In this document: positions 1 through 52,885 of the stretch, in pieces
Position numbering within the stretch: position 1 is the stretch's first letter
Layout: every line of letters starts with the position of its first letter
Source: a virus
Lineage: Duplodnaviria; Caudoviricetes
DNA length: 52,885 nt
IMG/VR virus record: IMGVR_UViG_3300037493_004106
Span: 1 to 52,885 of that record
Direction: 5' to 3' (one strand)
Notes under the pieces: model-generated
Database searches by the model: none
Seen by the model: the letters and a program-made list of their open reading frames with translations, nothing else
What the model was told of the DNA's origin: nothing
Program-made: the position numbers and the translations under genes

Positions 1-107
1 TCTATTGAGAATATTGTGTACGATATAAAGATAAGTGATATTGTCCTAAGACTTTGTAAAGTTAGCGGAAATAAATGATATAGTCAAGAATCTAAACGTA
101 TTTAGGT

Positions 108-187
108 GACAACAAACGACTACAAATGGTTATATCGGATAATGTGATTGATAATGAGATAGAATAAGATATTATCCGTTTGTTGTC
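108..187. repeat. Interrupted inverted repeat / structured element upstream of the first early gene
   Basis: GACAACAAACG (108-118) is the reverse complement of CGTTTGTTGTC (177-187); CGGATAAT (136-143) pairs with ATTATCCG (171-178). Confidence 0.6.
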
Positions 188-227
188 GGCTAAACAAATA
201 CAATAATGTTTAGGAAAGACAAGTGAT

Positions 228-247
228 AAAGGGCTTTACTGTCCTTT
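228..247 (+). promoter_or_regulatory. Conserved early-region hairpin motif, copy 1
   Basis: AAAGGGC-TTTACT-GTCCTTT, 25 nt before ATG 273; same motif at 583, 844 and 5387. Confidence 0.6.
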
Positions 248-272
248 GATTATTAACCTAAAACTAAATGTT

Positions 273-572
273 ATGAAAAATCAATTCGCTGTTATCGTTC
301 CTGAGCAATTCGGGAACTTGAATGTTACAATCTTTGGAACAAACAACAATGTTGCAGAAGTAACCGAAAAACATCTTGTTACAAGCATTGATAATGCAAA
401 GGCTGTCATTAGACACAAAGCATTATCATTTGCAGACAAGATGAAGTTGAACAGACCGAGTATAACTATTGGAATCAATGAGGAATCATTAGAAGGCAAT
501 GGTAAATTACAAGGTCATATCAGCTTTGGTGAGGAGTGCAAGTATGATGGTACTTGGGAGTTACAGATGTAA
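273..572 (+). CDS. Hypothetical early protein
   Basis: ORF; ATG 273 follows an A-rich Bacteroidota-type initiation region (AAAACTAAATGTT). Confidence 0.75.
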   Translation: MKNQFAVIVPEQFGNLNVTIFGTNNNVAEVTEKHLVTSIDNAKAVIRHKALSFADKMKLNRPSITIGINEESLEGNGKLQGHISFGEECKYDGTWELQM

Positions 573-582
573 TAAACAGAAT

Positions 583-606
583 ACAAAGGGCTTTACAGCC
601 CTTTGT
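583..606 (+). promoter_or_regulatory. Conserved early-region hairpin motif, copy 2
   Basis: ACAAAGGGC-TTTACA-GCCCTTTGT, perfect 9-bp stem, followed by AAAAACTAAATAGTT-ATG. Confidence 0.65.
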
Positions 607-630
607 TTATTAATTAAAAACTAAATAGTT

Positions 631-801
631 ATGCATAAAAATTTAAAGATTAATCTACATCGTGGATTGATTGAAGATAAAGAAAAACTTTACTTCAAAA
701 TTCAAAACATGAAATCCTTCATTTTACTAAACAAGTATAAGGGTGCTTTTGTGCCCTTTGCTTTGTTTTTTAGGTTTACAAAGATAGCATTGGGAGAGTA
801 G
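631..801 (+). CDS. Small hypothetical early protein (56 aa, not in ORF track)
   Basis: ATG 631 to TAG 801, MHKNLKINLHRGLIEDKEK...; same leader architecture as neighbouring genes. Confidence 0.5.
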   Translation: MHKNLKINLHRGLIEDKEKLYFKIQNMKSFILLNKYKGAFVPFALFFRFTKIALGE

Positions 802-843
802 CATACATGATTCATTATGCTCACAACTGGACAACAGAGTTTT

Positions 844-861
844 AGGGCTTTGTTGTCCTTT
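844..861 (+). promoter_or_regulatory. Conserved early-region hairpin motif, copy 3
   Basis: AGGGC-TTTGTT-GTCCTTT, followed by a second hairpin TTGTTAC/GTAACAA (865-884) and ATG 901. Confidence 0.55.
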
Positions 862-900
862 GTTTTGTTACAATGTCGTAACAATTAAAAACTAAAACAA

Positions 901-1500
901 ATGAGTAATTTAAAAACATTATTGGCGAAACGTCAATCAGGTGAGGCTAAATCAACCGTTCAATTGAATCAATCAGGTAACGTAAAAATCGTTTCCGTTG
1001 AATCAGAAGTTTCACAAAAAGGAAATGGAATGATTGTAATGGTTGTTGAAGAAGAACTTGGTTTGAAACTTCAAAAGAAAGAATTCATGAGAACTTCTCA
1101 GGTGAAATACTTAGAAGGATTCAGAAAGAAGATGAACTTGTTATTGGAATTCAATAAGATTCCAGCACCAACTGTTCAAACTCCATTCGCTTTTGTTCTT
1201 GACGCTAATAAAGAACCGATTACAATCAACGCTGAATTAAAAGGCGAAGAATTATCGGCTGAATTAAAGCGTACCAAAGAAGAACTTGGTTCGGATGAAT
1301 TCATTACGGTTACAGATGAAACGGGTACTAAATTCCGAGTATTGGTAGTTGTTGACGAGTCAGCAATTCCAGCTTACAACGAGGCTTATGCAAATGCATT
1401 GAAACAATGTATCGGTAAGAGTTTCTATTTGGAATTGAAGGAAAAAGATTCACAAGGTTATTGGAAGACATTCTATTTACCTCGTAAATCAGCGAAATAA
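901..1500 (+). CDS. Hypothetical early protein, possibly nucleic-acid binding
   Basis: 199-aa ORF with A-rich leader, followed by two hairpins. Confidence 0.8.
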   Translation: MSNLKTLLAKRQSGEAKSTVQLNQSGNVKIVSVESEVSQKGNGMIVMVVEEELGLKLQKKEFMRTSQVKYLEGFRKKMNLLLEFNKIPAPTVQTPFAFVLDANKEPITINAELKGEELSAELKRTKEELGSDEFITVTDETGTKFRVLVVVDESAIPAYNEAYANALKQCIGKSFYLELKEKDSQGYWKTFYLPRKSAK

Positions 1501-1507
1501 GGATAAA

Positions 1508-1570
1508 AGAGGGCAGAAATGCCCTCTCCTTTATATTGTACTTTGTATTACTTCGTAATACATTTTTTTT
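1508..1570 (+). terminator. Tandem hairpins / intrinsic terminator
   Basis: AGAGGGCA-GAAA-TGCCCTCT (1508-1527), then TGTATTAC-TTC-GTAATACA (1544-1562) followed by T8. Confidence 0.7.
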
Positions 1571-1586
1571 ATAAATCCTTGATTCT

Positions 1587-1644
1587 CGCTTACCCATAAT
1601 GCTTACGCATAACGCTTACCGATAACGCTTAACCATTATGCTTA
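1587..1644. repeat. 13-bp imperfect tandem repeat (about 4.5 copies), iteron-like
   Basis: CGCTTACCCATAA, TGCTTACGCATAA, CGCTTACCGATAA, CGCTTAACCATTA, TGCTTA. Confidence 0.85.
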
Positions 1645-1775
1645 AAAACACAAAAGCTCTCTTGAAATGCTTTGCAAAACGCTTATCAGCCCACGTTTTT
1701 CAGTCGGGTTCTATCAGGGGGAGTGGCGCCAGACAATGTATTTATGTAATATGTAACCAACAAAAAATCAAATAT

Positions 1776-2357
1776 ATGAAAAGAATGAATTGTATTATTG
1801 TAATACTCATTGGAGTATTCATTGGAATGAGTAAAAACTCAAAAGCTACTATGGTAATGACCGATCCTGGTCCTACATCTCATTATAGTCAATATTCAGA
1901 TAGAGGTCTTCGAGGAAAAGTCATTAATAATGAACTATTAAAAGAAATTAAGACTGATGAACAAATTGTATTTACTGCAGGATCTGAAAAAAGAATTAAT
2001 GAAGGATGGACAAGATACTTGATAGTAAGCATTATGTTTATTGTATTAATTAAATTCTGGATTGCTGAAATTGCAAGAAGAAAAGCTAATAAGATAACAA
2101 AGTATCTTGTATTACATGCTATGCATTTCAATCTTGATTATCAATTAGCTAGTTTAATTTATCAAAGAAATTACTTGGATGAAACTGGACCTAAACAGTT
2201 ATTCTTTTTGTTTAGCTATAAACAATTGATTTCCAAGGATGATTTAAAAAGCTATAAAAAAATACAACATGATATAAATCAGAGTAGTATAAAAAAGAGC
2301 TTTGATAAAACAAATTGGCAAGAGATCAGAAACAGTTTGCACATTCAAGGAATTTAG
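1776..2357 (+). CDS. Membrane protein (N-terminal signal/TM plus internal TM)
   Basis: Likely start ATG 1776 (MKRMNCIIVILIGVFIG) after A-rich leader; second hydrophobic segment YLIVSIMFIVLIKFWIA. Confidence 0.7.
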   Translation: MKRMNCIIVILIGVFIGMSKNSKATMVMTDPGPTSHYSQYSDRGLRGKVINNELLKEIKTDEQIVFTAGSEKRINEGWTRYLIVSIMFIVLIKFWIAEIARRKANKITKYLVLHAMHFNLDYQLASLIYQRNYLDETGPKQLFFLFSYKQLISKDDLKSYKKIQHDINQSSIKKSFDKTNWQEIRNSLHIQGI

Positions 2358-2427
2358 ATCTATTAGATTTATTATGTCTGTTTACCCAAAAAGAATTAAC
2401 TCAAAAACCAACCAAAACTATAAGGAA

Positions 2428-2838
2428 ATGAATGCAAATTTAAAGGAACAGTTATTTGCTCGTCAGAGCGGTAATTTTATGGCTAAAACCCTACAGCCAT
2501 CAACACTTCAAGGATTGAAAGAAGTATTAGAATCACGTCCAAAGAAAGAATTAAATGAACGCACAAAGATGAAAATTCAAGTATTCAAAAACCTGGAAAA
2601 AATCATTGAAATGAAGAAAATGACAGTCAAAAGAAGTGCAGATAAAAGAAGAATTGAATCAGTTATTGTTTCTGTTGCTGGCTTTCCAGTTCCATTCAAA
2701 CCAATCGTAAATTACGATGGAAAACTAGAAATGATTAGTCTTTCAGAGAATGGATTCTTTAAAGGAGTTAGATTCTGGGGCAATGAATTATTTGGACACC
2801 ATGTAAATTTTGTAGCTAAAAACTTTGAAGTATGTTAA
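2428..2838 (+). CDS. Hypothetical basic early protein
   Basis: Likely start ATG 2428 (MNANLKEQLFARQSG); the track start overlaps the previous gene. Confidence 0.7.
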   Translation: MNANLKEQLFARQSGNFMAKTLQPSTLQGLKEVLESRPKKELNERTKMKIQVFKNLEKIIEMKKMTVKRSADKRRIESVIVSVAGFPVPFKPIVNYDGKLEMISLSENGFFKGVRFWGNELFGHHVNFVAKNFEVC

Positions 2839-3041
2839 GTCCAGAATTAGAATTTGAACGGGTAACAAATGGATTGTTGCCCGATTTCGACCTTCAAGAA
2901 TTTAAGGATTGTGATGAAAAACTGTATCAAGCGATAATTGAAACGGTTCGATTATTTGGTGAACTGAAATACCATGAAGGTGTTCAAGATGCCACCACTG
3001 CTGCTATTAATGTAATCAGAAATCACGGTTTAGATGATTAA
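2832..3041 (+). CDS. Hypothetical protein
   Basis: ORF coupled by short overlaps to both neighbours. Confidence 0.65.
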   Translation: MLSPELEFERVTNGLLPDFDLQEFKDCDEKLYQAIIETVRLFGELKYHEGVQDATTAAINVIRNHGLDD

Positions 3042-3216
3042 ACTCAAATTTATATGGATGTTACTCACTCATATAGTAACGCCACAGGAAGAGCATGAAG
3101 GAAGGCAAATGTATAACATCTGTTTTAAAGATGGAACTACAATTGAATATGCTTATAAGGAAGAAGTTTTAGAATACATTAAAACTGGTACTTTTAAGTA
3201 CAATGAAGACTTTTAA
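3034..3216 (+). CDS. Hypothetical protein
   Basis: ORF overlapping the previous stop. Confidence 0.65.
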   Translation: MIKLKFIWMLLTHIVTPQEEHEGRQMYNICFKDGTTIEYAYKEEVLEYIKTGTFKYNEDF

Positions 3217-3220
3217 ATAA

Positions 3221-3309
3221 TATTTACGATATGTCAGGCTAAACTACCATCCTGTAACCAGCGTAGTTTTATCGTAAATAAATCAAGGATCGGGGCAACC
3301 CGGTCCTTT
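3221..3309 (+). ncRNA. Candidate structured intergenic RNA: bulged stem plus GNRA hairpin
   Basis: TATTTACGATA/TATCGTAAATA (11 bp) enclosing AAACTAC/GTAGTTT (7 bp); then AAGGATCGGG-GCAA-CCCGGTCCTT. Confidence 0.45.
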
Positions 3310-3324
3310 ACTAATTAAAAACAT

Positions 3325-3501
3325 ATGGAAAAACTTAAAGAATTTATTCAACAATCAATTAAAGAAAATCCTGATTATGCAGAAGAGATAACAGATTTAT
3401 TTGAATTATGTAAAGATGAAATTGAATCTGGAGAATCAAAAGAAAATGAAATTCAATTATGCTATTCTTCAATTTATGAATTACTAGAAAAACATTCATA
3501 A
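3325..3501 (+). CDS. Small acidic protein (58 aa, not in ORF track)
   Basis: MEKLKEFIQQSIKENPDYAEEITDLFELCKDEIESGES...; A-rich leader. Confidence 0.7.
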   Translation: MEKLKEFIQQSIKENPDYAEEITDLFELCKDEIESGESKENEIQLCYSSIYELLEKHS

Positions 3502-3590
3502 TGAACGATTACCAACGCAGTTTATTTTGGACAAATTTCAACTGGGATTTGTACAATAAATATTTAAGAATTAAATATCAAAATCTATAA
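3501..3590 (+). CDS. Small aromatic-rich peptide (29 aa)
   Basis: TAATG stop/start coupling; MNDYQRSLFWTNFNWDLYNKYLRIKYQNL. Confidence 0.45.
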   Translation: MNDYQRSLFWTNFNWDLYNKYLRIKYQNL

Positions 3591-3609
3591 CAATTAAAAA
3601 CAAAACAAA

Positions 3610-3879
3610 ATGGAAAACAAGAAAATCACAATCGAATCCGTCACTCAGGAGATGGTCAAGAACCAGGACGGTAAAGATGAATCTTGTGTGGTTGCTAAAA
3701 TCAAAGGAACTAAGAAGCCGATGATTTTGAACAAGACCAATATGAAAATCATCACGAAGGTCTTGGAAACTCCATTCATTGAAGATTGGACAGGCAAATC
3801 AATCATTATCTATTCCGCAAAAATCCGAGCATTCGGAGAATCAGTCGAAGCTTTACGAGTTAAAAACCAACAATCATGA
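3610..3879 (+). CDS. Phage protein of unknown function
   Basis: KPMILNKTN...IEDWTGK...ALRV pattern that I recall from other phage proteins. Confidence 0.75.
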   Translation: MENKKITIESVTQEMVKNQDGKDESCVVAKIKGTKKPMILNKTNMKIITKVLETPFIEDWTGKSIIIYSAKIRAFGESVEALRVKNQQS

Positions 3880-4160
3880 CAATAACAAGAGATGAAATGA
3901 TGGTTTTGTTAAAAGAAAAATATCCAAAGATGTTTTTAAAAACAACTGAAGAATTTAATAATGCAGAAAATGGTATTTGGACTAATTCAGAAAATGCTTC
4001 TGCAAAAGATGGATGGCCATTATTTAATTACTATGCAGAAGACATACAAGAAAAAAGATATATAATTGGTGTTCATAAAGAAATTTATAATTTCCTTGAT
4101 AAACATAAATGGTATGCAGAATGGTATGATTCAGAAACTATAATGATATGGGAAATCTAA
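3876..4160 (+). CDS. Hypothetical protein
   Basis: ATGA-coupled ORF, aromatic-rich (WYAEWYD). Confidence 0.75.
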   Translation: MTITRDEMMVLLKEKYPKMFLKTTEEFNNAENGIWTNSENASAKDGWPLFNYYAEDIQEKRYIIGVHKEIYNFLDKHKWYAEWYDSETIMIWEI

Positions 4161-4170
4161 AAACAAAAAA

Positions 4171-5361
4171 ATGAGTAAAGAAAAACAATTTAATAGTTAC
4201 CTCAGCAAAAGAATTGTTGAATTAGTAGATACTTCATGCGAGATTATCTTGATAGAAGTAAAAAACAAATTCAATGAAATGTTTCCTATAAAGGAAACAA
4301 AATCAAAACTTCCGAAAATTAATTTTTGGACTAACCTTAAAGACCTTTGTTCTGTTGTTGAACCAAATTGTGTATTGCCTTCAATTGAAAATGCATTCCT
4401 TGCCAAAGATGGTATTCTTACCTCAACAAATCTAAATCTTTATTATCAATTACAAACTAATATTATTGGAAAGGAAGCAATAATTCCTATATCAATATTA
4501 AAGAATGTAAAGAATGAAGAAAATATATTGGATGTGCTATTTGATAATGATAATTGTAAAGGTATATTGATAACCGATCAAAGAGAAATGATATTTACTT
4601 CATGTCCTATAAGTGATTTTCCAATTGCTCCGCATGAATACCATTCAAAGCATCAATTTGATTTAACTACAGAAGACTATCTCAATACTAAGAAGTTATT
4701 TCACTTTACAGCAAAAGAGGAACTTCGACCAGTAATGAATGGTATTTTATTTGGGGAAGAATTAGTTGCAACAGATGCTAACAGATTGATGTGGTTTAAA
4801 ACAACGTCTGATATGCATAATAGTTCATTTGTTATTGATAGAAAACATATTCCTCATTTATTCCCTGGACTAATGAATACATTGTACAGTATGAGTAATG
4901 CTGTTGCTATTGATTCTAATAATTGGGTTACTTTAGAGGATAATGGAAGAAAACTTTGGATTAGATTAACTGATGGAAAATATCCAAATTACCGAGCAGT
5001 CATTCCTAAAATATATGATTGTCCTATCACTGTTTCCATGAATAAGAAAAAGTTAATATCTGCTATTCAAGATTTACTTCCGTTCTGTAATCAGACTACC
5101 AACAAAGTTGATTTTACTATAAGACATGATTCATCAGACGTAATTATTTACGCTTGCGATCTTGATTATGGAAAGGAATTAACAATGAAAGTTAAGAAGG
5201 AAAGTTCTTTAGGAGATATAATAATTGCTTGTAATGGAAAACTTATGCTAAGTATTTTAAAGCAAATAGATGATGATATCATTACATTTTCAATGAGTAG
5301 TCCTAGCAGATGTATTCTTATAAATGAAAATTCTTTAGTGATGCCAGTAATGTTAGAATAA
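4171..5361 (+). CDS. dnaN: DNA polymerase III beta-subunit (sliding clamp)-like protein
   Basis: Beta-clamp hallmarks RPVMNGI, VATDANRL, DGKYPNYRAVIP and C-terminal LVMPV; about 400 aa. Confidence 0.85.
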   Translation: MSKEKQFNSYLSKRIVELVDTSCEIILIEVKNKFNEMFPIKETKSKLPKINFWTNLKDLCSVVEPNCVLPSIENAFLAKDGILTSTNLNLYYQLQTNIIGKEAIIPISILKNVKNEENILDVLFDNDNCKGILITDQREMIFTSCPISDFPIAPHEYHSKHQFDLTTEDYLNTKKLFHFTAKEELRPVMNGILFGEELVATDANRLMWFKTTSDMHNSSFVIDRKHIPHLFPGLMNTLYSMSNAVAIDSNNWVTLEDNGRKLWIRLTDGKYPNYRAVIPKIYDCPITVSMNKKKLISAIQDLLPFCNQTTNKVDFTIRHDSSDVIIYACDLDYGKELTMKVKKESSLGDIIIACNGKLMLSILKQIDDDIITFSMSSPSRCILINENSLVMPVMLE

Positions 5362-5386
5362 GTTTAATGTTAAATAATTAATGTCT

Positions 5387-5404
5387 GGGGCTTTCGGGCC
5401 CTTT
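5387..5404 (+). promoter_or_regulatory. Conserved early-region hairpin motif, copy 4
   Basis: GGGGC-TTTCGG-GCCCTTT, 17 nt before ATG 5422. Confidence 0.55.
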
Positions 5405-5421
5405 ACATTTAATTTATATTT

Positions 5422-5757
5422 ATGGAATTTAAACCTACAGATAGATTTTTACCAATCAGCGTTTATCGTTTCCCTCTCGGCTCATGCGGAGGTATTACCG
5501 ATTTACTTGAAACAATTTACATTCCTTGCCCTACAGGGAGTTATACATTTGAAGAAGTGGAAGACCATTTAATTTTCTATGAAGAAAAGCGTGGTGAAGA
5601 ATACTGGGCTTTAAAACCGTATCAAGAACCTAAAGGAATGATTGGACCAATGGCTGGAGGAAACTTAGCGTACTGCTCTGATTCACGTTGTAAAAGAGTT
5701 TATCATATACATGATAGATTTGAAACCGAAGAACAATATAATTCAAATTCAAATTAA
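5422..5757 (+). CDS. Hypothetical phage protein
   Basis: ORF with GPMAGGN...SDSR...IHDRFE pattern. Confidence 0.8.
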   Translation: MEFKPTDRFLPISVYRFPLGSCGGITDLLETIYIPCPTGSYTFEEVEDHLIFYEEKRGEEYWALKPYQEPKGMIGPMAGGNLAYCSDSRCKRVYHIHDRFETEEQYNSNSN

Positions 5758-5758
5758 T

Positions 5759-6238
5759 ATGAGAAGTGTTCAAGAAATCCTATTTACTACAGAAGAATTA
5801 CTAACAGTTAATGAAGTAGAAATTCATTACAAAAAAAAATCAAAAGTTAATTACAAAATTAAAAGTTCTCAAGATGCATACATGCTTTTTAAAACATTGT
5901 ATGATGATTATACAATGGAACATAAAGAATTCTTTTGGGTAGCTTATACAAATAGAGCTAATAAAGTTATTTCGTGCATGAAGTTATCTGAAGGAGGTAT
6001 TGCTGGTACAGTAGTTGAAGTAAGTCATATTTTGCAACCTGCTATTCTTTCTAATGCTTCCGGAATTATTTTATGTCATAATCATCCGAGTGGAAATCTT
6101 AATGCTTCTGAACCTGATAAAGTAATTACAAAAAAGATTCAAGAAGCATGTAAATTTTTCGATATATCAGTTTTAGATCACTTAATCATAACACATGAAA
6201 ACAGATACTACTCATTCCAAGATGAAGGAATCCTTTAA
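5759..6238 (+). CDS. radC: RadC-like JAB/MPN domain protein
   Basis: E...HNHPSG...SEPD...VLDHLII JAB metal-binding motif; likely start ATG 5759. Confidence 0.9.
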   Translation: MRSVQEILFTTEELLTVNEVEIHYKKKSKVNYKIKSSQDAYMLFKTLYDDYTMEHKEFFWVAYTNRANKVISCMKLSEGGIAGTVVEVSHILQPAILSNASGIILCHNHPSGNLNASEPDKVITKKIQEACKFFDISVLDHLIITHENRYYSFQDEGIL

Positions 6239-6431
6239 TATTCTTTCTCCTGATGGATTTCCTATCAATAGAAATAAAGAATACAAAACAGAAAAAGAAG
6301 CATGGGAAACGTGCGATAAATGGATCGAAGGCTATAAACATCAAGGTTATTATTCTACTTTCAGAAATGGCCAAAGATATAAAATGCCTATTGAAGAAAT
6401 AAAAGAAAATTGTACATTAATCAAAAATTAG
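6195..6431 (+). CDS. Hypothetical protein
   Basis: ORF (start may be ATG 6222); FNILSPDGFPI...QGYYS. Confidence 0.7.
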   Translation: MKTDTTHSKMKESFNILSPDGFPINRNKEYKTEKEAWETCDKWIEGYKHQGYYSTFRNGQRYKMPIEEIKENCTLIKN

Positions 6432-6432
6432 T

Positions 6433-6522
6433 ATGGCAAAAATTTATGATAATAGACAGTCAACATCTTTTGGACTGGAAGGTGTTGACCAAGCTCGACT
6501 AATGCAGAGGGAATTATATTAA
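6433..6522 (+). CDS. Possible 29-aa peptide overlapping a 14-bp G-U-rich hairpin
   Basis: ATG 6433 to TAA 6522 fills the gap; hairpin 6459-6489. Confidence 0.3.
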   Translation: MAKIYDNRQSTSFGLEGVDQARLMQRELY

Positions 6523-6541
6523 TCATTAAATAAACTAAACA

Positions 6542-6910
6542 ATGAAAATATTTACTTTTACAGTATACACCTTAATCCTTAGTCATAATCCTTGTGATGT
6601 GTTTGAGTTTTACAATGTAACAGAAATGCATGGTCTTAACCTTGCTGATTGTGAGAATTATAACAACACTACTGAAGATGCTTATATAGCAGGTTTATCT
6701 AATGTATCTCCTATTGATGGTAAACAATTTGTTTTTATAAATCTAAGTAGATGTACTGATGATGCAAAAACATTTGGTTTAGTTATGCATGAAATGATGC
6801 ATCTATCCCTTGACTTACATGGTAATAATTTATCTCAAGAAGAAGAAATTATTACATGGGCAGAGCTAGAAAGCTATAAAATATTTGAATTAGTAAACCA
6901 ATTAAATTAA
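6542..6910 (+). CDS. Small zincin-like metallopeptidase
   Basis: HEMMH (HExxH) motif with downstream EE. Confidence 0.7.
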   Translation: MKIFTFTVYTLILSHNPCDVFEFYNVTEMHGLNLADCENYNNTTEDAYIAGLSNVSPIDGKQFVFINLSRCTDDAKTFGLVMHEMMHLSLDLHGNNLSQEEEIITWAELESYKIFELVNQLN

Positions 6911-6916
6911 ATAAAT

Positions 6917-7141
6917 ATGAACTATCTAATTAATTACCAGCAATTAAACACAGATGAACTTCAAAGAAAAGAAAAGTTTCTTAATGATCAGATTGATGAA
7001 ATATCTAATGTGATTGATGAAGTACCAGAGTTTAGTGAAATCTATTATGATTTTAAAAGAGAATTATCTGAACTTAAGTATGAAGTGCAATATATCACCG
7101 GGTTAATTAGTAAGAAATTAAATACCCCGCAAGAATCATGA
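6917..7141 (+). CDS. Hypothetical coiled-coil protein
   Basis: ORF with heptad-like acidic helices. Confidence 0.7.
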   Translation: MNYLINYQQLNTDELQRKEKFLNDQIDEISNVIDEVPEFSEIYYDFKRELSELKYEVQYITGLISKKLNTPQES

Positions 7142-7266
7142 ACTCACTCTATTTTATTAATCAGCATGGAATCCTTACTTCAAACCATGGTTTTGAGGTA
7201 CTTGGAATCAAATCCTATACAAGAGAACAAAACTTCGAAACACTATTATTCCTAATAAAAATCTAA
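7138..7266 (+). CDS. Small hypothetical protein (42 aa)
   Basis: ATGA coupling to previous gene; MNSLYFINQHGILTSNHGFEV... Confidence 0.45.
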   Translation: MNSLYFINQHGILTSNHGFEVLGIKSYTREQNFETLLFLIKI

Positions 7267-7270
7267 AAAC

Positions 7271-7447
7271 ATGAAAAGAACAAACAACAAAAGCAAGGTG
7301 TTATTAATAACCCTTCTAACATTTATAGTTGCTATTACAGCAATTAAGGCTCTTGGATATATATTCGGGCCTGTTACAGCATTTGCAGCTGCTATGTGTA
7401 TGCTACCTCTGTTAGCTATATATATCAGCGTAATTAAAACCAATTAA
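7271..7447 (+). CDS. Small two-TM membrane protein (58 aa, not in ORF track)
   Basis: MKRTNNKSK followed by two hydrophobic segments; co-oriented with the operon. Confidence 0.65.
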   Translation: MKRTNNKSKVLLITLLTFIVAITAIKALGYIFGPVTAFAAAMCMLPLLAIYISVIKTN

Positions 7448-7458
7448 TCTAGTAAATA

Positions 7459-7926
7459 ATGAATCAAACAAATGTAATTATTACACAAGAACAGTTTGGT
7501 CCTTTATTATCAAGCTGCTTAAAAAATAATCCCAAATGTTCAGAACATATATATTATCTATTTAGTCTAAAACTATTTGATAGATATAAATATGCAGATT
7601 TGGGTGTTACTCATGTCCTCTACTATTTACTTGATCCAAATCCTATCAGTCCTAAAAAACTTGAAAAGGATTATGCAGAAAATGCAAAAGTATTAATACC
7701 CGTAGATATGGTAAAAAACTCAATAAAATTAAATCTTGAAGATGTCCTTAAAAATCCTAAATATAGTTATCAAGGTAACATAATAGGAACCATAGGATAT
7801 GACACCATATATAAAGAACATAGCAAAATAATAATTTCAGTTGATGAGGAATATAGTATATACCCATCATTCCATGAACTTATTACTCGTATTATTCCTT
7901 ATGATGATAAAGATTTATTTGGATAG
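7459..7926 (+). CDS. Hypothetical protein
   Basis: 155-aa ORF. Confidence 0.7.
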   Translation: MNQTNVIITQEQFGPLLSSCLKNNPKCSEHIYYLFSLKLFDRYKYADLGVTHVLYYLLDPNPISPKKLEKDYAENAKVLIPVDMVKNSIKLNLEDVLKNPKYSYQGNIIGTIGYDTIYKEHSKIIISVDEEYSIYPSFHELITRIIPYDDKDLFG

Positions 7927-7955
7927 GCAGGAACCATAGTCCATGCAATCATATG

Positions 7956-7983
7956 AAAGGGTAGATTTATTTCTACCCTTTTT
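7956..7983 (+). terminator. Intrinsic terminator
   Basis: AAAGGGTAGA-N6-TCTACCCTTT plus T-run. Confidence 0.7.
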
Positions 7984-8009
7984 GGTTGTTCTGATTTTGA
8001 CTATATTTG
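7981..8009 (+). promoter_or_regulatory. Bacteroidota-type housekeeping promoter (candidate)
   Basis: TTTG (7981-7984) and TATATTTG (8002-8009) match the -33/-7 consensus TTTG/TAnnTTTG; 17-nt spacer is short. Confidence 0.5.
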
Positions 8010-8029
8010 CTTATTATTTGTATGTTTTT

Positions 8030-8317
8030 ATGTTTTATCAGTTGCCTAATGGCAAAACTATTATTATCTCTATAGAAGACTATCTAGATATGAGTGATGC
8101 CGACATAGATTTTTTAGTAAAAGCAAATGTGGGTAGTCAATTAAACAATCCATGGGCAAATTCTGCAATAAAGGAAGAAAAGAAAAAAAAAGAATCTACA
8201 GATTTAGATTATGAGTATGAAGATGATGATGATGAATCATTTGATAATACTGACATTTCAATAGAAGATATAGAAACATCTATTGAAGAACTTCCTGACA
8301 ATCTTCTCAATATTTAA
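8030..8317 (+). CDS. Hypothetical protein with acidic C-terminal tail
   Basis: Likely start ATG 8030 (MFYQLPNGKTIIISIEDYL); the track's N-terminal extension spans the terminator and promoter. Confidence 0.75.
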   Translation: MFYQLPNGKTIIISIEDYLDMSDADIDFLVKANVGSQLNNPWANSAIKEEKKKKESTDLDYEYEDDDDESFDNTDISIEDIETSIEELPDNLLNI

Positions 8318-8325
8318 TAAAATTA

Positions 8326-8396
8326 ACTGTTCCGGAACAGTAATATAATACATAGGTAAGGGTCTTCCTATTGTATTATTAAATCTATAGACCTAT
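8326..8396 (+). promoter_or_regulatory. Perfect 16-bp palindrome plus stem-loop / possible pseudoknot leader
   Basis: ACTGTTCCGGAACAGT (8326-8341); stem 8345-8356/8367-8379; loop GGTCT complementary to AGACC (8389-8393). Confidence 0.5.
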
Positions 8397-8417
8397 TAAC
8401 TCAATAATCTATTTATT

Positions 8418-8876
8418 ATGAATTCAAAAGTAAAAGTACTAGCTAATGAAGCTGGTAGCACAGTAATTGTATCAGAAAACAATCCAGAGTATGGTCACAT
8501 CAGTGTATGCCAAGAACGAGCTCAATTTGATGAAAAAACAAGCTTTGTAAAAATTAAAACTACTTATGCACTTATTGCTGGTAAAGTAGAAGATTTACGC
8601 AAATTAGGATGGACTGCTAACAAAGAATTGCCTGGTAAAATTGTAATTAAAGAATCATTGAATTCTTTTAATACAAAAGAACCACAACGCGATTATAAAT
8701 ATGCTGGTGATTCTGGTATTGTTTGTACAGTAAATGATCAACCAATTTATCGCAAATTATTCTATAGCCCAAGTGAGGAGTCTAAAGATGCATTTGTAGC
8801 ACATGATAATGGAGAAGTTATTAAAGCTTCTTATCGCCAAGCTCTTGCTGCTAATAAAGAAGAGTTCGAAGCATAA
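8418..8876 (+). CDS. Crassvirales-type protein, putative ssDNA-binding protein
   Basis: Beta-rich 152 aa with acidic/aromatic tail (EEFEA), own structured leader and terminator; function inferred. Confidence 0.55.
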   Translation: MNSKVKVLANEAGSTVIVSENNPEYGHISVCQERAQFDEKTSFVKIKTTYALIAGKVEDLRKLGWTANKELPGKIVIKESLNSFNTKEPQRDYKYAGDSGIVCTVNDQPIYRKLFYSPSEESKDAFVAHDNGEVIKASYRQALAANKEEFEA

Positions 8877-8895
8877 GCAAAATAAATAAGTAGAG

Positions 8896-8923
8896 AAAGG
8901 GGAGGCAAATGCTTCCCCTTTTT
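8896..8923 (+). terminator. Intrinsic terminator
   Basis: AAAGGGGAGGC-AAAT-GCTTCCCCTTTTT. Confidence 0.8.
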
Positions 8924-8955
8924 CATATATAAAAACAACTAAAAAAATAAATATT

Positions 8956-9387
8956 ATGGTTCCGCATAAACAAATAGAAAGAATGAATTTTAGCATTGAT
9001 AAATTCAATGACTATCAAAATTTCTTATACAAAAGATTAATGTTTGGATTGAAAGCATATCCTAAACATGAAACTGATAAGATGACAAAAGAAAAGAGAC
9101 AATCTATAATGAAATTACATTATAAAGCACAAAGTGAATTAAATGTTTGGAAACAAACTCTTTGTAATGACTTGTGCAATAAGTTTCTTAAGGTAACATT
9201 TCCTAAAAGTATTCTAGCTAGTATACTTGTAGAAAAATATGGTAATGATACTGATGTAAATTACTTTAATAAAGTAAACTTTAAAGATCTAAAGATTAAT
9301 AAAGAAGATATTATTAGTAAATTTATAGATCTAAAATTACTACCACTAAACTATTATAAACTAACAAATGAAAAGCTATGCAAATAG
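8956..9387 (+). CDS. Hypothetical protein
   Basis: 143-aa ORF. Confidence 0.75.
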   Translation: MVPHKQIERMNFSIDKFNDYQNFLYKRLMFGLKAYPKHETDKMTKEKRQSIMKLHYKAQSELNVWKQTLCNDLCNKFLKVTFPKSILASILVEKYGNDTDVNYFNKVNFKDLKINKEDIISKFIDLKLLPLNYYKLTNEKLCK

Positions 9388-9614
9388 AATTTTTAGTGAA
9401 TGGTGGTATATCAATCATATTATCACCAGAAAATGATATGGAGATTGCTTTACTTAAACAATTCTGTAAACAGAAAAATGATATTACAGAAATTAGATCA
9501 AGTATTATAATACTTAATAAAACACACAGAGGTGGAGTACTTATTGGTAAGGAAACTATAGGCAAATCAGAAATTGATGAAATTAAAAAAGAAGATTTGC
9601 AGCAATTGCAATAA
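9378..9614 (+). CDS. Hypothetical protein
   Basis: ORF overlapping both neighbours. Confidence 0.65.
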   Translation: MQIEFLVNGGISIILSPENDMEIALLKQFCKQKNDITEIRSSIIILNKTHRGGVLIGKETIGKSEIDEIKKEDLQQLQ

Positions 9615-10002
9615 GGAAGAAATCATTTGGAAAAATAGTGGAGGCAAGAGATTTTGTCAGAAGTGCTGGAAACTGGAGTTGACATGCACCTACATCAAAA
9701 AGAGTAAACCAATCAAGAAAAAGGCAAAATCTCTTCCTCGCTATTCCAAAAAAAGAAAAGAACTAGATAAAGAATACTCTGAAAGCAGAAAGATATTTTT
9801 ATCTAACTATCCTTTATGTCAAGCTCATTTACCAAGCATATGTACTCAGTTATCTACTGATGTACATCATGTTGCTGGTAGAATGGGATCACTCTATTTA
9901 GATAAAACCAATTGGTTATCTCTTTGTAGATCCTGTCATATGTGGATAGAAAATAATTTAAAATTAGCTCGAGAAATGGGCTTATCTAAAAGTAAAATTT
10001 AA
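9574..10002 (+). CDS. HNH endonuclease with N-terminal zinc ribbon
   Basis: CSNC...CQKC; C...C...TDVHHVAGR...NWLSLCRSCH. Confidence 0.85.
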   Translation: MMKLKKKICSNCNKEEIIWKNSGGKRFCQKCWKLELTCTYIKKSKPIKKKAKSLPRYSKKRKELDKEYSESRKIFLSNYPLCQAHLPSICTQLSTDVHHVAGRMGSLYLDKTNWLSLCRSCHMWIENNLKLAREMGLSKSKI

Positions 10003-10561
10003 AACTTAGAAATCATGGGACAATATGGAAAATATTTTGTATATTTGACCCATGAAAAGATCGAAATTATATACACTATGGTGCGCCATAAAGTCTAGAT
10101 GTTTTAATAAAAATATTAAAACTTACAAATATTATGGAGGAAGAAATATAACCTTGTATGAATTATGGAAAAATGATTTTTCTTTATTTAAAGATTATGT
10201 TTCTTCTTTAGAAAACTATGATGTTTCTAATATTTGTAGAAATGGAATAACTTTAGATAGAATAAATTCTGATAAAAATTATGAACCAGGCAATCTGCGT
10301 TGGGTAAATATGGAATTGCAATGCAGAAATAGAAGAAAAAAAAATAACTCTAAAAGCAAATACATAGGTGTATCTGAGGATAAAAGTGGTACAAGATTAA
10401 AAAAATGGTCTGCTAGAATTACTATTAATAAAAAAACTATAAGAATAGGAAGATATCATACTCAAGAAGAAGCTAAGCAGGCAAGAGATCAGTATATTAT
10501 TGATCATAAATTAGAAAACTTTATGTTAAACAATTAAAAACTAGAAATTATCGGACAATAT
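10001..10561 (+). mobile_element. Free-standing homing endonuclease insertion bounded by an imperfect 26-bp direct repeat of a gene start
   Basis: AAAACTTAGAAATCATGGGACAATAT (10001-10026) versus AAAAACTAGAAATTATCGGACAATAT (10536-10561). Confidence 0.75.
10052..10537 (+). CDS. HNH-type endonuclease with C-terminal AP2 DNA-binding domain
   Basis: W..IKSRC...YGGRNI...TLDRINSDKNYEPGNLRW; AP2-like YIGVS...KWSARI...IGRY..QEEA; TATATTTG -7 box at 10040-10047. Confidence 0.9.
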   Translation: MKRSKLYTLWCAIKSRCFNKNIKTYKYYGGRNITLYELWKNDFSLFKDYVSSLENYDVSNICRNGITLDRINSDKNYEPGNLRWVNMELQCRNRRKKNNSKSKYIGVSEDKSGTRLKKWSARITINKKTIRIGRYHTQEEAKQARDQYIIDHKLENFMLNN

Positions 10562-11083
10562 TACGTAGCAGTAAATATGGATGACATGGAACATGTTAGT
10601 CCATATAAATATGATAATGGTGCTAAACTTATGGAGCATTCATATGTAGGAAATAACTTTGTAGAAGCTGTAGAGTTTTTACTTATTGATGATGGAGAGC
10701 AAAAAGCTAGATGGTCTGGCAAAAGAATAGTATGGGCAGGTGATTATGCAGATCCTGAAGAAAAAGATGGAAATAATCTTTATGATAAAGCAGAAGGCAA
10801 TGGACTTCAAATGTTAATAGAAGCTTCACCAAGTAACTATCTTTACCTAGTGAATCTAGATAAAAAAGAATATGTAAACAAAACTAAGTGTCCTAAATAT
10901 GGCGAAGACAATGATTGGCAAATACATCCTCTTCCTCTATTAACAGCAGATGGTAATGGTAGAGGTGGTGGAGATTATCGAGAAGATAACAACTATGTAG
11001 GTACATGGTCTAGAAATAGAATAGCTCTTATGAAAGAACCACCTGCAGGATACATGGAGATAACACCTAATTTTACAGAGTAG
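10550..11083 (+). CDS. Phage protein of the (M)GQYY...IHPLPLLT type; start codon uncertain
   Basis: Frame open from ATC 10550 (xGQYYVAVNMD), first ATG 10577; WAGDY, IHPLPLLTADGNGRGGGDY. Confidence 0.8.
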   Translation: MGQYYVAVNMDDMEHVSPYKYDNGAKLMEHSYVGNNFVEAVEFLLIDDGEQKARWSGKRIVWAGDYADPEEKDGNNLYDKAEGNGLQMLIEASPSNYLYLVNLDKKEYVNKTKCPKYGEDNDWQIHPLPLLTADGNGRGGGDYREDNNYVGTWSRNRIALMKEPPAGYMEITPNFTE

Positions 11084-11085
11084 CT

Positions 11086-11301
11086 ATGAATAAAGACAAA
11101 CACATATGGGAAGGATGGACTGTATCTGATTTTATAGATGCATTAGAACCTAGGTTTAATCAAATAACACAGAATCAATCCTGGCAAAAACCTTTTGAGA
11201 GTAAGGAAGAACTCAAAAGATGGTGTATGGATAATCAACCATACTATAAAAAACATATTCCAGAAGTTTATAATCATTTTAAAAGTAAAATCAATTTATG
11301 A
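11086..11301 (+). CDS. Hypothetical phage protein
   Basis: HIWEGWTV...WCMDNQPYYKK. Confidence 0.8.
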   Translation: MNKDKHIWEGWTVSDFIDALEPRFNQITQNQSWQKPFESKEELKRWCMDNQPYYKKHIPEVYNHFKSKINL

Positions 11302-11501
11302 AAAAGAAATTTAAAAGTGGTGACTTTATAGAAAATATTTATACAGGTGAAATTGAAATGATTGATGAAATAGAAAGCACAATATTAGGAGGCTTTTGCT
11401 TATATGTCTATTCAGAAGATTGGTCACAATTTGTAAGAATACTTTCACTAGAACAGTATAGAGTTATTTCTCCAAAAGAAATAAAATTTAATTTAAAATA
11501 A
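11298..11501 (+). CDS. Hypothetical protein
   Basis: ATGA-coupled ORF, KFKSGD start. Confidence 0.65.
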   Translation: MKKKFKSGDFIENIYTGEIEMIDEIESTILGGFCLYVYSEDWSQFVRILSLEQYRVISPKEIKFNLK

Positions 11502-11507
11502 ATATTT

Positions 11508-11636
11508 ATGGGTAAAATGAAAGAAGTATTTATTCTTAAACAAGAGCATATTAAATATTATCCGGAAGATAAAGACAAACCAGATTCTTATTTTATAAAA
11601 CTCTATCTAGATAAATTAAATAAAAAAAATAAATAA
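11508..11636 (+). CDS. Small hypothetical protein (42 aa, not in track)
   Basis: MGKMKEVFI...; fills the gap before the helicase. Confidence 0.55.
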   Translation: MGKMKEVFILKQEHIKYYPEDKDKPDSYFIKLYLDKLNKKNK

Positions 11637-11642
11637 AACTTT

Positions 11643-12586
11643 ATGAATAGGGATATAGTCCAAAAAGAAGCTCTTTCAATTTTGTGTTCCTACTCTAGAT
11701 GTGGAGTAGGAATATCAGTTGGAATTGGTAAAACACTTATAGCACTTAAACATTTGGAGGCAAACTATAAACCTGATATTAAAGTTTTAGTTGTTGCTCC
11801 TAAAAAAAGTATATACACATCTTGGATAGATGATTCAAAGAAATTTAGTCTTGAATATTTATTAAGAAACATAGAGTTTACTACATATTTATCCTTAAAT
11901 AAAAAAGACTTTAACTATGATATTATTTATTTGGATGAAGCTCATAGTTTAAAACTTAATCATGACTCGTGGTTATCTAAATATACTGGTAAAATACTAG
12001 GATTAACTGGTACACCACCAAGAGATGATAAATCAGAGAAGGCTTATATGATCAATAAGTATTGTCCTATTGTCTATAGATACATTATTAAGAAAGCTGT
12101 TGATGATAAAATATTAAATGACTATAGAATTGTAGTACATCCATTATATCTAGATAGTGATAAAAATGTTAAACTAAAACATGGCAATAAAGAATGGTAT
12201 AGCTCTGAAACAGAAATATATGATTATTGGTCTAAAAGAATTAATAATTCTAAAACTAAGAAAGAGCAACAAATAATGAATGTAATGCGAATGAAAGCTA
12301 TGATGGATTTTCCTAGTAAGCTTCATTATGCTAAAAGTCTATTAGAAAGCTCTCCTAATAAATGCATAGTGTTTGCTAATACACAAGAGCAAGCAGATAG
12401 ATTATGTAAGGATAGCTATCATAGTAATAATCCTAACTCTGAAGATACCCTAATCAAATTTAAAAATAATGAAATCAATAGATTATCATGTGTTTTACAA
12501 TTAAATGAGGGTGTAAATATTCCTAATCTAAAAGAAGGAATAATTATGCATGCTTATGGTAATGAAAGAAAGAGTGTCCAGAGGAT
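11643..12586 (+). CDS. Superfamily 2 (DEAH-box) helicase, exon 1
   Basis: GIGKT, DEAH, TGT, LNEGVNIP; breaks inside motif VI (QR-I). Confidence 0.9.
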
Positions 12587-12747
12587 AAACATACCTGTCC
12601 TCTTTAAATCCCTTTAATTGTCTGGAAAGCTAAGTCAGAAATGATATGCCAATCAGCAGCCAAGCCTAAGCAGTCTGCTTATGAAGGTTCAGAGACTATC
12701 TAGAAATAGAGTACATGTAATTAGCTATTACATGGAAACGGGGGACA

Positions 12748-12778
12748 TTTGCATAATTAAATATTTTATCTACCTTTG
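12748..12778 (+). promoter_or_regulatory. Intron-internal Bacteroidota-type promoter for the homing endonuclease
   Basis: TTTG-N19-TACCTTTG matches the consensus. Confidence 0.7.
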
Positions 12779-12799
12779 CTTTGTACAATACACAAAGAT

Positions 12800-13684
12800 A
12801 TGGAAGATATAAAATATAAACTTTATTCATTAAGTGATGAAACTGGTGTTAGATATATTGGAATAACAAAGCAAAAGTTATTATATAGATTATCTGGACA
12901 TCTCGCATCATGTAGACAAGCATTTAAAAACAAAAAATCTAGACATTATAGACATTGTTGGATAAAATCTCTATTGGATAGAAACATTAAACCCACAATA
13001 TCTTTAATAGCTGAATTTAATTCTTCTGAACAAGTTAAACAAGTTGAAATTGCTACTATTAAGTTATATAAAAACTTAGTAAATGGTACAGCTGGTGGTG
13101 ATGGAATAAGAGAATATAAATTCAGTGAAGAATATCTAGAAACTAAAAGATTTAAAGTGGATCAATATGATTTACATGGAAATCTTTTAGCAACATTTAA
13201 AAGTTTGTCAGAAGCTTCATTAATAATAACAGGAACTGAAAAATATAATGGAAAAATTTCAGCTGTTACAAAAGGAAAATACGGAAGAAGAACAGCATTT
13301 GGTTGTGTATGGAGAATACATAACGAGCCATTTGATAAATATCCAGTTACTCCACAAATAAATATTACTGAAGCTCAAAAAAAAGCATTAAGCAAAAGAC
13401 AATTAGAAAATAATGTAATGAAAAATAAATTGGGTTTACAAAATATAAAAAGTAAACCTGTACTAATACTAAATACTGAAAATGTAATATTAAATATTGC
13501 TGAATCAGTTAGAGAAGTTGCTGTCATTACTAAATTATCAAGAAGTTGTGTTGCTAAAATGTTTAAATTGAATAAAGAAGTTGCTGGTTATAAACTAGCA
13601 TATGCAAATGAAGATATAGTCCAATCCTTACAGAAATGTAAGAGTTCAACATTAACAGCTTTTGTTGGACAAACTTATGCCTAG
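12800..13684 (+). CDS. Intron-encoded GIY-YIG homing endonuclease with NUMOD1-like domains
   Basis: KLYSL...RYIGIT...RLSGH...E...N; VDQYDLHGNLLATFKSLSEAS; likely start ATG 12800. Confidence 0.88.
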   Translation: MEDIKYKLYSLSDETGVRYIGITKQKLLYRLSGHLASCRQAFKNKKSRHYRHCWIKSLLDRNIKPTISLIAEFNSSEQVKQVEIATIKLYKNLVNGTAGGDGIREYKFSEEYLETKRFKVDQYDLHGNLLATFKSLSEASLIITGTEKYNGKISAVTKGKYGRRTAFGCVWRIHNEPFDKYPVTPQINITEAQKKALSKRQLENNVMKNKLGLQNIKSKPVLILNTENVILNIAESVREVAVITKLSRSCVAKMFKLNKEVAGYKLAYANEDIVQSLQKCKSSTLTAFVGQTYA

Positions 13685-13832
13685 AGGTAGGCTATTAAGA
13701 TTAAATCCTGATGATACAGCTATTGTAAGAATACTATGTTATAAAGATACAGTTGATGAGAAATGGGTATCTACTGCACTATTAGATTTTGATAATGACA
13801 AAATAATGTGGGTTACTGATAATGAATTATGA
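13685..13832 (+). CDS. SF2 helicase, exon 2 (spliced product 363 aa)
   Basis: (I)GRLLRLNPDDTAIVRILCYKDTVDEKWV... to TGA 13832. Confidence 0.9.
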
Positions 13833-13960
13833 AAAAGAACACTAATAAAAAGAAAGAAAAATGTTTACATTTGTTTACTCATATTAAAAATTCTGGGAAA
13901 AAGACTGGTATTTCAAGATGGAAATGTATCTTTTGTAAAAAAACAACAAAATCAAACTAA
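13829..13960 (+). CDS. Small basic zinc-finger-like protein (43 aa)
   Basis: ATGA coupling; CLH...CIFC. Confidence 0.55.
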   Translation: MKKNTNKKKEKCLHLFTHIKNSGKKTGISRWKCIFCKKTTKSN

Positions 13961-13961
13961 T

Positions 13962-14240
13962 ATGCCTTGTACAGCATTGGAAATTAATAAAGAAGGTATT
14001 GCTCATAAAGTAAAATTCATTACTCAACAAAATGAAAAATACTTAGTTGTATTTATTTATGGTTGTAATAATGAATTTATACCTTATGGTAATCCTGAAC
14101 TTACAGCTTCTGATATGACAGAAGAAGAATATCACAAAAAGCTAAGACTTGAAGCAAATAAGAATGGTCAATTTATAAAAGAACAATCCACAGACCCAGA
14201 ATGGAATCCTAATTACAATAAACAAGATGTTGAACTTTAA
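13962..14240 (+). CDS. Hypothetical protein
   Basis: 92-aa ORF. Confidence 0.7.
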   Translation: MPCTALEINKEGIAHKVKFITQQNEKYLVVFIYGCNNEFIPYGNPELTASDMTEEEYHKKLRLEANKNGQFIKEQSTDPEWNPNYNKQDVEL

Positions 14241-14538
14241 AGTTGTATGTATAAATGATTCTGATAAACCAGAAGATATTCCTTCATCCAAATGGGTAAA
14301 GAAAGATCAAATTTATACTGTAATAGAAGTAAGTAAAATGAGGATGCAAGGTAATAAACTGGGATTTAAACTAGCTGAAATTAATTTAGATAGTTGTTTC
14401 CCATATCAATACTTTGCATCTTCTAGATTTATGCCCTTACTAAGAATCAAAGATATGTCAATAGAAGAGACACTTGAAAGATTATTAGAAGAAGTAAAAA
14501 AGGAAGAATTACAAAATGAAAAAATACAGCAAGCGTAG
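14227..14538 (+). CDS. Hypothetical phage protein
   Basis: VVCINDS...WVKKDQIYTV...RF. Confidence 0.75.
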   Translation: MLNFKVVCINDSDKPEDIPSSKWVKKDQIYTVIEVSKMRMQGNKLGFKLAEINLDSCFPYQYFASSRFMPLLRIKDMSIEETLERLLEEVKKEELQNEKIQQA

Positions 14539-14608
14539 TACACATGCATTAATTATAGCTTATGTAGCTTTAGTTATAACCTTATTGATGCTTTTTAAAA
14601 TCATTTAA
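14516..14608 (+). CDS. Small single-TM peptide (30 aa)
   Basis: MKKYSKRSTHALIIAYVALVITLLMLFKII. Confidence 0.4.
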   Translation: MKKYSKRSTHALIIAYVALVITLLMLFKII

Positions 14609-14615
14609 ATTATTT

Positions 14616-15308
14616 ATGGAAAAAGAATTATCACTTGCCGCGAGGAGGAAGATATACTATTGTTGTGTAAAAAATAATAAAACAATGATTGACACTTCTA
14701 AAATGTTAAACCTGCATATAGATGTTATAAGACAATACATGGAAAAGTTATTCTTAGATCCTAAAGAAAGATTAAAAGTAACTTCTAGTAAAGATTTGAT
14801 ATATCCTGAAAAAAGAAAAATATGTAGTGAATTTACTGGATATTATATGGAACTTACTGAAGATGATATGTTAGTTGGACCAATGTATGATCTTAAAGAA
14901 GTATCTAAAGAAGACTTTATTTATTATCCAACTAAAGTAGAATCTTTTACTGAAAGATTTAAAAGGATAATGGATAGTGGTGTTGAATTTTATCAGGAAT
15001 TTGAAAAACAGGATACCTTACCAAAAGAACCAATTAAGGGAAGAAAGAAAAAATTCAAGTATTATATAGTAGATGAGAAAGGAAAATACTTTTGTTATAA
15101 CACTTTTAGAGGAAAAGCCACTATGGTTAATCCAAATAAAAATAATAAAGCTCCTGTTACAGCAGCAGTAATGACAAAAGAAAATGCTGAAAATAAAATT
15201 GCTCACTTATTAGAGCATACACCTAATCTATCTAATACATTAGAAAAAGAAAGGAAAAAAAGAAATTTTAATGATTTTGAAACACTACGCCTTTTAAAAA
15301 AAGAATAA
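14616..15308 (+). CDS. Hypothetical protein, possible N-terminal HTH
   Basis: TMIDTSKMLNLHIDVIRQY resembles an HTH. Confidence 0.65.
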   Translation: MEKELSLAARRKIYYCCVKNNKTMIDTSKMLNLHIDVIRQYMEKLFLDPKERLKVTSSKDLIYPEKRKICSEFTGYYMELTEDDMLVGPMYDLKEVSKEDFIYYPTKVESFTERFKRIMDSGVEFYQEFEKQDTLPKEPIKGRKKKFKYYIVDEKGKYFCYNTFRGKATMVNPNKNNKAPVTAAVMTKENAENKIAHLLEHTPNLSNTLEKERKKRNFNDFETLRLLKKE

Positions 15309-15310
15309 CT

Positions 15311-15754
15311 ATGAGTAAAATATTATTAATAATTGGTAGCATATCTGTTGGAATAATAGTAGGTGCTATAGTCTTTGAAAAACCTATTTATAATAAACAA
15401 AATTTTATAAATGAAACAAGTAAAGAAAAAGATACACTACCTGCATTAACAAAAGAGAATGTTCTTAAAGAAATTATATTGGCTGATATCAAAGAACCAT
15501 TGATAGTATATAAACAAATATTAAAAGAAACTGGTCATCTTAAATGCAAAAACTGCTCATTAAAGTATAATAATCTATTCGGGTTTACTTCTAAAAAGAT
15601 GATTAAATTTAACCATTGGATAGATAGTATAGCTTTTTATAAAGAGTGGCAAAAGCAATATAAAAATGGTGACTATTATGCTTTCTTAATAAAAGTATGG
15701 GGTGCGCCTAATATGGAAAAGTATGTAGAAACACTTAAACAAATTAGAATATAG
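15311..15754 (+). CDS. Membrane-anchored glucosaminidase (GH73-like) peptidoglycan hydrolase
   Basis: N-terminal TM; QILKETG...NNLFG...F..W.DS...Y. Confidence 0.75.
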   Translation: MSKILLIIGSISVGIIVGAIVFEKPIYNKQNFINETSKEKDTLPALTKENVLKEIILADIKEPLIVYKQILKETGHLKCKNCSLKYNNLFGFTSKKMIKFNHWIDSIAFYKEWQKQYKNGDYYAFLIKVWGAPNMEKYVETLKQIRI

Positions 15755-15774
15755 AAATAGTAAAAAACAAGAAG

Positions 15775-16152
15775 ATGAGTAAAACACAATTACAAATAGA
15801 TGAAAAATTCTACCATCCTGACTTAAATCTTTTACTTTGTTGTCGTGATATATACTTTAATATGTGTTATGATGATGAAACTTATACTAGTCATTTAAAG
15901 GATTATAAAAAAAGATACATAATAGATAATTCTGGATCATTTCATACTTCTGATTATAAGTTTAAAAATGACTGGAAAGAGTTTATTGTTATTGATGCTA
16001 AATTTGATGGTGGAACTAGTGGTCATGATCCCTATCCTGATGCTTGGGTAGTATATTGTAGTCCTATTGAAGATCCTAACATTATTATCAAATTTCATCA
16101 ATTAACTCATTGTTATGCTCATACCATTGATGAAGTTAACCTAATAAATTAA
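15775..16152 (+). CDS. Hypothetical protein
   Basis: GGTSGHDPYPDAW. Confidence 0.7.
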   Translation: MSKTQLQIDEKFYHPDLNLLLCCRDIYFNMCYDDETYTSHLKDYKKRYIIDNSGSFHTSDYKFKNDWKEFIVIDAKFDGGTSGHDPYPDAWVVYCSPIEDPNIIIKFHQLTHCYAHTIDEVNLIN

Positions 16153-16168
16153 GTAAAAGAGATAAATT

Positions 16169-16531
16169 ATGAATAAATTAAAAGATATAGTACCAATACA
16201 ACAAGAGAGAGACTTAAAAGAATTAGGTTTTAATTTTGAGAATGAACATTGTTATCTAAAAGAAAAGCTTTCTCTATTTAAAGTTGAAGAACCTTATGAT
16301 ACTTTTGATCTTATATTATTCTCACAAGCTTTTAGATGGTTTAGAGAGAAACATGGTCATGCAGGTTTTATAGAATTAATAGAACCAGAATATGGTGGTG
16401 ACTATGGATATGCTATTTATTACAAACTTAATCATCTATCAGTAGATCACTGGAACAAAGGTTTTAAAACCTATGAAGAAGCAGAACTTGCTTGTCTAGA
16501 TAAACTAATAGAAATAGTAAAAACTAAATAA
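16169..16531 (+). CDS. Hypothetical Bacteroidota phage protein
   Basis: LKELGF...QAFRWFREKH...TYEEAELACL. Confidence 0.8.
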   Translation: MNKLKDIVPIQQERDLKELGFNFENEHCYLKEKLSLFKVEEPYDTFDLILFSQAFRWFREKHGHAGFIELIEPEYGGDYGYAIYYKLNHLSVDHWNKGFKTYEEAELACLDKLIEIVKTK

Positions 16532-16532
16532 G

Positions 16533-16742
16533 ATGACACCAAAAGGAAAAGCAGAAGAGTTATGGATTACTTATAGGTTTGCATTATCGATTAAGAATGC
16601 ACCATTAGGTGAACAAAAAGATTTAATAGCTAAGCAATGTGCTTTAATAGCAGTTGATGAGATATTAAAAGTAGCTTTTTATGCAACAGATGAAATATAT
16701 AATTATTATTTAGAAGTGAAACAAGAAATAGAAAAATTATGA
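16533..16742 (+). CDS. Hypothetical Bacteroidota phage protein
   Basis: MTPK.KAEEL...AKQCALIAVDEI...EVKQEIEKL. Confidence 0.8.
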   Translation: MTPKGKAEELWITYRFALSIKNAPLGEQKDLIAKQCALIAVDEILKVAFYATDEIYNYYLEVKQEIEKL

Positions 16743-16966
16743 AAAAAACAATTTTAGCAATCGCGGTTGTAGCTTTAATTAGCTCCTGCAAAAAAGATGA
16801 ACCATGTAATTGTGGAATAATTCAATCAGATAATGCGCAAAACTACAGTGTAGTAATCAAGAATGAGTGTAGTGACAATAACAAAGAATTTGTTCTAAGT
16901 CAAGGTGACTGGATGAATGCTTATGTTGGTAGTAGATATTGTATAACAAATATAGATAAGTGGTAA
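16739..16966 (+). CDS. Cys-rich lipoprotein
   Basis: Signal peptide II with lipobox LISSC, followed by KKDE. Confidence 0.75.
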   Translation: MKKTILAIAVVALISSCKKDEPCNCGIIQSDNAQNYSVVIKNECSDNNKEFVLSQGDWMNAYVGSRYCITNIDKW

Positions 16967-16992
16967 TATAAATAATACAAATAACAAATAAT

Positions 16993-17274
16993 ATGAAACT
17001 ACTAGGTAAAAGAGTACTGGTAAAGAAACCAGCAAGAAAAGAATCAAAGATTGAATTAAGTGAAGTAGATAAAGCTTCTATTGATGCAGATCTAATGAAA
17101 AGTTATACTGCGCTTGAAGTTACACATGTTGGTGATGAAGTTACCAATGTTGTAGTAGGTGATCGCGTATATATTGGTACATCATTAGAACGCGCTGAAG
17201 TAATCCAAATAGAGAATGATTATTTCTTTATGGTAGCTGATAGAGACATATCAATAATCTGGAAAAAAGATTAA
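16993..17274 (+). CDS. groES: Co-chaperonin GroES-like protein
   Basis: MKLLGKRVLVK...VGDEV..VVVGDRV...DI; 93 aa. Confidence 0.85.
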   Translation: MKLLGKRVLVKKPARKESKIELSEVDKASIDADLMKSYTALEVTHVGDEVTNVVVGDRVYIGTSLERAEVIQIENDYFFMVADRDISIIWKKD

Positions 17275-17276
17275 TC

Positions 17277-17528
17277 ATGAAAGTTAATCTTAAAGATATA
17301 TGTAAAGACAAGGAGATGCTTAAGTATCTCCAGTCTATACTTAGAGATCAACCAGTAACTAAAGGATTTGCTACTAAGCTTGAGAAGGTAATACGCCTTT
17401 ATGAAGAAATAGAAGTGGATCTAGAGATGTGTGGTGAATCTATTGTAGAAATAGATATGCCAAGATTAGATGCTATTGAGGAGCGTAACAAGATGCTAGG
17501 TTTCCTTAATAATGCTGATGATATATAA
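17277..17528 (+). CDS. Hypothetical protein
   Basis: 83-aa ORF. Confidence 0.7.
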   Translation: MKVNLKDICKDKEMLKYLQSILRDQPVTKGFATKLEKVIRLYEEIEVDLEMCGESIVEIDMPRLDAIEERNKMLGFLNNADDI

Positions 17529-17549
17529 TTAATAAAATTATAATAAAAA

Positions 17550-17684
17550 ATGGAAAATATTACAACAGAAAACAGACCTTTAGTAGGTGGTATGCAGATT
17601 TTTAAGAAAACTGCAGAAGAGAAAGCTGAAATTAAAAAGATGAAAGCTCTCTACAAAAAAGAACAGTCTAAACATAAAAAGTAA
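17550..17684 (+). CDS. Small basic protein (44 aa, not in track)
   Basis: MENITTENRPLVGGMQIFKK...; A-rich leader. Confidence 0.55.
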   Translation: MENITTENRPLVGGMQIFKKTAEEKAEIKKMKALYKKEQSKHKK

Positions 17685-17687
17685 ATT

Positions 17688-17972
17688 ATGTCTACAGAAT
17701 TAGATATAGAAGCTCAAATAGATGAAGCTATAAAAGAGCTTATTGAACCTACAAAAAGCATCATATTATATAATGATAATCATAATACATTTGAGCATGT
17801 GATTAAATACTTAATTAGGTATTGCGAACACAATCATGAACAAGCTGAGCAATGTGCTACTGTAGTTCATTTTAATGGTAAATGTGATGTTAAAAGAGGA
17901 TCAGAAATTAAATTAAAGCCTATTTATGAAGCTTTATTAGATAAAGGATTAAAAGTAAAAATTGAAGAATAA
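17688..17972 (+). CDS. clpS: ClpS N-degron adaptor
   Basis: IILYNDNHNTFEHVI...EQAEQCATVVHFNGKC. Confidence 0.9.
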   Translation: MSTELDIEAQIDEAIKELIEPTKSIILYNDNHNTFEHVIKYLIRYCEHNHEQAEQCATVVHFNGKCDVKRGSEIKLKPIYEALLDKGLKVKIEE

Positions 17973-18424
17973 TGAAAATTATAGAAAACTTTGTTGATCA
18001 AAATTTTGAAAATGAAATTCTCAAAATGATCCCAGAAAAAATAAGTAATACTAAAGATAGAAATCAAGTAATAAGATATGGTACAAGGAGACCTTATCCA
18101 TCTGATATTAAATCTGACATTATTCCTGATCTGTTCCTATCTATAAAAGATATTAAATTTGATTCTGTTACTATAAATGAATATAAAGCAGGACAAAAAA
18201 TAGATTGGCATATTGATAGGGTAGATGCTGGTAATGATATTTATATAATTAGCTTATTAAGTACTGCTGTTTTAAAGTTTAGAAAAGATAATGAAGTAAA
18301 GGAGTTTCCTTTACCTAGATACTCTTTAGCAATAATGTCTGATGAGCTTAGATATGAATGGGAACATGGTTTATTTGCACCTCTTGATAGAATTTCTGTA
18401 GTATTTAGAAATTCAAATAAGTAA
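17972..18424 (+). CDS. alkB: AlkB-family 2OG-Fe(II) dioxygenase
   Basis: INEY..GQ.IDWHID...RYEWEHG...RISVVFR. Confidence 0.88.
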   Translation: MKIIENFVDQNFENEILKMIPEKISNTKDRNQVIRYGTRRPYPSDIKSDIIPDLFLSIKDIKFDSVTINEYKAGQKIDWHIDRVDAGNDIYIISLLSTAVLKFRKDNEVKEFPLPRYSLAIMSDELRYEWEHGLFAPLDRISVVFRNSNK

Positions 18425-18425
18425 T

Positions 18426-18830
18426 ATGGAAAAACATAACATCTTTCATGGACAATTTATTTGTGACAATGCAGGGAATATTGTTCCAGCTAACAAAAGC
18501 ACTGCTGAAAAATATAATCTTTTTAAGAAAGGCATAGAGAAGAATCAAAAGATTGATGTATTTATGGAAACTAATGAAGATAATGGTACTGTTCCACAAA
18601 TAGCAAAAATACATGTTTGTATAAGAGAATTATCTCTATATACTGGTTATACTTTTGAGGAAATGAAAAAAATAGTTAAAGAAAAGTCAGGTCTATGTTT
18701 TACTATAACAGAAAATGATCAAGAGAAAGAATTTTGCAAATCATTTGGTGATTGTAGTAAAGAAGAATTAGCCCTGGCGATAGAAACTATTATTCAAATA
18801 GGAGATGAAACTGGTATTAACTTTCGCTAG
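18426..18830 (+). CDS. NinB/Orf-like phage protein
   Basis: Q.AKIH..IRELS..TGYTFEEMK...SFGDCSKEEL...IE pattern. Confidence 0.55.
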   Translation: MEKHNIFHGQFICDNAGNIVPANKSTAEKYNLFKKGIEKNQKIDVFMETNEDNGTVPQIAKIHVCIRELSLYTGYTFEEMKKIVKEKSGLCFTITENDQEKEFCKSFGDCSKEELALAIETIIQIGDETGINFR

Positions 18831-19128
18831 GCTTCTGGAACTTTCCCTTTTCATCAACTTCAACTTCCATATCCTTAAGAATACCTTGCTTTTTTGATTC
18901 GCTTTCAATTTCATGAATTAGTACTAAAAGAGTCAGTAAATGATATTCATATTCATTCTCTGGCTCTTTGGTTTTTATTTTTTCTATTATCTCATTTACT
19001 TCTTCAGGAGTCTTCTGAGATAAATGATAAACTGCAAGTTCTTGCAATCTAGCAGTAAATCCACCACTTACTTCTATCTTTATGATAGAATCAAATGGAA
19101 TTCCTTTAAATTTTAATTTTTTATTCAT
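18817..19128 (-). CDS. Hypothetical protein, antisense to the surrounding operon
   Basis: Fills the + strand gap exactly; has its own promoter. Confidence 0.8.
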   Translation of the reverse strand: MNKKLKFKGIPFDSIIKIEVSGGFTARLQELAVYHLSQKTPEEVNEIIEKIKTKEPENEYEYHLLTLLVLIHEIESESKKQGILKDMEVEVDEKGKFQKPSES

Positions 19129-19132
19129 GACA

Positions 19133-19163
19133 CAAATTTAATAAATTTATTTATAATGGCAAA
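19133..19163 (-). promoter_or_regulatory. Bacteroidota-type promoter
   Basis: On - strand TTTG (19163-19160)-N19-TAAATTTG (19140-19133), just upstream of ATG 19128. Confidence 0.7.
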
Positions 19164-19866
19164 CATTGATATTGAAGAGATTAAACTTAAACTATATGAT
19201 AAGATTAAAGACTCTGGATGGGGATTTAAACTAAAATCATTTATACTTTCTGATGAATTTAGTAGAATATTAACTACTTTAAGAGATCAAAGTGATGAAG
19301 GTAAAAAGTTTGTCCCACAAATTAAATATTTGTTTAGAGCATTTGAGGAATGTCCTTATGATAAACTTAAAGTTATAATGATTGGACAAGATCCCTACCC
19401 TTATGTTAATGTACCTGATGGTATTGCTTTTTCATGTTCTTTAAAAGGAACACCTGAAGCATCATTAAGCTTTATGTTTAAGGAGATAAATGATACAGTA
19501 TATAAAGATCCTACAAGGGTTCATAATGCTGACCTAGCTAGATGGTCTAATCAAGGGATGCTTATGCTAAATGTAGCATTAACAACAACATTTAATAAAG
19601 TAGGTGAACACTATGAGCTATGGAAACCATTTATAAGTTTCTTATTAGATATGATTGTTGCAGATAAGAAATCAATGGTATATGTATTTCTTGGTAAGAA
19701 GGCTAAAGAATGGGAAGATATGATACCAGATGATAATATAAAAATTAAATGTAATCACCCGGCATATGCAGCACATCTAAAAGAAAAAAGTTGGAACTCT
19801 TATGATATGTTTAATAAAGTAAATGAAAGCTTAAGAGAACTAGGAAAAGATGAAATTGTGTGGTAA
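19156..19866 (+). CDS. ung: Uracil-DNA glycosylase (family 1)
   Basis: GQDPY, GIAFS, W..QG.L.LN..LT, HP. Confidence 0.95.
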   Translation: MANIDIEEIKLKLYDKIKDSGWGFKLKSFILSDEFSRILTTLRDQSDEGKKFVPQIKYLFRAFEECPYDKLKVIMIGQDPYPYVNVPDGIAFSCSLKGTPEASLSFMFKEINDTVYKDPTRVHNADLARWSNQGMLMLNVALTTTFNKVGEHYELWKPFISFLLDMIVADKKSMVYVFLGKKAKEWEDMIPDDNIKIKCNHPAYAAHLKEKSWNSYDMFNKVNESLRELGKDEIVW

Positions 19867-20274
19867 TTACAGTAGTAATATAATAATTATTATAGTTAAT
19901 GCGCTACCAGTAGCAATCCATCCTGTCTTAAATATATCACGCATCTTCTGCAGTCTACTTACATCATCTTTTAATGTTTTAATATCTGCTTCTCTATTGG
20001 TAATAAGGGTATCTTTATACAAGACTTGCTTATTCAGATTATCAATTTGAATTTGTTTTTCATCTATAACCTGGTTTCTATTATTGATTTTAGCTTTAGC
20101 ATTTTCTAACAAGGTATCACATGCTTGACATTCTGTTATTAATGAAGCAATTTTTCTAAGCTCTGATAAGCCATAACACTTAATTGTATCTTGGCTTGAA
20201 GTTAAGGGCTGAGCGAATGATACTGTCCAATTGATCAGGAGTAGCATCAGAAACAATAAATTCAATTTTTTCAC
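19867..20274 (-). CDS. Exported coiled-coil protein with C-terminal TM (spanin-like candidate)
   Basis: Signal peptide (..SFA|Q), long coiled coil, C-terminal IATGSALTIIIIILLL; overlaps its partner in another frame. Confidence 0.65.
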   Translation of the reverse strand: MKKLNLLFLMLLLINWTVSFAQPLTSSQDTIKCYGLSELRKIASLITECQACDTLLENAKAKINNRNQVIDEKQIQIDNLNKQVLYKDTLITNREADIKTLKDDVSRLQKMRDIFKTGWIATGSALTIIIIILLL

Positions 20275-20512
20275 GGGTTCTGGTAATTATTTGTGGTTCA
20301 ATAGATTCTAAACTATCATATGCTTTAATCAATTTTTGCTCATTTTCTTGACTAATTTTGAGTCTAGAATTTAATGCACTTATAGAATCCTTTAAATATT
20401 TATCATTATCACTTTGTAAGGTGGTTACAGAACTATCTTTAGTTAGAATCATTAACAAATTTATGATAATTATTAGGGTTAGAATAGATATTATTACTTG
20501 ATGGACTTTCAT
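20180..20512 (-). CDS. N-terminal TM coiled-coil protein (i-spanin-like candidate)
   Basis: Likely start 20512 (MKVHQVIISILTLIIIINLL); TATTTTTG -7 box at 20524-20517. Confidence 0.65.
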   Translation of the reverse strand: MKVHQVIISILTLIIIINLLMILTKDSSVTTLQSDNDKYLKDSISALNSRLKISQENEQKLIKAYDSLESIEPQIITRTREKIEFIVSDATPDQLDSIIRSALNFKPRYN

Positions 20513-20531
20513 TTTACAAAAATACAAAAAT

Positions 20532-21146
20532 ATGGATATAAAAAAAAGACTGGCTTTAATGGAGATGTATGATATACAAATAAGAGCAAAGATAAGTCCT
20601 AATGAATTTTATTTATTATGTGCTATGCATCAGTGTATATCAACACCAAACTTAAATGTACACGCAGAACTTAGAAATTTAATGGACAAAGGCTTTGTTG
20701 CTGAAAATAATGTCCTTACACAAAAATCCTTATCATTAATTGATGAGATAGAAGGATACTTTAATGTAAAAAAGATAAAGGCTAAGAAAGAACTCATGGG
20801 TGATGACCCTAGAAAGATGATGCAAAAGTATATTGAAATGTGGCCAAAAGGTAAATTACCTACAGGTGCTGTATCAAGAGTAACTATAGAAAATATTGAA
20901 CCTCACTTTATGTGGTTCTTTAAAACATATAGATATGATTGGGATACAATACTAAAAGCAGCAGAAAGATATACAAATGAGAAAGAAAGAGAAGATTGGA
21001 AGTATTGTAAAAACTCTCAGTATTTTATTAGGAAACAAAGCCAAGACAAAACATATGTTTCTGACTTAGCTAATTATTGTGAAATAATACTATCTGGAGA
21101 TACTGATAATACAGAGCCAAGATATACAGAAAAAATATTTACATGA
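20532..21146 (+). CDS. Putative replication initiator / helicase-loader-like protein
   Basis: wHTH-like N-terminus (LRNLMDKGFV...LTQKS); near-upstream of DnaB; function inferred. Confidence 0.5.
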   Translation: MDIKKRLALMEMYDIQIRAKISPNEFYLLCAMHQCISTPNLNVHAELRNLMDKGFVAENNVLTQKSLSLIDEIEGYFNVKKIKAKKELMGDDPRKMMQKYIEMWPKGKLPTGAVSRVTIENIEPHFMWFFKTYRYDWDTILKAAERYTNEKEREDWKYCKNSQYFIRKQSQDKTYVSDLANYCEIILSGDTDNTEPRYTEKIFT

Positions 21147-21328
21147 ACCTATTAAATTCACTTTCATTATCAATTTTATTTACTCTAGTAGGTTATTATT
21201 TTACAAATAATTTCATATTAAAAATACACATAATTCAATACATTTTTATTGAAATACAGTTTGCAATTAACTTTTTTATTTTTACTTTTATTATGATGAA
21301 GATCCATAATCGCAAGGAAGATCAATAA
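21143..21328 (+). CDS. Small two-TM membrane protein
   Basis: Two hydrophobic segments; ATGA coupling. Confidence 0.65.
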   Translation: MNLLNSLSLSILFTLVGYYFTNNFILKIHIIQYIFIEIQFAINFFIFTFIMMKIHNRKEDQ

Positions 21329-21338
21329 TCAAAAACTT

Positions 21339-22322
21339 ATGCTAGAAAATAATATTTGGAGATCCGAGAAAAAAGGATTTGAGGAAGCTGTTGCTTATAT
21401 TAAAGGTAGATCTGAAGGTGTAATTCATAGTATGAAGACACCATGGAATAGTTTTAATAATGCAACTGTTGATGGATTAGAATGGCACTCATTGACTGTA
21501 GTAGCAGGTAGACCAGCAAGTGGTAAAACAGCTATAATACAACAATTGATTAGAGAAGCTTATCCATTAAATGTGGGGCAAACAATAAGAGTTCTTTGTT
21601 TTAATTTTGAGATGCCACAAAGAACTATGGCAATACGAGAATTCTCATCAGTAACTGATAATTCATATAGAGAATTATGTAGTGCAGGTGGATTCAAGGT
21701 TACTGAAAATATAATTGACAAGATCTTGCTTTATAAAGATCAAAGAATAAAATATCCTATTGATATTGTTGATGAGCCAATGACTATAGAACAATTTAAA
21801 ATTGTTGTCTATAAATATATGGATGCTCATAAAAAAGAAAATGGTAAGTATACCAATACTCTTATAACAGTAGATCATAGTATTTTATTTAAACTTGATA
21901 AAGGAGAGAATGACAAAACAAAAATGCTTTATAATTTAGGAGAAGCTCTTACACATTTGAAGAAAAGATTTCCCATTGCATTTGTAGTGCTTAGTCAGCT
22001 CAATAGAGAAGCTGAAGATCCTATGAGGAATGAAGATGGTAAATATGGAAACTATGTATTAGAAACAGACATATTTGGTGGTGATGCTTTGCTTCAACAC
22101 ACGGATACTCTTATAGGTATAAAGAGACCACTAAAATATAATATCAAATTTTATGGTCCAGAAAAGTTTATTATCACTGATAAAGATTTAATAGCATTTC
22201 ATTTTCTAAAAGCTAGAAATGGTGAAACAGGTATTGCATGGTTTAAGGGTATATTCTCTTCTATGAAAGTAATAGAAACAGAAACACCTCCTAAGCAGAT
22301 GAAAAGAATATCAACAATATAA
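21339..22322 (+). CDS. dnaB: DnaB-like replicative helicase (C-terminal ATPase domain only)
   Basis: AGRPASGKT, FEMP, VDH, LSQLNR, KARNG. Confidence 0.92.
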   Translation: MLENNIWRSEKKGFEEAVAYIKGRSEGVIHSMKTPWNSFNNATVDGLEWHSLTVVAGRPASGKTAIIQQLIREAYPLNVGQTIRVLCFNFEMPQRTMAIREFSSVTDNSYRELCSAGGFKVTENIIDKILLYKDQRIKYPIDIVDEPMTIEQFKIVVYKYMDAHKKENGKYTNTLITVDHSILFKLDKGENDKTKMLYNLGEALTHLKKRFPIAFVVLSQLNREAEDPMRNEDGKYGNYVLETDIFGGDALLQHTDTLIGIKRPLKYNIKFYGPEKFIITDKDLIAFHFLKARNGETGIAWFKGIFSSMKVIETETPPKQMKRISTI

Positions 22323-22327
22323 TAAAT

Positions 22328-22861
22328 ATGAGTATAAGAACAGTCAATTTAGAAAAAAACATGATGAACAGAAAAGACAATTTAAAAGCTCTGCGAGAGC
22401 ACCATCAACCTTATTTTGATAGCATTGGTGAACCAGAAGCTTATTTCACTGGCAAAGTATCATTTATACCCAAAGGTAAAACTGAGTATTTTGTTGGCTT
22501 ATTTTTTAATGAGATAAATAAAAGAGATGATGTATATATAGAATTAGCATCACAGGATTTCTTAGTAGAAGATCCACAAAGAAAATTATATGTATATAAA
22601 CATAATGAATTTTTTTCTTCCGAGTATGAATTATCTATGCCAGGAGCAAATGGTGTGCAAAGATATTTAGTACCAGTCAATGAGTTATATGCAGTAGATA
22701 GAACTATTAATAAGAAAACACAAGTAAAACTTGATTTAGGAATTGAGGATCCGGAGTATGATACTCCACTTGAATCTGTAACATTAAGAGATCTTGCTGC
22801 TATTTTATTAAAGAAACCCGTGAGTTATAAGAAATGGCTAAATGATTTAATAACAAAATAA
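22328..22861 (+). CDS. Hypothetical replication-region protein
   Basis: 177-aa ORF ending TLRDLAAILLKKPVS.KKWLNDLI. Confidence 0.75.
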   Translation: MSIRTVNLEKNMMNRKDNLKALREHHQPYFDSIGEPEAYFTGKVSFIPKGKTEYFVGLFFNEINKRDDVYIELASQDFLVEDPQRKLYVYKHNEFFSSEYELSMPGANGVQRYLVPVNELYAVDRTINKKTQVKLDLGIEDPEYDTPLESVTLRDLAAILLKKPVSYKKWLNDLITK

Positions 22862-22862
22862 A

Positions 22863-23669
22863 ATGAGTAAAGAACAAAAACCAGAAGAAGAAAAGAGAAA
22901 GTTTGTACTTCCTAAAGCTCCTGTAAAAGCAGCTTATCAAAGTCCAAAAAACTTAATTATCTTTTCAAAACCTAAAGCAGGTAAAACAACATCTTTAATT
23001 AAATTGAAAAATTGCCTTATTCTAGATTTAGAAGATGGTACTGATAGATTTGATGCAATGAAAATTAAAGCAGAATCAGTTGAGGATATAAAAGAAATTG
23101 GTGAAGAAATTAAAAAAGCCAATTATCCCTATGATTATATTGCTGTAGATACTATTACTGCTTTAGAAGAAATGTGTGTATCCTATGCAGAAAAGATTTA
23201 TTGTAAAACCAGCATGGGTAAAAATTGGTTTAAGAAAACAGATGATGGTAAATCACTAGCAGCTGATTCTGGTAAAGCAATATATAATAGCATATTGAAT
23301 ATGCCAAATGGTGCTGGTTATCCATATTTGCGAGAAGCATTTACAAAAGTAATTGAGTATATTAAAACACTGGCTCCCAGAATTATACTTGTAGGTCACA
23401 TAAAAGATATTCTTTTAGATAAGAATGGAACTGAATTTAATTCCTTAGATTTGGACTTAACAGGGAAACTCAAAAGAATTACTACTTCACAATCTGATGC
23501 TATAGGTTATCTTTATAGAAAAGGTAATCAGAGCATTCTTAGCTTCAGAACTACTGATGAAGTATCATGCGGAGCTAGACCTGAACATTTAAGAAATAAA
23601 GAAATTGTTATTTCTGAAATGACAGATGAAGGCTTAATAACTCATTGGGATAAAATTTATATTGATTAA
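22863..23669 (+). CDS. AAA_24 / Sak4-like ATPase
   Basis: SKPKAGKT, LDLEDG, AVDTIT, ILVGH. Confidence 0.85.
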   Translation: MSKEQKPEEEKRKFVLPKAPVKAAYQSPKNLIIFSKPKAGKTTSLIKLKNCLILDLEDGTDRFDAMKIKAESVEDIKEIGEEIKKANYPYDYIAVDTITALEEMCVSYAEKIYCKTSMGKNWFKKTDDGKSLAADSGKAIYNSILNMPNGAGYPYLREAFTKVIEYIKTLAPRIILVGHIKDILLDKNGTEFNSLDLDLTGKLKRITTSQSDAIGYLYRKGNQSILSFRTTDEVSCGARPEHLRNKEIVISEMTDEGLITHWDKIYID

Positions 23670-23688
23670 TAATTAAAAACAAAAACAA

Positions 23689-24363
23689 ATGATTAGTACA
23701 AAAAACATTAAGACAACAACTGAAGGTGGTTTACCTAAATTAATTCAACCAGGAAACATTAGTGCAAAGATTCTTGATTTGACTCTTGAACCATTTAAAT
23801 ATGTTCCTGAGAGTTATCATATTATTTTATCATTGGAAACAGAACCTATTGAAGGATTTGAAGGTTTTGCTATTGATAAAGATAATTTATCACTTGGTCA
23901 TCACAAAGGTCAGATTGGCAAAGTTAAAACTAATGAATATGCTTATGCTACAGCAACAACAAGAACTGGTGTAGAAATCAATAGAGATATTGAAATGCTT
24001 AAATTCCTTAAGAATTTATGTACTGCTCTTGGAAATAAAGCTTTAAAGTGGCTAGATGATCAAGATGGAAAACATAATACAATTGAAAGCTTATTTGAAC
24101 AATTTAATATTGATCAATTGTACAAAGATGTTTTCTTGAATTGGTGTGTTGCTGGTAAAGAATATACCAATAAGAATGGTTATAAAGCTTATGAACTTTT
24201 CTTACCAAGATTTGAAAAAGGTAAATCTCCTTTCAGTAATGAAGATAAAAAGCCTTATGAATTGATTGCTTTCTCTGAAACTACGCATATCAAAAGAAAA
24301 GAAAGTAAAGCAGTAGAATCATTTGGTAGTGATAATGATATTGATGATAGCTTTGTGCTTTAA
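23689..24363 (+). CDS. Putative ssDNA-binding / recombination partner protein
   Basis: Follows the Sak4-like ATPase; acidic tail DNDIDDSFVL. Confidence 0.6.
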   Translation: MISTKNIKTTTEGGLPKLIQPGNISAKILDLTLEPFKYVPESYHIILSLETEPIEGFEGFAIDKDNLSLGHHKGQIGKVKTNEYAYATATTRTGVEINRDIEMLKFLKNLCTALGNKALKWLDDQDGKHNTIESLFEQFNIDQLYKDVFLNWCVAGKEYTNKNGYKAYELFLPRFEKGKSPFSNEDKKPYELIAFSETTHIKRKESKAVESFGSDNDIDDSFVL

Positions 24364-24381
24364 TATTTCTTAGTAAAAATT

Positions 24382-24409
24382 AAAAGGGAGGAGTAATTCT
24401 CCCTTTTTT
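24382..24409 (+). terminator. Intrinsic terminator
   Basis: AAAAGGGAG...CTCCCTTTTTT. Confidence 0.75.
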
Positions 24410-24424
24410 ATTCTTTAATATTTT

Positions 24425-25408
24425 ATGATAAGTACTAAAAATATAACAACTTCATTTAATGATATCCCTCCAACATGGATATTTGAATTTTATTTGAATC
24501 TTTCTGAAAAACTCACTGGTCAGGATATTAAAATAAAATCAGTATTTAATGTCAATGATAAAACTCCAAGCATGTTTATTTATTTTAATAAAAGATTTAA
24601 TAAATATATGTTCAAGGACTTTTCTACAGATGAGGGTGGTAATGCTGTAGATTTAGTAAAAAAGGTATTAAATCTAGGAACATCTTCAGAAACTATATTC
24701 AGAATAATTAAAGATTATGATAAATGGGCTAGTCTTAATAGTTATCAAATTAAAGATTTTAAGATTCAGCATAAGTATAAAGTGACTGACTTAACTACAA
24801 GAGTTTGGAATAAAGATGATCAAACTTATTGGAGTGCATATGGCATTGATAGCAAATTATTAGATCATTATAATGTTAAACCATTAAGCAATTATACATT
24901 ATCAAAGCCAACAGATAATTTGAGCATTGAAAGATTAATAAATGGTCAAAGATTATATGGTTATTTTAGATCTGATGGTGTTCTTTACAAAATATACCAG
25001 CCTATGGTAACATCTTTAAAATTCTTAAAGATGCAGTTACATATTCAAGGTATAGATCAATTAACATATGATAAGCCTTATTTAATAATTTGTAGTTCAC
25101 TAAAAGATATAATGAGTTTTAATAAACTTAAAATAACAAATGCTGAAGCTATTGCTCCGGATAGTGAAAATACTTTAATTCCAGAAAAAGTAATAGAAAG
25201 CTTAAAGAGTAAATATAAATCTATATGTACTTTATTTGATAATGATGAAGCTGGTATTAAGGGAATGCAAAAATATAAAGACAGATATAATTTGCCTTAT
25301 GCTCATTTAAAAATGTCTAAAGATTTATCTGACTCTATAAAAGATCATGATATAAAAGAAGTAAGAAACAATTTAGTAGGAATACTAAGAAATACATTAA
25401 ATATATGA
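24425..25408 (+). CDS. DnaG-like primase (TOPRIM)
   Basis: DKTPSM...FKDFST..GG; SSLKD; FDNDEAG; KDLSD. Confidence 0.88.
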   Translation: MISTKNITTSFNDIPPTWIFEFYLNLSEKLTGQDIKIKSVFNVNDKTPSMFIYFNKRFNKYMFKDFSTDEGGNAVDLVKKVLNLGTSSETIFRIIKDYDKWASLNSYQIKDFKIQHKYKVTDLTTRVWNKDDQTYWSAYGIDSKLLDHYNVKPLSNYTLSKPTDNLSIERLINGQRLYGYFRSDGVLYKIYQPMVTSLKFLKMQLHIQGIDQLTYDKPYLIICSSLKDIMSFNKLKITNAEAIAPDSENTLIPEKVIESLKSKYKSICTLFDNDEAGIKGMQKYKDRYNLPYAHLKMSKDLSDSIKDHDIKEVRNNLVGILRNTLNI

Positions 25409-25908
25409 GTAAAGTATATGTAGGTGTAGATATAGGTAAACATGGAGCTATAGCTATTATGAGCGTAGATCAATCCATTACTTATTATCCAATGCCAAAA
25501 ATAAAAGATGAAATAGATTATACTGATCTAAGTCATTTATTAAAAGGATTCTCCAATATTGGAGCACATGTAGTATTTGAAAAGCTAGGAGTAATCTTTG
25601 GCTCTAGCAAGACAACAGCTTTTTCCATGGGTCACCAAGCAGGTGCTATAGAGATGGGCTGTATTGCACATGGTATATCCTTTACAAAAGTAAGAGCTGT
25701 AGATTGGCAAAAGCAAATGTTCCAGGGAGTAGAAACAATAACTAAAACTGGTAAGTCTAGTAGAGATACTAAAGCTATGGCTTTAATTGCAATCAAAAGA
25801 ATCTTTCCTGATCTCAAATTAACATTTGGAGATAGAGCTATTAAAGCTCATGATGGATTAGTAGATGCAGTGCTTATGGCTGAATATGCAAGAAGAAATA
25901 ATTTTTAA
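25405..25908 (+). CDS. RuvC-like Holliday junction resolvase
   Basis: VGVDIGKHGAI, VVFEK, WQK, HDGLVDAVLMA. Confidence 0.85.
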   Translation: MSKVYVGVDIGKHGAIAIMSVDQSITYYPMPKIKDEIDYTDLSHLLKGFSNIGAHVVFEKLGVIFGSSKTTAFSMGHQAGAIEMGCIAHGISFTKVRAVDWQKQMFQGVETITKTGKSSRDTKAMALIAIKRIFPDLKLTFGDRAIKAHDGLVDAVLMAEYARRNNF

Positions 25909-25910
25909 TT

Positions 25911-26270
25911 ATGAAAAAAGAAACAATTTTAGGACTTAAGAATTTAAATGTAGATTTATTAGTATTACACTACTCAGGTGGTGGAGATTCAGGAGCTATT
26001 GATGATGTTGTATACTATAAAAAAATTAAAAATGGTAATTCAAATGATTTAGAAAATTTTGAAGAAATGATTATAAAATTTGATTCTAAAGCCATAGAAG
26101 ATTTTGCTTACCCTATATTAAACGATATAGAAGATTGGTGGAATAATGAAGGTGGTAATGGAAAAATGTTTATTGATTTAGAATCTTTAGAATATAAAAT
26201 AGAAAATGAAATTAGAGTTTATGATTATGAAAAATATCATCATGATAATTCTTTTGAAATAACAGAGTAA
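25911..26270 (+). CDS. Acidic protein (DUF6878-like)
   Basis: YSGGGDSGAID...DWWNNEGGNG. Confidence 0.7.
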   Translation: MKKETILGLKNLNVDLLVLHYSGGGDSGAIDDVVYYKKIKNGNSNDLENFEEMIIKFDSKAIEDFAYPILNDIEDWWNNEGGNGKMFIDLESLEYKIENEIRVYDYEKYHHDNSFEITE

Positions 26271-26271
26271 T

Positions 26272-26619
26272 ATGGCACACCCAATGGATCATGCAAAATC
26301 CTCCTCAAAGAAATGGGGAGGAACTGCTGAAGAATATTTAATTTATCACAACTGGTTTGATGAAACTAAAGCTTGGGTAGGACATAGTAAACATAGAATG
26401 TTTAGACATCACTCTGAAGGTATATTTGAATTAGAAAAAGTATTTGGAAATAGCTTTGTCAACTCTGTAGGAAAAACAGTGTACATAAGATACATAGGAG
26501 AACAACATGTAAAAGAGGATTGCTATGGATATATTCCTTCTGCTAAAGAATGGGTAATGAATTTAAATAATCCAACTCCTCCAGAATGGATGATAAGAAC
26601 AATTAAAATAGAAGACTAA
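26272..26619 (+). CDS. His-rich protein (DUF6915-like)
   Basis: MAHP..HA.SS..KWGG...H.WFD.TK...HR..RHHSEG...EQHV.ED. Confidence 0.75.
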   Translation: MAHPMDHAKSSSKKWGGTAEEYLIYHNWFDETKAWVGHSKHRMFRHHSEGIFELEKVFGNSFVNSVGKTVYIRYIGEQHVKEDCYGYIPSAKEWVMNLNNPTPPEWMIRTIKIED

Positions 26620-27035
26620 TGGAAAAAGAAAGAATTAATAATGATGCAATTCAAAATATATTAAGCCTTTTAAATAGTGATGACGAAGAAAATAAAATAG
26701 TGGGATTAACAGTAATAAATGAAAAGTACTGTAATAAAAATAATTGGCTCTATGTCTTATTATTAAAAAGGAATTCCTTAGTTTCAACTGAACTATGGAT
26801 AAAGCATTGTCCTAAGTTTATTAAATATTGTGTAAAGAAAAATATAAATAAAGCATCTATTTCATTTAATGATCTCTGGAAAGAAGTATTAGATAGTAAG
26901 GAATATGATGAAATAGATATCAATAATTTTATAAAGATGTTTTCTGATCATGTAAATGAATCACTAAAATCAGTATATAACTTTATAGATGATATAGAAT
27001 TTAAAATAAAAATTAAAAACTCATCAAATGAATGA
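26619..27035 (+). CDS. Hypothetical protein
   Basis: TAATG coupled; shares a motif with 29494-30567. Confidence 0.7.
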   Translation: MEKERINNDAIQNILSLLNSDDEENKIVGLTVINEKYCNKNNWLYVLLLKRNSLVSTELWIKHCPKFIKYCVKKNINKASISFNDLWKEVLDSKEYDEIDINNFIKMFSDHVNESLKSVYNFIDDIEFKIKIKNSSNE

Positions 27036-28215
27036 TTTGAATGATGATCTAGGTAGAGTATCAAAAGAAATTATGCTTAAAGAACCATTTTATGGTTTAT
27101 TTCTAATGATGCTCAATAAGAAATGGGATAAGAAAGTAGAAACTGCTGGTGTTTCTACTGATGGTCTTAACTATTTTATATATATAAATCCAGACTTTTG
27201 GATGAGCTTACCAAGAAACAAAAAGATTGGTTTGCTAAAACATGAGCTAAAGCATATTGCTTTCTTTCATTTGACTGACTTTGGTCATCAAACTAATAAG
27301 ACTATAAGCAATATTGCAATGGATCTTCACATTAATCAAATGGAAGAACCAGATAATTTACCAGAAGGAGGAATGCTTTTATCTTCATTTCCTGATCTTA
27401 ATCTTAAAGAATATCAAGGTAGCAACTACTATTATGATGAACTGATGAAACAATCTAAGTCAAGTAGTAGTGTTCAAATGTGTATACAGGCAGATGCAAA
27501 TGGAGAAGGCGAAGTAGACACAGGAGATGGCAAGGTAAAACTCCCTAACCATGATACATGGGATGAAACAGAAATTGGTGAAGCAAATAAAAGACTTATT
27601 GAAACTCAATTAAAGGGAATTATAAATGAAGTAGCAGAAGCTACAAGAAAAAGTAGAGGTACTATACCAGGAGAATTTGCTGCTTTATTAGAAAAGATAA
27701 ATGTAGTAGAAGAAGCTAAATTCAATTGGAAAGGATATCTGCGAAGATTTGCTGGTGGTTCTACTAAGTATTATACAAAGAAAAGTAGAAGAAAGCTTAG
27801 TAGAAGATTTCCTGAAAATCCAGGGATTAAAATCAAGCAACATAAACATATCTTGGTTGGCATTGATACTTCAAGATCAGTAAGCAATAATGAGCTTAAG
27901 GAATTTTTTAATGAGATATATCATATAAATAAAACTGGATCTGAAGTAACAATATTGCAATGCGATACTGTAGTAAGATCTATAAAGAAATTTAATCCTA
28001 GAGAAGATTTGCAAATAGTAGGAAGGGGAGGCACAGATTTTCAGCCTGTCATTGACTATTTTAATGATAATAGTAGTAAATACACTTGTCTTGTATATGT
28101 AACTGATGGTGAAGCTCCACCTCCAACAGGTGTAAAAGGGAAAATACTTTGGGTATTATCCTCATCATCTAAAATGAACAATGAATTACCAGGTCCAACA
28201 ATTAAATTAAATTAA
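27028..28215 (+). CDS. Metallopeptidase (DUF2201-like) plus vWA domain protein
   Basis: HELKH zincin; MIDAS-like DTSRS, GRGGTDF, TDG. Confidence 0.9.
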   Translation: MNDLNDDLGRVSKEIMLKEPFYGLFLMMLNKKWDKKVETAGVSTDGLNYFIYINPDFWMSLPRNKKIGLLKHELKHIAFFHLTDFGHQTNKTISNIAMDLHINQMEEPDNLPEGGMLLSSFPDLNLKEYQGSNYYYDELMKQSKSSSSVQMCIQADANGEGEVDTGDGKVKLPNHDTWDETEIGEANKRLIETQLKGIINEVAEATRKSRGTIPGEFAALLEKINVVEEAKFNWKGYLRRFAGGSTKYYTKKSRRKLSRRFPENPGIKIKQHKHILVGIDTSRSVSNNELKEFFNEIYHINKTGSEVTILQCDTVVRSIKKFNPREDLQIVGRGGTDFQPVIDYFNDNSSKYTCLVYVTDGEAPPPTGVKGKILWVLSSSSKMNNELPGPTIKLN

Positions 28216-28216
28216 A

Positions 28217-29440
28217 ATGAGAGAAGTAAATCTTAATATTGACGAAGCAAAAGACTTTTTGAAACATATTATATCTAACAATAGATATTTACAGGAAAAT
28301 AATAAAAAACCAGTAGCTGTAGAAATTATTGGTGATTCAGGTATTGGTAAAACTAGTATGGTATTACAAGTAGCTGAAGAAAATAAGTTAAACTATGTAA
28401 AGTTAAACTTAACTCAGATAGAAGAATTAGGTGATCTTGTGGGCTTTCCTATTCGCCAATTTCAACTTTGTAAAGAAGCGAGTAAATCTTCTACTGGTGA
28501 TTTATTTAATTCTACTGATGAAGAATCAGAATGTCTTTGGGTAGATGAACATGCTATTGATGAATATGTAAAGAGAGGATTTACATTTACAGGAAAAAAG
28601 AGACAATCTCATTGTCCTCCTGAATGGATAGCAGATGTAAAAGGTGGTGGTATCCTAATTCTTGATGACTGGAATCGTGCAGAAATGCGCTTTATCCAAG
28701 CAGTAATGGAATTAATTGATAGACAAGAATATGTATCATGGAAATTACCAAAAGATTGGCATATCATTCTTACTGCAAATCCAGATAATGGAGATTATTT
28801 AGTAAACTCTATTGACAATGCGCAACGCACTCGCTTTATCAAAGTAAATCTAAAGTTTGATATTGATATCTGGGCACGCTGGGCAGAGAAAGAGAAAGTA
28901 GATAATAGATGTATTAACTTTTTATTGTTACATCCAGAATATGTAAGTAAAGATACTAATGCAAGATCAATTACTAATTTCTTTAACTCAATATCTTCAA
29001 TTGATAGCTTTGAGGAGAACCTTAATCTTATTCAGATGATTGGTGAGGGTTCTGTTGGACCTGAGCTTACTAGTTTATTTACTTCATTTATTCATAATAA
29101 GCTAGATAAAATCATAAGCCCTTCAGAGATCTTTAATAATGAAGACTTTGATTATGCAAAAGGTAGAATCAGACATATTGTTGGTAACAAGGAGAAATAT
29201 CGAGCAGACCTAGCAAGTATTATTACAACTAGGATTATTAATTATACTATAGACTTTTCTGAAAAGAATAGTATATCAAAAGAGATGCTTAATAAGATAG
29301 CTGTTATTTGTTCTGAAGAAGAATTAATTAATTCAGATCTGCAGTATGTAATTATTAAAAGACTTGTTGGTGGCAACAAGCTAAAATTTGGCAAATTATT
29401 AGAGAAGCCAGAATTAATTAAAATAGCCACTAAACTTTAA
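28217..29440 (+). CDS. MoxR-like AAA+ ATPase
   Basis: GDSGIGKT, ILILDDWNRA, TANP, D.AQRTRF. Confidence 0.9.
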   Translation: MREVNLNIDEAKDFLKHIISNNRYLQENNKKPVAVEIIGDSGIGKTSMVLQVAEENKLNYVKLNLTQIEELGDLVGFPIRQFQLCKEASKSSTGDLFNSTDEESECLWVDEHAIDEYVKRGFTFTGKKRQSHCPPEWIADVKGGGILILDDWNRAEMRFIQAVMELIDRQEYVSWKLPKDWHIILTANPDNGDYLVNSIDNAQRTRFIKVNLKFDIDIWARWAEKEKVDNRCINFLLLHPEYVSKDTNARSITNFFNSISSIDSFEENLNLIQMIGEGSVGPELTSLFTSFIHNKLDKIISPSEIFNNEDFDYAKGRIRHIVGNKEKYRADLASIITTRIINYTIDFSEKNSISKEMLNKIAVICSEEELINSDLQYVIIKRLVGGNKLKFGKLLEKPELIKIATKL

Positions 29441-29446
29441 AATACC

Positions 29447-29473
29447 AAGGGGAATGTAAAAGTTCCCCTTTTT
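29447..29473 (+). terminator. Intrinsic terminator
   Basis: AAGGGGAAT...GTTCCCCTTTTT. Confidence 0.75.
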
Positions 29474-29493
29474 ATTCAAAACAAAATTTAATT

Positions 29494-30567
29494 ATGAAAA
29501 AAGAATTAATGACAAATTTCTCATATACATCCTATGGAACTAGAGAAATAAATTTTAAGGAGGTTCTCTTTTTAGAAAATGAATATTCTGATTTTATGAA
29601 TCCTACAAAAACAGATATTACTAATTGTGTAACCATATATATAGATAAAAATATTAAAATTAATAGAAATAAATTAAAAGATATAGGATATAAAATTGTA
29701 AGAGAACCAGCTAAAGCAGATATTATATTATTTAATATTGATGATTATATAGATTATAAAAATTTGTATAAAGTTTCTATGGGAGATTATAAAAACTTAC
29801 ATCATTTTGGTAGCTTAAATCCTAAGATTACAATGGACTCACAAGCTAGTGAAACTTTAACTCATCTTATTCAAGAAGGTAAAGACCTTTATACTGAATC
29901 ATGGTATGCATCATGGATTATATTACCAAATTCTAAGGAATTTGATGAATCAAAAGGTTCACATACAATTTTAGAAAAATATATAAATCACATTAAAACA
30001 ATGTACTTTTATAAGGATAAAATAATTAGTGCAGATCTTTTATATAAAAATAGAACAGAGGAAATTGTAATAGATAAAGAACTATATAACAATTTGAATT
30101 CATTATTTGAAAGTAAAGATCGAGAAAATCAAGTTGTAGCATTACAAGCATTAACTAATTGTAATTATATTAAATCTGCACCTTATATTTTAAAGTTAAT
30201 ATTTGATCATGAAAGAAGAATCTTTGAACTTAGAGAAAAGAATCATATTAATTTTAAAAGTTTATTAACTTTCTTTAATATAAATAGATTGTATAACTCT
30301 ATTAGTAGTATTGATAATTGTGTTAAAAAGTTAGAGTCAAAAAAATTAATGAGTCTTGAAAATCTACAAATATTAATAGATCTTTATAGTGTTGATAGTT
30401 TTGGTATAGATAGTGAATACTTAACAGTTTCTAAGTTATCACTTACCAATGAAGCAATAACTTCTATTTTAGAAGCTGAAACACAATTAAATTCATCTGC
30501 AATAGATGAAGAGTATCTAAAAAATTTATCAATCAATTTTGATGATGGCTTAATATCTATAAATTAA
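29494..30567 (+). CDS. Hypothetical protein
   Basis: 357-aa ORF; YKIVREPAKADII; FESKDRENQVVAL. Confidence 0.75.
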   Translation: MKKELMTNFSYTSYGTREINFKEVLFLENEYSDFMNPTKTDITNCVTIYIDKNIKINRNKLKDIGYKIVREPAKADIILFNIDDYIDYKNLYKVSMGDYKNLHHFGSLNPKITMDSQASETLTHLIQEGKDLYTESWYASWIILPNSKEFDESKGSHTILEKYINHIKTMYFYKDKIISADLLYKNRTEEIVIDKELYNNLNSLFESKDRENQVVALQALTNCNYIKSAPYILKLIFDHERRIFELREKNHINFKSLLTFFNINRLYNSISSIDNCVKKLESKKLMSLENLQILIDLYSVDSFGIDSEYLTVSKLSLTNEAITSILEAETQLNSSAIDEEYLKNLSINFDDGLISIN

Positions 30568-30573
30568 ATAACA

Positions 30574-31590
30574 ATGAATAAAGAAGATAAATACATTTTA
30601 GAAACTAAGTTTTATAATAATCCTTTTAGTTTTAGCTATTCTAGTTTAAATAAGCTTCTATACTCTCCAAAATTATTCTACAAAGATTATATTCTTAATG
30701 AAAGAGAAGAGTTATCAGATGCACATTTAGTAGAAGGTAAAATGATACATAGTTTATTATTAGAAGATGCAAGTTTTGATGAGCAATTTATATTATCCCC
30801 TGGTAAAATTCCATCACATGGAACAGGGGAAAGAATTGTTATAGACAAGCTATATCTTAAAACTAAAAATGAAGACAAATTAAGTAAAAATTTAGATGAA
30901 CTTGAAGATGAACTATTAGAAGTAATGAGAGATGTGAATCTCCACCAAAAATTAAAAACAGATAAACAAAGAATTGAAAAAATTGTAACAGAATCAAATG
31001 ACACTTACTTTAATTTCTTAAAAAGAAAAGGAAAAAAAACTATAATTGAAGCTGAAATATTAGAAAAATGTAGTAATATTGTATCGCTTATCAAGCAAAA
31101 TGAACTCATCTCTGATCTAATTGGTTTAGGCAAGAACTCTGAAAATTATACTGTATACAATGAAATTCAAATTGAACACAAACAATTTAATTTAAAATAT
31201 CCAGAAATTGGTATAAAAGGAATTCTTGATAATCTAACAGTTGATGTCCAAAATGAAATCATAAGAATTAATGACATTAAAACAACAAGTAAATCTTTAA
31301 TTGAATTCAAAGATTCTATAGAATATTATAAATATTGGTTACAAGCCGGATTCTATAAAAAACTTGTTGCTCATTTTCTGGGAGATGATATTTGTAAACA
31401 CATGAAATTAGAATTTAGATTTATTGCAATTGATAAATATGGTTCTGTTTATCCTTATTTAGTAAGTGATGCTACGATGGCTAAGTGGGAAGAGCTTACT
31501 AATGATGCAATAATGAAAGGTTATTTTCACTACAAACAAAAATCATTTGATTTACCATATGAATTAGCAATGGGACAAATTATTTTGTAA
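30574..31590 (+). CDS. PD-(D/E)XK exonuclease (RecE/Cas4-like)
   Basis: FSYSSL, G..IH, E...KGILD...DIKTT, Y.Y.LQA..Y. Confidence 0.88.
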   Translation: MNKEDKYILETKFYNNPFSFSYSSLNKLLYSPKLFYKDYILNEREELSDAHLVEGKMIHSLLLEDASFDEQFILSPGKIPSHGTGERIVIDKLYLKTKNEDKLSKNLDELEDELLEVMRDVNLHQKLKTDKQRIEKIVTESNDTYFNFLKRKGKKTIIEAEILEKCSNIVSLIKQNELISDLIGLGKNSENYTVYNEIQIEHKQFNLKYPEIGIKGILDNLTVDVQNEIIRINDIKTTSKSLIEFKDSIEYYKYWLQAGFYKKLVAHFLGDDICKHMKLEFRFIAIDKYGSVYPYLVSDATMAKWEELTNDAIMKGYFHYKQKSFDLPYELAMGQIIL

Positions 31591-31592
31591 AC

Positions 31593-32165
31593 ATGCAGGT
31601 CATAAATCAAGCTAATAAACAGTACTTTCAAAAAAGCAAAGTCTTTATTTATCCAATACTTGGAATAAAAAAGCATGAAAGTATTAGTTTAATTGAAACG
31701 TATATAGGGTGGAATGAAAAAAATATCCATCAGGATGATTGTAAATTAGTATGCATCTTTTATTTAAGAGATGACATAGAGTTTAAAACCTTTATAAGTA
31801 AGAGATTATTTTCTAATCCTTATTTCAAAGAGTATTTTGAACTTGAAGAAAAGAAAGGAGCTTTTGTATTTGATCTAAGACATTATAAAGAGGACTATAA
31901 GTATTTTACAAATGGTAAGTATTCAATGTTTAGCCAAAAGCTAAAAAATATGATTACTGGTCATCAATTAAAACATAGTGCTAATTACTCTTATGTCAAT
32001 AGCTTTATATATCCAGATATATTTTTTGGAGTATATAAAGATTTATTACAAGTAGATATAAAGCTTCTTCAGTCAGTAGGCGAGTTATGTGACAAGCCAG
32101 ATCTAGAAAAAGAAATCTTAACAGCTAAGATTAAAATACTAGAGCTAAATGAAAACAAACAATAA
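31593..32165 (+). CDS. Hypothetical Crassvirales-type protein
   Basis: KS..FIYP.LG...F..GKYS...GELC.KPD..KE. Confidence 0.75.
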   Translation: MQVINQANKQYFQKSKVFIYPILGIKKHESISLIETYIGWNEKNIHQDDCKLVCIFYLRDDIEFKTFISKRLFSNPYFKEYFELEEKKGAFVFDLRHYKEDYKYFTNGKYSMFSQKLKNMITGHQLKHSANYSYVNSFIYPDIFFGVYKDLLQVDIKLLQSVGELCDKPDLEKEILTAKIKILELNENKQ

Positions 32166-32177
32166 ATAAATATAACT

Positions 32178-32570
32178 ATGACAAAAACAATGCTGATTTA
32201 TTCTTCAGAGTGGAATGGTATCCCCACTTTTAAATTAATACCAATTGATGCATCTTGTCCATTTTTAGAGATGATCTTTATGCCAAACTACCAAGGATTA
32301 GGTGTAATGAGCAAACATGTAAAAACCATGTTCAAAATGATTGATAAGGTTGATGAAAATGGTTTGCCAATTTATGTAAAAGGAACCAAAACAGTTAAAC
32401 AAGAGAGAAAGCAAGTACCTGTAGAGTATGAATACTTTTTGGTAAAGTCTCATGAAATAATTGACTTGATTGAAAGATTTGCAATAAACTCTGATGTTTA
32501 TGATTACAAAATGTTTTTTACTAAAGCTGAAATAGTTGAACCTATTTCTGAAGCAGAAGTAAGTAATTAA
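32178..32570 (+). CDS. Hypothetical protein
   Basis: 130-aa ORF. Confidence 0.75.
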   Translation: MTKTMLIYSSEWNGIPTFKLIPIDASCPFLEMIFMPNYQGLGVMSKHVKTMFKMIDKVDENGLPIYVKGTKTVKQERKQVPVEYEYFLVKSHEIIDLIERFAINSDVYDYKMFFTKAEIVEPISEAEVSN

Positions 32571-32581
32571 TCTATTGGATT

Positions 32582-32610
32582 GGGGCAGAGTATTATCTTT
32601 GCCCCTTTCC
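32582..32610 (+). terminator. Hairpin (terminator or leader element) upstream of the polymerase gene
   Basis: GGGGCAGAG-TATTAT-CTTTGCCCC with a short T tail. Confidence 0.55.
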
Positions 32611-32650
32611 ATTAATTTTTGGGGGGACAGCTTAACTGAACAAAAATTTT

Positions 32651-34651
32651 ATGAGAACTCATTATGTACATGATTATGAAACATTAGCCAATTGTTTTGT
32701 AGGGATTTTCGAAGATTATAAAACTGATGACAGAAAAATATTTGTTGTTCATCAATTAAGAAATGATTTTAAAGAACTTATAGAGTTTCTTATTAAGAAT
32801 AGAGATAACAATGAAAGACATATATCATTTAATGGAATAGCTTTTGACTCTCAAATAACTGAACATCTATTAAAAAATAGAAATAAATTTTTAAAATCTG
32901 ATGCAGAATTTATAGCCAAATCTATTTATGGTAAGGCACAAAGCATTATTGAAAAACAAAATAAAGGAGAATTTCCAGAAGTACAAGAATCAAAACTTTC
33001 TATTAAACAAATAGATGTATTTAAACTCAATCATTGGGATAATCCAGCAAAAAGATCTAGCTTAAAATTTATACAATATTCTATGAATTGGCACAATATA
33101 TTAGAAATGCCAATTCATCATACAACAAATATTGAAACATTAGAACAAATTGAAATTATAATTGACTATTGTATAAATGATGTTATATCTACAAAAAAGA
33201 TATATGAGAAAAGTAAAGAGCTCATTAAACTAAGAAAAAGTTTAACAGAAGAATATGATATTAATTTATATAGTGCATCTGAGCCTAAAATATCAAAAGA
33301 GTTATTTCTTTATTTTTTAAATAAACAAACAAATATTTCAAAGTTTGAACTTAAACAACTCAAGACAAGTAGAACTAATATTAAAGTATCAGATATCATT
33401 CTGCCTTATATTAAGTTTGAACAACCTGAGTTTATAAAACTGCATGAGGAATGTATGAAGCTTAATATAGATCCTGATAATATCAAGGGTAGCTTTAAGC
33501 ATGTGCTTACTTATAAAGGTGTAAAAACAGAATATGGTTTGGGTGGTATTCATGGTGCTACAAGTAGTGGTATATACAAAGCAAGTAATGATATGATAAT
33601 TATGTCTTCAGATGTAACTTCATTTTATCCAAATCTAGCTATTAGAAATAAATGGGCCCCAGCTCATCTCCCTAAAAAAGAATTCTGTGACCTGTATGAA
33701 TGGATATTTGAGGAAAGAAAAAAGATACCCAAGAAAGATCCTAAGAACTATGTATATAAGATTATTCTTAATGCTACTTATGGTTTGAGTATTGATCCAA
33801 CTTCTTTTCTATATGATCCACAATTTGGTATGCAGATTACAATTAATGGTCAGTTACTTCTTACAAAGCTGTATGAGATGATTACTATGGCAATCCCAGA
33901 ATCTATCTCTCTAATGCAAAATACAGATGGTTTAGAGATACTGATACCAAAGGACAAGAAAGATGTTTATTTGCAAGTATGTAAGGAATGGGAAGACTTA
34001 ACCCAACTAGAGCTTGAGCATGATGAATATCAAAAATTAATAATTGCTGATGTCAATAATTATATTGGTGTATTTAAGTATAGAGTTGTTAGTAAAGAAA
34101 CATATCTAGAACTTAAAGAAAAGAATCCTGATGATCTTTTTAAGATGAGCAAAGGTATATTCTATTATGCCCCTGCTAAATGCAAGGGTAGATTTGAGTA
34201 TAAAGATCTAGCTCTTCATAAAAATAAAAGTAAGCTTGTAATACCTAAAGCATTATTCAAATACTTTATTCATAATGTTAGCCCAGCTAAATATTTAGAA
34301 AGTAATAAAGATATATTTGATTATTGTATTGGTGTTAGAATCAAAGGAGAATGGGAATTTAATAGAACCTGTATAATTGATAGGAAAGTAAGTTATGAAA
34401 AGCTTCAGAATACTTTAAGGTATTATGTTTCTACTGATGGCTGTAAAATAGTCAAGAGAAATAAAAATGATAATAGAGAAATTCAATTAGAATCCGGTGA
34501 ATGGATGCAAACACTCTTTAATAAATATGAAGAGATGAAATTTTCTAATTATAATATTAATACAAAGTATTATCTGCAAGCAATAGAAAAAGAAATAGAA
34601 AACATAGAGCCAAGGCAAATGATGCAATTGGCAATTGATTACTTTAAATAA
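32651..34651 (+). CDS. polB: Family B DNA polymerase with 3'-5' exonuclease
   Basis: Exo DYE, FNGIAFD, YCINDV; Pol DVTSFYPN, KIILNATYG, NTDG. Confidence 0.95.
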   Translation: MRTHYVHDYETLANCFVGIFEDYKTDDRKIFVVHQLRNDFKELIEFLIKNRDNNERHISFNGIAFDSQITEHLLKNRNKFLKSDAEFIAKSIYGKAQSIIEKQNKGEFPEVQESKLSIKQIDVFKLNHWDNPAKRSSLKFIQYSMNWHNILEMPIHHTTNIETLEQIEIIIDYCINDVISTKKIYEKSKELIKLRKSLTEEYDINLYSASEPKISKELFLYFLNKQTNISKFELKQLKTSRTNIKVSDIILPYIKFEQPEFIKLHEECMKLNIDPDNIKGSFKHVLTYKGVKTEYGLGGIHGATSSGIYKASNDMIIMSSDVTSFYPNLAIRNKWAPAHLPKKEFCDLYEWIFEERKKIPKKDPKNYVYKIILNATYGLSIDPTSFLYDPQFGMQITINGQLLLTKLYEMITMAIPESISLMQNTDGLEILIPKDKKDVYLQVCKEWEDLTQLELEHDEYQKLIIADVNNYIGVFKYRVVSKETYLELKEKNPDDLFKMSKGIFYYAPAKCKGRFEYKDLALHKNKSKLVIPKALFKYFIHNVSPAKYLESNKDIFDYCIGVRIKGEWEFNRTCIIDRKVSYEKLQNTLRYYVSTDGCKIVKRNKNDNREIQLESGEWMQTLFNKYEEMKFSNYNINTKYYLQAIEKEIENIEPRQMMQLAIDYFK

Positions 34652-34657
34652 TTTAAT

Positions 34658-35428
34658 ATGGCAAAAAGATCTGGTATTGTAGAAAAATCATATCTACTAG
34701 GGATACCTGTACCCCAACAAACAAAGACATACACTCCAATTCCTCACTTGTATGCAATGGACATAACTCTGAAAAAGCTTTCAGATAAAAACTTTATACT
34801 TCTAGATGAAATTTATAGATGCAACAATAGTGGTTTAATAGCTCAGGGTAATTATATCTTGAGCTACTCCACGGATGAAGATTTAAATATGATGGTAGGT
34901 TGGAGCAATAGCTATGACAAATCATGCAGATTTAGATTTATTGTTGGTGCATATATAAAGGAATCTAAAAGTTATATGATATCTGGCGCACTAGGTACAT
35001 GGGATAAAGTACACAGAGGTGACGCTGATAAATTAACTATTGAGCAAATTGAATATCAAGTTAATAATGCAAATAAGTATTACCAGCAATTAGTAAATGA
35101 TAAAAATGTAATGAAAACAGTTGCTATTGATATGAACATTATGTCTATAGCTTTAGGTGAAATTTATTTAAAGTATAACTTAATTAGTGATGAGCAAGTA
35201 TCAATGATTAAACAAATTGTAAGCAAAGATCCTAAATCAGTTACTAATCTTTGGCAGTTTTATAATGCGATTGTTATTTCTTTACAAAAATCTCACCCTA
35301 AAAATTGGATAGACCAGCAAATTAGCATACATTATTACATCTGCAATTCTTTTAATATAGTAAACCAAACATTAAAATTTGAAGAAGATGTTAATGATGA
35401 AAAAGTTGAAGAACTATTTGTTGAGTAA
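34658..35428 (+). CDS. DUF932-like phage protein
   Basis: TYTPIPH...WSNSYDKS..F....G...H.G...LW..YN. Confidence 0.65.
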   Translation: MAKRSGIVEKSYLLGIPVPQQTKTYTPIPHLYAMDITLKKLSDKNFILLDEIYRCNNSGLIAQGNYILSYSTDEDLNMMVGWSNSYDKSCRFRFIVGAYIKESKSYMISGALGTWDKVHRGDADKLTIEQIEYQVNNANKYYQQLVNDKNVMKTVAIDMNIMSIALGEIYLKYNLISDEQVSMIKQIVSKDPKSVTNLWQFYNAIVISLQKSHPKNWIDQQISIHYYICNSFNIVNQTLKFEEDVNDEKVEELFVE

Positions 35429-35539
35429 AGATGATTATTATATAAAATATAAATACTATAAGAGGAAGAACACCATTAAAGGGTGGATCTTCCACTTATG
35501 GTTAGTGCTTATATCTTTAAGCAATACAAAATAAACATA

Positions 35540-35797
35540 ATGGTATATATAGATATAACCCCAAAATCCGGGAAAGCATTGCTTTTAGGAACATATACTT
35601 GGGAAGATGAAAATTACAGTGAGAAGTTCCATATTGAATTATCCTGGATGACTAGTAATGGAGAAGGATTACAAGTAAATCAAATACTCTGGCAAAGTGA
35701 TGTTGATGAACTAAAAAAATCTATAGCAGAAATTGAAATAATGGATGCTTATAACAAACTTAATAAAGAAATAGTAATACTATTAAAAGATAAATAA
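35540..35797 (+). CDS. Hypothetical protein
   Basis: Likely start ATG 35540 (MVYIDITPK) after A-rich leader. Confidence 0.6.
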   Translation: MVYIDITPKSGKALLLGTYTWEDENYSEKFHIELSWMTSNGEGLQVNQILWQSDVDELKKSIAEIEIMDAYNKLNKEIVILLKDK

Positions 35798-35805
35798 TAA
35801 AATTT

Positions 35806-35843
35806 AGGGGAGATTGGCTTAGGCCTTTCTCCCCTTTTTTTTT
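35806..35843. terminator. Terminator at the convergence of the two genome arms
   Basis: AGGGGAGA...TCTCCCCT plus T-run between convergent stops. Confidence 0.85.
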
Positions 35844-38800
35844 ACTTATACACTGTATATTGTCTCTTAAATATCTTCTCTATATCCATTAGTGGATCTG
35901 TATCTGAACCACTAAAGCCCAAGTAACCCTTAAAGACATCATTCAATATTTTAGGAGATCCTTCTTTTTGATACCACCATGGACCAACATCCTGCTGATA
36001 GAAAGCATATTTTGATCCAGCCATCCATCCTGGCAAGTCTTTAAATAAAATACTAACTGTATTAGTTAGTGGTCCACTTAAAGCAATTGCTTGTGGATTA
36101 ATAAAGCTTACATAGTGATTTGCTACTTTCAAGTCTAAAGGATTTAATGGATTTATAAATGCTTGGTTTTCATTTCTTACATTTAATCCTAATTTTAAAA
36201 ATTGTAATCCTAACCAACTAATCTCATTAGCTTCATATTTTGCTTTTATCTTTTTGTATGCTTCATCATCATCATCATCCCATCCAAAGAAGAAGTAAAG
36301 CGCAAAGTTAAATAGCATCATAAGCAATGCATCAGCTGCAATTCTTGTTAATGCTATTCTTTCCTCTTTACCCATAAATTGAAGGTAACTTCTCATTTCA
36401 CCTTGTATAGTGGACATTATAAATTTATATATACTTTTAAATCCAAGTAAGTACCATCCTTCATACTCAGAACCAACTCCAAAGTTGTATCTCTTTTTTG
36501 AAAATCTAGCCATTAATGGAGCATAGAAGTATCTTCTCATAAATGCCATCATTCTATAGAAGAAGTTCTTTTGTAGATATGGTTGATCAAGTTTAGCAAA
36601 TGCACCATTGAGCTGATTACCTACAGCACCAACTCTATTTTTAAATGCTTGAAATAATTTACCATTGATATCCCAATCCTTACTAATACCATCCTTAAGT
36701 TTAATAACTCCGCTTTGATCTAATTCCCATGCTTCTGCATAAGGGATTAATCTTGTTACACCACCTTCATTAATTTCTACATACTGTTGGTATAGCATAC
36801 CATAGAATAAAGCTAAAGCTCCTTCCATCTCTAAAAACTTTCTAGGAGAGTATAACCACGACATACTTACTACATCCTTTAAAAAGCTTCTTTGTGTATC
36901 ATTAGCAAATTTATCTTCAAAACTTTTGTGCGCATCCATTAATCTGATTAACTGAACATCTAGTGGTTTGTCAATAGTAGTAGCATTTACAAATGGTGAA
37001 GTATAAGAAGTCCATAGCATCATAGCTTGAAGACCTTTGCCTTGTCCTTTTAAGTAAGAACTTCCTTGTAAAACAATTGGTGCAAGACCATCATATTCCT
37101 CATCATTTTGACCTATACCAGCTAATCCCAATACTGTATTTTGCCAAACCATTCCTAAGTAGTTTTTAGCAGCAGACTGAATATTTAATCCAAAAAACTG
37201 GAATGAAGAAAACTTGTTTAATGTACTAACTGCTTTATTAAGTATAACACTATGCTCATTATATGCATCATCATACATTTTTCCTCTAAGTTCTCTATCA
37301 ATCATGTGTTGTAAATACTCTTGTCTTCTAGATTTTTGATCATTCTTGTACTTTTTTTTAAATCTAGTAATACCATAAGCTTCCTTCATTATCCTATCTG
37401 CTTTGCTCATATTTTTTATGGCATTATCTGGATCATCTAACACATCCATTAATGATTGAGCAAGTGGATCTATTTTGAATTTTTGGTTTTGATACTGAAG
37501 ACTGATATTATATTTACCTAGTGAGTATAATAAATTAGTAGATGTCTTCTCAACAGGAAGAGCATCTGATACTCCATGCACGGGAATCTTATTAGAGGAT
37601 AAATCTTCTAATGATATATCTGCGTATTTTATAGCAGCTTCTGTTTTAAGCTCATCAATTTGAGCATTACCTAAGTCTTGCTCAAACTCATTACCTATTA
37701 AGCTTTGATCTTTTTCACCTCTGAGGCGATTAGGAATGTAGCTAAATACTTTTCTTAAATTATCTACTTCTTGTTTAGCATTACCGGATGCAACATATTC
37801 ATATCTATCCATTTCAAATCTTGGCAAATCAAGATATAGCTTAGCATCTTTAGTAGCATTTTTCTGAAACTTAAGAGTGTATTCAGTAGTCTTCTTTAAT
37901 AATTCAAACCTAGAATCATTAGCATTTTTCAAATCATAATATGTTTGATTTACATAGGGTGAATCTGTAGGAGCTGTATCAACTTTTTGTTCTGCATTTG
38001 TTAAAGGATTAATTACAGTATCCTCAAAACTTTTTGGTAAGAAGTTACCCATATTATCAATTACTACCCCTACATAGTTTTCTCTTTGTTCTGGTGTTAA
38101 TCCTATAGGAATAGTTCTATAATCATTCTTAATCCTTCTATACTTAAATCTGAATGCGGGTTCACCAACAACATTAATTACTTTATCAGTAAAAGGATCT
38201 TTTATTTTAAATGATTTTATGTCAGCAGGATTAGTAGGGCGAGTTACACTATAAGCATAAACTCTTTCATACTTATAATCTCTTTCTTTTGTTTTATAAT
38301 TTATAAATTCTTTGACAACATGAGTCTTTAAGAACCATTCTTTAAATCTCTTGTTCTTTGTCATTGCTTTTTCTAAAAACTCATTATCCTCTAATAGTTT
38401 ATTTGCAGTAGTTTTATCAACATCTGCACCACCTACTAGTTTTAAATGAATATTAGCTTGTTCTACATAATCATCTGTAGCTTGTTTAAATTGTATAGAA
38501 GCTAATACTTTAAATGCACCTTTTAATTGTGCTAACTTAATTGCACCAATTTTTGGATTGTCTTTTCTATTTAAAAGTTCTTCATACTTTTCTCTATCCT
38601 CTCCTTCTAACTTACCTTTTCTTTTTAATAACTCAGTAAGTTCAATAAGCTCTTCCATTTCATCAATAGATATTCCAGTCATTATAGCAAGCTTATCTTG
38701 AGCATCTATAATATCTTCCTGTGCAATCCTTAATTTTTCCATTGTTGCATCAGTAATTCTGGAAGCATCTGTTTCCCCATACTCATCTTTGAATATAGAT

Positions 38801-41799
38801 AGTACATCAAATATGTAACTATACTTTTCTGATATATCAATAGAAGATGTTATCTCCTTAATAGTATTTAAAGCTTCTAATCTTTGTTGGTTAAAGCTTT
38901 CCTTAAAAGCTATTTTTGTATTTTTAGCAATCCAGCCTTCATCACCATGCACTCTTGCATAGTATTCCATTCTCTTTGTTTTATCAGCAGAGTCTGGAGT
39001 AATGCCTTCTAATGCTAATGATTGAACAAACTCATTAAATGCTTCTTGAAATAGTCCAGGAACATCAATGTATTCATAAAACTTTTTGCTAGTCTCTCTG
39101 TGTTTAGCAAGAACTTGAGCAATACTTCTATCATAAATATTCTTTTCAGGAACATCAACCTTTGGCGTACCATCAGGATAATTTAAAGAATATAATTGCT
39201 TTAATTCATCTTGATAACCTTTAATAATATTAGTAGACTCATAAATATCACGCTCATTAAAATTACTTCCTTGTTCAAGTCTTAATTTTTCAAGTATTTT
39301 TTCTCTGGCTAACCAAGCATCCCATCCATATTCACTCTCTTCAAATATTTTATCTTTCTCATATACCTCTGTCTTATATCTTTGGTGGAAATACTTTTTA
39401 TCCCAGTTGTAATACTCTTTACTTTTTATTTTAAATTCTTCTCTATCTTTAAAACTGAGTTCTTCTAGATCATCTAGCTTCTTTCTTTTATCATATCTCC
39501 AATTTTGTGTTGGATTTAATATAGACCAAACCTCTTGCTCAATTAATTCACCTTCTTCATATTTAAAGCTTTTATCTTTAAACATATATTCTTTCCAGAA
39601 ATTGTGAGCATTATTATTACTATATCCTAATTCCTTTAATAAATTAGCAATTGATCTTTGAAAGTCTAGTTGTAATTTTTCTGCTTCTACTTCAGCTTTA
39701 GTATAAGCTTCTTTTAGGGTAATACCGAAAGCTCCTATTGACAAGTCATTAATATTTAAGATCTCATCAAAGTTTTTATTAGTCATTGTTAAATCAACTG
39801 TCTCACCTTTAAGAGATGCTTCTAATTTAGATTTATCAATTTCCCACTTTTTATATTCTGCTGTAAGCTCTGCTTTTCTTTTCTCTCCATATTGTTTTTT
39901 GTCTGGATTTTCATCTATTATTTTGTCAAATCTCTTTAGCTCTCTAGCATACTTATCATCAATATTTTTCTTTACTACTGCTAATTTTTCATAGAGTATA
40001 TTCTTTACTTTCTCAAAGTCTACTTGTTTTATTAAGATATCCCCTTTTTTGATATTATCCTGTATCTCTCCTATGTATCTAAAGATTGGGTTTTTCTCTG
40101 TAGAGAATCCATTCCTTAAAAATTCTTTATTAGCTTCTGTTAAAAGCTCATCAAATCCAGAATATAAACCTTTAAAACTATTAACTTTTCTTAAGTCATT
40201 TAATAGAGTATCAGTATCTGTAGTTTGATTTTGAATTTGCTCATCTTTAATAGTTTCTAATACAGTATTTATTTTCTTTACAAGAAGGTTCATACTTACT
40301 AATGTATTGATATATGCTTGAGCAGCATTCTTTAAATCTTCATTATTAGTAATGATATCCTTTTGTTTGGTCTGTTCTTGTTCTACTTTTACATTTGTTG
40401 TTCTGTATGGCTTAAGTTGTGCTCTTAATTGATTTAATAGTGCAGCACCTGATTCTTCATCTAAAAGATCTTTAGTTTCTGTTTTAATTGCACCTTCAAC
40501 TTTCTTTATATAAGCTAGTCTTTCCTCAATTCTTTGATGCAATACATTAATACTTGCTTGTAATGCTTGTCTTTTGGGATCATTTGATACATCAGCAACT
40601 AAATCTTCAATTTCTTGTACTTGTACTCTCTTAAAATCAACATAATCTTTGGCTACTTCATCAAATTCAATAGAGAAGTTTTTACCAATAATTATATCAG
40701 CCAGATCTTTAATAGTAGTATTAGCTTTAAGATTTTCAGCTTTTATTTTATCTCCTTCTAAGTTCTTATTGCCAAACATTTTCCTAATAACCATTCTTAT
40801 TTCAGCTAATATGTTTTGTATAGCTTTTAAGAATCCTTTGCTAAGAGATGTTTCTTTGTTTTCTAAATTAGAATATGGATCTTTTGGTAGACCTACTTTT
40901 GTAGCAAGATCAGTTGCTTCATAAGCAAGAGCATTAACAATAATCTCTTCTTTAAATCTATCACTTTCCTCTTCTAAGTTCTTATACTCATTCTTTACAT
41001 AAGTCTTAATTTCTTGTCCTTCTGGTGTATTTATTACTGATTGGTAAAGTGACTCAAATAAAGCTTTATTTTTAGATTGAATCATCTTTACTATAGGATG
41101 AGCAAACTCATGGAATACAGAATTTAAATTAATTTTATCCTGTACTAAATAAACCACACCATTATAAAGAAATGAAGGTTCATTAACATAAGGAGTATCT
41201 GTATTACTTAATAACTGAATAGCTGAATCAGAAGATATCTTTTCATACTTAATGCCTAGTTTGCTTGATAACATCTGAGCCCATTGAATAGCAATATAAT
41301 TTGCTTTCATTTGATTAAACTTCTGCTCATCAGTAAGAGTATAAAATGACTCCGGATATTTTGGCAATTTATTATAGCTCATTATATCATTATAGAGTAT
41401 CTCTGCTGAATTAACTGGCTTAGGTATTTCTATAGAATCAAGATCTTCTTTTGCTTCATTAACAACTCCTAATACTTCCTTTTTATAATCTTGCTTATCT
41501 AACCATTTTTTAAAATCCTCATTAGCATAAATGTTGTTATCAGCATTTCTTATAATTTCTAAAGGACTAACAAAGCTGGTAATGTTCTTTTTAAATTCTG
41601 GATTAGTATATGCTTCTAATAAAGGTATTGCAATATTAGATTTTTGTTGTAGAAATTCTTGGAACACTGCTTCTAAAGGAGTAGCATATTCACCATCGTT
41701 TCTAGCAAATGTCTTCCAAGCTAAGTCTTCACCTAATGTTGCTTCTAAATTCTGCCATTCTGGTAAATTCTTATTTGGACAAACTAATAAATTTTTCAT
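35842..41799 (-). CDS. Giant virion (ejection/cargo) protein with zincin domain
   Basis: 1985 aa; HEFAH (41098-41112) plus EE; C-terminal hydrophobic helices; adjacent to the virion RNAP gene. Confidence 0.8.
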   Translation of the reverse strand: MKNLLVCPNKNLPEWQNLEATLGEDLAWKTFARNDGEYATPLEAVFQEFLQQKSNIAIPLLEAYTNPEFKKNITSFVSPLEIIRNADNNIYANEDFKKWLDKQDYKKEVLGVVNEAKEDLDSIEIPKPVNSAEILYNDIMSYNKLPKYPESFYTLTDEQKFNQMKANYIAIQWAQMLSSKLGIKYEKISSDSAIQLLSNTDTPYVNEPSFLYNGVVYLVQDKINLNSVFHEFAHPIVKMIQSKNKALFESLYQSVINTPEGQEIKTYVKNEYKNLEEESDRFKEEIIVNALAYEATDLATKVGLPKDPYSNLENKETSLSKGFLKAIQNILAEIRMVIRKMFGNKNLEGDKIKAENLKANTTIKDLADIIIGKNFSIEFDEVAKDYVDFKRVQVQEIEDLVADVSNDPKRQALQASINVLHQRIEERLAYIKKVEGAIKTETKDLLDEESGAALLNQLRAQLKPYRTTNVKVEQEQTKQKDIITNNEDLKNAAQAYINTLVSMNLLVKKINTVLETIKDEQIQNQTTDTDTLLNDLRKVNSFKGLYSGFDELLTEANKEFLRNGFSTEKNPIFRYIGEIQDNIKKGDILIKQVDFEKVKNILYEKLAVVKKNIDDKYARELKRFDKIIDENPDKKQYGEKRKAELTAEYKKWEIDKSKLEASLKGETVDLTMTNKNFDEILNINDLSIGAFGITLKEAYTKAEVEAEKLQLDFQRSIANLLKELGYSNNNAHNFWKEYMFKDKSFKYEEGELIEQEVWSILNPTQNWRYDKRKKLDDLEELSFKDREEFKIKSKEYYNWDKKYFHQRYKTEVYEKDKIFEESEYGWDAWLAREKILEKLRLEQGSNFNERDIYESTNIIKGYQDELKQLYSLNYPDGTPKVDVPEKNIYDRSIAQVLAKHRETSKKFYEYIDVPGLFQEAFNEFVQSLALEGITPDSADKTKRMEYYARVHGDEGWIAKNTKIAFKESFNQQRLEALNTIKEITSSIDISEKYSYIFDVLSIFKDEYGETDASRITDATMEKLRIAQEDIIDAQDKLAIMTGISIDEMEELIELTELLKRKGKLEGEDREKYEELLNRKDNPKIGAIKLAQLKGAFKVLASIQFKQATDDYVEQANIHLKLVGGADVDKTTANKLLEDNEFLEKAMTKNKRFKEWFLKTHVVKEFINYKTKERDYKYERVYAYSVTRPTNPADIKSFKIKDPFTDKVINVVGEPAFRFKYRRIKNDYRTIPIGLTPEQRENYVGVVIDNMGNFLPKSFEDTVINPLTNAEQKVDTAPTDSPYVNQTYYDLKNANDSRFELLKKTTEYTLKFQKNATKDAKLYLDLPRFEMDRYEYVASGNAKQEVDNLRKVFSYIPNRLRGEKDQSLIGNEFEQDLGNAQIDELKTEAAIKYADISLEDLSSNKIPVHGVSDALPVEKTSTNLLYSLGKYNISLQYQNQKFKIDPLAQSLMDVLDDPDNAIKNMSKADRIMKEAYGITRFKKKYKNDQKSRRQEYLQHMIDRELRGKMYDDAYNEHSVILNKAVSTLNKFSSFQFFGLNIQSAAKNYLGMVWQNTVLGLAGIGQNDEEYDGLAPIVLQGSSYLKGQGKGLQAMMLWTSYTSPFVNATTIDKPLDVQLIRLMDAHKSFEDKFANDTQRSFLKDVVSMSWLYSPRKFLEMEGALALFYGMLYQQYVEINEGGVTRLIPYAEAWELDQSGVIKLKDGISKDWDINGKLFQAFKNRVGAVGNQLNGAFAKLDQPYLQKNFFYRMMAFMRRYFYAPLMARFSKKRYNFGVGSEYEGWYLLGFKSIYKFIMSTIQGEMRSYLQFMGKEERIALTRIAADALLMMLFNFALYFFFGWDDDDDEAYKKIKAKYEANEISWLGLQFLKLGLNVRNENQAFINPLNPLDLKVANHYVSFINPQAIALSGPLTNTVSILFKDLPGWMAGSKYAFYQQDVGPWWYQKEGSPKILNDVFKGYLGFSGSDTDPLMDIEKIFKRQYTVYK

Positions 41800-41806
41800 A
41801 TAATTA

Positions 41807-44800
41807 TTATTGATAACAACGTCTCTTTAATTCTAACCAATCATCTTCTACAACATCCTGATATTTAACTAATATGTCTTTTATACTAGGAGTATTTTCT
41901 GATCCTGGATTTACAAATTTAAACTTATTATAAAGCTCTTTGCTGATATTATCAAAAATACTTTTCTGTAATGAGTTAGAACCTTCAGATACTACTTGTG
42001 TAGATACAGGAGCTTTGGTAACTTTAAATGTATTAGCATATACATCTCTGATAGCTTGTCTACCTGCCTCATTAATTTCCCTAGTACCAATACCTGCAAA
42101 GTTTTTAGTAAGAGTAGGTACTTCAGATTTAGACCATTTACCATTGATATTTTTATACCATTGATTTCTTATTTGATCAAATAGATAGACTGGTTTACCA
42201 GCTTGAATTGCCATTTCTACTGCATAACCTGTTCCTCCTTGTACTGCAACCTTGAGAAGTTTTCTTGGTTCAGCAGATTTTTCATCTCCTTTCCAAATAT
42301 CACCTTCTTTACCCAATGTACCAATAGCAAATACTGCATCTGAGTTAACAACTTGAGCCCAATTTCTAATTAGTCTCTGATCTTTCATTGTGTTGTACTT
42401 ATAACCCCACATTTGCTTAGCAGCTTGTGCAACCTTACTTGCTCCTTCTACTGCTATTGGCTTATCTGTAATATCTACATTTCCTAATGGTGCATTCTTT
42501 GGTCCTTTTTCTCCAGTAAAGTAATGTTTATTATTTACCATACTAAAGTCTTTACCAATTACATCCCATTGCGTATCAGATCCAATTGCCCCACCAGAAT
42601 GATTAGTATACTCTGCTGGATTATTTACAGTACTTACAGGAACTTGAGCTGGTTTACCCCAATCATATTTATTAATAAGATAATCTAATGCTGTAGCATG
42701 AGAAGGTTCTCCAAGTTCTTTATAATAAAGAATAGGTTTACCTTTTAATTCTCCTGATTGTAATTGTTCTAAAATCCATTCTCTTTGATTATCTAATTCT
42801 TCTGGTTGTATTCCTGTAAATACATATTCACCAGTTTCTCCTGTTATAATCCAATTAATATACCTTTCTACAGCTTCTTTTGTTGATTTAACTTGTATTA
42901 AATTTTGAAGTCTTATATCAGATGTAAAAGGATTTCCAAAATGAGCATCAGACATTTTTATTCTGGTAGATATTATTTGATTATTAAAATTAGAAATAGC
43001 TTTAGTAGCATCTTTTAATTCTCCCCAAGATTTAATAACTACATTTCCTGACTTAGTTTTATTACCTAATTTAGAATATATAGTTTCAGCTGTTTGTGTA
43101 CTTACAGGAGCTTGAGGTTGAGTAGATGATTGAGTAGGTGTAACAGATAATATAGGAACATTACCTGTAATACCTTTAGCTGTAACATTTAGCATGCTAC
43201 CTATTGATCCTACAAAGACTAGCTTTTTACCCGCCATGTATTGCTCATTAATAGCATCAATATCCTTAGATATTATGTTTGATACCATAGCAAACTGTTC
43301 TGTGTTCTGAGGATTAGTAGCTGCGTTTTGATCTCTCATAGTTATTACACCCATAGCATTGTTTAATCCTGCTAATGATAAAGCCATCTTATTAATAGGA
43401 TTGACAAACTTTGCTCCTATTTTAATATCACTTGCTTTCTTAAACTCTTTATTCTTTTGAGCCATTCTTAATGCATAGATATCATCATATACAAATATCT
43501 TATCTGGATTATTTTTAGCAAGTTCTACAAGTCTAGCACCATCTAAAGGAACAAGTTGCTTAGTTCTTGCCTTTGTCTTAGGATCAACAACTACTTTCTC
43601 TACTCTATCTGCTACTTTAAACACTCTTGGATTAGAAGTTGATACCAAAAAGTCTTTATTAAATTCAGATGAGACATTATAGTTTTCTACTATCTCTTTG
43701 AAATTAGCAGAGAAATAATAGTTTTTTATTCTTGTTCTTTGAGAAACATTTTCTCTAGAATTCTGTTCTGCAAAATTGTCCCATATTGCTTTTAGAAAAG
43801 AAGTATCTGAAATAGAAATTGTATCATCAGTACTTTCCATTACTACAAATGAATTTAAAGATGCTGTATATTTAGCTACTTCTTTTTTCTTTTTTTCTTT
43901 CTCTTCTTTTGTTCCACTTATATCAAATACTTTTGGTTCTAATGCTTTTTGTATTCTAGATACTGGATCAAGCATTATATTTCTTATATCTTGGTAAGGA
44001 AGTATTTCAGAAAAGTCATACTTCCCTGCACTCATACCATTCTGCATATAAGAATAAATAGGGAATATTTTGAATGTATAAGTTATTCTTTGATCTATCT
44101 TTCCTCCATTATCAATCTTAGATATACTTGGATCAGCCAAGTCTTTTAAGTTGTCATTATATGAATTTGCAATTTCTGGTTCTAAGTCTCTGATCTTAAA
44201 ATAAAGATTGCTAAGATTTGAGCCAATTTGTTTTTCAGAAGCCAAGAATTTTAAGACAGGATAATTCTCTAATAAAGTTTTGTGATCTTTATCATTAACT
44301 AAATCCATTACTTGTTTTGCTAATGAGTAGTTCTCATCATAGTATAATGTTTGAATATTGCCTATATTAATAAGAGCTTGTACTTTTAAAAATTCTTCGT
44401 AAGCTAATACATCTATATCAGAATTATAATCTCTTTCATTTTGATCAACGCCTTTAGGATTAGCATCCTTCATTCTCTTTCTTATTTTTTCATAGAATGG
44501 ATCATTCTTAAGTTCAGAAAGCTTATTGTTATATCTTAAGTATTCTCTCTCTACTACAAACTGTTGAAATTCTTTTGCACTCTGTTCTCCATAATTATTA
44601 AAGATGTTTTTATTTAATTTAGCTAGACCTCTAGAAACATAATTATTAGCACCTTCACTTCTTAAATAAGCTTGAGTTTTAAAATCATTTTCAATTATTG
44701 ATTTATCAATATAAATAACAGGTTTGCCCGGAACTTTTTCAGCTACCAATGCTCCGCCAGTAAGTCTATCTACAATCTTAACTGGTATATCAGTTGTTAC

Positions 44801-47800
44801 AAGTAATGACTTATAACTAGGCATATTGATATTAAATGACTTAATATAATTTTGGAATAGTGCTAATTTTAAGTCACTGATAAACGTAGATATTATCTTT
44901 TCATCTTTATAACCTGTCTGTGATTTAATTCTATTGAGATCATATGTATTGTCAATTATAAATTTAGATATTACTCTATTTGATTCTAATGGAAGTAATG
45001 GAGACCACAAATCAACTTGGAAATTCTGTATTCTAAATGTGCTCAAGATAGAGTCATTGATTATAATATCAGCTAAGTCTTGATCTATTCTTTCATTATT
45101 CAATAGATTATTGATTTCAAAATCTCTACTAAGAGCAGAGAATAAACCAGTATCTTTTGCTTTATCTAAATTTGTTTTTAATCTTAACTGTTTAATACCA
45201 GAATTAAACTTTTCTATTTGAAAGAAATGAAGAAAAGCTAAAAGAGAATTATCTGTTATTCCTTTATTTTTTACTATTAGTGCTAAATCATTTGTAGAAA
45301 AACTTTTATTTCCTAAAGCTTCATCTAATATTTTATAGATATTTTTTTCGTTATACTTTTTAGGATCAAAACCATATTTATTTAAAGTTCTTCTAAATGC
45401 TTCAACTCTAAAATACATTGGATTATCAATGCCTTTCTCTAACTGTTTAGAATAAGGAGTTTTAATTAATCTTTGTTGCTTAACATACTCTCTTACCATA
45501 GGATTAGAAACAAACCATCCAGCATCTTCTAATGTAATACCTGATTCAACCATTGATAAAATAACAGGAATTACCTCTATATAACCCTGCAGATAAACTA
45601 ACCATTCATTTTGTTCTAAATCTACTGCACCATTTATTATCTGGGATATAATATCTGATATAGGATGAATACCTTTATTGTCATATATACTTGATAATGA
45701 TACTACCTTTTTGCCATTTTCATTAATTACAGAATTATGATTTAAATAATACTTGATTGGCATATCTATTAATTCAGTAACCATTTGCTTATTTTGATCA
45801 TAAACAACTTTACCATTTTCATCTAGTACAGGATAAGGAAAAGCCAATGATTCAGGCATTAATGCTCCATATCTCATAAATAAGGTATGATATTTATTAC
45901 CAATAACAGCAATACCCAATGAACCTTTACCAGTATTAAAATTAAAATGTTTATCAAGATTAAATATTGGCTCTAATAATCTGCTAGGACTAACTCCTCC
46001 TTCCAACACTTGTCCATCTTTTAATATACTTTTTTGCCAGTTATTCTCTTGTACATAAGGTTTAAGAGACTCAGATATTTTAATCCCGATATTATTATTG
46101 TTAGGTCTAATTAATGAATAAAACTTTTCTGGAGATGATAGAATATCAACTATTGAATTGATTAATGCATTTTCATATTGACCAATAAATCTTCTTTTTA
46201 TTTCTTTAAGGGAGGATATTTTATTATTTATTTCATTAATTTCATTTAAATCTTGTTTAAAAGAATCTCTTTGTTCTATTGATATTTTCATAGAATCATA
46301 TAGAGCTTTAATCTCTACATAATTATCATAAGAATCTGTTTTTAAATTAAATAATTTTTTATTCTTACTAATCTTAGATAATAATTCGCTTTTGCTTAAA
46401 CCTTTAAATAATTCCATCAGTTCTTTTTCAGTGCCTGATAATATTATTTTCTTCATATCATCCGTGATATATGGACTTTCTAAATTATTTATTAATTCAA
46501 AAGATATATCCTGAATAATCTCTGTCTTTTTAGCTTTTGCTATTTCTAATAAAAGAATAACTGATTTTATAGATCTATTACTTACTCTAATGTTTTCTTT
46601 TACTTGTTTCTTTACTTCTGATAAACTTGTTTTATCATATTTTTCAGAAGCAAGTTTATCTCTCTCTGCTTCTGCTTTAGTTATATCCTCATCAAGTTGC
46701 TCTTTATTTTCATAAATCAGGTTCATAACTTCTCCTGACTTCATGATATTTGGTAGATAGACAGTAAGTTTATCTATGTCAAAGTCAGCACCAGCTTTTG
46801 CTACAATCTCTTGTGGTGGTATAAGAACATTACCAAATTGTGGAGGCAAGAATTCAAATACTTCCATAAACTCCATAGAGTTATCACCTTGTACTGGAAT
46901 ACGAACACCTACTAATGTAATCTTCTTTCTATTATCACCCATGTCTAACCACTCTTCATCTTTAAGGAGAGCATTTAGATTAGCTAATGTATTTTCAAAA
47001 TTTAATATTCTTTCAGATTCTCCATTCTCATTTTCTACAGTATCATAAGCTTTGATTGAATTACCTTCTTTATCTTTTGCATTAAAGAGATTTTCAAAAT
47101 CACCTTGCAATGATATTTTTATTTTCATTGCAGTATTTATAAGCTCATTCTTTTTAGTTTCTGGATTATATCTCATTGTCTGACCATAGGTTGCTAGGTC
47201 AGTAGTTTTAAATCCATACTTTTCTATCTCTTCCTCAGTTGGCTTTCTAAATTTAGGTTTTTCAAATAAAGCATTTGATTGTAATACTAAAGCTTCTCCT
47301 TTAATCTTTTGCTTTACTAATTCATTGTTTACTATTGATAGAAAAACTCTTTCAAATTTATTAGCCCAGGGAATAGCTGATATATCTGATTTTACTTCAC
47401 CTGTTATAGGATCAACATCAAAATAATCTAATTGATGATCGGGAACATTCTGTTGCTTAAGCTTTGGCTTAATAACATTATTAATAAGCAACTCTCTGTT
47501 TTTTTGTAACTTCAAATCAATATTAGGATCCAATCCTCCTTTGATAAGAAGTTCCTTTCTCTTTTGCTCAGTAATTTGAGCTACTATTGTTTCAAATGCT
47601 CTTGCTTTTTTATAATTAGCATATTTAAGCTTTCCTTTTTCTGTAAGAACATCCCACTTTCTTTTTCTTTCTGCATATTCCGAATTAGGCATAAAGTCAG
47701 AAGGAATACCATTAAGGAATAAACCTGAAGTGATTAATGTTCTAAACTGAATAGAGAATACAGAGCTTCCTTTCCAGCTTGTATTAATTTCAACTTGATC

Positions 47801-50800
47801 TCTTAGATTTCTTACCCACACCACATTTACATTTTTTAAGAAAGTGACATCAGAATTAAATTCTCTATTGTCTAATTCTCCTTTATATAAATCAGGGTAT
47901 GAACCATTATCAGTAATATTGGCTGTTTTAGATCCAGATTCAAAAGTTACATAGTCAATACCTTCTTCCATCATTTTGTCATGGAGCTTATTAAGATTGA
48001 TATCCATTAAGCCTGGAATAAGTGGAGCTAATGAAAATTTATGCATTGCTAATGCAGGAAGATGTTGTCCCTTTAACATTCCATAGTGAGAAAACTTTAC
48101 TGGAGACATGAACTTACCTACTTCTTCTACTGATGGTATATAACCTTCAATGATTGCTCTAAATAAATTTTCATGTTCCTTTGTCCACTTTTGTCTAGCT
48201 TTTAAAAGTATTCTATAAGAGTCAAGGGCAATATATCCTTGACCATCTGCTTCTTTCATTTTATAGTAAGGATAAACTTCACCATTCTCTTTAGGATCAT
48301 TAATTGATCCTCCCTTACCATATACTATTTCATCTACTAGTTGATTAAGTTTAGTAGCAGTAAGCTTTGGATTTTTACTTCTAATTCTAGCCTTGTAGAA
48401 CTCTTCCATCTTTTTAGCATAGAACTCATAAGCAGCAGATTTGCTTTTTATCTCTTTTATAATAGAAGTATTTAATGTTCCATTATATTTTCTATATGCT
48501 ACATCTGCAGATACTTTTCCTTCTGCATTTCTTTTTAATGATAATGGTCTTTTGAATACATCATTAATATAATCTTGAAAAGCGGCATCTGTCCTAAAAA
48601 GATTACCCGGAGATTGAGAATTACTTGTTCTCTTATTTCCATCATCCTTTTTATGATTGAATTGCTGTAAGCCACCATGCAATAACATATACATATATGC
48701 ATTGTGTATCCATGAATTTACAGTATATGAATTTACTAAAGCAGTTACCCACTTACTTCTATTTTGAGACAACTCTGTATCTACATCATCTGTATATTTA
48801 GATACAATAGATTCTAATAACTGATCATATATAAAGGGAGCTTTCTCTATTTCTTCTAATGTTTTACTAGAAATAGTTTGAAAATAATTTGCAGTATCTT
48901 CTTTTATGGACTTTGCTAACTCAGGATATTTTGTGTTTAATAATATCTTTAAAGCATTCCTACTAGGATCTGCTAATAAATCTTGATATATCTCTGGAGC
49001 TAAAAGTAATTGTTTTGTAGAAGGTTCTAGGATATCATCAAATGCGTAGAACTTATTTTTACTTTTTTCATATACACTAATGTTATTGTAAATATCTGGA
49101 TTATCATTTACAATATTTATTCTTCGCACTTCAGCTTCAATAAGTCTAAACACTATATCAAGTAACTCTGCATTTTTTAGTACAGGATTTATTTTATCTG
49201 GCTTTACAATTAAAGATGCTGTGTCAATATATAAATGTGGTTCAACTGCATTTCTTCTTATTTTTCTTTCTGTTCTAACACCAAATACAGAGCTTTTAGA
49301 CCCAGCTTTAGGATTTTGTATATAACCAGAATTTAAAACCATATGAAAATCAGTAATAAACTTTGTATGTCTATCTGATTTTGACATTGATGTTCCACTA
49401 ACAAAAAGATTATTCTCTAATAATTGAGTACCATTAATATTTTCAAGTATTAATTTAGTACCCTTTCTTCTTTTTCCAAAGTCAGAGTTAATTAAATCAA
49501 CATCTAAAATAAATACATCATTAAGAATACCTAATGCTTTTATATCTGGATTAATTCTAGGATCTAAGAATTCAAGATATGGTGTTTCACCATTTGGATC
49601 ATATAAATCTTGGAATCTATTTGCCTTATTAATTGCCTCAACTAATATAGATACTGGAAAGTTCAATGAGTGCTCATAGGCTTTATCATTACTAGCAGTA
49701 GATACACTTAAATTAGAATAATTATCAGAGTAGTTATACTGTAACTCAGCTAATTCATTTACTCTAAAGCTTAGTGACTTTAAATTTTTACCACCTAATC
49801 CTTTAACATAAATAGGAATAGGATCATAAACTATTTGATTAGTTTTATTTAGCTCATCTATAAAGCTTGCAAAGTAAGTAGTAATACTTGGATCAATCTT
49901 AGACTTTATTTCAGAATTGATATCTATATAAATACCAATAGCATTAAAAAACTGCAAGGCTCTTTCTAAATCTTTTAAGATTGGCTCACCATTTTTATAT
50001 TCAATAAAATCATTAATTATCTTACTTAAATTTAAATAAGGATTATTTGAAGTATCAAGTAAAACATAACCATTATTATCCGGTGTTTGAGAAAAGAATT
50101 TGTTTCTCCAATCTCTTTTAACTTTTATTCTATCTGAACTTGTTTTACCAATTGCATAAGAATATTGATCTTCTTTCTTCTCATCTTCTAAAAAAGAAAT
50201 GTCATCAAACTCATCTTCTTGTTCTGCCTTTTTAATTTTATTAAGCATTACAATTAAAGGAACTCTAGGCTTATTAAAATCTTGCCAGAAGTCTGTCCAT
50301 AAATCTAATTGTTGTACACCTCCTGTAGCTCTCCAGTTATTAGGATTACTTAATCTATTAGCTAACTGCTGATAAACAGGGATTGCCTTTTGTTTATTTG
50401 GATCACTAATAATATTCCATAAATCACTTGGCTCATTATATCCAGCCAAGTTTCTTACTAACTGATTCCATACAGAATCAAAGTCAGCTAATTCAGGAAC
50501 ACCTAATCTATTCTTTTTAATACCATCTTTTTCTTTTGGATCTAAAGCATAGAGTGTTTTAATTAATCTGATTGTAGATATAGCAGCTAGTTCTTTTATA
50601 GAAAGCTCATTACCCTTAGCATCATTAATTTTATAACTTTTTGCAATGTCTTCTGCATTGGAAGAAGTAAGATCAACATCTTCAATTATCTTAATTCCCT
50701 TAAGTACATCACTATTATTTAGGAAGTAATGTAAATAACCAAGACTTTCTTTACCATTTAATACTTCTTCTGTATTACCATAATTAGCAATTACCCATTC

Positions 50801-52885
50801 AATATTATTAACATCTTGAGCTAATCTTTTTCCATCATTTGAAGCTTTATCTGAAGCAGACATAGCATCATATCTATCTTTTATATCTTTATATAACTCT
50901 TCAAAGTTTCTTCTTACATATTCATAAAGATCTGATTTCATACTTGAGTCAGTAAATACTAATGCAGACATTGCTGACTTACCTTTAGCTACCTGATCAT
51001 TTATGTATTTTGCTACAAAGCTTTCCGCAATTTTTCTAGCAAAATAAGCATCCTCCGCTTTTAATTTATTTGTATTATCTAGTGATACAGGAGCCATCAT
51101 AAGCTCATTAAACATTATATTATCAACAGATGGCTTATAGTTATTTAAGAATTTTTCATAATTCTCTTTACTAGAACCAGCAAAATATAAAGTATCAAAT
51201 ACTTGTTGAATAGGTTGTATATATCCCTGTGATGTTGATTCTTCTATAGGAGTTGTTGTACCAGGAAACCAAGACATTAAAAAATCCCAAATTCTTTTAA
51301 ATATATTTCTTCTTTGAGGGGAAATAGATTTAGGAGATTCTTTTTTAAGACTCATTGCCATAGCATAAGCTCTAAATTCCTCTGCTAAATATTCTTCTAT
51401 TTGTTTGTCAGTAGCAACATCTGAATTTACATATACTGGCTTACCATTAATATCTACACCAATCTGAAGCTTAGTTTTTGATTTTGCAACACTATTATAT
51501 AATGCTCTCTTTTCAGCTCTTGTTAAATAAAGCTGAGAGAATGCATGCCATGATTCATGATAAAGAGCAACATCTTTTATTCCATTTCTTAATCTTATAC
51601 CAGCTTGAGACCATGTAGCCCATGCATTAGAGTTAACTATGTTTGCTAATTGTTCTAATGGTATGTTTACTCTTAATGGAGAACTAGTCCACCAATCTTC
51701 TACAGCAGATAGCTGTTCTTTAGTAGCACCCATATCTATCCACTTTGCTGCGGATAAAGTAGTGTCATCTTCTACATCATCTGATGGATGATCTAAATCA
51801 AGTCTTTGTTGTCCTTTTGATTGTGTTCCTTTTCCTACAAACTCTTTAAATCCATCTATATCTTGTTTATTACCTAGTATGTGTATTTGTTCTGGTTCAA
51901 ATACTACATATTCTTTTTTAAAATTATCAGTATTGTATCCATCTCTACCATTAATTAAATCTAACGCATCTTTTTCAGTAGCTTCAATAATAAAGCCATC
52001 GTTAGTATCTTTATAATTTTCTACTTTTCTGTTAGTATAAGTAGTTACTTTAGGGTTTTGCATATTAATTAATAAAGCAGAAGTAGTCATTAGATCATTA
52101 CTACTTTCTGCCATTTCAGCCATTAGCTCTGCTTGGTCTTTAGTACCAGAATAAAACCCATTTTTCCATCTATCTTTATTTTTAATATTACCTACATTAA
52201 ATCTACTATGATAAACAATATCTTTTACTTGGCTATCAGGAAATACACTATCAAGATATTGAGAATATAGTTGTTGTGCTTGTTGTTTTTGTTGTGGGGT
52301 TATAAATAAATCAGATAAATAGCCTGATGTACTAATAACTTTCTTTTTATTTACTTTTGCTACTGTATTATCTATATCAGATTTCCAATCTTCAAAACCA
52401 TAAGTAGCACCTCTAGCATCAAATCTCTTTTTAAATTCCTCTTTAGGCATTGTAATTACTTTATCAAACTCAGCCATTCTTTCTTTAAGAATATTAGTAT
52501 TTGATACAAATAATATTTTACCTTCTTTTTTAGCCTGTGCTTTTAATCTATCATAAAGATTAAGCATAAACTCATTATATTCTTTAGGTTTTCTACCTTT
52601 ATATTCCTGCCTGGTTTCAGCACCTCTGTTAGCATCTACAAAAGCGTTAACTTCATCAGCATAATCATCATCAAGAGTTATAAACTTATCTTCCCCTTGC
52701 TTCTTTAAAAAGCTTTTACCAATAGTAGGGTGTCCAAATACTATTCTATCATTTGGTGTAATTAGTTGCTCAAACCCTAAAGCTTCATATACAGCATTAG
52801 CTAATTCAGGATTAGATTCAAATAGTTGTGATATTCCTGGTTTTATTTCTTGAATAGGTTTTTTTTCAGCTAAAGGTGTTATTAA
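41807..52885 (-). CDS. Giant virion-packaged DNA-dependent RNA polymerase polyprotein (5' end outside window)
   Basis: RIPVQG...KAGADFDIDKL (DFDID at 46772-46786) as in phi14:2 gp66-type enzymes; DGQGY; HESWH zincin; frame open to 52885 (at least 3692 aa). Confidence 0.92.
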   Translation of the reverse strand, partial: LITPLAEKKPIQEIKPGISQLFESNPELANAVYEALGFEQLITPNDRIVFGHPTIGKSFLKKQGEDKFITLDDDYADEVNAFVDANRGAETRQEYKGRKPKEYNEFMLNLYDRLKAQAKKEGKILFVSNTNILKERMAEFDKVITMPKEEFKKRFDARGATYGFEDWKSDIDNTVAKVNKKKVISTSGYLSDLFITPQQKQQAQQLYSQYLDSVFPDSQVKDIVYHSRFNVGNIKNKDRWKNGFYSGTKDQAELMAEMAESSNDLMTTSALLINMQNPKVTTYTNRKVENYKDTNDGFIIEATEKDALDLINGRDGYNTDNFKKEYVVFEPEQIHILGNKQDIDGFKEFVGKGTQSKGQQRLDLDHPSDDVEDDTTLSAAKWIDMGATKEQLSAVEDWWTSSPLRVNIPLEQLANIVNSNAWATWSQAGIRLRNGIKDVALYHESWHAFSQLYLTRAEKRALYNSVAKSKTKLQIGVDINGKPVYVNSDVATDKQIEEYLAEEFRAYAMAMSLKKESPKSISPQRRNIFKRIWDFLMSWFPGTTTPIEESTSQGYIQPIQQVFDTLYFAGSSKENYEKFLNNYKPSVDNIMFNELMMAPVSLDNTNKLKAEDAYFARKIAESFVAKYINDQVAKGKSAMSALVFTDSSMKSDLYEYVRRNFEELYKDIKDRYDAMSASDKASNDGKRLAQDVNNIEWVIANYGNTEEVLNGKESLGYLHYFLNNSDVLKGIKIIEDVDLTSSNAEDIAKSYKINDAKGNELSIKELAAISTIRLIKTLYALDPKEKDGIKKNRLGVPELADFDSVWNQLVRNLAGYNEPSDLWNIISDPNKQKAIPVYQQLANRLSNPNNWRATGGVQQLDLWTDFWQDFNKPRVPLIVMLNKIKKAEQEDEFDDISFLEDEKKEDQYSYAIGKTSSDRIKVKRDWRNKFFSQTPDNNGYVLLDTSNNPYLNLSKIINDFIEYKNGEPILKDLERALQFFNAIGIYIDINSEIKSKIDPSITTYFASFIDELNKTNQIVYDPIPIYVKGLGGKNLKSLSFRVNELAELQYNYSDNYSNLSVSTASNDKAYEHSLNFPVSILVEAINKANRFQDLYDPNGETPYLEFLDPRINPDIKALGILNDVFILDVDLINSDFGKRRKGTKLILENINGTQLLENNLFVSGTSMSKSDRHTKFITDFHMVLNSGYIQNPKAGSKSSVFGVRTERKIRRNAVEPHLYIDTASLIVKPDKINPVLKNAELLDIVFRLIEAEVRRINIVNDNPDIYNNISVYEKSKNKFYAFDDILEPSTKQLLLAPEIYQDLLADPSRNALKILLNTKYPELAKSIKEDTANYFQTISSKTLEEIEKAPFIYDQLLESIVSKYTDDVDTELSQNRSKWVTALVNSYTVNSWIHNAYMYMLLHGGLQQFNHKKDDGNKRTSNSQSPGNLFRTDAAFQDYINDVFKRPLSLKRNAEGKVSADVAYRKYNGTLNTSIIKEIKSKSAAYEFYAKKMEEFYKARIRSKNPKLTATKLNQLVDEIVYGKGGSINDPKENGEVYPYYKMKEADGQGYIALDSYRILLKARQKWTKEHENLFRAIIEGYIPSVEEVGKFMSPVKFSHYGMLKGQHLPALAMHKFSLAPLIPGLMDINLNKLHDKMMEEGIDYVTFESGSKTANITDNGSYPDLYKGELDNREFNSDVTFLKNVNVVWVRNLRDQVEINTSWKGSSVFSIQFRTLITSGLFLNGIPSDFMPNSEYAERKRKWDVLTEKGKLKYANYKKARAFETIVAQITEQKRKELLIKGGLDPNIDLKLQKNRELLINNVIKPKLKQQNVPDHQLDYFDVDPITGEVKSDISAIPWANKFERVFLSIVNNELVKQKIKGEALVLQSNALFEKPKFRKPTEEEIEKYGFKTTDLATYGQTMRYNPETKKNELINTAMKIKISLQGDFENLFNAKDKEGNSIKAYDTVENENGESERILNFENTLANLNALLKDEEWLDMGDNRKKITLVGVRIPVQGDNSMEFMEVFEFLPPQFGNVLIPPQEIVAKAGADFDIDKLTVYLPNIMKSGEVMNLIYENKEQLDEDITKAEAERDKLASEKYDKTSLSEVKKQVKENIRVSNRSIKSVILLLEIAKAKKTEIIQDISFELINNLESPYITDDMKKIILSGTEKELMELFKGLSKSELLSKISKNKKLFNLKTDSYDNYVEIKALYDSMKISIEQRDSFKQDLNEINEINNKISSLKEIKRRFIGQYENALINSIVDILSSPEKFYSLIRPNNNNIGIKISESLKPYVQENNWQKSILKDGQVLEGGVSPSRLLEPIFNLDKHFNFNTGKGSLGIAVIGNKYHTLFMRYGALMPESLAFPYPVLDENGKVVYDQNKQMVTELIDMPIKYYLNHNSVINENGKKVVSLSSIYDNKGIHPISDIISQIINGAVDLEQNEWLVYLQGYIEVIPVILSMVESGITLEDAGWFVSNPMVREYVKQQRLIKTPYSKQLEKGIDNPMYFRVEAFRRTLNKYGFDPKKYNEKNIYKILDEALGNKSFSTNDLALIVKNKGITDNSLLAFLHFFQIEKFNSGIKQLRLKTNLDKAKDTGLFSALSRDFEINNLLNNERIDQDLADIIINDSILSTFRIQNFQVDLWSPLLPLESNRVISKFIIDNTYDLNRIKSQTGYKDEKIISTFISDLKLALFQNYIKSFNINMPSYKSLLVTTDIPVKIVDRLTGGALVAEKVPGKPVIYIDKSIIENDFKTQAYLRSEGANNYVSRGLAKLNKNIFNNYGEQSAKEFQQFVVEREYLRYNNKLSELKNDPFYEKIRKRMKDANPKGVDQNERDYNSDIDVLAYEEFLKVQALINIGNIQTLYYDENYSLAKQVMDLVNDKDHKTLLENYPVLKFLASEKQIGSNLSNLYFKIRDLEPEIANSYNDNLKDLADPSISKIDNGGKIDQRITYTFKIFPIYSYMQNGMSAGKYDFSEILPYQDIRNIMLDPVSRIQKALEPKVFDISGTKEEKEKKKKEVAKYTASLNSFVVMESTDDTISISDTSFLKAIWDNFAEQNSRENVSQRTRIKNYYFSANFKEIVENYNVSSEFNKDFLVSTSNPRVFKVADRVEKVVVDPKTKARTKQLVPLDGARLVELAKNNPDKIFVYDDIYALRMAQKNKEFKKASDIKIGAKFVNPINKMALSLAGLNNAMGVITMRDQNAATNPQNTEQFAMVSNIISKDIDAINEQYMAGKKLVFVGSIGSMLNVTAKGITGNVPILSVTPTQSSTQPQAPVSTQTAETIYSKLGNKTKSGNVVIKSWGELKDATKAISNFNNQIISTRIKMSDAHFGNPFTSDIRLQNLIQVKSTKEAVERYINWIITGETGEYVFTGIQPEELDNQREWILEQLQSGELKGKPILYYKELGEPSHATALDYLINKYDWGKPAQVPVSTVNNPAEYTNHSGGAIGSDTQWDVIGKDFSMVNNKHYFTGEKGPKNAPLGNVDITDKPIAVEGASKVAQAAKQMWGYKYNTMKDQRLIRNWAQVVNSDAVFAIGTLGKEGDIWKGDEKSAEPRKLLKVAVQGGTGYAVEMAIQAGKPVYLFDQIRNQWYKNINGKWSKSEVPTLTKNFAGIGTREINEAGRQAIRDVYANTFKVTKAPVSTQVVSEGSNSLQKSIFDNISKELYNKFKFVNPGSENTPSIKDILVKYQDVVEDDWLELKRRCYQ
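41996..43138 (-). repeat. Three dispersed linker repeats encoding (A/V)PVST that bound domain cassettes
   Basis: + strand TTGTGTAGATACAGGAGCTT (41996), GTACTTACAGGAACTTGAG (42630), TTGTGTACTTACAGGAGCTTGAG (43094). Confidence 0.8.

What the first reader, a model, noticed from the sequence alone, without database searches (positions are those of the whole stretch)
10001..10577. Homing endonuclease insertion that duplicates a gene start and leaves the downstream copy with ATC instead of ATG
Seen: the HNH-AP2 gene lies between two copies of leader plus first codons, 535 nt apart. The upstream copy reads ATG GGA CAA TAT and runs into a dead 27-aa frame (stop 10098). The downstream copy reads ATC GGA CAA TAT TAC GTA GCA GTA AAT ATG, in frame with the 10577 ORF. 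YVAVNMD echoes the protein's internal YLVNLD, so these codons probably belong to it. Joining the repeats gives an intact MGQYYVAVN start, and I see no group I core here. Inference: either non-AUG initiation (the G-to-C change may also immunise the site against the nuclease), or precise DNA/RNA-level removal of the insert. Either would be an intron-less way for a selfish nuclease to occupy a gene start.
Basis: partly seen in the sequence, partly recalled or inferred. Interest (0 to 1): 0.75.

Follow-up and report, generated by a model that had tools for sequence, protein, structure and literature searches.

The report
Selfish nuclease gene replaces a start codon
A mobile nuclease gene sits twelve bases inside a conserved phage gene and supplies a spare copy of the gene's beginning that reads ATC where ATG should be, and related phages show that the gene is probably still made in full from this odd start.

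Summary
A 33-nt direct repeat (27/33, 535 nt apart) flanks a 161-codon nuclease-like ORF with an AP2 domain. The upstream copy keeps ATG GGA CAA TAT and runs into a 27-codon dead frame. The downstream copy reads ATC GGA CAA TAT and continues into the gene. Most sampled homologues (of 4150 hits) begin MGQYY, so these codons belong to the protein. Insert-free alleles exist as DNA: L082, and a contig in run X2 that skips exactly 535 nt. No intron is detectable, although the same scan finds a group I intron 2.5 kb downstream.

The new result is recurrence. Every locus carrying this nuclease (window, L002/L003, L109) has an orphan ATG/GTG copy, then the nuclease, then ATC. Seven further lineages lack the nuclease but keep ATC or ATA. 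In five of them the next ATG is at codon 26-33, yet codons 2-27 show dN well below dS.

Best reading: a free-standing homing-type cassette brings its own replacement gene start. The gene is then translated from a near-cognate AUC/AUA/AUU codon. The G-to-C change is probably the allele that escapes the nuclease; that last step is inferred, not tested. It is a new variant of intronless homing.

The parts
9574..10002 (+). Conserved upstream gene (142 aa, zinc-ribbon plus HNH-like). Its TAA lies 12 nt before the orphan ATG. It is context, not part of the mobile unit.
   Evidence: ORF. (phrog_144, E 5.9e-10). Syntenic in L001, L002, L006 and L082.
9994..10026 (+). Upstream repeat copy: the recipient's native leader plus the orphaned first four codons ATG GGA CAA TAT (ATG at 10015-10017).
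   Evidence: D1. The X2 contig carries this leader joined directly to the gene body.
10015..10098 (+). Orphan frame of 27 codons that starts at the native ATG. It overlaps the nuclease start in another frame.
   Evidence: Read from the aligned L002 DNA: the window's TAG is CAG there, so the frame runs about three codons further. That suggests it is not conserved as a protein.
10013..10055 (+). Predicted RNA hairpin that pairs the orphan AUG region with the nuclease ORF's AUG region.
   Evidence: -14.9 kcal/mol, with 0 of 200 shuffles as stable. The same shape appears in L002 (-8.6 kcal/mol, 34 of 200 shuffles as stable). It is absent in L109.
10027..10561 (.). The 535-nt insert (mobile cassette). 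Its placement is ambiguous by 9 nt, from 10018-10552 to 10027-10561.
   Evidence: joint 10017 to 10553, skips 535, 9 letters fit either side. (90.9% nt identity to L002 across the ORF, against 60-71% in the flanking genes).
10052..10537 (+). Nuclease-like ORF of 161 aa: an N-terminal domain weakly PacI/HNH-like, and a C-terminal AP2 DNA-binding domain.
   Evidence: (pLDDT 90.6). (AP2 fold Z 7.5/7.2/6.7; PacI Z 5.5).
10529..10561 (+). Downstream repeat copy: the cassette's own leader plus ATC GGA CAA TAT. An in-frame TAA lies at -15, and ATT at 10547-10549 directly precedes ATC at 10550-10552.
10550..11083 (+). Full-length target gene (177 codons plus stop) of the MGQYY family, function unknown. 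ATC replaces the family's ATG.
   Evidence: (model pLDDT 84.6; residues 5-9 form the first beta strand).
10577..10579 (+). First canonical in-frame start (codon 10). This is the start a gene caller would choose.

Best explanation
A free-standing, homing-type nuclease cassette of 535 nt is inserted after nucleotide 12 of a conserved phage gene, the MGQYY family of unknown function. The recipient's own leader and first four codons stay behind as an orphan. The cassette carries the nuclease ORF, a leader and a replacement gene start that reads ATC GGA CAA TAT. The coding sequence therefore stays whole apart from its start codon.

Shown: the architecture, the mobility signature, and recurrence in several phage backgrounds.

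Inferred, step 1 (about 0.7): the gene is still translated in full, from the near-cognate AUC or the adjacent AUU, on an A-rich leader without a Shine-Dalgarno sequence.

Inferred, step 2 (about 0.5): the G-to-C change at position 3 is the substitution that makes the nuclease-bearing allele resistant to its own nuclease. The nuclease would recognise the nearly invariant ATGGGACAATATTA start. The resistant allele persists after the nuclease gene is lost.

Inferred, step 3 (about 0.4): the orphan AUG, paired in a hairpin with the nuclease AUG, throttles expression of the nuclease.
For: Architecture.

Mobility:
- Window versus L002, nucleotide identity is 90.9% for the nuclease ORF. It is 60.0-60.6% for the two upstream genes and 71.4% for the target.
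- Presence or absence occurs at one site. L082 (88% aa identity) has the same upstream gene followed by an intact ATG GGA CAA TAT TAC GTA. An X2 contig joins 10017 to 10553.
- An X4 contig carries the left junction behind an L009-type upstream sequence.

Recurrence: tblastn of the nuclease against the 161 loci then held plus the window hits only the window (also held as L081), L002/L003/L083 (92.5%) and L109 (55.3%). All of these have ATC downstream and an orphan ATG or GTG upstream.

The cassette brings the new start: L109 and its nuclease-free relative L120 are identical from codon 7 on, but differ at 5 wobble positions in codons 2-6.

Non-AUG start:
- L005, L010, L011/13, L012, L085, L142 and L077/L139 lack the nuclease and keep ATC or ATA.
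- Between the upstream in-frame stop and codon 1, 9 of the 10 loci checked have no ATG, GTG or TTG; L142 has one in-frame TTG.
- The first ATG is at codon 26-33 in five of them.
- For codons 2-27, dN is 0.02-0.35 and dS 0.15-3.2 among the 14 usable of 15 non-L012 pairs.
- Residues 5-9 form a modelled beta strand.

Setting: 1 of 42 plus-strand ORFs of at least 100 aa has a Shine-Dalgarno-like 4-mer. The leader is predicted to be unstructured. AUA and AUU mRNAs are translated in E. coli extracts, depending on context (PMC5499595, abstract).

No intron: with the positive control.

Hairpin.
Against: - There is no expression evidence of any kind. No RNA run holds the stretch.
- The nuclease's activity and target are untested. 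The family has an invariant Arg (R70) inside an LDR motif where, from my recollection of the HNH motif, the first His would sit. No Pfam HNH model hits. The PacI match is only Z 5.5.
- In the window itself an ATG exists at codon 10, so a truncated product cannot be excluded here.
- A similar leader occurs natively with ATG in distant relatives (L025, L094, L100). So 'scar of a lost nuclease gene' and 'native leader' cannot be fully separated for the nuclease-less ATC loci.
- L142 has an in-frame TTG 28 codons upstream.
- The hairpin is significant only in the window.
- Independent nuclease-bearing lineages number only 3, plus one partial contig.
Confidence: 0.6

Rival explanations
1. The insertion damaged the gene. 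In this phage the protein is made only from Met10 (ATG 10577) or Met13, so it lacks the conserved MGQYYVAVN strand. ATC is not an initiation codon.
For: A canonical ATG stands at codon 10. AUC is a poor initiator in the systems studied so far (recalled). Gene callers choose internal Mets: 29 of the 120 nearest protein clusters begin at Met13 or Met28.
Against: In L011/13, L012, L085, L142 and L139 the first ATG is at codon 26-33, yet invariant residues G2, Q3 and Y4 are kept (N23, G24 and K26 too where one search aligned them) and dN is well below dS. Residues 5-9 form the first beta strand of a confident model. The cluster P0025, which starts at MEHV, is the ATC locus L002.
Confidence: 0.17
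2. ATC/ATA is a real start codon, but it has nothing to do with immunity. It is a neutral hitch-hiker on the cassette flank, or it is selected to lower or condition expression of the gene, as with infC-type AUU control.
For: Flank co-conversion would spread any linked variant (PMC2988022, passages). ATC also occurs with unrelated leaders (L077/L139, L142). ATA variants occur only in nuclease-less loci.
Against: All 3 nuclease-bearing lineages keep ATC although the nucleases have diverged to 55% and their 3' flanks differ. The downstream copy otherwise keeps a near-intact target, so some immunising change is needed. In L002, G-to-C is the only difference from the window's native site from about -14 up to codon 3, whose wobble base also differs. 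ATG dominates elsewhere: 71 of 76 loci, and 65 of 75 loci by my reading.
Confidence: 0.25
3. The insert is removed so that the upstream ATG is rejoined to the gene body. The route would be splicing, ribosomal bypass between the matched GGA codons, or site-specific DNA excision.
For: Matched repeats flank the insert. The exactly 535-nt-deleted form exists as DNA in run X2. Recombination within the 9-nt exact repeat would restore ATG.
Against: No Rfam intron was found at E up to 10 in a 901-nt scan or in L109. The same method finds RF00028 at 12536-12806 with 53.9 bits. The ORF fills 486 of the 535 nt. No junction gives a 5' exon ending in U together with an intron ending in G (read). Known bypass spans about 50 nt (recalled). 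The nuclease-less ATC/ATA loci have no upstream copy to join. The X2 contig differs from the window at 13 positions plus a 3-nt deletion downstream, so it is another strain.
Confidence: 0.03
4. The target gene is dead or dying in nuclease-bearing phages, and the ATC is simply a start-codon loss.
For: The canonical start is lost. The function is unknown, so dispensability cannot be excluded.
Against: The frame is intact over 177 codons here and uninterrupted over the full match (query residues 1-175 or more) in all other ATC/ATA loci. Selection is purifying. The state persists across lineages with 41-74% protein identity to the window's gene.
Confidence: 0.05

Closest known systems
Free-standing homing endonucleases and intronless homing in T-even phages (SegF, SegG, MobE)
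   Same: A nuclease gene without an intron or intein lies beside or within a conserved gene. It shows presence/absence polymorphism, flank co-conversion and marker exclusion (PMC2988022, passages). Here the nuclease ORF is far better conserved than its flanks, and a conversion tract ends after codon 6 in L109.
   Different: The gene sits inside the target's first codons. It carries a spare gene start whose initiation codon is non-AUG. The T4 cases leave start codons alone. The family differs too: an AP2 domain, with Arg where I recall the first HNH His.
Homing-endonuclease insertions that split genes (mobE in Aeh1 nrdA, mobA between T4 genes 39 and 60, seg in phage 25 gene 43)
   Same: A transposed nuclease gene interrupts a coding region and the host gene stays functional (PMC2988022, section 17 passage).
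   Different: In those cases two polypeptides reassemble. Here the upstream piece is four codons and is discarded, and the downstream piece is the whole protein minus its AUG.
ShiLan-type HNH insertion element in phage methylase genes
   Same: An actively homing HNH gene sits inside a phage gene and is neither an intron nor an intein (PMC11855218, abstract and passages).
   Different: ShiLan is read through in frame as part of the host protein, and its nuclease uses an out-of-frame GTG. Here the host gene restarts behind the insert.
Bacterial genes initiated at AUU/AUA (infC type)
   Same: Near-cognate AUH codons are read by the initiator tRNA, with strong dependence on context (PMC5499595, abstract; infC recalled).
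   Different: There the codon is an autoregulatory device of a cellular gene. Here it appears to be imposed by a selfish element, and it includes AUC.
Group I intron carrying a GIY-YIG endonuclease (present in this same window, about 12536-13690)
   Same: A nuclease gene interrupts a conserved gene.
   Different: That one has a detectable ribozyme (RF00028, 53.9 bits). The element under study has none.

Membership tests
Free-standing homing endonuclease gene (intronless homing) | Presence/absence polymorphism at one precise site among related genomes | tested here: met
   Window versus L082 and the X2 contig. L002 versus L001/L004. L109 versus L120. The X4 contig in an L009-type background.
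Free-standing homing endonuclease gene (intronless homing) | The element is more conserved than its flanks, indicating horizontal spread, with conversion tracts in the flank | tested here: met
   90.9% against 60-71% nucleotide identity. The tract ends after codon 6 in L109 versus L120.
Free-standing homing endonuclease gene (intronless homing) | The encoded protein is a site-specific DNA endonuclease that cuts the empty allele and spares its own | not testable with these tools
   This needs purified protein and ATG/ATC/ATA substrates.
HNH (beta-beta-alpha-Me) nuclease family | Catalytic H-N-H/N motif on a beta-beta-alpha fold | tested here: inconclusive
   No Pfam HNH hit at E up to 10. PHROG families named HNH hit at 3.8e-42. 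R70 is invariant, within an LDR motif where I recall the first His; N81 and N93 are invariant. The model has strand-strand-helix at 66-92. PacI 3m7k_A gives Z 5.5, rmsd 2.9 over 76 residues.
AP2 DNA-binding domain | Three-stranded sheet packed on a helix, with an AP2 profile match | tested here: met
   Pfam AP2 is below the cut-off (24.9 against 33.3 bits). The fold matches WRI1, ERF1 and TEM1 AP2 domains: Foldseek probability 1.00 and rmsd 2.0-2.4; Z 7.5, 7.2 and 6.7.
Group I (or II) intron with an endonuclease ORF | Ribozyme core detectable; 5' exon ends in U and the intron ends in G | tested here: not met
   No hit at E up to 10 in 9850-10750 or in L109 850-1650. The control intron was found. 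No junction within the repeat satisfies both end rules. The rules themselves are recalled.
Non-AUG (AUH) initiated prokaryotic gene | Conserved, selected coding sequence upstream of the first canonical start, with no in-frame canonical start before it | tested here: met
   for 9 of 10 loci. L142 has an in-frame TTG 28 codons upstream.
Non-AUG (AUH) initiated prokaryotic gene | Direct evidence of initiation at that codon (N-terminal peptide, initiating-ribosome footprint) | not testable with these tools
   No RNA or proteome data are available.
Programmed translational bypass (T4 gene 60 type) | Matched take-off and landing codons across a short untranslated gap of about 50 nt | tested here: not met
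   Matched GGA codons exist, but the gap is 535 nt and holds a translated ORF. ATC loci without an upstream copy exist. The gap size of the known case is recalled.

The most novel reading that the evidence does not exclude
A family of AP2-type homing nucleases lives on the start codon of one widespread virus gene. It protects its own allele by turning AUG into AUC. The resistant allele outlives the nuclease, so a selfish element is spreading non-AUG initiation (AUC/AUA) through a phage clade. Possibly about a quarter of the nearest relatives are affected, which would explain their truncated gene calls. The 12-nt orphan start would then act both as the left homology arm, making the cassette portable between unrelated upstream contexts, and as part of a hairpin that throttles the nuclease.
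Probability: 0.4. Interest if true: 0.8.

Novelty: new variant of a known kind. Interest (0 to 1): 0.66.

Why it matters
It would be a natural case in which a selfish DNA element rewrites the initiation codon of a conserved gene, and the host virus tolerates it by near-cognate initiation.

That gives three things:
- A ready-made set of isogenic ATG, ATC and ATA alleles for measuring non-AUG initiation in Shine-Dalgarno-independent translation.
- A testable example of how a free-standing nuclease secures self-immunity at a site that cannot change synonymously.
- A practical warning. Gene callers truncate these genes at Met13 or Met28: 29 of the 120 nearest protein clusters start there. Only one was verified at the DNA level.

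Tried and rejected
- A single-protein scan of viral contigs found nothing. It was repeated with an alignment.
- INPHARED phages hold no relative of the locus. The only hits were a 105-nt match inside the nuclease ORF in 21 Staphylococcus phage records.
- The 5-kb Rfam scan and the 10-locus scan were negative. Both are weak, because one search missed the group I intron that one search finds. I therefore rely on the small-region scans.
- No tRNA is present in the window, so no special initiator.
- The leader is not a general motif of this phage: 7 matches at up to 3 mismatches against 5.0 expected.
- A fusion by read-through of the TAA between the nuclease and the target was rejected. The two ORFs share a frame in the window and L002, but not in L109.
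- Function of the target protein: no Pfam or NCBIfam hit. PHROG gives only families of unknown function. There was no Foldseek PDB match at E up to 0.001, no VIA match with Z of 2 or more, and the Atlas returned hypothetical clusters, the two nearest mostly viral.
- A search for more nuclease-bearing loci in viral contigs returned only L002/L003 again, plus distant nucleases (43% identity or less) in other contexts.
- The P0053 scan returned only the L012 contig.
- No RNA holder was listed for the stretch.
- In X1, the probable source, no contig shows the deleted form. Contigs drop rare variants.
- Literature: four searches found no description of a homing nuclease that replaces a start codon. 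Subscription journals and supplements were not searched.
Full report
WHAT IS THERE. The window is a 52,885-bp virus record, estimated 44% complete. GC is 29%. Almost no Shine-Dalgarno-like motifs precede its genes: 1 of 42 plus-strand ORFs of at least 100 aa, against an 11.7% background.

At 9994-10026 and 10529-10561 lies a direct repeat of 33 nt, 27/33 identical and 535 nt apart. None of 100 Markov resamples of the region gave more than 25/33.

The upstream copy follows the TAA of a conserved 142-aa gene. It reads ATG GGA CAA TAT, then diverges into a 27-codon frame that ends at 10098. A 161-codon ORF follows at 10052-10537. Its TAA is the first triplet of the downstream leader. Twelve nucleotides later comes ATC GGA CAA TAT TAC GTA GCA GTA AAT ATG, in frame with the 168-aa ORF that a gene caller would start at 10577.

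THE CODONS BELONG TO THE PROTEIN. A search with the 177-codon reading found 4150 proteins. I read 38 of the 120 listed. Of these, 32 carry MGQY(Y/F) at or near the N-terminus. The two closest, at 87-88% identity, begin MGQYYVAVNMDDMEHV. G2, Q3 and Y4 are invariant in a 29-sequence alignment. In a confident model (pLDDT 84.6), residues 5-9 form the first beta strand. The homologues that seem to start there are discussed below.

EMPTY SITES EXIST. L082 is a metagenome contig with 88% protein identity. It has the same upstream gene followed directly by an intact ATG GGA CAA TAT TAC GTA GCA GTA AAT ATG GAT GAC ATG GAA CAT. That matches the window's downstream copy apart from ATG versus ATC.

In run X2, from another sample, an 876-nt contig covers 9700-10017 with 2 differences. 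It then continues at 10553, skipping exactly 535 nt, with 9 letters that fit either side. So an allele with the window's own upstream leader, ATG and no insert exists as DNA. It differs from the window further downstream (13 letters and a 3-nt deletion), so it belongs to another strain and is not a processing product. Whether it is the ancestral empty site or a revertant made by recombination in the 9-nt exact repeat cannot be told.

THE INSERT IS MOBILE. Between the window and L002 the 161-codon ORF is 90.9% identical in DNA. The two upstream genes are 60.0-60.6% identical and the target gene 71.4%. High identity starts at the orphan ATG and decays after about codon 5 of the downstream copy.

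In L002/L003 the orphan copy follows a different gene and a different leader, so only 12 nt are repeated there. A contig in run X4 shows the same left junction behind a 30-nt stretch identical to the sequence upstream of the gene in L009.

In L109 a 55%-identical nuclease sits behind a promoter-like box and an orphan GTG GGA CAA TAA, and is followed by ATC GGA CAA TAC. L109 and its insert-free relative L120 are identical from codon 7 on but differ at five wobble positions before it. So the cassette brought its own first codons. This is the signature of intronless homing with flank co-conversion described for T-even phages (PMC2988022, passages read).

IS IT A NUCLEASE? PHROG families named HNH endonuclease hit strongly (3.8e-42). 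Pfam gives only AP2, below its cut-off (24.9 against 33.3 bits). NCBIfam gives nothing. In 32 relatives R16, C17, Y28, R70, Y77, N81 and N93 are invariant. The motif reads LDR where, from memory, HNH enzymes have the first His.

A model with pLDDT 90.6 has a strand-strand-helix unit at 66-92. The C-terminal domain matches plant AP2 domains (Foldseek probability 1.00; Z 7.5, 7.2 and 6.7). The N-terminal domain matches the HNH enzyme PacI only modestly (Z 5.5, rmsd 2.9, 76 residues). Nuclease activity is thus inferred from mobility and weak similarity. It is not shown.

NO INTRON. A 901-nt Rfam scan at E up to 10 finds no intron, and neither does a scan of L109. The method works here. It finds a group I intron at 12536-12806 (53.9 bits, above the gathering score) and a second piece at 13530-13643, around a GIY-YIG-like ORF that interrupts the helicase-like gene. 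My first 5-kb scan missed that intron, so that scan and one search count for little. The ORF fills 486 of the 535 nt. No junction inside the repeat gives a 5' exon ending in U together with an intron ending in G (rule recalled).

THE KEY NEW RESULT: ATC/ATA RECURS. By my reading's listing, 75 viral loci align from residue 1. Of these, 65 have ATG, 2 GTG, 5 ATC and 3 ATA. Among 76 metagenome loci, 71 have ATG and 5 ATC. The two sets overlap in part.

Ten distinct lineages have non-AUG starts: the window, L002/3/83, L005, L010, L011/13, L012, L085, L109, L142 and L077/139. All three nuclease-bearing lineages are among them. No nuclease-bearing locus has ATG downstream.

Seven lineages lack the nuclease and any orphan copy. 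Five of these share the cassette-type leader, which also covers the last codons of the nuclease ORF (AAC AAT TAA). They have it in places where close relatives (L008, L084, L001/L006) have no such leader. I read these as cassettes that lost the nuclease gene. A similar leader is native, with ATG, in distant relatives (L025, L094, L100), so this point is not settled.

THE N-TERMINUS IS STILL SELECTED. In all leader-type loci an in-frame TAA lies at -15, with no ATG, GTG or TTG after it. In L139 the context is TAG CTT ATC. The first ATG is at codon 26-33 in L011, L012, L085, L142 and L139.

Among the non-AUG loci, codons 2-27 give dN 0.02-0.35 against dS 0.15-3.2. I left out the 6 pairs with L012, which has a 2-codon indel, and 1 pair whose dS could not be computed. 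Translation must therefore begin at or next to the ATC/ATA. In 9 of 10 loci the preceding codon is also ATC or ATT.

The leader is predicted to be unstructured. AUA and AUU are usable starts in E. coli extracts, depending on context (PMC5499595, abstract only).

WHY ATC? The downstream copy keeps an almost intact target. If L002's cassette flank is compared with the window's native site, G-to-C is the only difference from about -14 up to codon 3, whose wobble base also differs. The third base of ATG cannot change synonymously. ATC has been kept while the nucleases diverged to 55% and acquired different 3' flanks. I infer that it is the self-immunity substitution, with probability about 0.5. 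A neutral hitch-hiker or an expression-tuning change remains possible.

OTHER FEATURES. The orphan AUG and the nuclease AUG pair in a hairpin at 10013-10055: -14.9 kcal/mol, with 0 of 200 shuffles as stable. The same shape is weaker in L002 and absent in L109. T4 nuclease genes are throttled by comparable hairpins (PMC2988022, figure legend read). This is a lead only.

29 of the 120 nearest protein clusters begin exactly at Met13 or Met28. The one I could check, P0025, is the ATC locus L002.

The target's function is unknown. No family or fold match was found.

VERDICT. It is a new variant of intronless homing. Four literature searches found gene-splitting and in-frame HNH insertions (PMC2988022, PMC11855218), but nothing that replaces a start codon. 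Supplements and subscription journals were not seen.

Noticed in passing
window 11643-13832: A helicase-like gene is interrupted. ORF 11643-12617 ends ...SVQR|INIPVLFKSL*, and the frame resumes in ORF 13662-13832 (..PRGRLLRLNPDD..). A 302-aa GIY-YIG-like ORF lies between them at 12776-13684. Rfam Intron_gpI hits 12536-12806 (53.9 bits, above the gathering score of 50) and 13530-13643 (30.8 bits). This looks like a group I intron carrying a homing endonuclease.
   Followed up: partly
window 8000-13000: The 5-kb Rfam 'evalue' scan returned nothing, although a 1.8-kb scan of part of the same stretch finds a group I intron at E 1.9e-12. Negative results from long scans are unreliable for AT-rich phage DNA.
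   Followed up: yes
window 10116-10131: A third partial copy of the leader (TTAAAACTTACAAATA, 2 mismatches) lies inside the nuclease ORF, followed by TTATGGAGGA. It falls in the conserved NKN.KTYKYYGG motif, so it may be coincidence.
   Followed up: no
L109 935-985: The orphan start upstream of the 55%-identical nuclease has decayed to GTG GGA CAA TAA, a three-codon mini-ORF. It sits behind a TTTATCTTTACA box. Similar boxes precede the intact gene in relatives (L112, L113, L120).
   Followed up: partly
L109 1469-1500; L142 1470-1500; L139 1470-1500: A second type of ATC-linked flank carries a short GC hairpin (GGGC..CCC..AAAGGG..) just before (A)ATT ATC or CTT ATC. It occurs with the nuclease in L109 and without it in L142 and L139. 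The folds are not significant.
   Followed up: partly
protein P0134: A 51%-identical nuclease relative begins MGQ|TLREKL..., as if its ORF had been fused in frame to the orphaned start of the target gene. The evidence is three residues on a 617-nt contig, so this is a hint only.
   Followed up: no
window, all plus-strand gene starts: Gene starts are preceded by A-rich leaders and almost never by Shine-Dalgarno-like 4-mers (1 of 42). Many homologous loci have TAnnTTTG-like boxes upstream. As I recall it, that is the Bacteroidota -7 promoter motif, which suggests Bacteroidota hosts. Not tested.
   Followed up: partly
loci L032, L044, L053, L054, L057, L058, L061, L068, L071, L076, L080: Homologues of the MGQYY protein also occur on contigs labelled GVMAG (giant-virus bins). 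The family therefore spans phages and putative giant viruses. It has no known fold or function.
   Followed up: no

What the first reader, a model, noticed from the sequence alone, without database searches (positions are those of the whole stretch)
41996..43138. Repeat-delimited enzyme cassettes at the C-terminus of the virion RNA polymerase
Seen: three copies of a linker (PQAPVSTQ, PAQVPVST, KAPVSTQ) conserved in DNA (copies 2/3 18 of 19 nt, copies 1/3 18 of 20 nt) bracket two compact domains. One (42653-43093) has HFGNPF...AVERY..W...SHA..L, like DUF4326. The other (42014-42628) has HSGGAIGSD...RN...NSDAVFAIG...GGTGYAV...KPVY...FAGIGTR, a SLOG-fold pattern. Knowledge: the crAss-like virion RNAP is packaged and delivered with the DNA, and SLOG domains bind or process nucleotides in conflict systems. 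Inference: the linker is a microhomology handle for plug-in exchange of effector domains delivered as protein at infection, a polymorphic payload system.
Basis: partly seen in the sequence, partly recalled or inferred. Interest (0 to 1): 0.8.

Follow-up and report, generated by a model that had tools for sequence, protein, structure and literature searches.

The report
Swappable add-on domains on phage polymerase
The tail end of a crAss-type phage's giant particle-borne RNA polymerase is a string of small enzyme-like domains that related phages lose, reorder and replace exactly at the short linkers between them, a known kind of injected multi-tool protein caught in the act of reshuffling.

Summary
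The gene (minus strand, 41807-52885, open at the contig end) is a crAss-type virion RNA polymerase homologue with a DFDID motif. Its last 610 residues read: DUF7831-like domain, linker 1, cysteine-less DUF4326-like domain, linker 2, YpsA/cpYpsA-type SLOG domain (Z 12.0 to PDB 3imk), linker 3, and a 63-residue tail holding the protein's only cysteine.

Related phage contigs and metagenome contigs show that the modules move:
- The SLOG cassette is 86-89% identical in DNA to relatives whose polymerase core is only 26-29% identical in protein.
- Its neighbours differ among relatives (NADAR, AlkB-like, ART-PolyVal, DUF4326-like).
- One metagenome contig lacks exactly the 630-nt SLOG cassette, with the joint inside the PVST codons.
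- Two contigs from two studies carry the two cassettes in the opposite order.

This matches the published concept of 'polyvalent' injected proteins, and the SLOG-DUF4326-NADAR association is also published. Delivery into the host, the biochemistry, and a causal role for the linker DNA are all inferred, not shown. The linker DNA identity is no higher than codon bias predicts.

Earlier notes of this scan report the same design on other DNA. Verdict: a new variant of a known kind, with moderate to high interest.

The parts
41807..52885 (-). Giant gene, a crAss-type virion RNA polymerase homologue. It reads as 3692 aa, is open at the contig end, and its first ATG is at 52567.
   Evidence: ORF list. 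tblastn of aa 1501-2500 hits crAssphage 'RNAP catalytic subunit' genes at E 7e-9 to 5e-6, 21 records. The window is the whole 52,885-base virus record.
46772..46786 (-). DFDID motif (aa 2034-2038), the DxDxD catalytic signature of crAss-type RNAPs.
   Evidence: The motif is described in PMC7886860 and bioRxiv 10.1101/2020.03.07.982082 (passages and abstract).
43121..43648 (-). DUF7831-like domain (aa 3080-3255), a third cassette upstream of linker 1.
   Evidence: Pfam PF25176 at E 0.011, 16.1 bits, below the 27-bit cut-off. In the ESM Atlas the nearest named clusters are DUF7831 at 0.92, 0.91 and 0.90, 26 of 30 hits. A metagenome contig breaks off at 43121.
43091..43120 (-). Linker 1 (TQSSTQPQAPVSTQ; PVST codons at 43097-43108).
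42650..43090 (-). Cysteine-less DUF4326-like domain (aa 3266-3412; HFGNPF ... YYKELGEPSHATALDYLIN).
   Evidence: 40 homologues. Invariant residues are N53 P54 W80 Y122 Y123 L126 S130 H131 A132 L135. 8 of 25 homologues weakly hit PF14216. hhalign against 6 true DUF4326 sequences aligns 98 co-linear columns, probability 31%. Model pLDDT 92.8. 656 relatives found, many inside giant proteins.
42626..42649 (-). Linker 2 (KPAQVPVST; PVST codons at 42629-42640).
   Evidence: Homology to L003 starts here. Joint and loose ends at 42625-42646.
42020..42625 (-). SLOG domain of the YpsA/cpYpsA type (aa 3421-3622; HSGGAIGSD ... GGTGYAVEMA ... FAGIGTR).
   Evidence: phrog_768 at E 1e-6. 729 homologues. Model pLDDT 93.7. 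VIA-align Z 12.0 to 3imk, then LOG-like, DprA, YpsA and ShosA at Z 5.5-6.6. 86-89% nt identity to L003-L010.
41999..42019 (-). Linker 3 (VTKAPVST; PVST codons at 41999-42010).
   Evidence: Homology to all four relatives ends just upstream, at ..NTFK. Joint 42003->42634.
41810..41998 (-). C-terminal tail (63 aa) ending LKRRCYQ. Cys3690 (41816-41818) is the only cysteine of the protein.
   Evidence: A terminal Cys is present in 82 of 137 related proteins.
35842..41799 (-). Downstream 1985-aa gene of the same block. Its only cysteine is Cys7 (41779-41781).

Best explanation
The last ~610 residues of this crAss-type virion RNA polymerase protein form a modular add-on array. In order: a DUF7831-like domain, a cysteine-less DUF4326-like domain, a YpsA-type SLOG domain, and a short anchor tail that carries the protein's single cysteine. 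Short in-frame Pro/Val/Ser/Thr/Gln linkers join them.

Shown here:
- The modules are autonomous folds.
- They also occur as free-standing phage proteins and inside hundreds of other giant phage proteins.
- In related phages they have been deleted, permuted and replaced, with junctions in or beside the linkers.

Inferred:
- The whole protein is packed into the capsid and pushed into the host ahead of or with the DNA, as shown for other crAss-type polymerases.
- The add-ons therefore act in the first minutes of infection.
- SLOG and the DUF4326-like domain work as a pair on NAD+/ADP-ribose-derived small molecules or adducts (N-glycosidic bond and terminal phosphate respectively), blunting NAD-based host defence.
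- The short repeated linker DNA makes in-frame recombination between cassettes more likely, while selection keeps only junctions at domain borders.
For: **Gene identity.** The protein has DFDID. It is similar to crAssphage RNAP genes. The window shows replication-module plus transcription-block synteny like cr113_1.

**SLOG fold.** Z 12.0, rmsd 3.4 Å over 140 residues to 3imk. The next eight rows (ranks 2-9) are LOG-like, DprA, YpsA, ShosA and MoCo-carrier entries.

**DUF4326-like domain.** True PF14216 domains are fused to this same SLOG family in 4 of the 120 listed homologues.

**Pairing.** 21 of 137 related proteins hold both domains. They are adjacent in 14 as SLOG then DUF4326-like and in 5 in the reverse order; in 2 the SLOG sits nested inside the other domain.

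**Giant-protein context.** 80 of the 137 are 1500 aa or longer, and 55 of those 80 carry DFDxD.

**Exchange.**
- Between the window and L003-L010, only the SLOG cassette is alike: 86-89% nt and 81-91% aa, against 26-29% aa in the core.
- L003 and L006 are 97-98% identical on both flanks but carry different cassette blocks.
- L008 and L010 have cores about 64% identical but a SLOG-plus-joint stretch 95.4% identical over 679 nt.
- L004 equals L003 minus 1108 nt, crossed over inside a 29-nt imperfect repeat.
- A contig of run X2 joins 42003 to 42634, an in-frame loss of 630 nt inside the PVST codons. Contigs of X2 and X4 (two studies) have the order SLOG then DUF4326-like.

**Relatives' cassettes.** NADAR at E 1.9e-12, AlkB-type 2OG oxygenase at 5e-23, and ART-PolyVal at 1.4e-5, which is sub-threshold.

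**Ejection logic.** The protein has 1 Cys in 3692 aa, against 1.3% Cys in 17 other ORFs. The N4-like Pylas vRNAP carries the same SLOG family and has no Cys in 3819 aa.

**Literature (passages read).**
- Polyvalent injected proteins: PMC5512222.
- crAss RNAP proteins are virion cargo that must partly unfold to be ejected: PMC10172136.
Against: - No data show that this protein is in virions or reaches the host.
- No substrate is known for any of the three modules.
- The window's own DUF4326-like domain has no Pfam hit even at E<=10. It has no solved structural analogue: Foldseek found nothing at E<=0.001 and the best VIA Z was 3.2. It also lacks the family's conserved cysteines.
- Linker DNA identity is about what codon bias predicts.
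- The exact APVST joint is rare elsewhere: 1 relevant locus of 3 matched.
- Linkers around this domain in 104 upstream and 100 downstream flanks of other giant proteins are diverse, with only 1.3-1.7-fold enrichment of P, T, Q and E.
- The share of identical codons at conserved residues is 70-75% in SLOG against 38-64% in the core. The window's own cassette is therefore not a very recent import.
- The deletion joint rests on one metagenome contig at depth about 5, and assembled contigs can be chimeric.
Confidence: 0.6

Rival explanations
1. The add-on domains serve the polymerase's own work rather than counter-defence. They would process or repair the 5' ends or bases of early transcripts or of the incoming DNA, for example by removing NAD/ADPr-type caps or adducts, or through AlkB-type demethylation. 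On this view they are accessory transcription and repair modules that happen to be exchangeable.
For: The modules are covalently attached to an RNA polymerase. Relatives carry AlkB-type 2OG oxygenase modules at the same place. One homologue of the DUF4326-like domain is fused to a uracil-DNA glycosylase (P0037). PMC7824862 (passages) notes DUF4326 fusions to DNA replication and R-M components.
Against: The same modules are common as free-standing proteins: 729 SLOG homologues of 111-354 aa. They sit at N-terminal, middle and C-terminal positions in giant proteins, which argues against a fixed geometric coupling to the active site. They are optional among close relatives. NADAR and ART partners point to ADP-ribose chemistry.
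Confidence: 0.2
2. The linkers have no role in recombination. They are ordinary flexible spacers, possibly cleavage sites for the protein's own zincin-like protease. Breakpoints map to them only because in-frame junctions at domain borders are the ones that give working proteins.
For: Linker DNA identity is close to the codon-bias expectation. Linkers in other giant proteins are diverse. The exact APVST joint is rare elsewhere. An HESWH motif lies in the same protein. PMC5512222 (passages) proposes processing of polyvalent proteins by zincin peptidases.
Against: Two events cross over inside short direct repeats: the L004 deletion within a 29-nt repeat, and the X2 joint inside the PVST codons of linkers 2 and 3. 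A 27-nt TQPSTxVKP joint is letter-identical in 6 contigs, including lineages whose cores are 64-70% identical.
Confidence: 0.3
3. The SLOG domain is a DprA-like single-strand DNA binder, as PHROGs and GenBank annotators name it. It would protect or load recombinases on the entering genome.
For: phrog_768 'DprA-like' at E 1e-6. GenBank product names in cr113_1 and Atu_ph07. DprA structures match at Z 5.7-6.4.
Against: The best structural match by a wide margin is the cpYpsA/'MoCo carrier' entry 3imk, at Z 12.0 against 6.4 for DprA. The recurring partners are DUF4326, NADAR and DUF7831 rather than recombination proteins. PMC9503650 (passages) places viral SLOG domains mainly in the YpsA-like clade.
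Confidence: 0.07

Closest known systems
Polyvalent proteins of phages and conjugative elements (Iyer, Burroughs, Anand, de Souza, Aravind 2017, PMC5512222)
   Same: A giant multidomain protein that joins a virion RNA polymerase, an HExxH motif and unrelated small enzyme domains. It is predicted to enter the host with the DNA. ART-PolyVal modules occur in relatives.
   Different: That paper started from N4-type polymerases. Its text holds no 'crAss', 'SLOG', 'linker' or 'shuffl'. Here the polymerase is crAss-type, the add-ons are SLOG, DUF4326-like and DUF7831-like, and exchange at DNA joints is documented among near-identical genomes and in metagenome contigs.
Viral SLOG-DUF4326-NADAR-Macro ADP-ribose-processing fusions (Iyer et al. 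2022, PMC9503650; 2021, PMC7824862)
   Same: The same domain partnership and the same proposed chemistry: SLOG acting on N-glycosidic bonds or sensing cADPR, and DUF4326 acting on terminal phosphates.
   Different: Those papers describe the viral versions as typically standalone or small fusions in jumbo phages and giant viruses. Here they are cassettes of a virion polymerase, and the DUF4326-like domain has lost the conserved cysteines (YY...SH instead of CWC...CH).
crAss-type virion RNA polymerase (phi14:2 gp66; PhicrAss001 gp47/gp49/gp50)
   Same: DFDxD motif, giant size, position next to other giant genes opposite the replication module, and the expected virion cargo role.
   Different: phmmer gave no match to any solved chain. 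The papers read do not describe C-terminal NAD/ADPr-type cassettes.
cpYpsA / 'putative molybdenum carrier protein' SLOG family (PDB 3imk)
   Same: Best fold match: Z 12.0, 140 aligned residues, 17% identity; Foldseek probability 0.94.
   Different: No Pfam profile matched the window's domain at E<=10. The function of 3imk itself is unknown.
Cyanopodophage A4 pre-ejectosome disulfide, gp27 Cys1715 to gp26 Cys5 (PMC12002296)
   Same: A cysteine at the very C-terminus of one ejection protein and one near the N-terminus of the next (window: Cys3690 and Cys7 of the downstream protein).
   Different: The phage group is unrelated, and no structure or binding evidence exists here.

Membership tests
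Polyvalent proteins (Iyer et al. 2017) | One large polypeptide combining several domains of disparate biochemical activity | tested here: met
   The protein holds the RNAP motif, a SLOG fold, a DUF4326-like domain, a DUF7831-like domain, a P-loop motif and an ART-PolyVal-like module.
Polyvalent proteins (Iyer et al. 2017) | Zincin-like metallopeptidase hub domain | tested here: inconclusive
   An HESWH motif lies at aa 443-447, but no Pfam or PHROG profile matched that region.
Polyvalent proteins (Iyer et al. 2017) | Packaged in the virion and delivered into the host with the DNA | not testable with these tools
   Inferred from homology to crAss virion RNAPs, from papers and from near-total cysteine depletion.
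crAss-type virion RNA polymerase | DFDxD catalytic motif in a giant protein of the transcription block | tested here: met
   DFDID at aa 2034-2038. tblastn hits crAssphage RNAP genes around it. Synteny agrees.
crAss-type virion RNA polymerase | Two double-psi beta-barrel domains in one chain | not tested
   The core was not folded. phmmer against PDB sequences found nothing.
SLOG superfamily, YpsA/cpYpsA clade | Rossmannoid three-layer fold matching solved SLOG members | tested here: met
   3imk at Z 12.0. Then 1rcu 6.6, DprA 3maj 6.4, YpsA 2nx2 6.2, DprA 3uqz 6.0, DprA 4ljk 5.7, ShosA 8zva 5.7, 1weh 5.7 and MCP 2iz5 5.5.
SLOG superfamily, YpsA/cpYpsA clade | Conserved glycine-rich loop after strand 1 and a second GGxG-type loop | tested here: met
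   G11 G12 A13 G15 D17 and G130 G131 T132 G133 are invariant in 47 sequences. The assignment of these loops to the SLOG signature is recalled.
SLOG superfamily, YpsA/cpYpsA clade | Match to a curated family profile | tested here: inconclusive
   No Pfam or NCBIfam hit at E<=10. PHROG 768 'DprA-like' at E 1e-6.
DUF4326 (PF14216) | Match to the Pfam profile above its cut-off | tested here: not met
   The window's domain has no hit at E<=10. 8 of 25 homologues have weak hits, best E 0.006.
DUF4326 (PF14216) | Co-linear core: R ... GNPF ... helix ... strand-loop-His helix | tested here: inconclusive
   hhalign of the family profile against 6 true members aligns 98 co-linear columns, probability 31%, E 5e-4. 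In the ESM Atlas the nearest named clusters are DUF4326 at 0.84-0.87, below the 0.9 mark.
DUF4326 (PF14216) | Conserved cysteines (CWC ... CH) | tested here: not met
   They are replaced by Y122 Y123 ... S130 H131, invariant in 25 sequences. The whole protein has a single cysteine.
DUF7831 (PF25176) | Match to the Pfam profile above its cut-off | tested here: inconclusive
   16.1 bits against a 27-bit cut-off, E 0.011. ESM Atlas 0.90-0.92, 26 of 30 hits.

The most novel reading that the evidence does not exclude
The inter-domain linkers are dedicated in-frame recombination joints. A few short DNA words (APVST, TQPSTxVKP, QDIEGFKxFV) would be kept at cassette borders so that distantly related crAss-type phages can trade injected enzyme modules. 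The end of the virion polymerase would then be a protein-level cassette array, comparable in logic to integrons or polymorphic toxins. The terminal-cysteine tail would be the fixed anchor that must stay last.
Probability: 0.35. Interest if true: 0.8.

Novelty: new variant of a known kind. Interest (0 to 1): 0.6.

Why it matters
Phage proteins that are injected act before any phage gene is expressed, so they are the first line against host defences. This locus shows a widespread environmental phage group (related DNA lay in sediment, marine, freshwater and lake-water metagenome runs that were laid on the window) hanging small NAD/ADP-ribose-type modules on its injected polymerase and reshuffling them quickly.

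It offers three things:
- A ready catalogue of compact, cysteine-free candidate counter-defence enzymes.
- A natural system for studying how multidomain proteins gain and lose domains in frame.
- A testable link between the uncharacterised DUF4326, DUF7831 and viral SLOG families.

Tried and rejected
**Profile and sequence searches with no result**
- Pfam and NCBIfam on the whole protein and on five pieces gave no usable hit.
- phmmer or profile searches against PDB sequences with the giant protein, the downstream protein, A1 and A2 found nothing meaningful.
- Megablast of 30000-52885 against GenBank phages found no match.
- PF14216 searched over the window's own record found no match.
- The last homologue search, with a true DUF4326 stretch, gave only 2 proteins, so the DUF4326 profile stayed thin at 6 sequences.

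**Fold searches for the DUF4326-like model**
- Foldseek against the PDB gave nothing at E<=0.001. Weak rows included vaccinia VH1 phosphatase at TM 0.26-0.30.
- The VIA-align wide search gave a best Z of 3.2, with NADAR entries at Z 2.4-2.5. This is too weak to support either a rhodanese-phosphatase or a NADAR relation.
- hhalign of A1 against single or 4-sequence DUF4326 sets matched only the GNPF segment.

**Joint searches**
- The exact window joints in IMG/VR gave 3 loci. Only L012 has the motif in an open frame, and none has SLOG or the DUF4326-like domain within 1.2 kb.

**Complex prediction**
- The tail against the first 250 residues of the downstream protein scored 0.00, no verdict.

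**Earlier notes**
- A look-up by place found none for this genome.

**Laid contigs**
- Stretches without cover in single runs (for example X8 at 42207-42610) were not interpreted.

**Reading set aside**
- 'DprA-like recombination mediator' (see rivals).
Full report
**What is there**

The finding lies at the 3' end of a giant minus-strand gene (41807-52885). The gene runs off the end of the record, and the window is the whole 52,885-base virus contig, estimated 44% complete. As read it has 3692 codons.

The gene carries HESWH at aa 443-447 and DFDID at aa 2034-2038. tblastn with aa 1501-2500 matched 21 phage records, all crAss-like, at E 7e-9 to 5e-6. The crAssphage genes annotated as RNAP catalytic subunit match around the DFDID motif.

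The rest of the window is a plus-strand replication module: helicases, primase, resolvase, Sak4-like protein, exonuclease VIII and DNA polymerase. It converges on this gene and on a second giant gene of 1985 aa. That is the layout of the Crassvirales genome cr113_1. Calling this gene a crAss-type virion RNA polymerase therefore rests on a motif, weak but consistent similarity, and synteny. Packaging itself is taken from papers on phi14:2 and PhicrAss001 (passages read).

**The observation**

The 11-nt core CCTGTANNTAC occurs 4 times in the window against 0.20 expected.

The peptide repeat alone is not remarkable: shuffled proteins have on average 3.15 four-mers seen three times. The DNA identity is also only slightly above what the gene's codon usage gives for the same peptide, 16 against 14.2 of 18 nt. 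The point of interest is that the three copies sit exactly at domain borders defined by independent evidence.

**The domains**

*SLOG domain.*
- aa 3421-3622 folds with mean pLDDT 93.7.
- Against 48,161 PDB representatives its best match is 3imk, a 'putative molybdenum carrier protein': Z 12.0, rmsd 3.4 Å, 140 residues.
- The next eight rows (ranks 2-9) are a LOG-like protein, DprA (three entries), YpsA, ShosA, TT1887 and MCP at Z 5.5-6.6. From Z 5.0 down the matches become mixed, with unrelated folds among further LOG-like entries.
- Foldseek gave 3imk probability 0.94. This is a SLOG fold.
- The family has 729 homologues of 111-354 aa, mostly free-standing proteins of about 180-210 aa.
- The same family sits inside the N4-type virion polymerase of Klebsiella phage Pylas (aa 983-1159 of 3819) and near the end of the cr113_1 giant protein.

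*DUF4326-like domain.*
- aa 3266-3412 folds with pLDDT 92.8 but has no solved analogue.
- Its family profile finds 656 representatives at E<=0.001 and 412 at E<=1e-10.
- Of the 150 best, I analysed the 137 new ids and left out 13 that were already in the first alignment set. Eighty of the 137 are 1500 aa or longer, and 55 of those carry DFDxD. The domain lies near the start, middle or end of these proteins.

*The link to DUF4326 is suggestive, not proven.*
- The window's domain has no Pfam hit.
- 8 of 25 homologues hit PF14216 weakly, best E 0.006.
- The nearest named ESM Atlas clusters are DUF4326 at 0.84-0.87.
- A profile-profile alignment to six true members is co-linear over 98 columns at 31% probability.
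- The family's CWC...CH is replaced by an invariant YY...SH.
- True DUF4326 domains are fused to this very SLOG family in 4 of the 120 listed homologues.

*Third module and tail.*
- aa 3080-3255, upstream of linker 1, looks like DUF7831: Pfam E 0.011, and ESM Atlas 0.90-0.92 for 26 of 30 hits.
- After linker 3 comes a 63-residue tail.

**Do the cassettes move? Viral contigs**

Nine related loci were found in viral contigs. Eight of them (L003-L010) carry a SLOG cassette 81-91% identical in protein to the window's.

At DNA level, the only long match between the window's gene and these loci is the SLOG cassette: gene nt 10240/10263 to 10859/10868, 86-89% identity. The polymerase core gave only short patches at 67-71% and is 26-29% identical in protein.

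On the 3' side, homology ends just before linker 3 in all four relatives compared. On the 5' side, it starts inside linker 2 for L003, which has QAPVSA there, and just after linker 2 for the others.

The neighbours differ among relatives:

| Locus | Order of modules |
|---|---|
| L003 | unnamed domain (NADAR-like by eye only; no Pfam match), SLOG, ART-PolyVal-like modules |
| L006 | AlkB-type oxygenase, SLOG, DUF4326-like |
| L008 | NADAR, SLOG, ART-PolyVal-like, oxygenase |
| L010 | ART-like, SLOG, oxygenase |

Pairwise comparisons of the relatives:
- L003 and L006 are 98.1% and 97.4% identical on the two flanks but carry different cassette blocks.
- L008 and L010 have cores about 64% identical but a SLOG-plus-joint stretch 95.4% identical over 679 nt.
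- L004 is 99.9% identical to L003 but lacks 1108 nt. The crossover lies inside a 29-nt imperfect direct repeat encoding QDIxGFKxFV.

**Do the cassettes move? Metagenome contigs**

Contigs from four public runs of four studies were laid on 41500-44500 at 85% likeness or more.
- One 1201-nt contig of run X2 (depth 4.9) goes from 42003 straight to 42634. It skips exactly 630 nt (210 codons), with the joint inside the PVST codons of linkers 3 and 2. This is a relative with the DUF4326-like domain joined directly to the tail.
- Contigs of X2 (590 nt) and X4 (1882 nt) run from the SLOG cassette, through 57 other letters, into the DUF4326-like domain. That is the opposite order.
- Loose ends cluster at 42015-42027, 42625-42646 and 43121, which is at the three linkers.

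Across 137 related proteins, 21 hold both domains: SLOG first in 14, second in 5, and nested inside the other domain in 2.

**How far does this support the 'handle' idea?**

Exchange at the linkers is well supported, and two events cross over within short repeats. Three things weaken a causal role for the DNA repeat.
- The APVST word is not the common joint of the group. Relatives use TQPSTxVKP, and a 27-nt form of it is letter-identical in 6 contigs, 5 of them already in hand. They also use QDIEGFKxFV.
- The window's exact joints were found in only one further relevant viral contig.
- In other giant proteins the flanks of this domain are diverse low-complexity stretches.

I cannot separate 'recombination happens there' from 'only junctions there survive'.

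The window's own SLOG cassette is also not a fresh import. At identical residues 70-75% of codons are the same, against 38-64% in the core, where strong codon bias sets a high floor.

**Function**

Nothing here measures function. The case for NAD/ADP-ribose chemistry rests on three points.
- The SLOG fold.
- The recurring partners in relatives: NADAR above its Pfam cut-off, ART-PolyVal below its cut-off, DUF4326 and DUF7831.

AlkB-type modules and a UDG fusion keep a nucleic-acid repair reading open.

**Relation to what is known**

The general idea is the 'polyvalent protein' concept: a giant injected protein joining a virion polymerase, a zincin-like peptidase and disparate enzymes (PMC5512222, passages). 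That text does not contain 'crAss', 'SLOG', 'linker' or 'shuffl'.

Three full-text searches found no paper that puts SLOG, DUF4326 or NADAR modules on crAss-type polymerases or describes their exchange at joints. The searches were DUF4326; crAss-like, virion RNA polymerase, polyvalent; and crAss, NADAR, SLOG, ADP-ribosyltransferase, virion. Figures and most supplements were not seen.

Earlier notes of this scan describe the same design on other DNA: swappable SLOG modules, repeat-bounded cassettes with TxQPSTSV joints, and terminal cysteines. I tested their main claims here on this window and its relatives.

**A side observation that bears on the tail**

The 3692-residue protein has one cysteine, three residues from its end. 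The downstream giant protein also has one, at residue 7. Seventeen other ORFs of the window have 1.3% cysteine, 71 of 5471 residues.

- Five of the related loci (L003, L005, L006, L009, L010) end their giant protein with the sole cysteine as the last residue; in L008 it is third from the end. L004 and L007, whose gene runs off the locus, show none.
- Of the 137 related proteins, with cysteine frequency 0.085%, 82 have a cysteine in the last four residues.
- The N4-type Pylas polymerase has none in 3819 residues.

This fits proteins that must unfold to pass the tail (PMC10172136, passages). It may also explain why the DUF4326-like domain is cysteine-free.

The facing terminal cysteines recall the gp27-gp26 disulfide of cyanophage A4 (PMC12002296, passages).

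On this view the tail is the fixed last element, and cassettes are inserted upstream of it.

**Verdict**

It remains unproven for the causal role of the repeat, for delivery and for biochemistry. This is a new variant of a known kind.

Noticed in passing
window 41816-41818 and 41779-41781 (minus strand): The giant protein's only cysteine is third from its C-terminus, and the downstream 1985-aa protein's only cysteine is residue 7. Other ORFs have 1.3% Cys. 82 of 137 related proteins have a Cys in their last four residues despite 0.085% Cys overall. This may be a head-to-tail disulfide tether like cyanophage A4 gp27-gp26.
   Followed up: partly
window 51836-52834 (minus strand; aa 18-350): The N-terminal part of the same protein also looks modular. 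It has a P-loop motif (GHPTIGKS, aa 51-58) and an ART-PolyVal-like module. The module's end-caps (ELFESNPELA; QQLYSQYLD..VKDIVYH; EPEQIHILGxKQDIxGFKEFV) are 82-92% identical in DNA over 51-74 nt to caps of C-terminal modules in L003, L008 and L010. The module interiors gave no DNA match.
   Followed up: partly
window 51545-51559 (minus strand): An HESWH motif, possibly a zincin-like peptidase as reported for crAss and N4 virion polymerase proteins. No profile matched it.
   Followed up: no
L001 (Klebsiella phage Pylas, NC_049444.1) 9055-20514: This N4-type virion RNA polymerase carries the same SLOG family (aa 983-1159, local HMM E 1.4e-67) between long T/Q/E/P/S-rich linkers. It has no cysteine in 3819 residues. 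The same add-on appears on an unrelated polymerase type.
   Followed up: partly
proteins P0209 and P0269: The SLOG domain appears to be inserted inside the DUF4326-like domain: the N-terminal part, then SLOG, then the C-terminal part. This suggests the two act as one unit.
   Followed up: no
L003 8492-8520 and 9629-9657; L004 8492-8520: Two contigs 99.9% identical differ by a 1108-nt in-frame deletion that crosses over within a 29-nt imperfect direct repeat encoding QDIxGFKxFV at the ends of two ART-like modules.
   Followed up: yes
L002 (cr113_1, NC_055896.1) 1-12789: Translated with table 11, the giant gene of this gut Crassvirales genome shows 73 in-frame stops in the part held, consistent with the stop-codon reassignment reported for such phages. 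It too ends ...RKFICNL.
   Followed up: no
protein P0037: A homologue of the DUF4326-like domain is fused through a short P/T-rich linker to a uracil-DNA glycosylase domain (PF03167).
   Followed up: no
L006 7020-7045: The junction between the polymerase core and the first cassette in L006 reads KPTGAPVNT, with GCTCCTGTAAATAC. That is 13 of 14 nt identical to the window's linker 1, so APV-type joints also occur in relatives that mostly use TQPST joints.
   Followed up: partly
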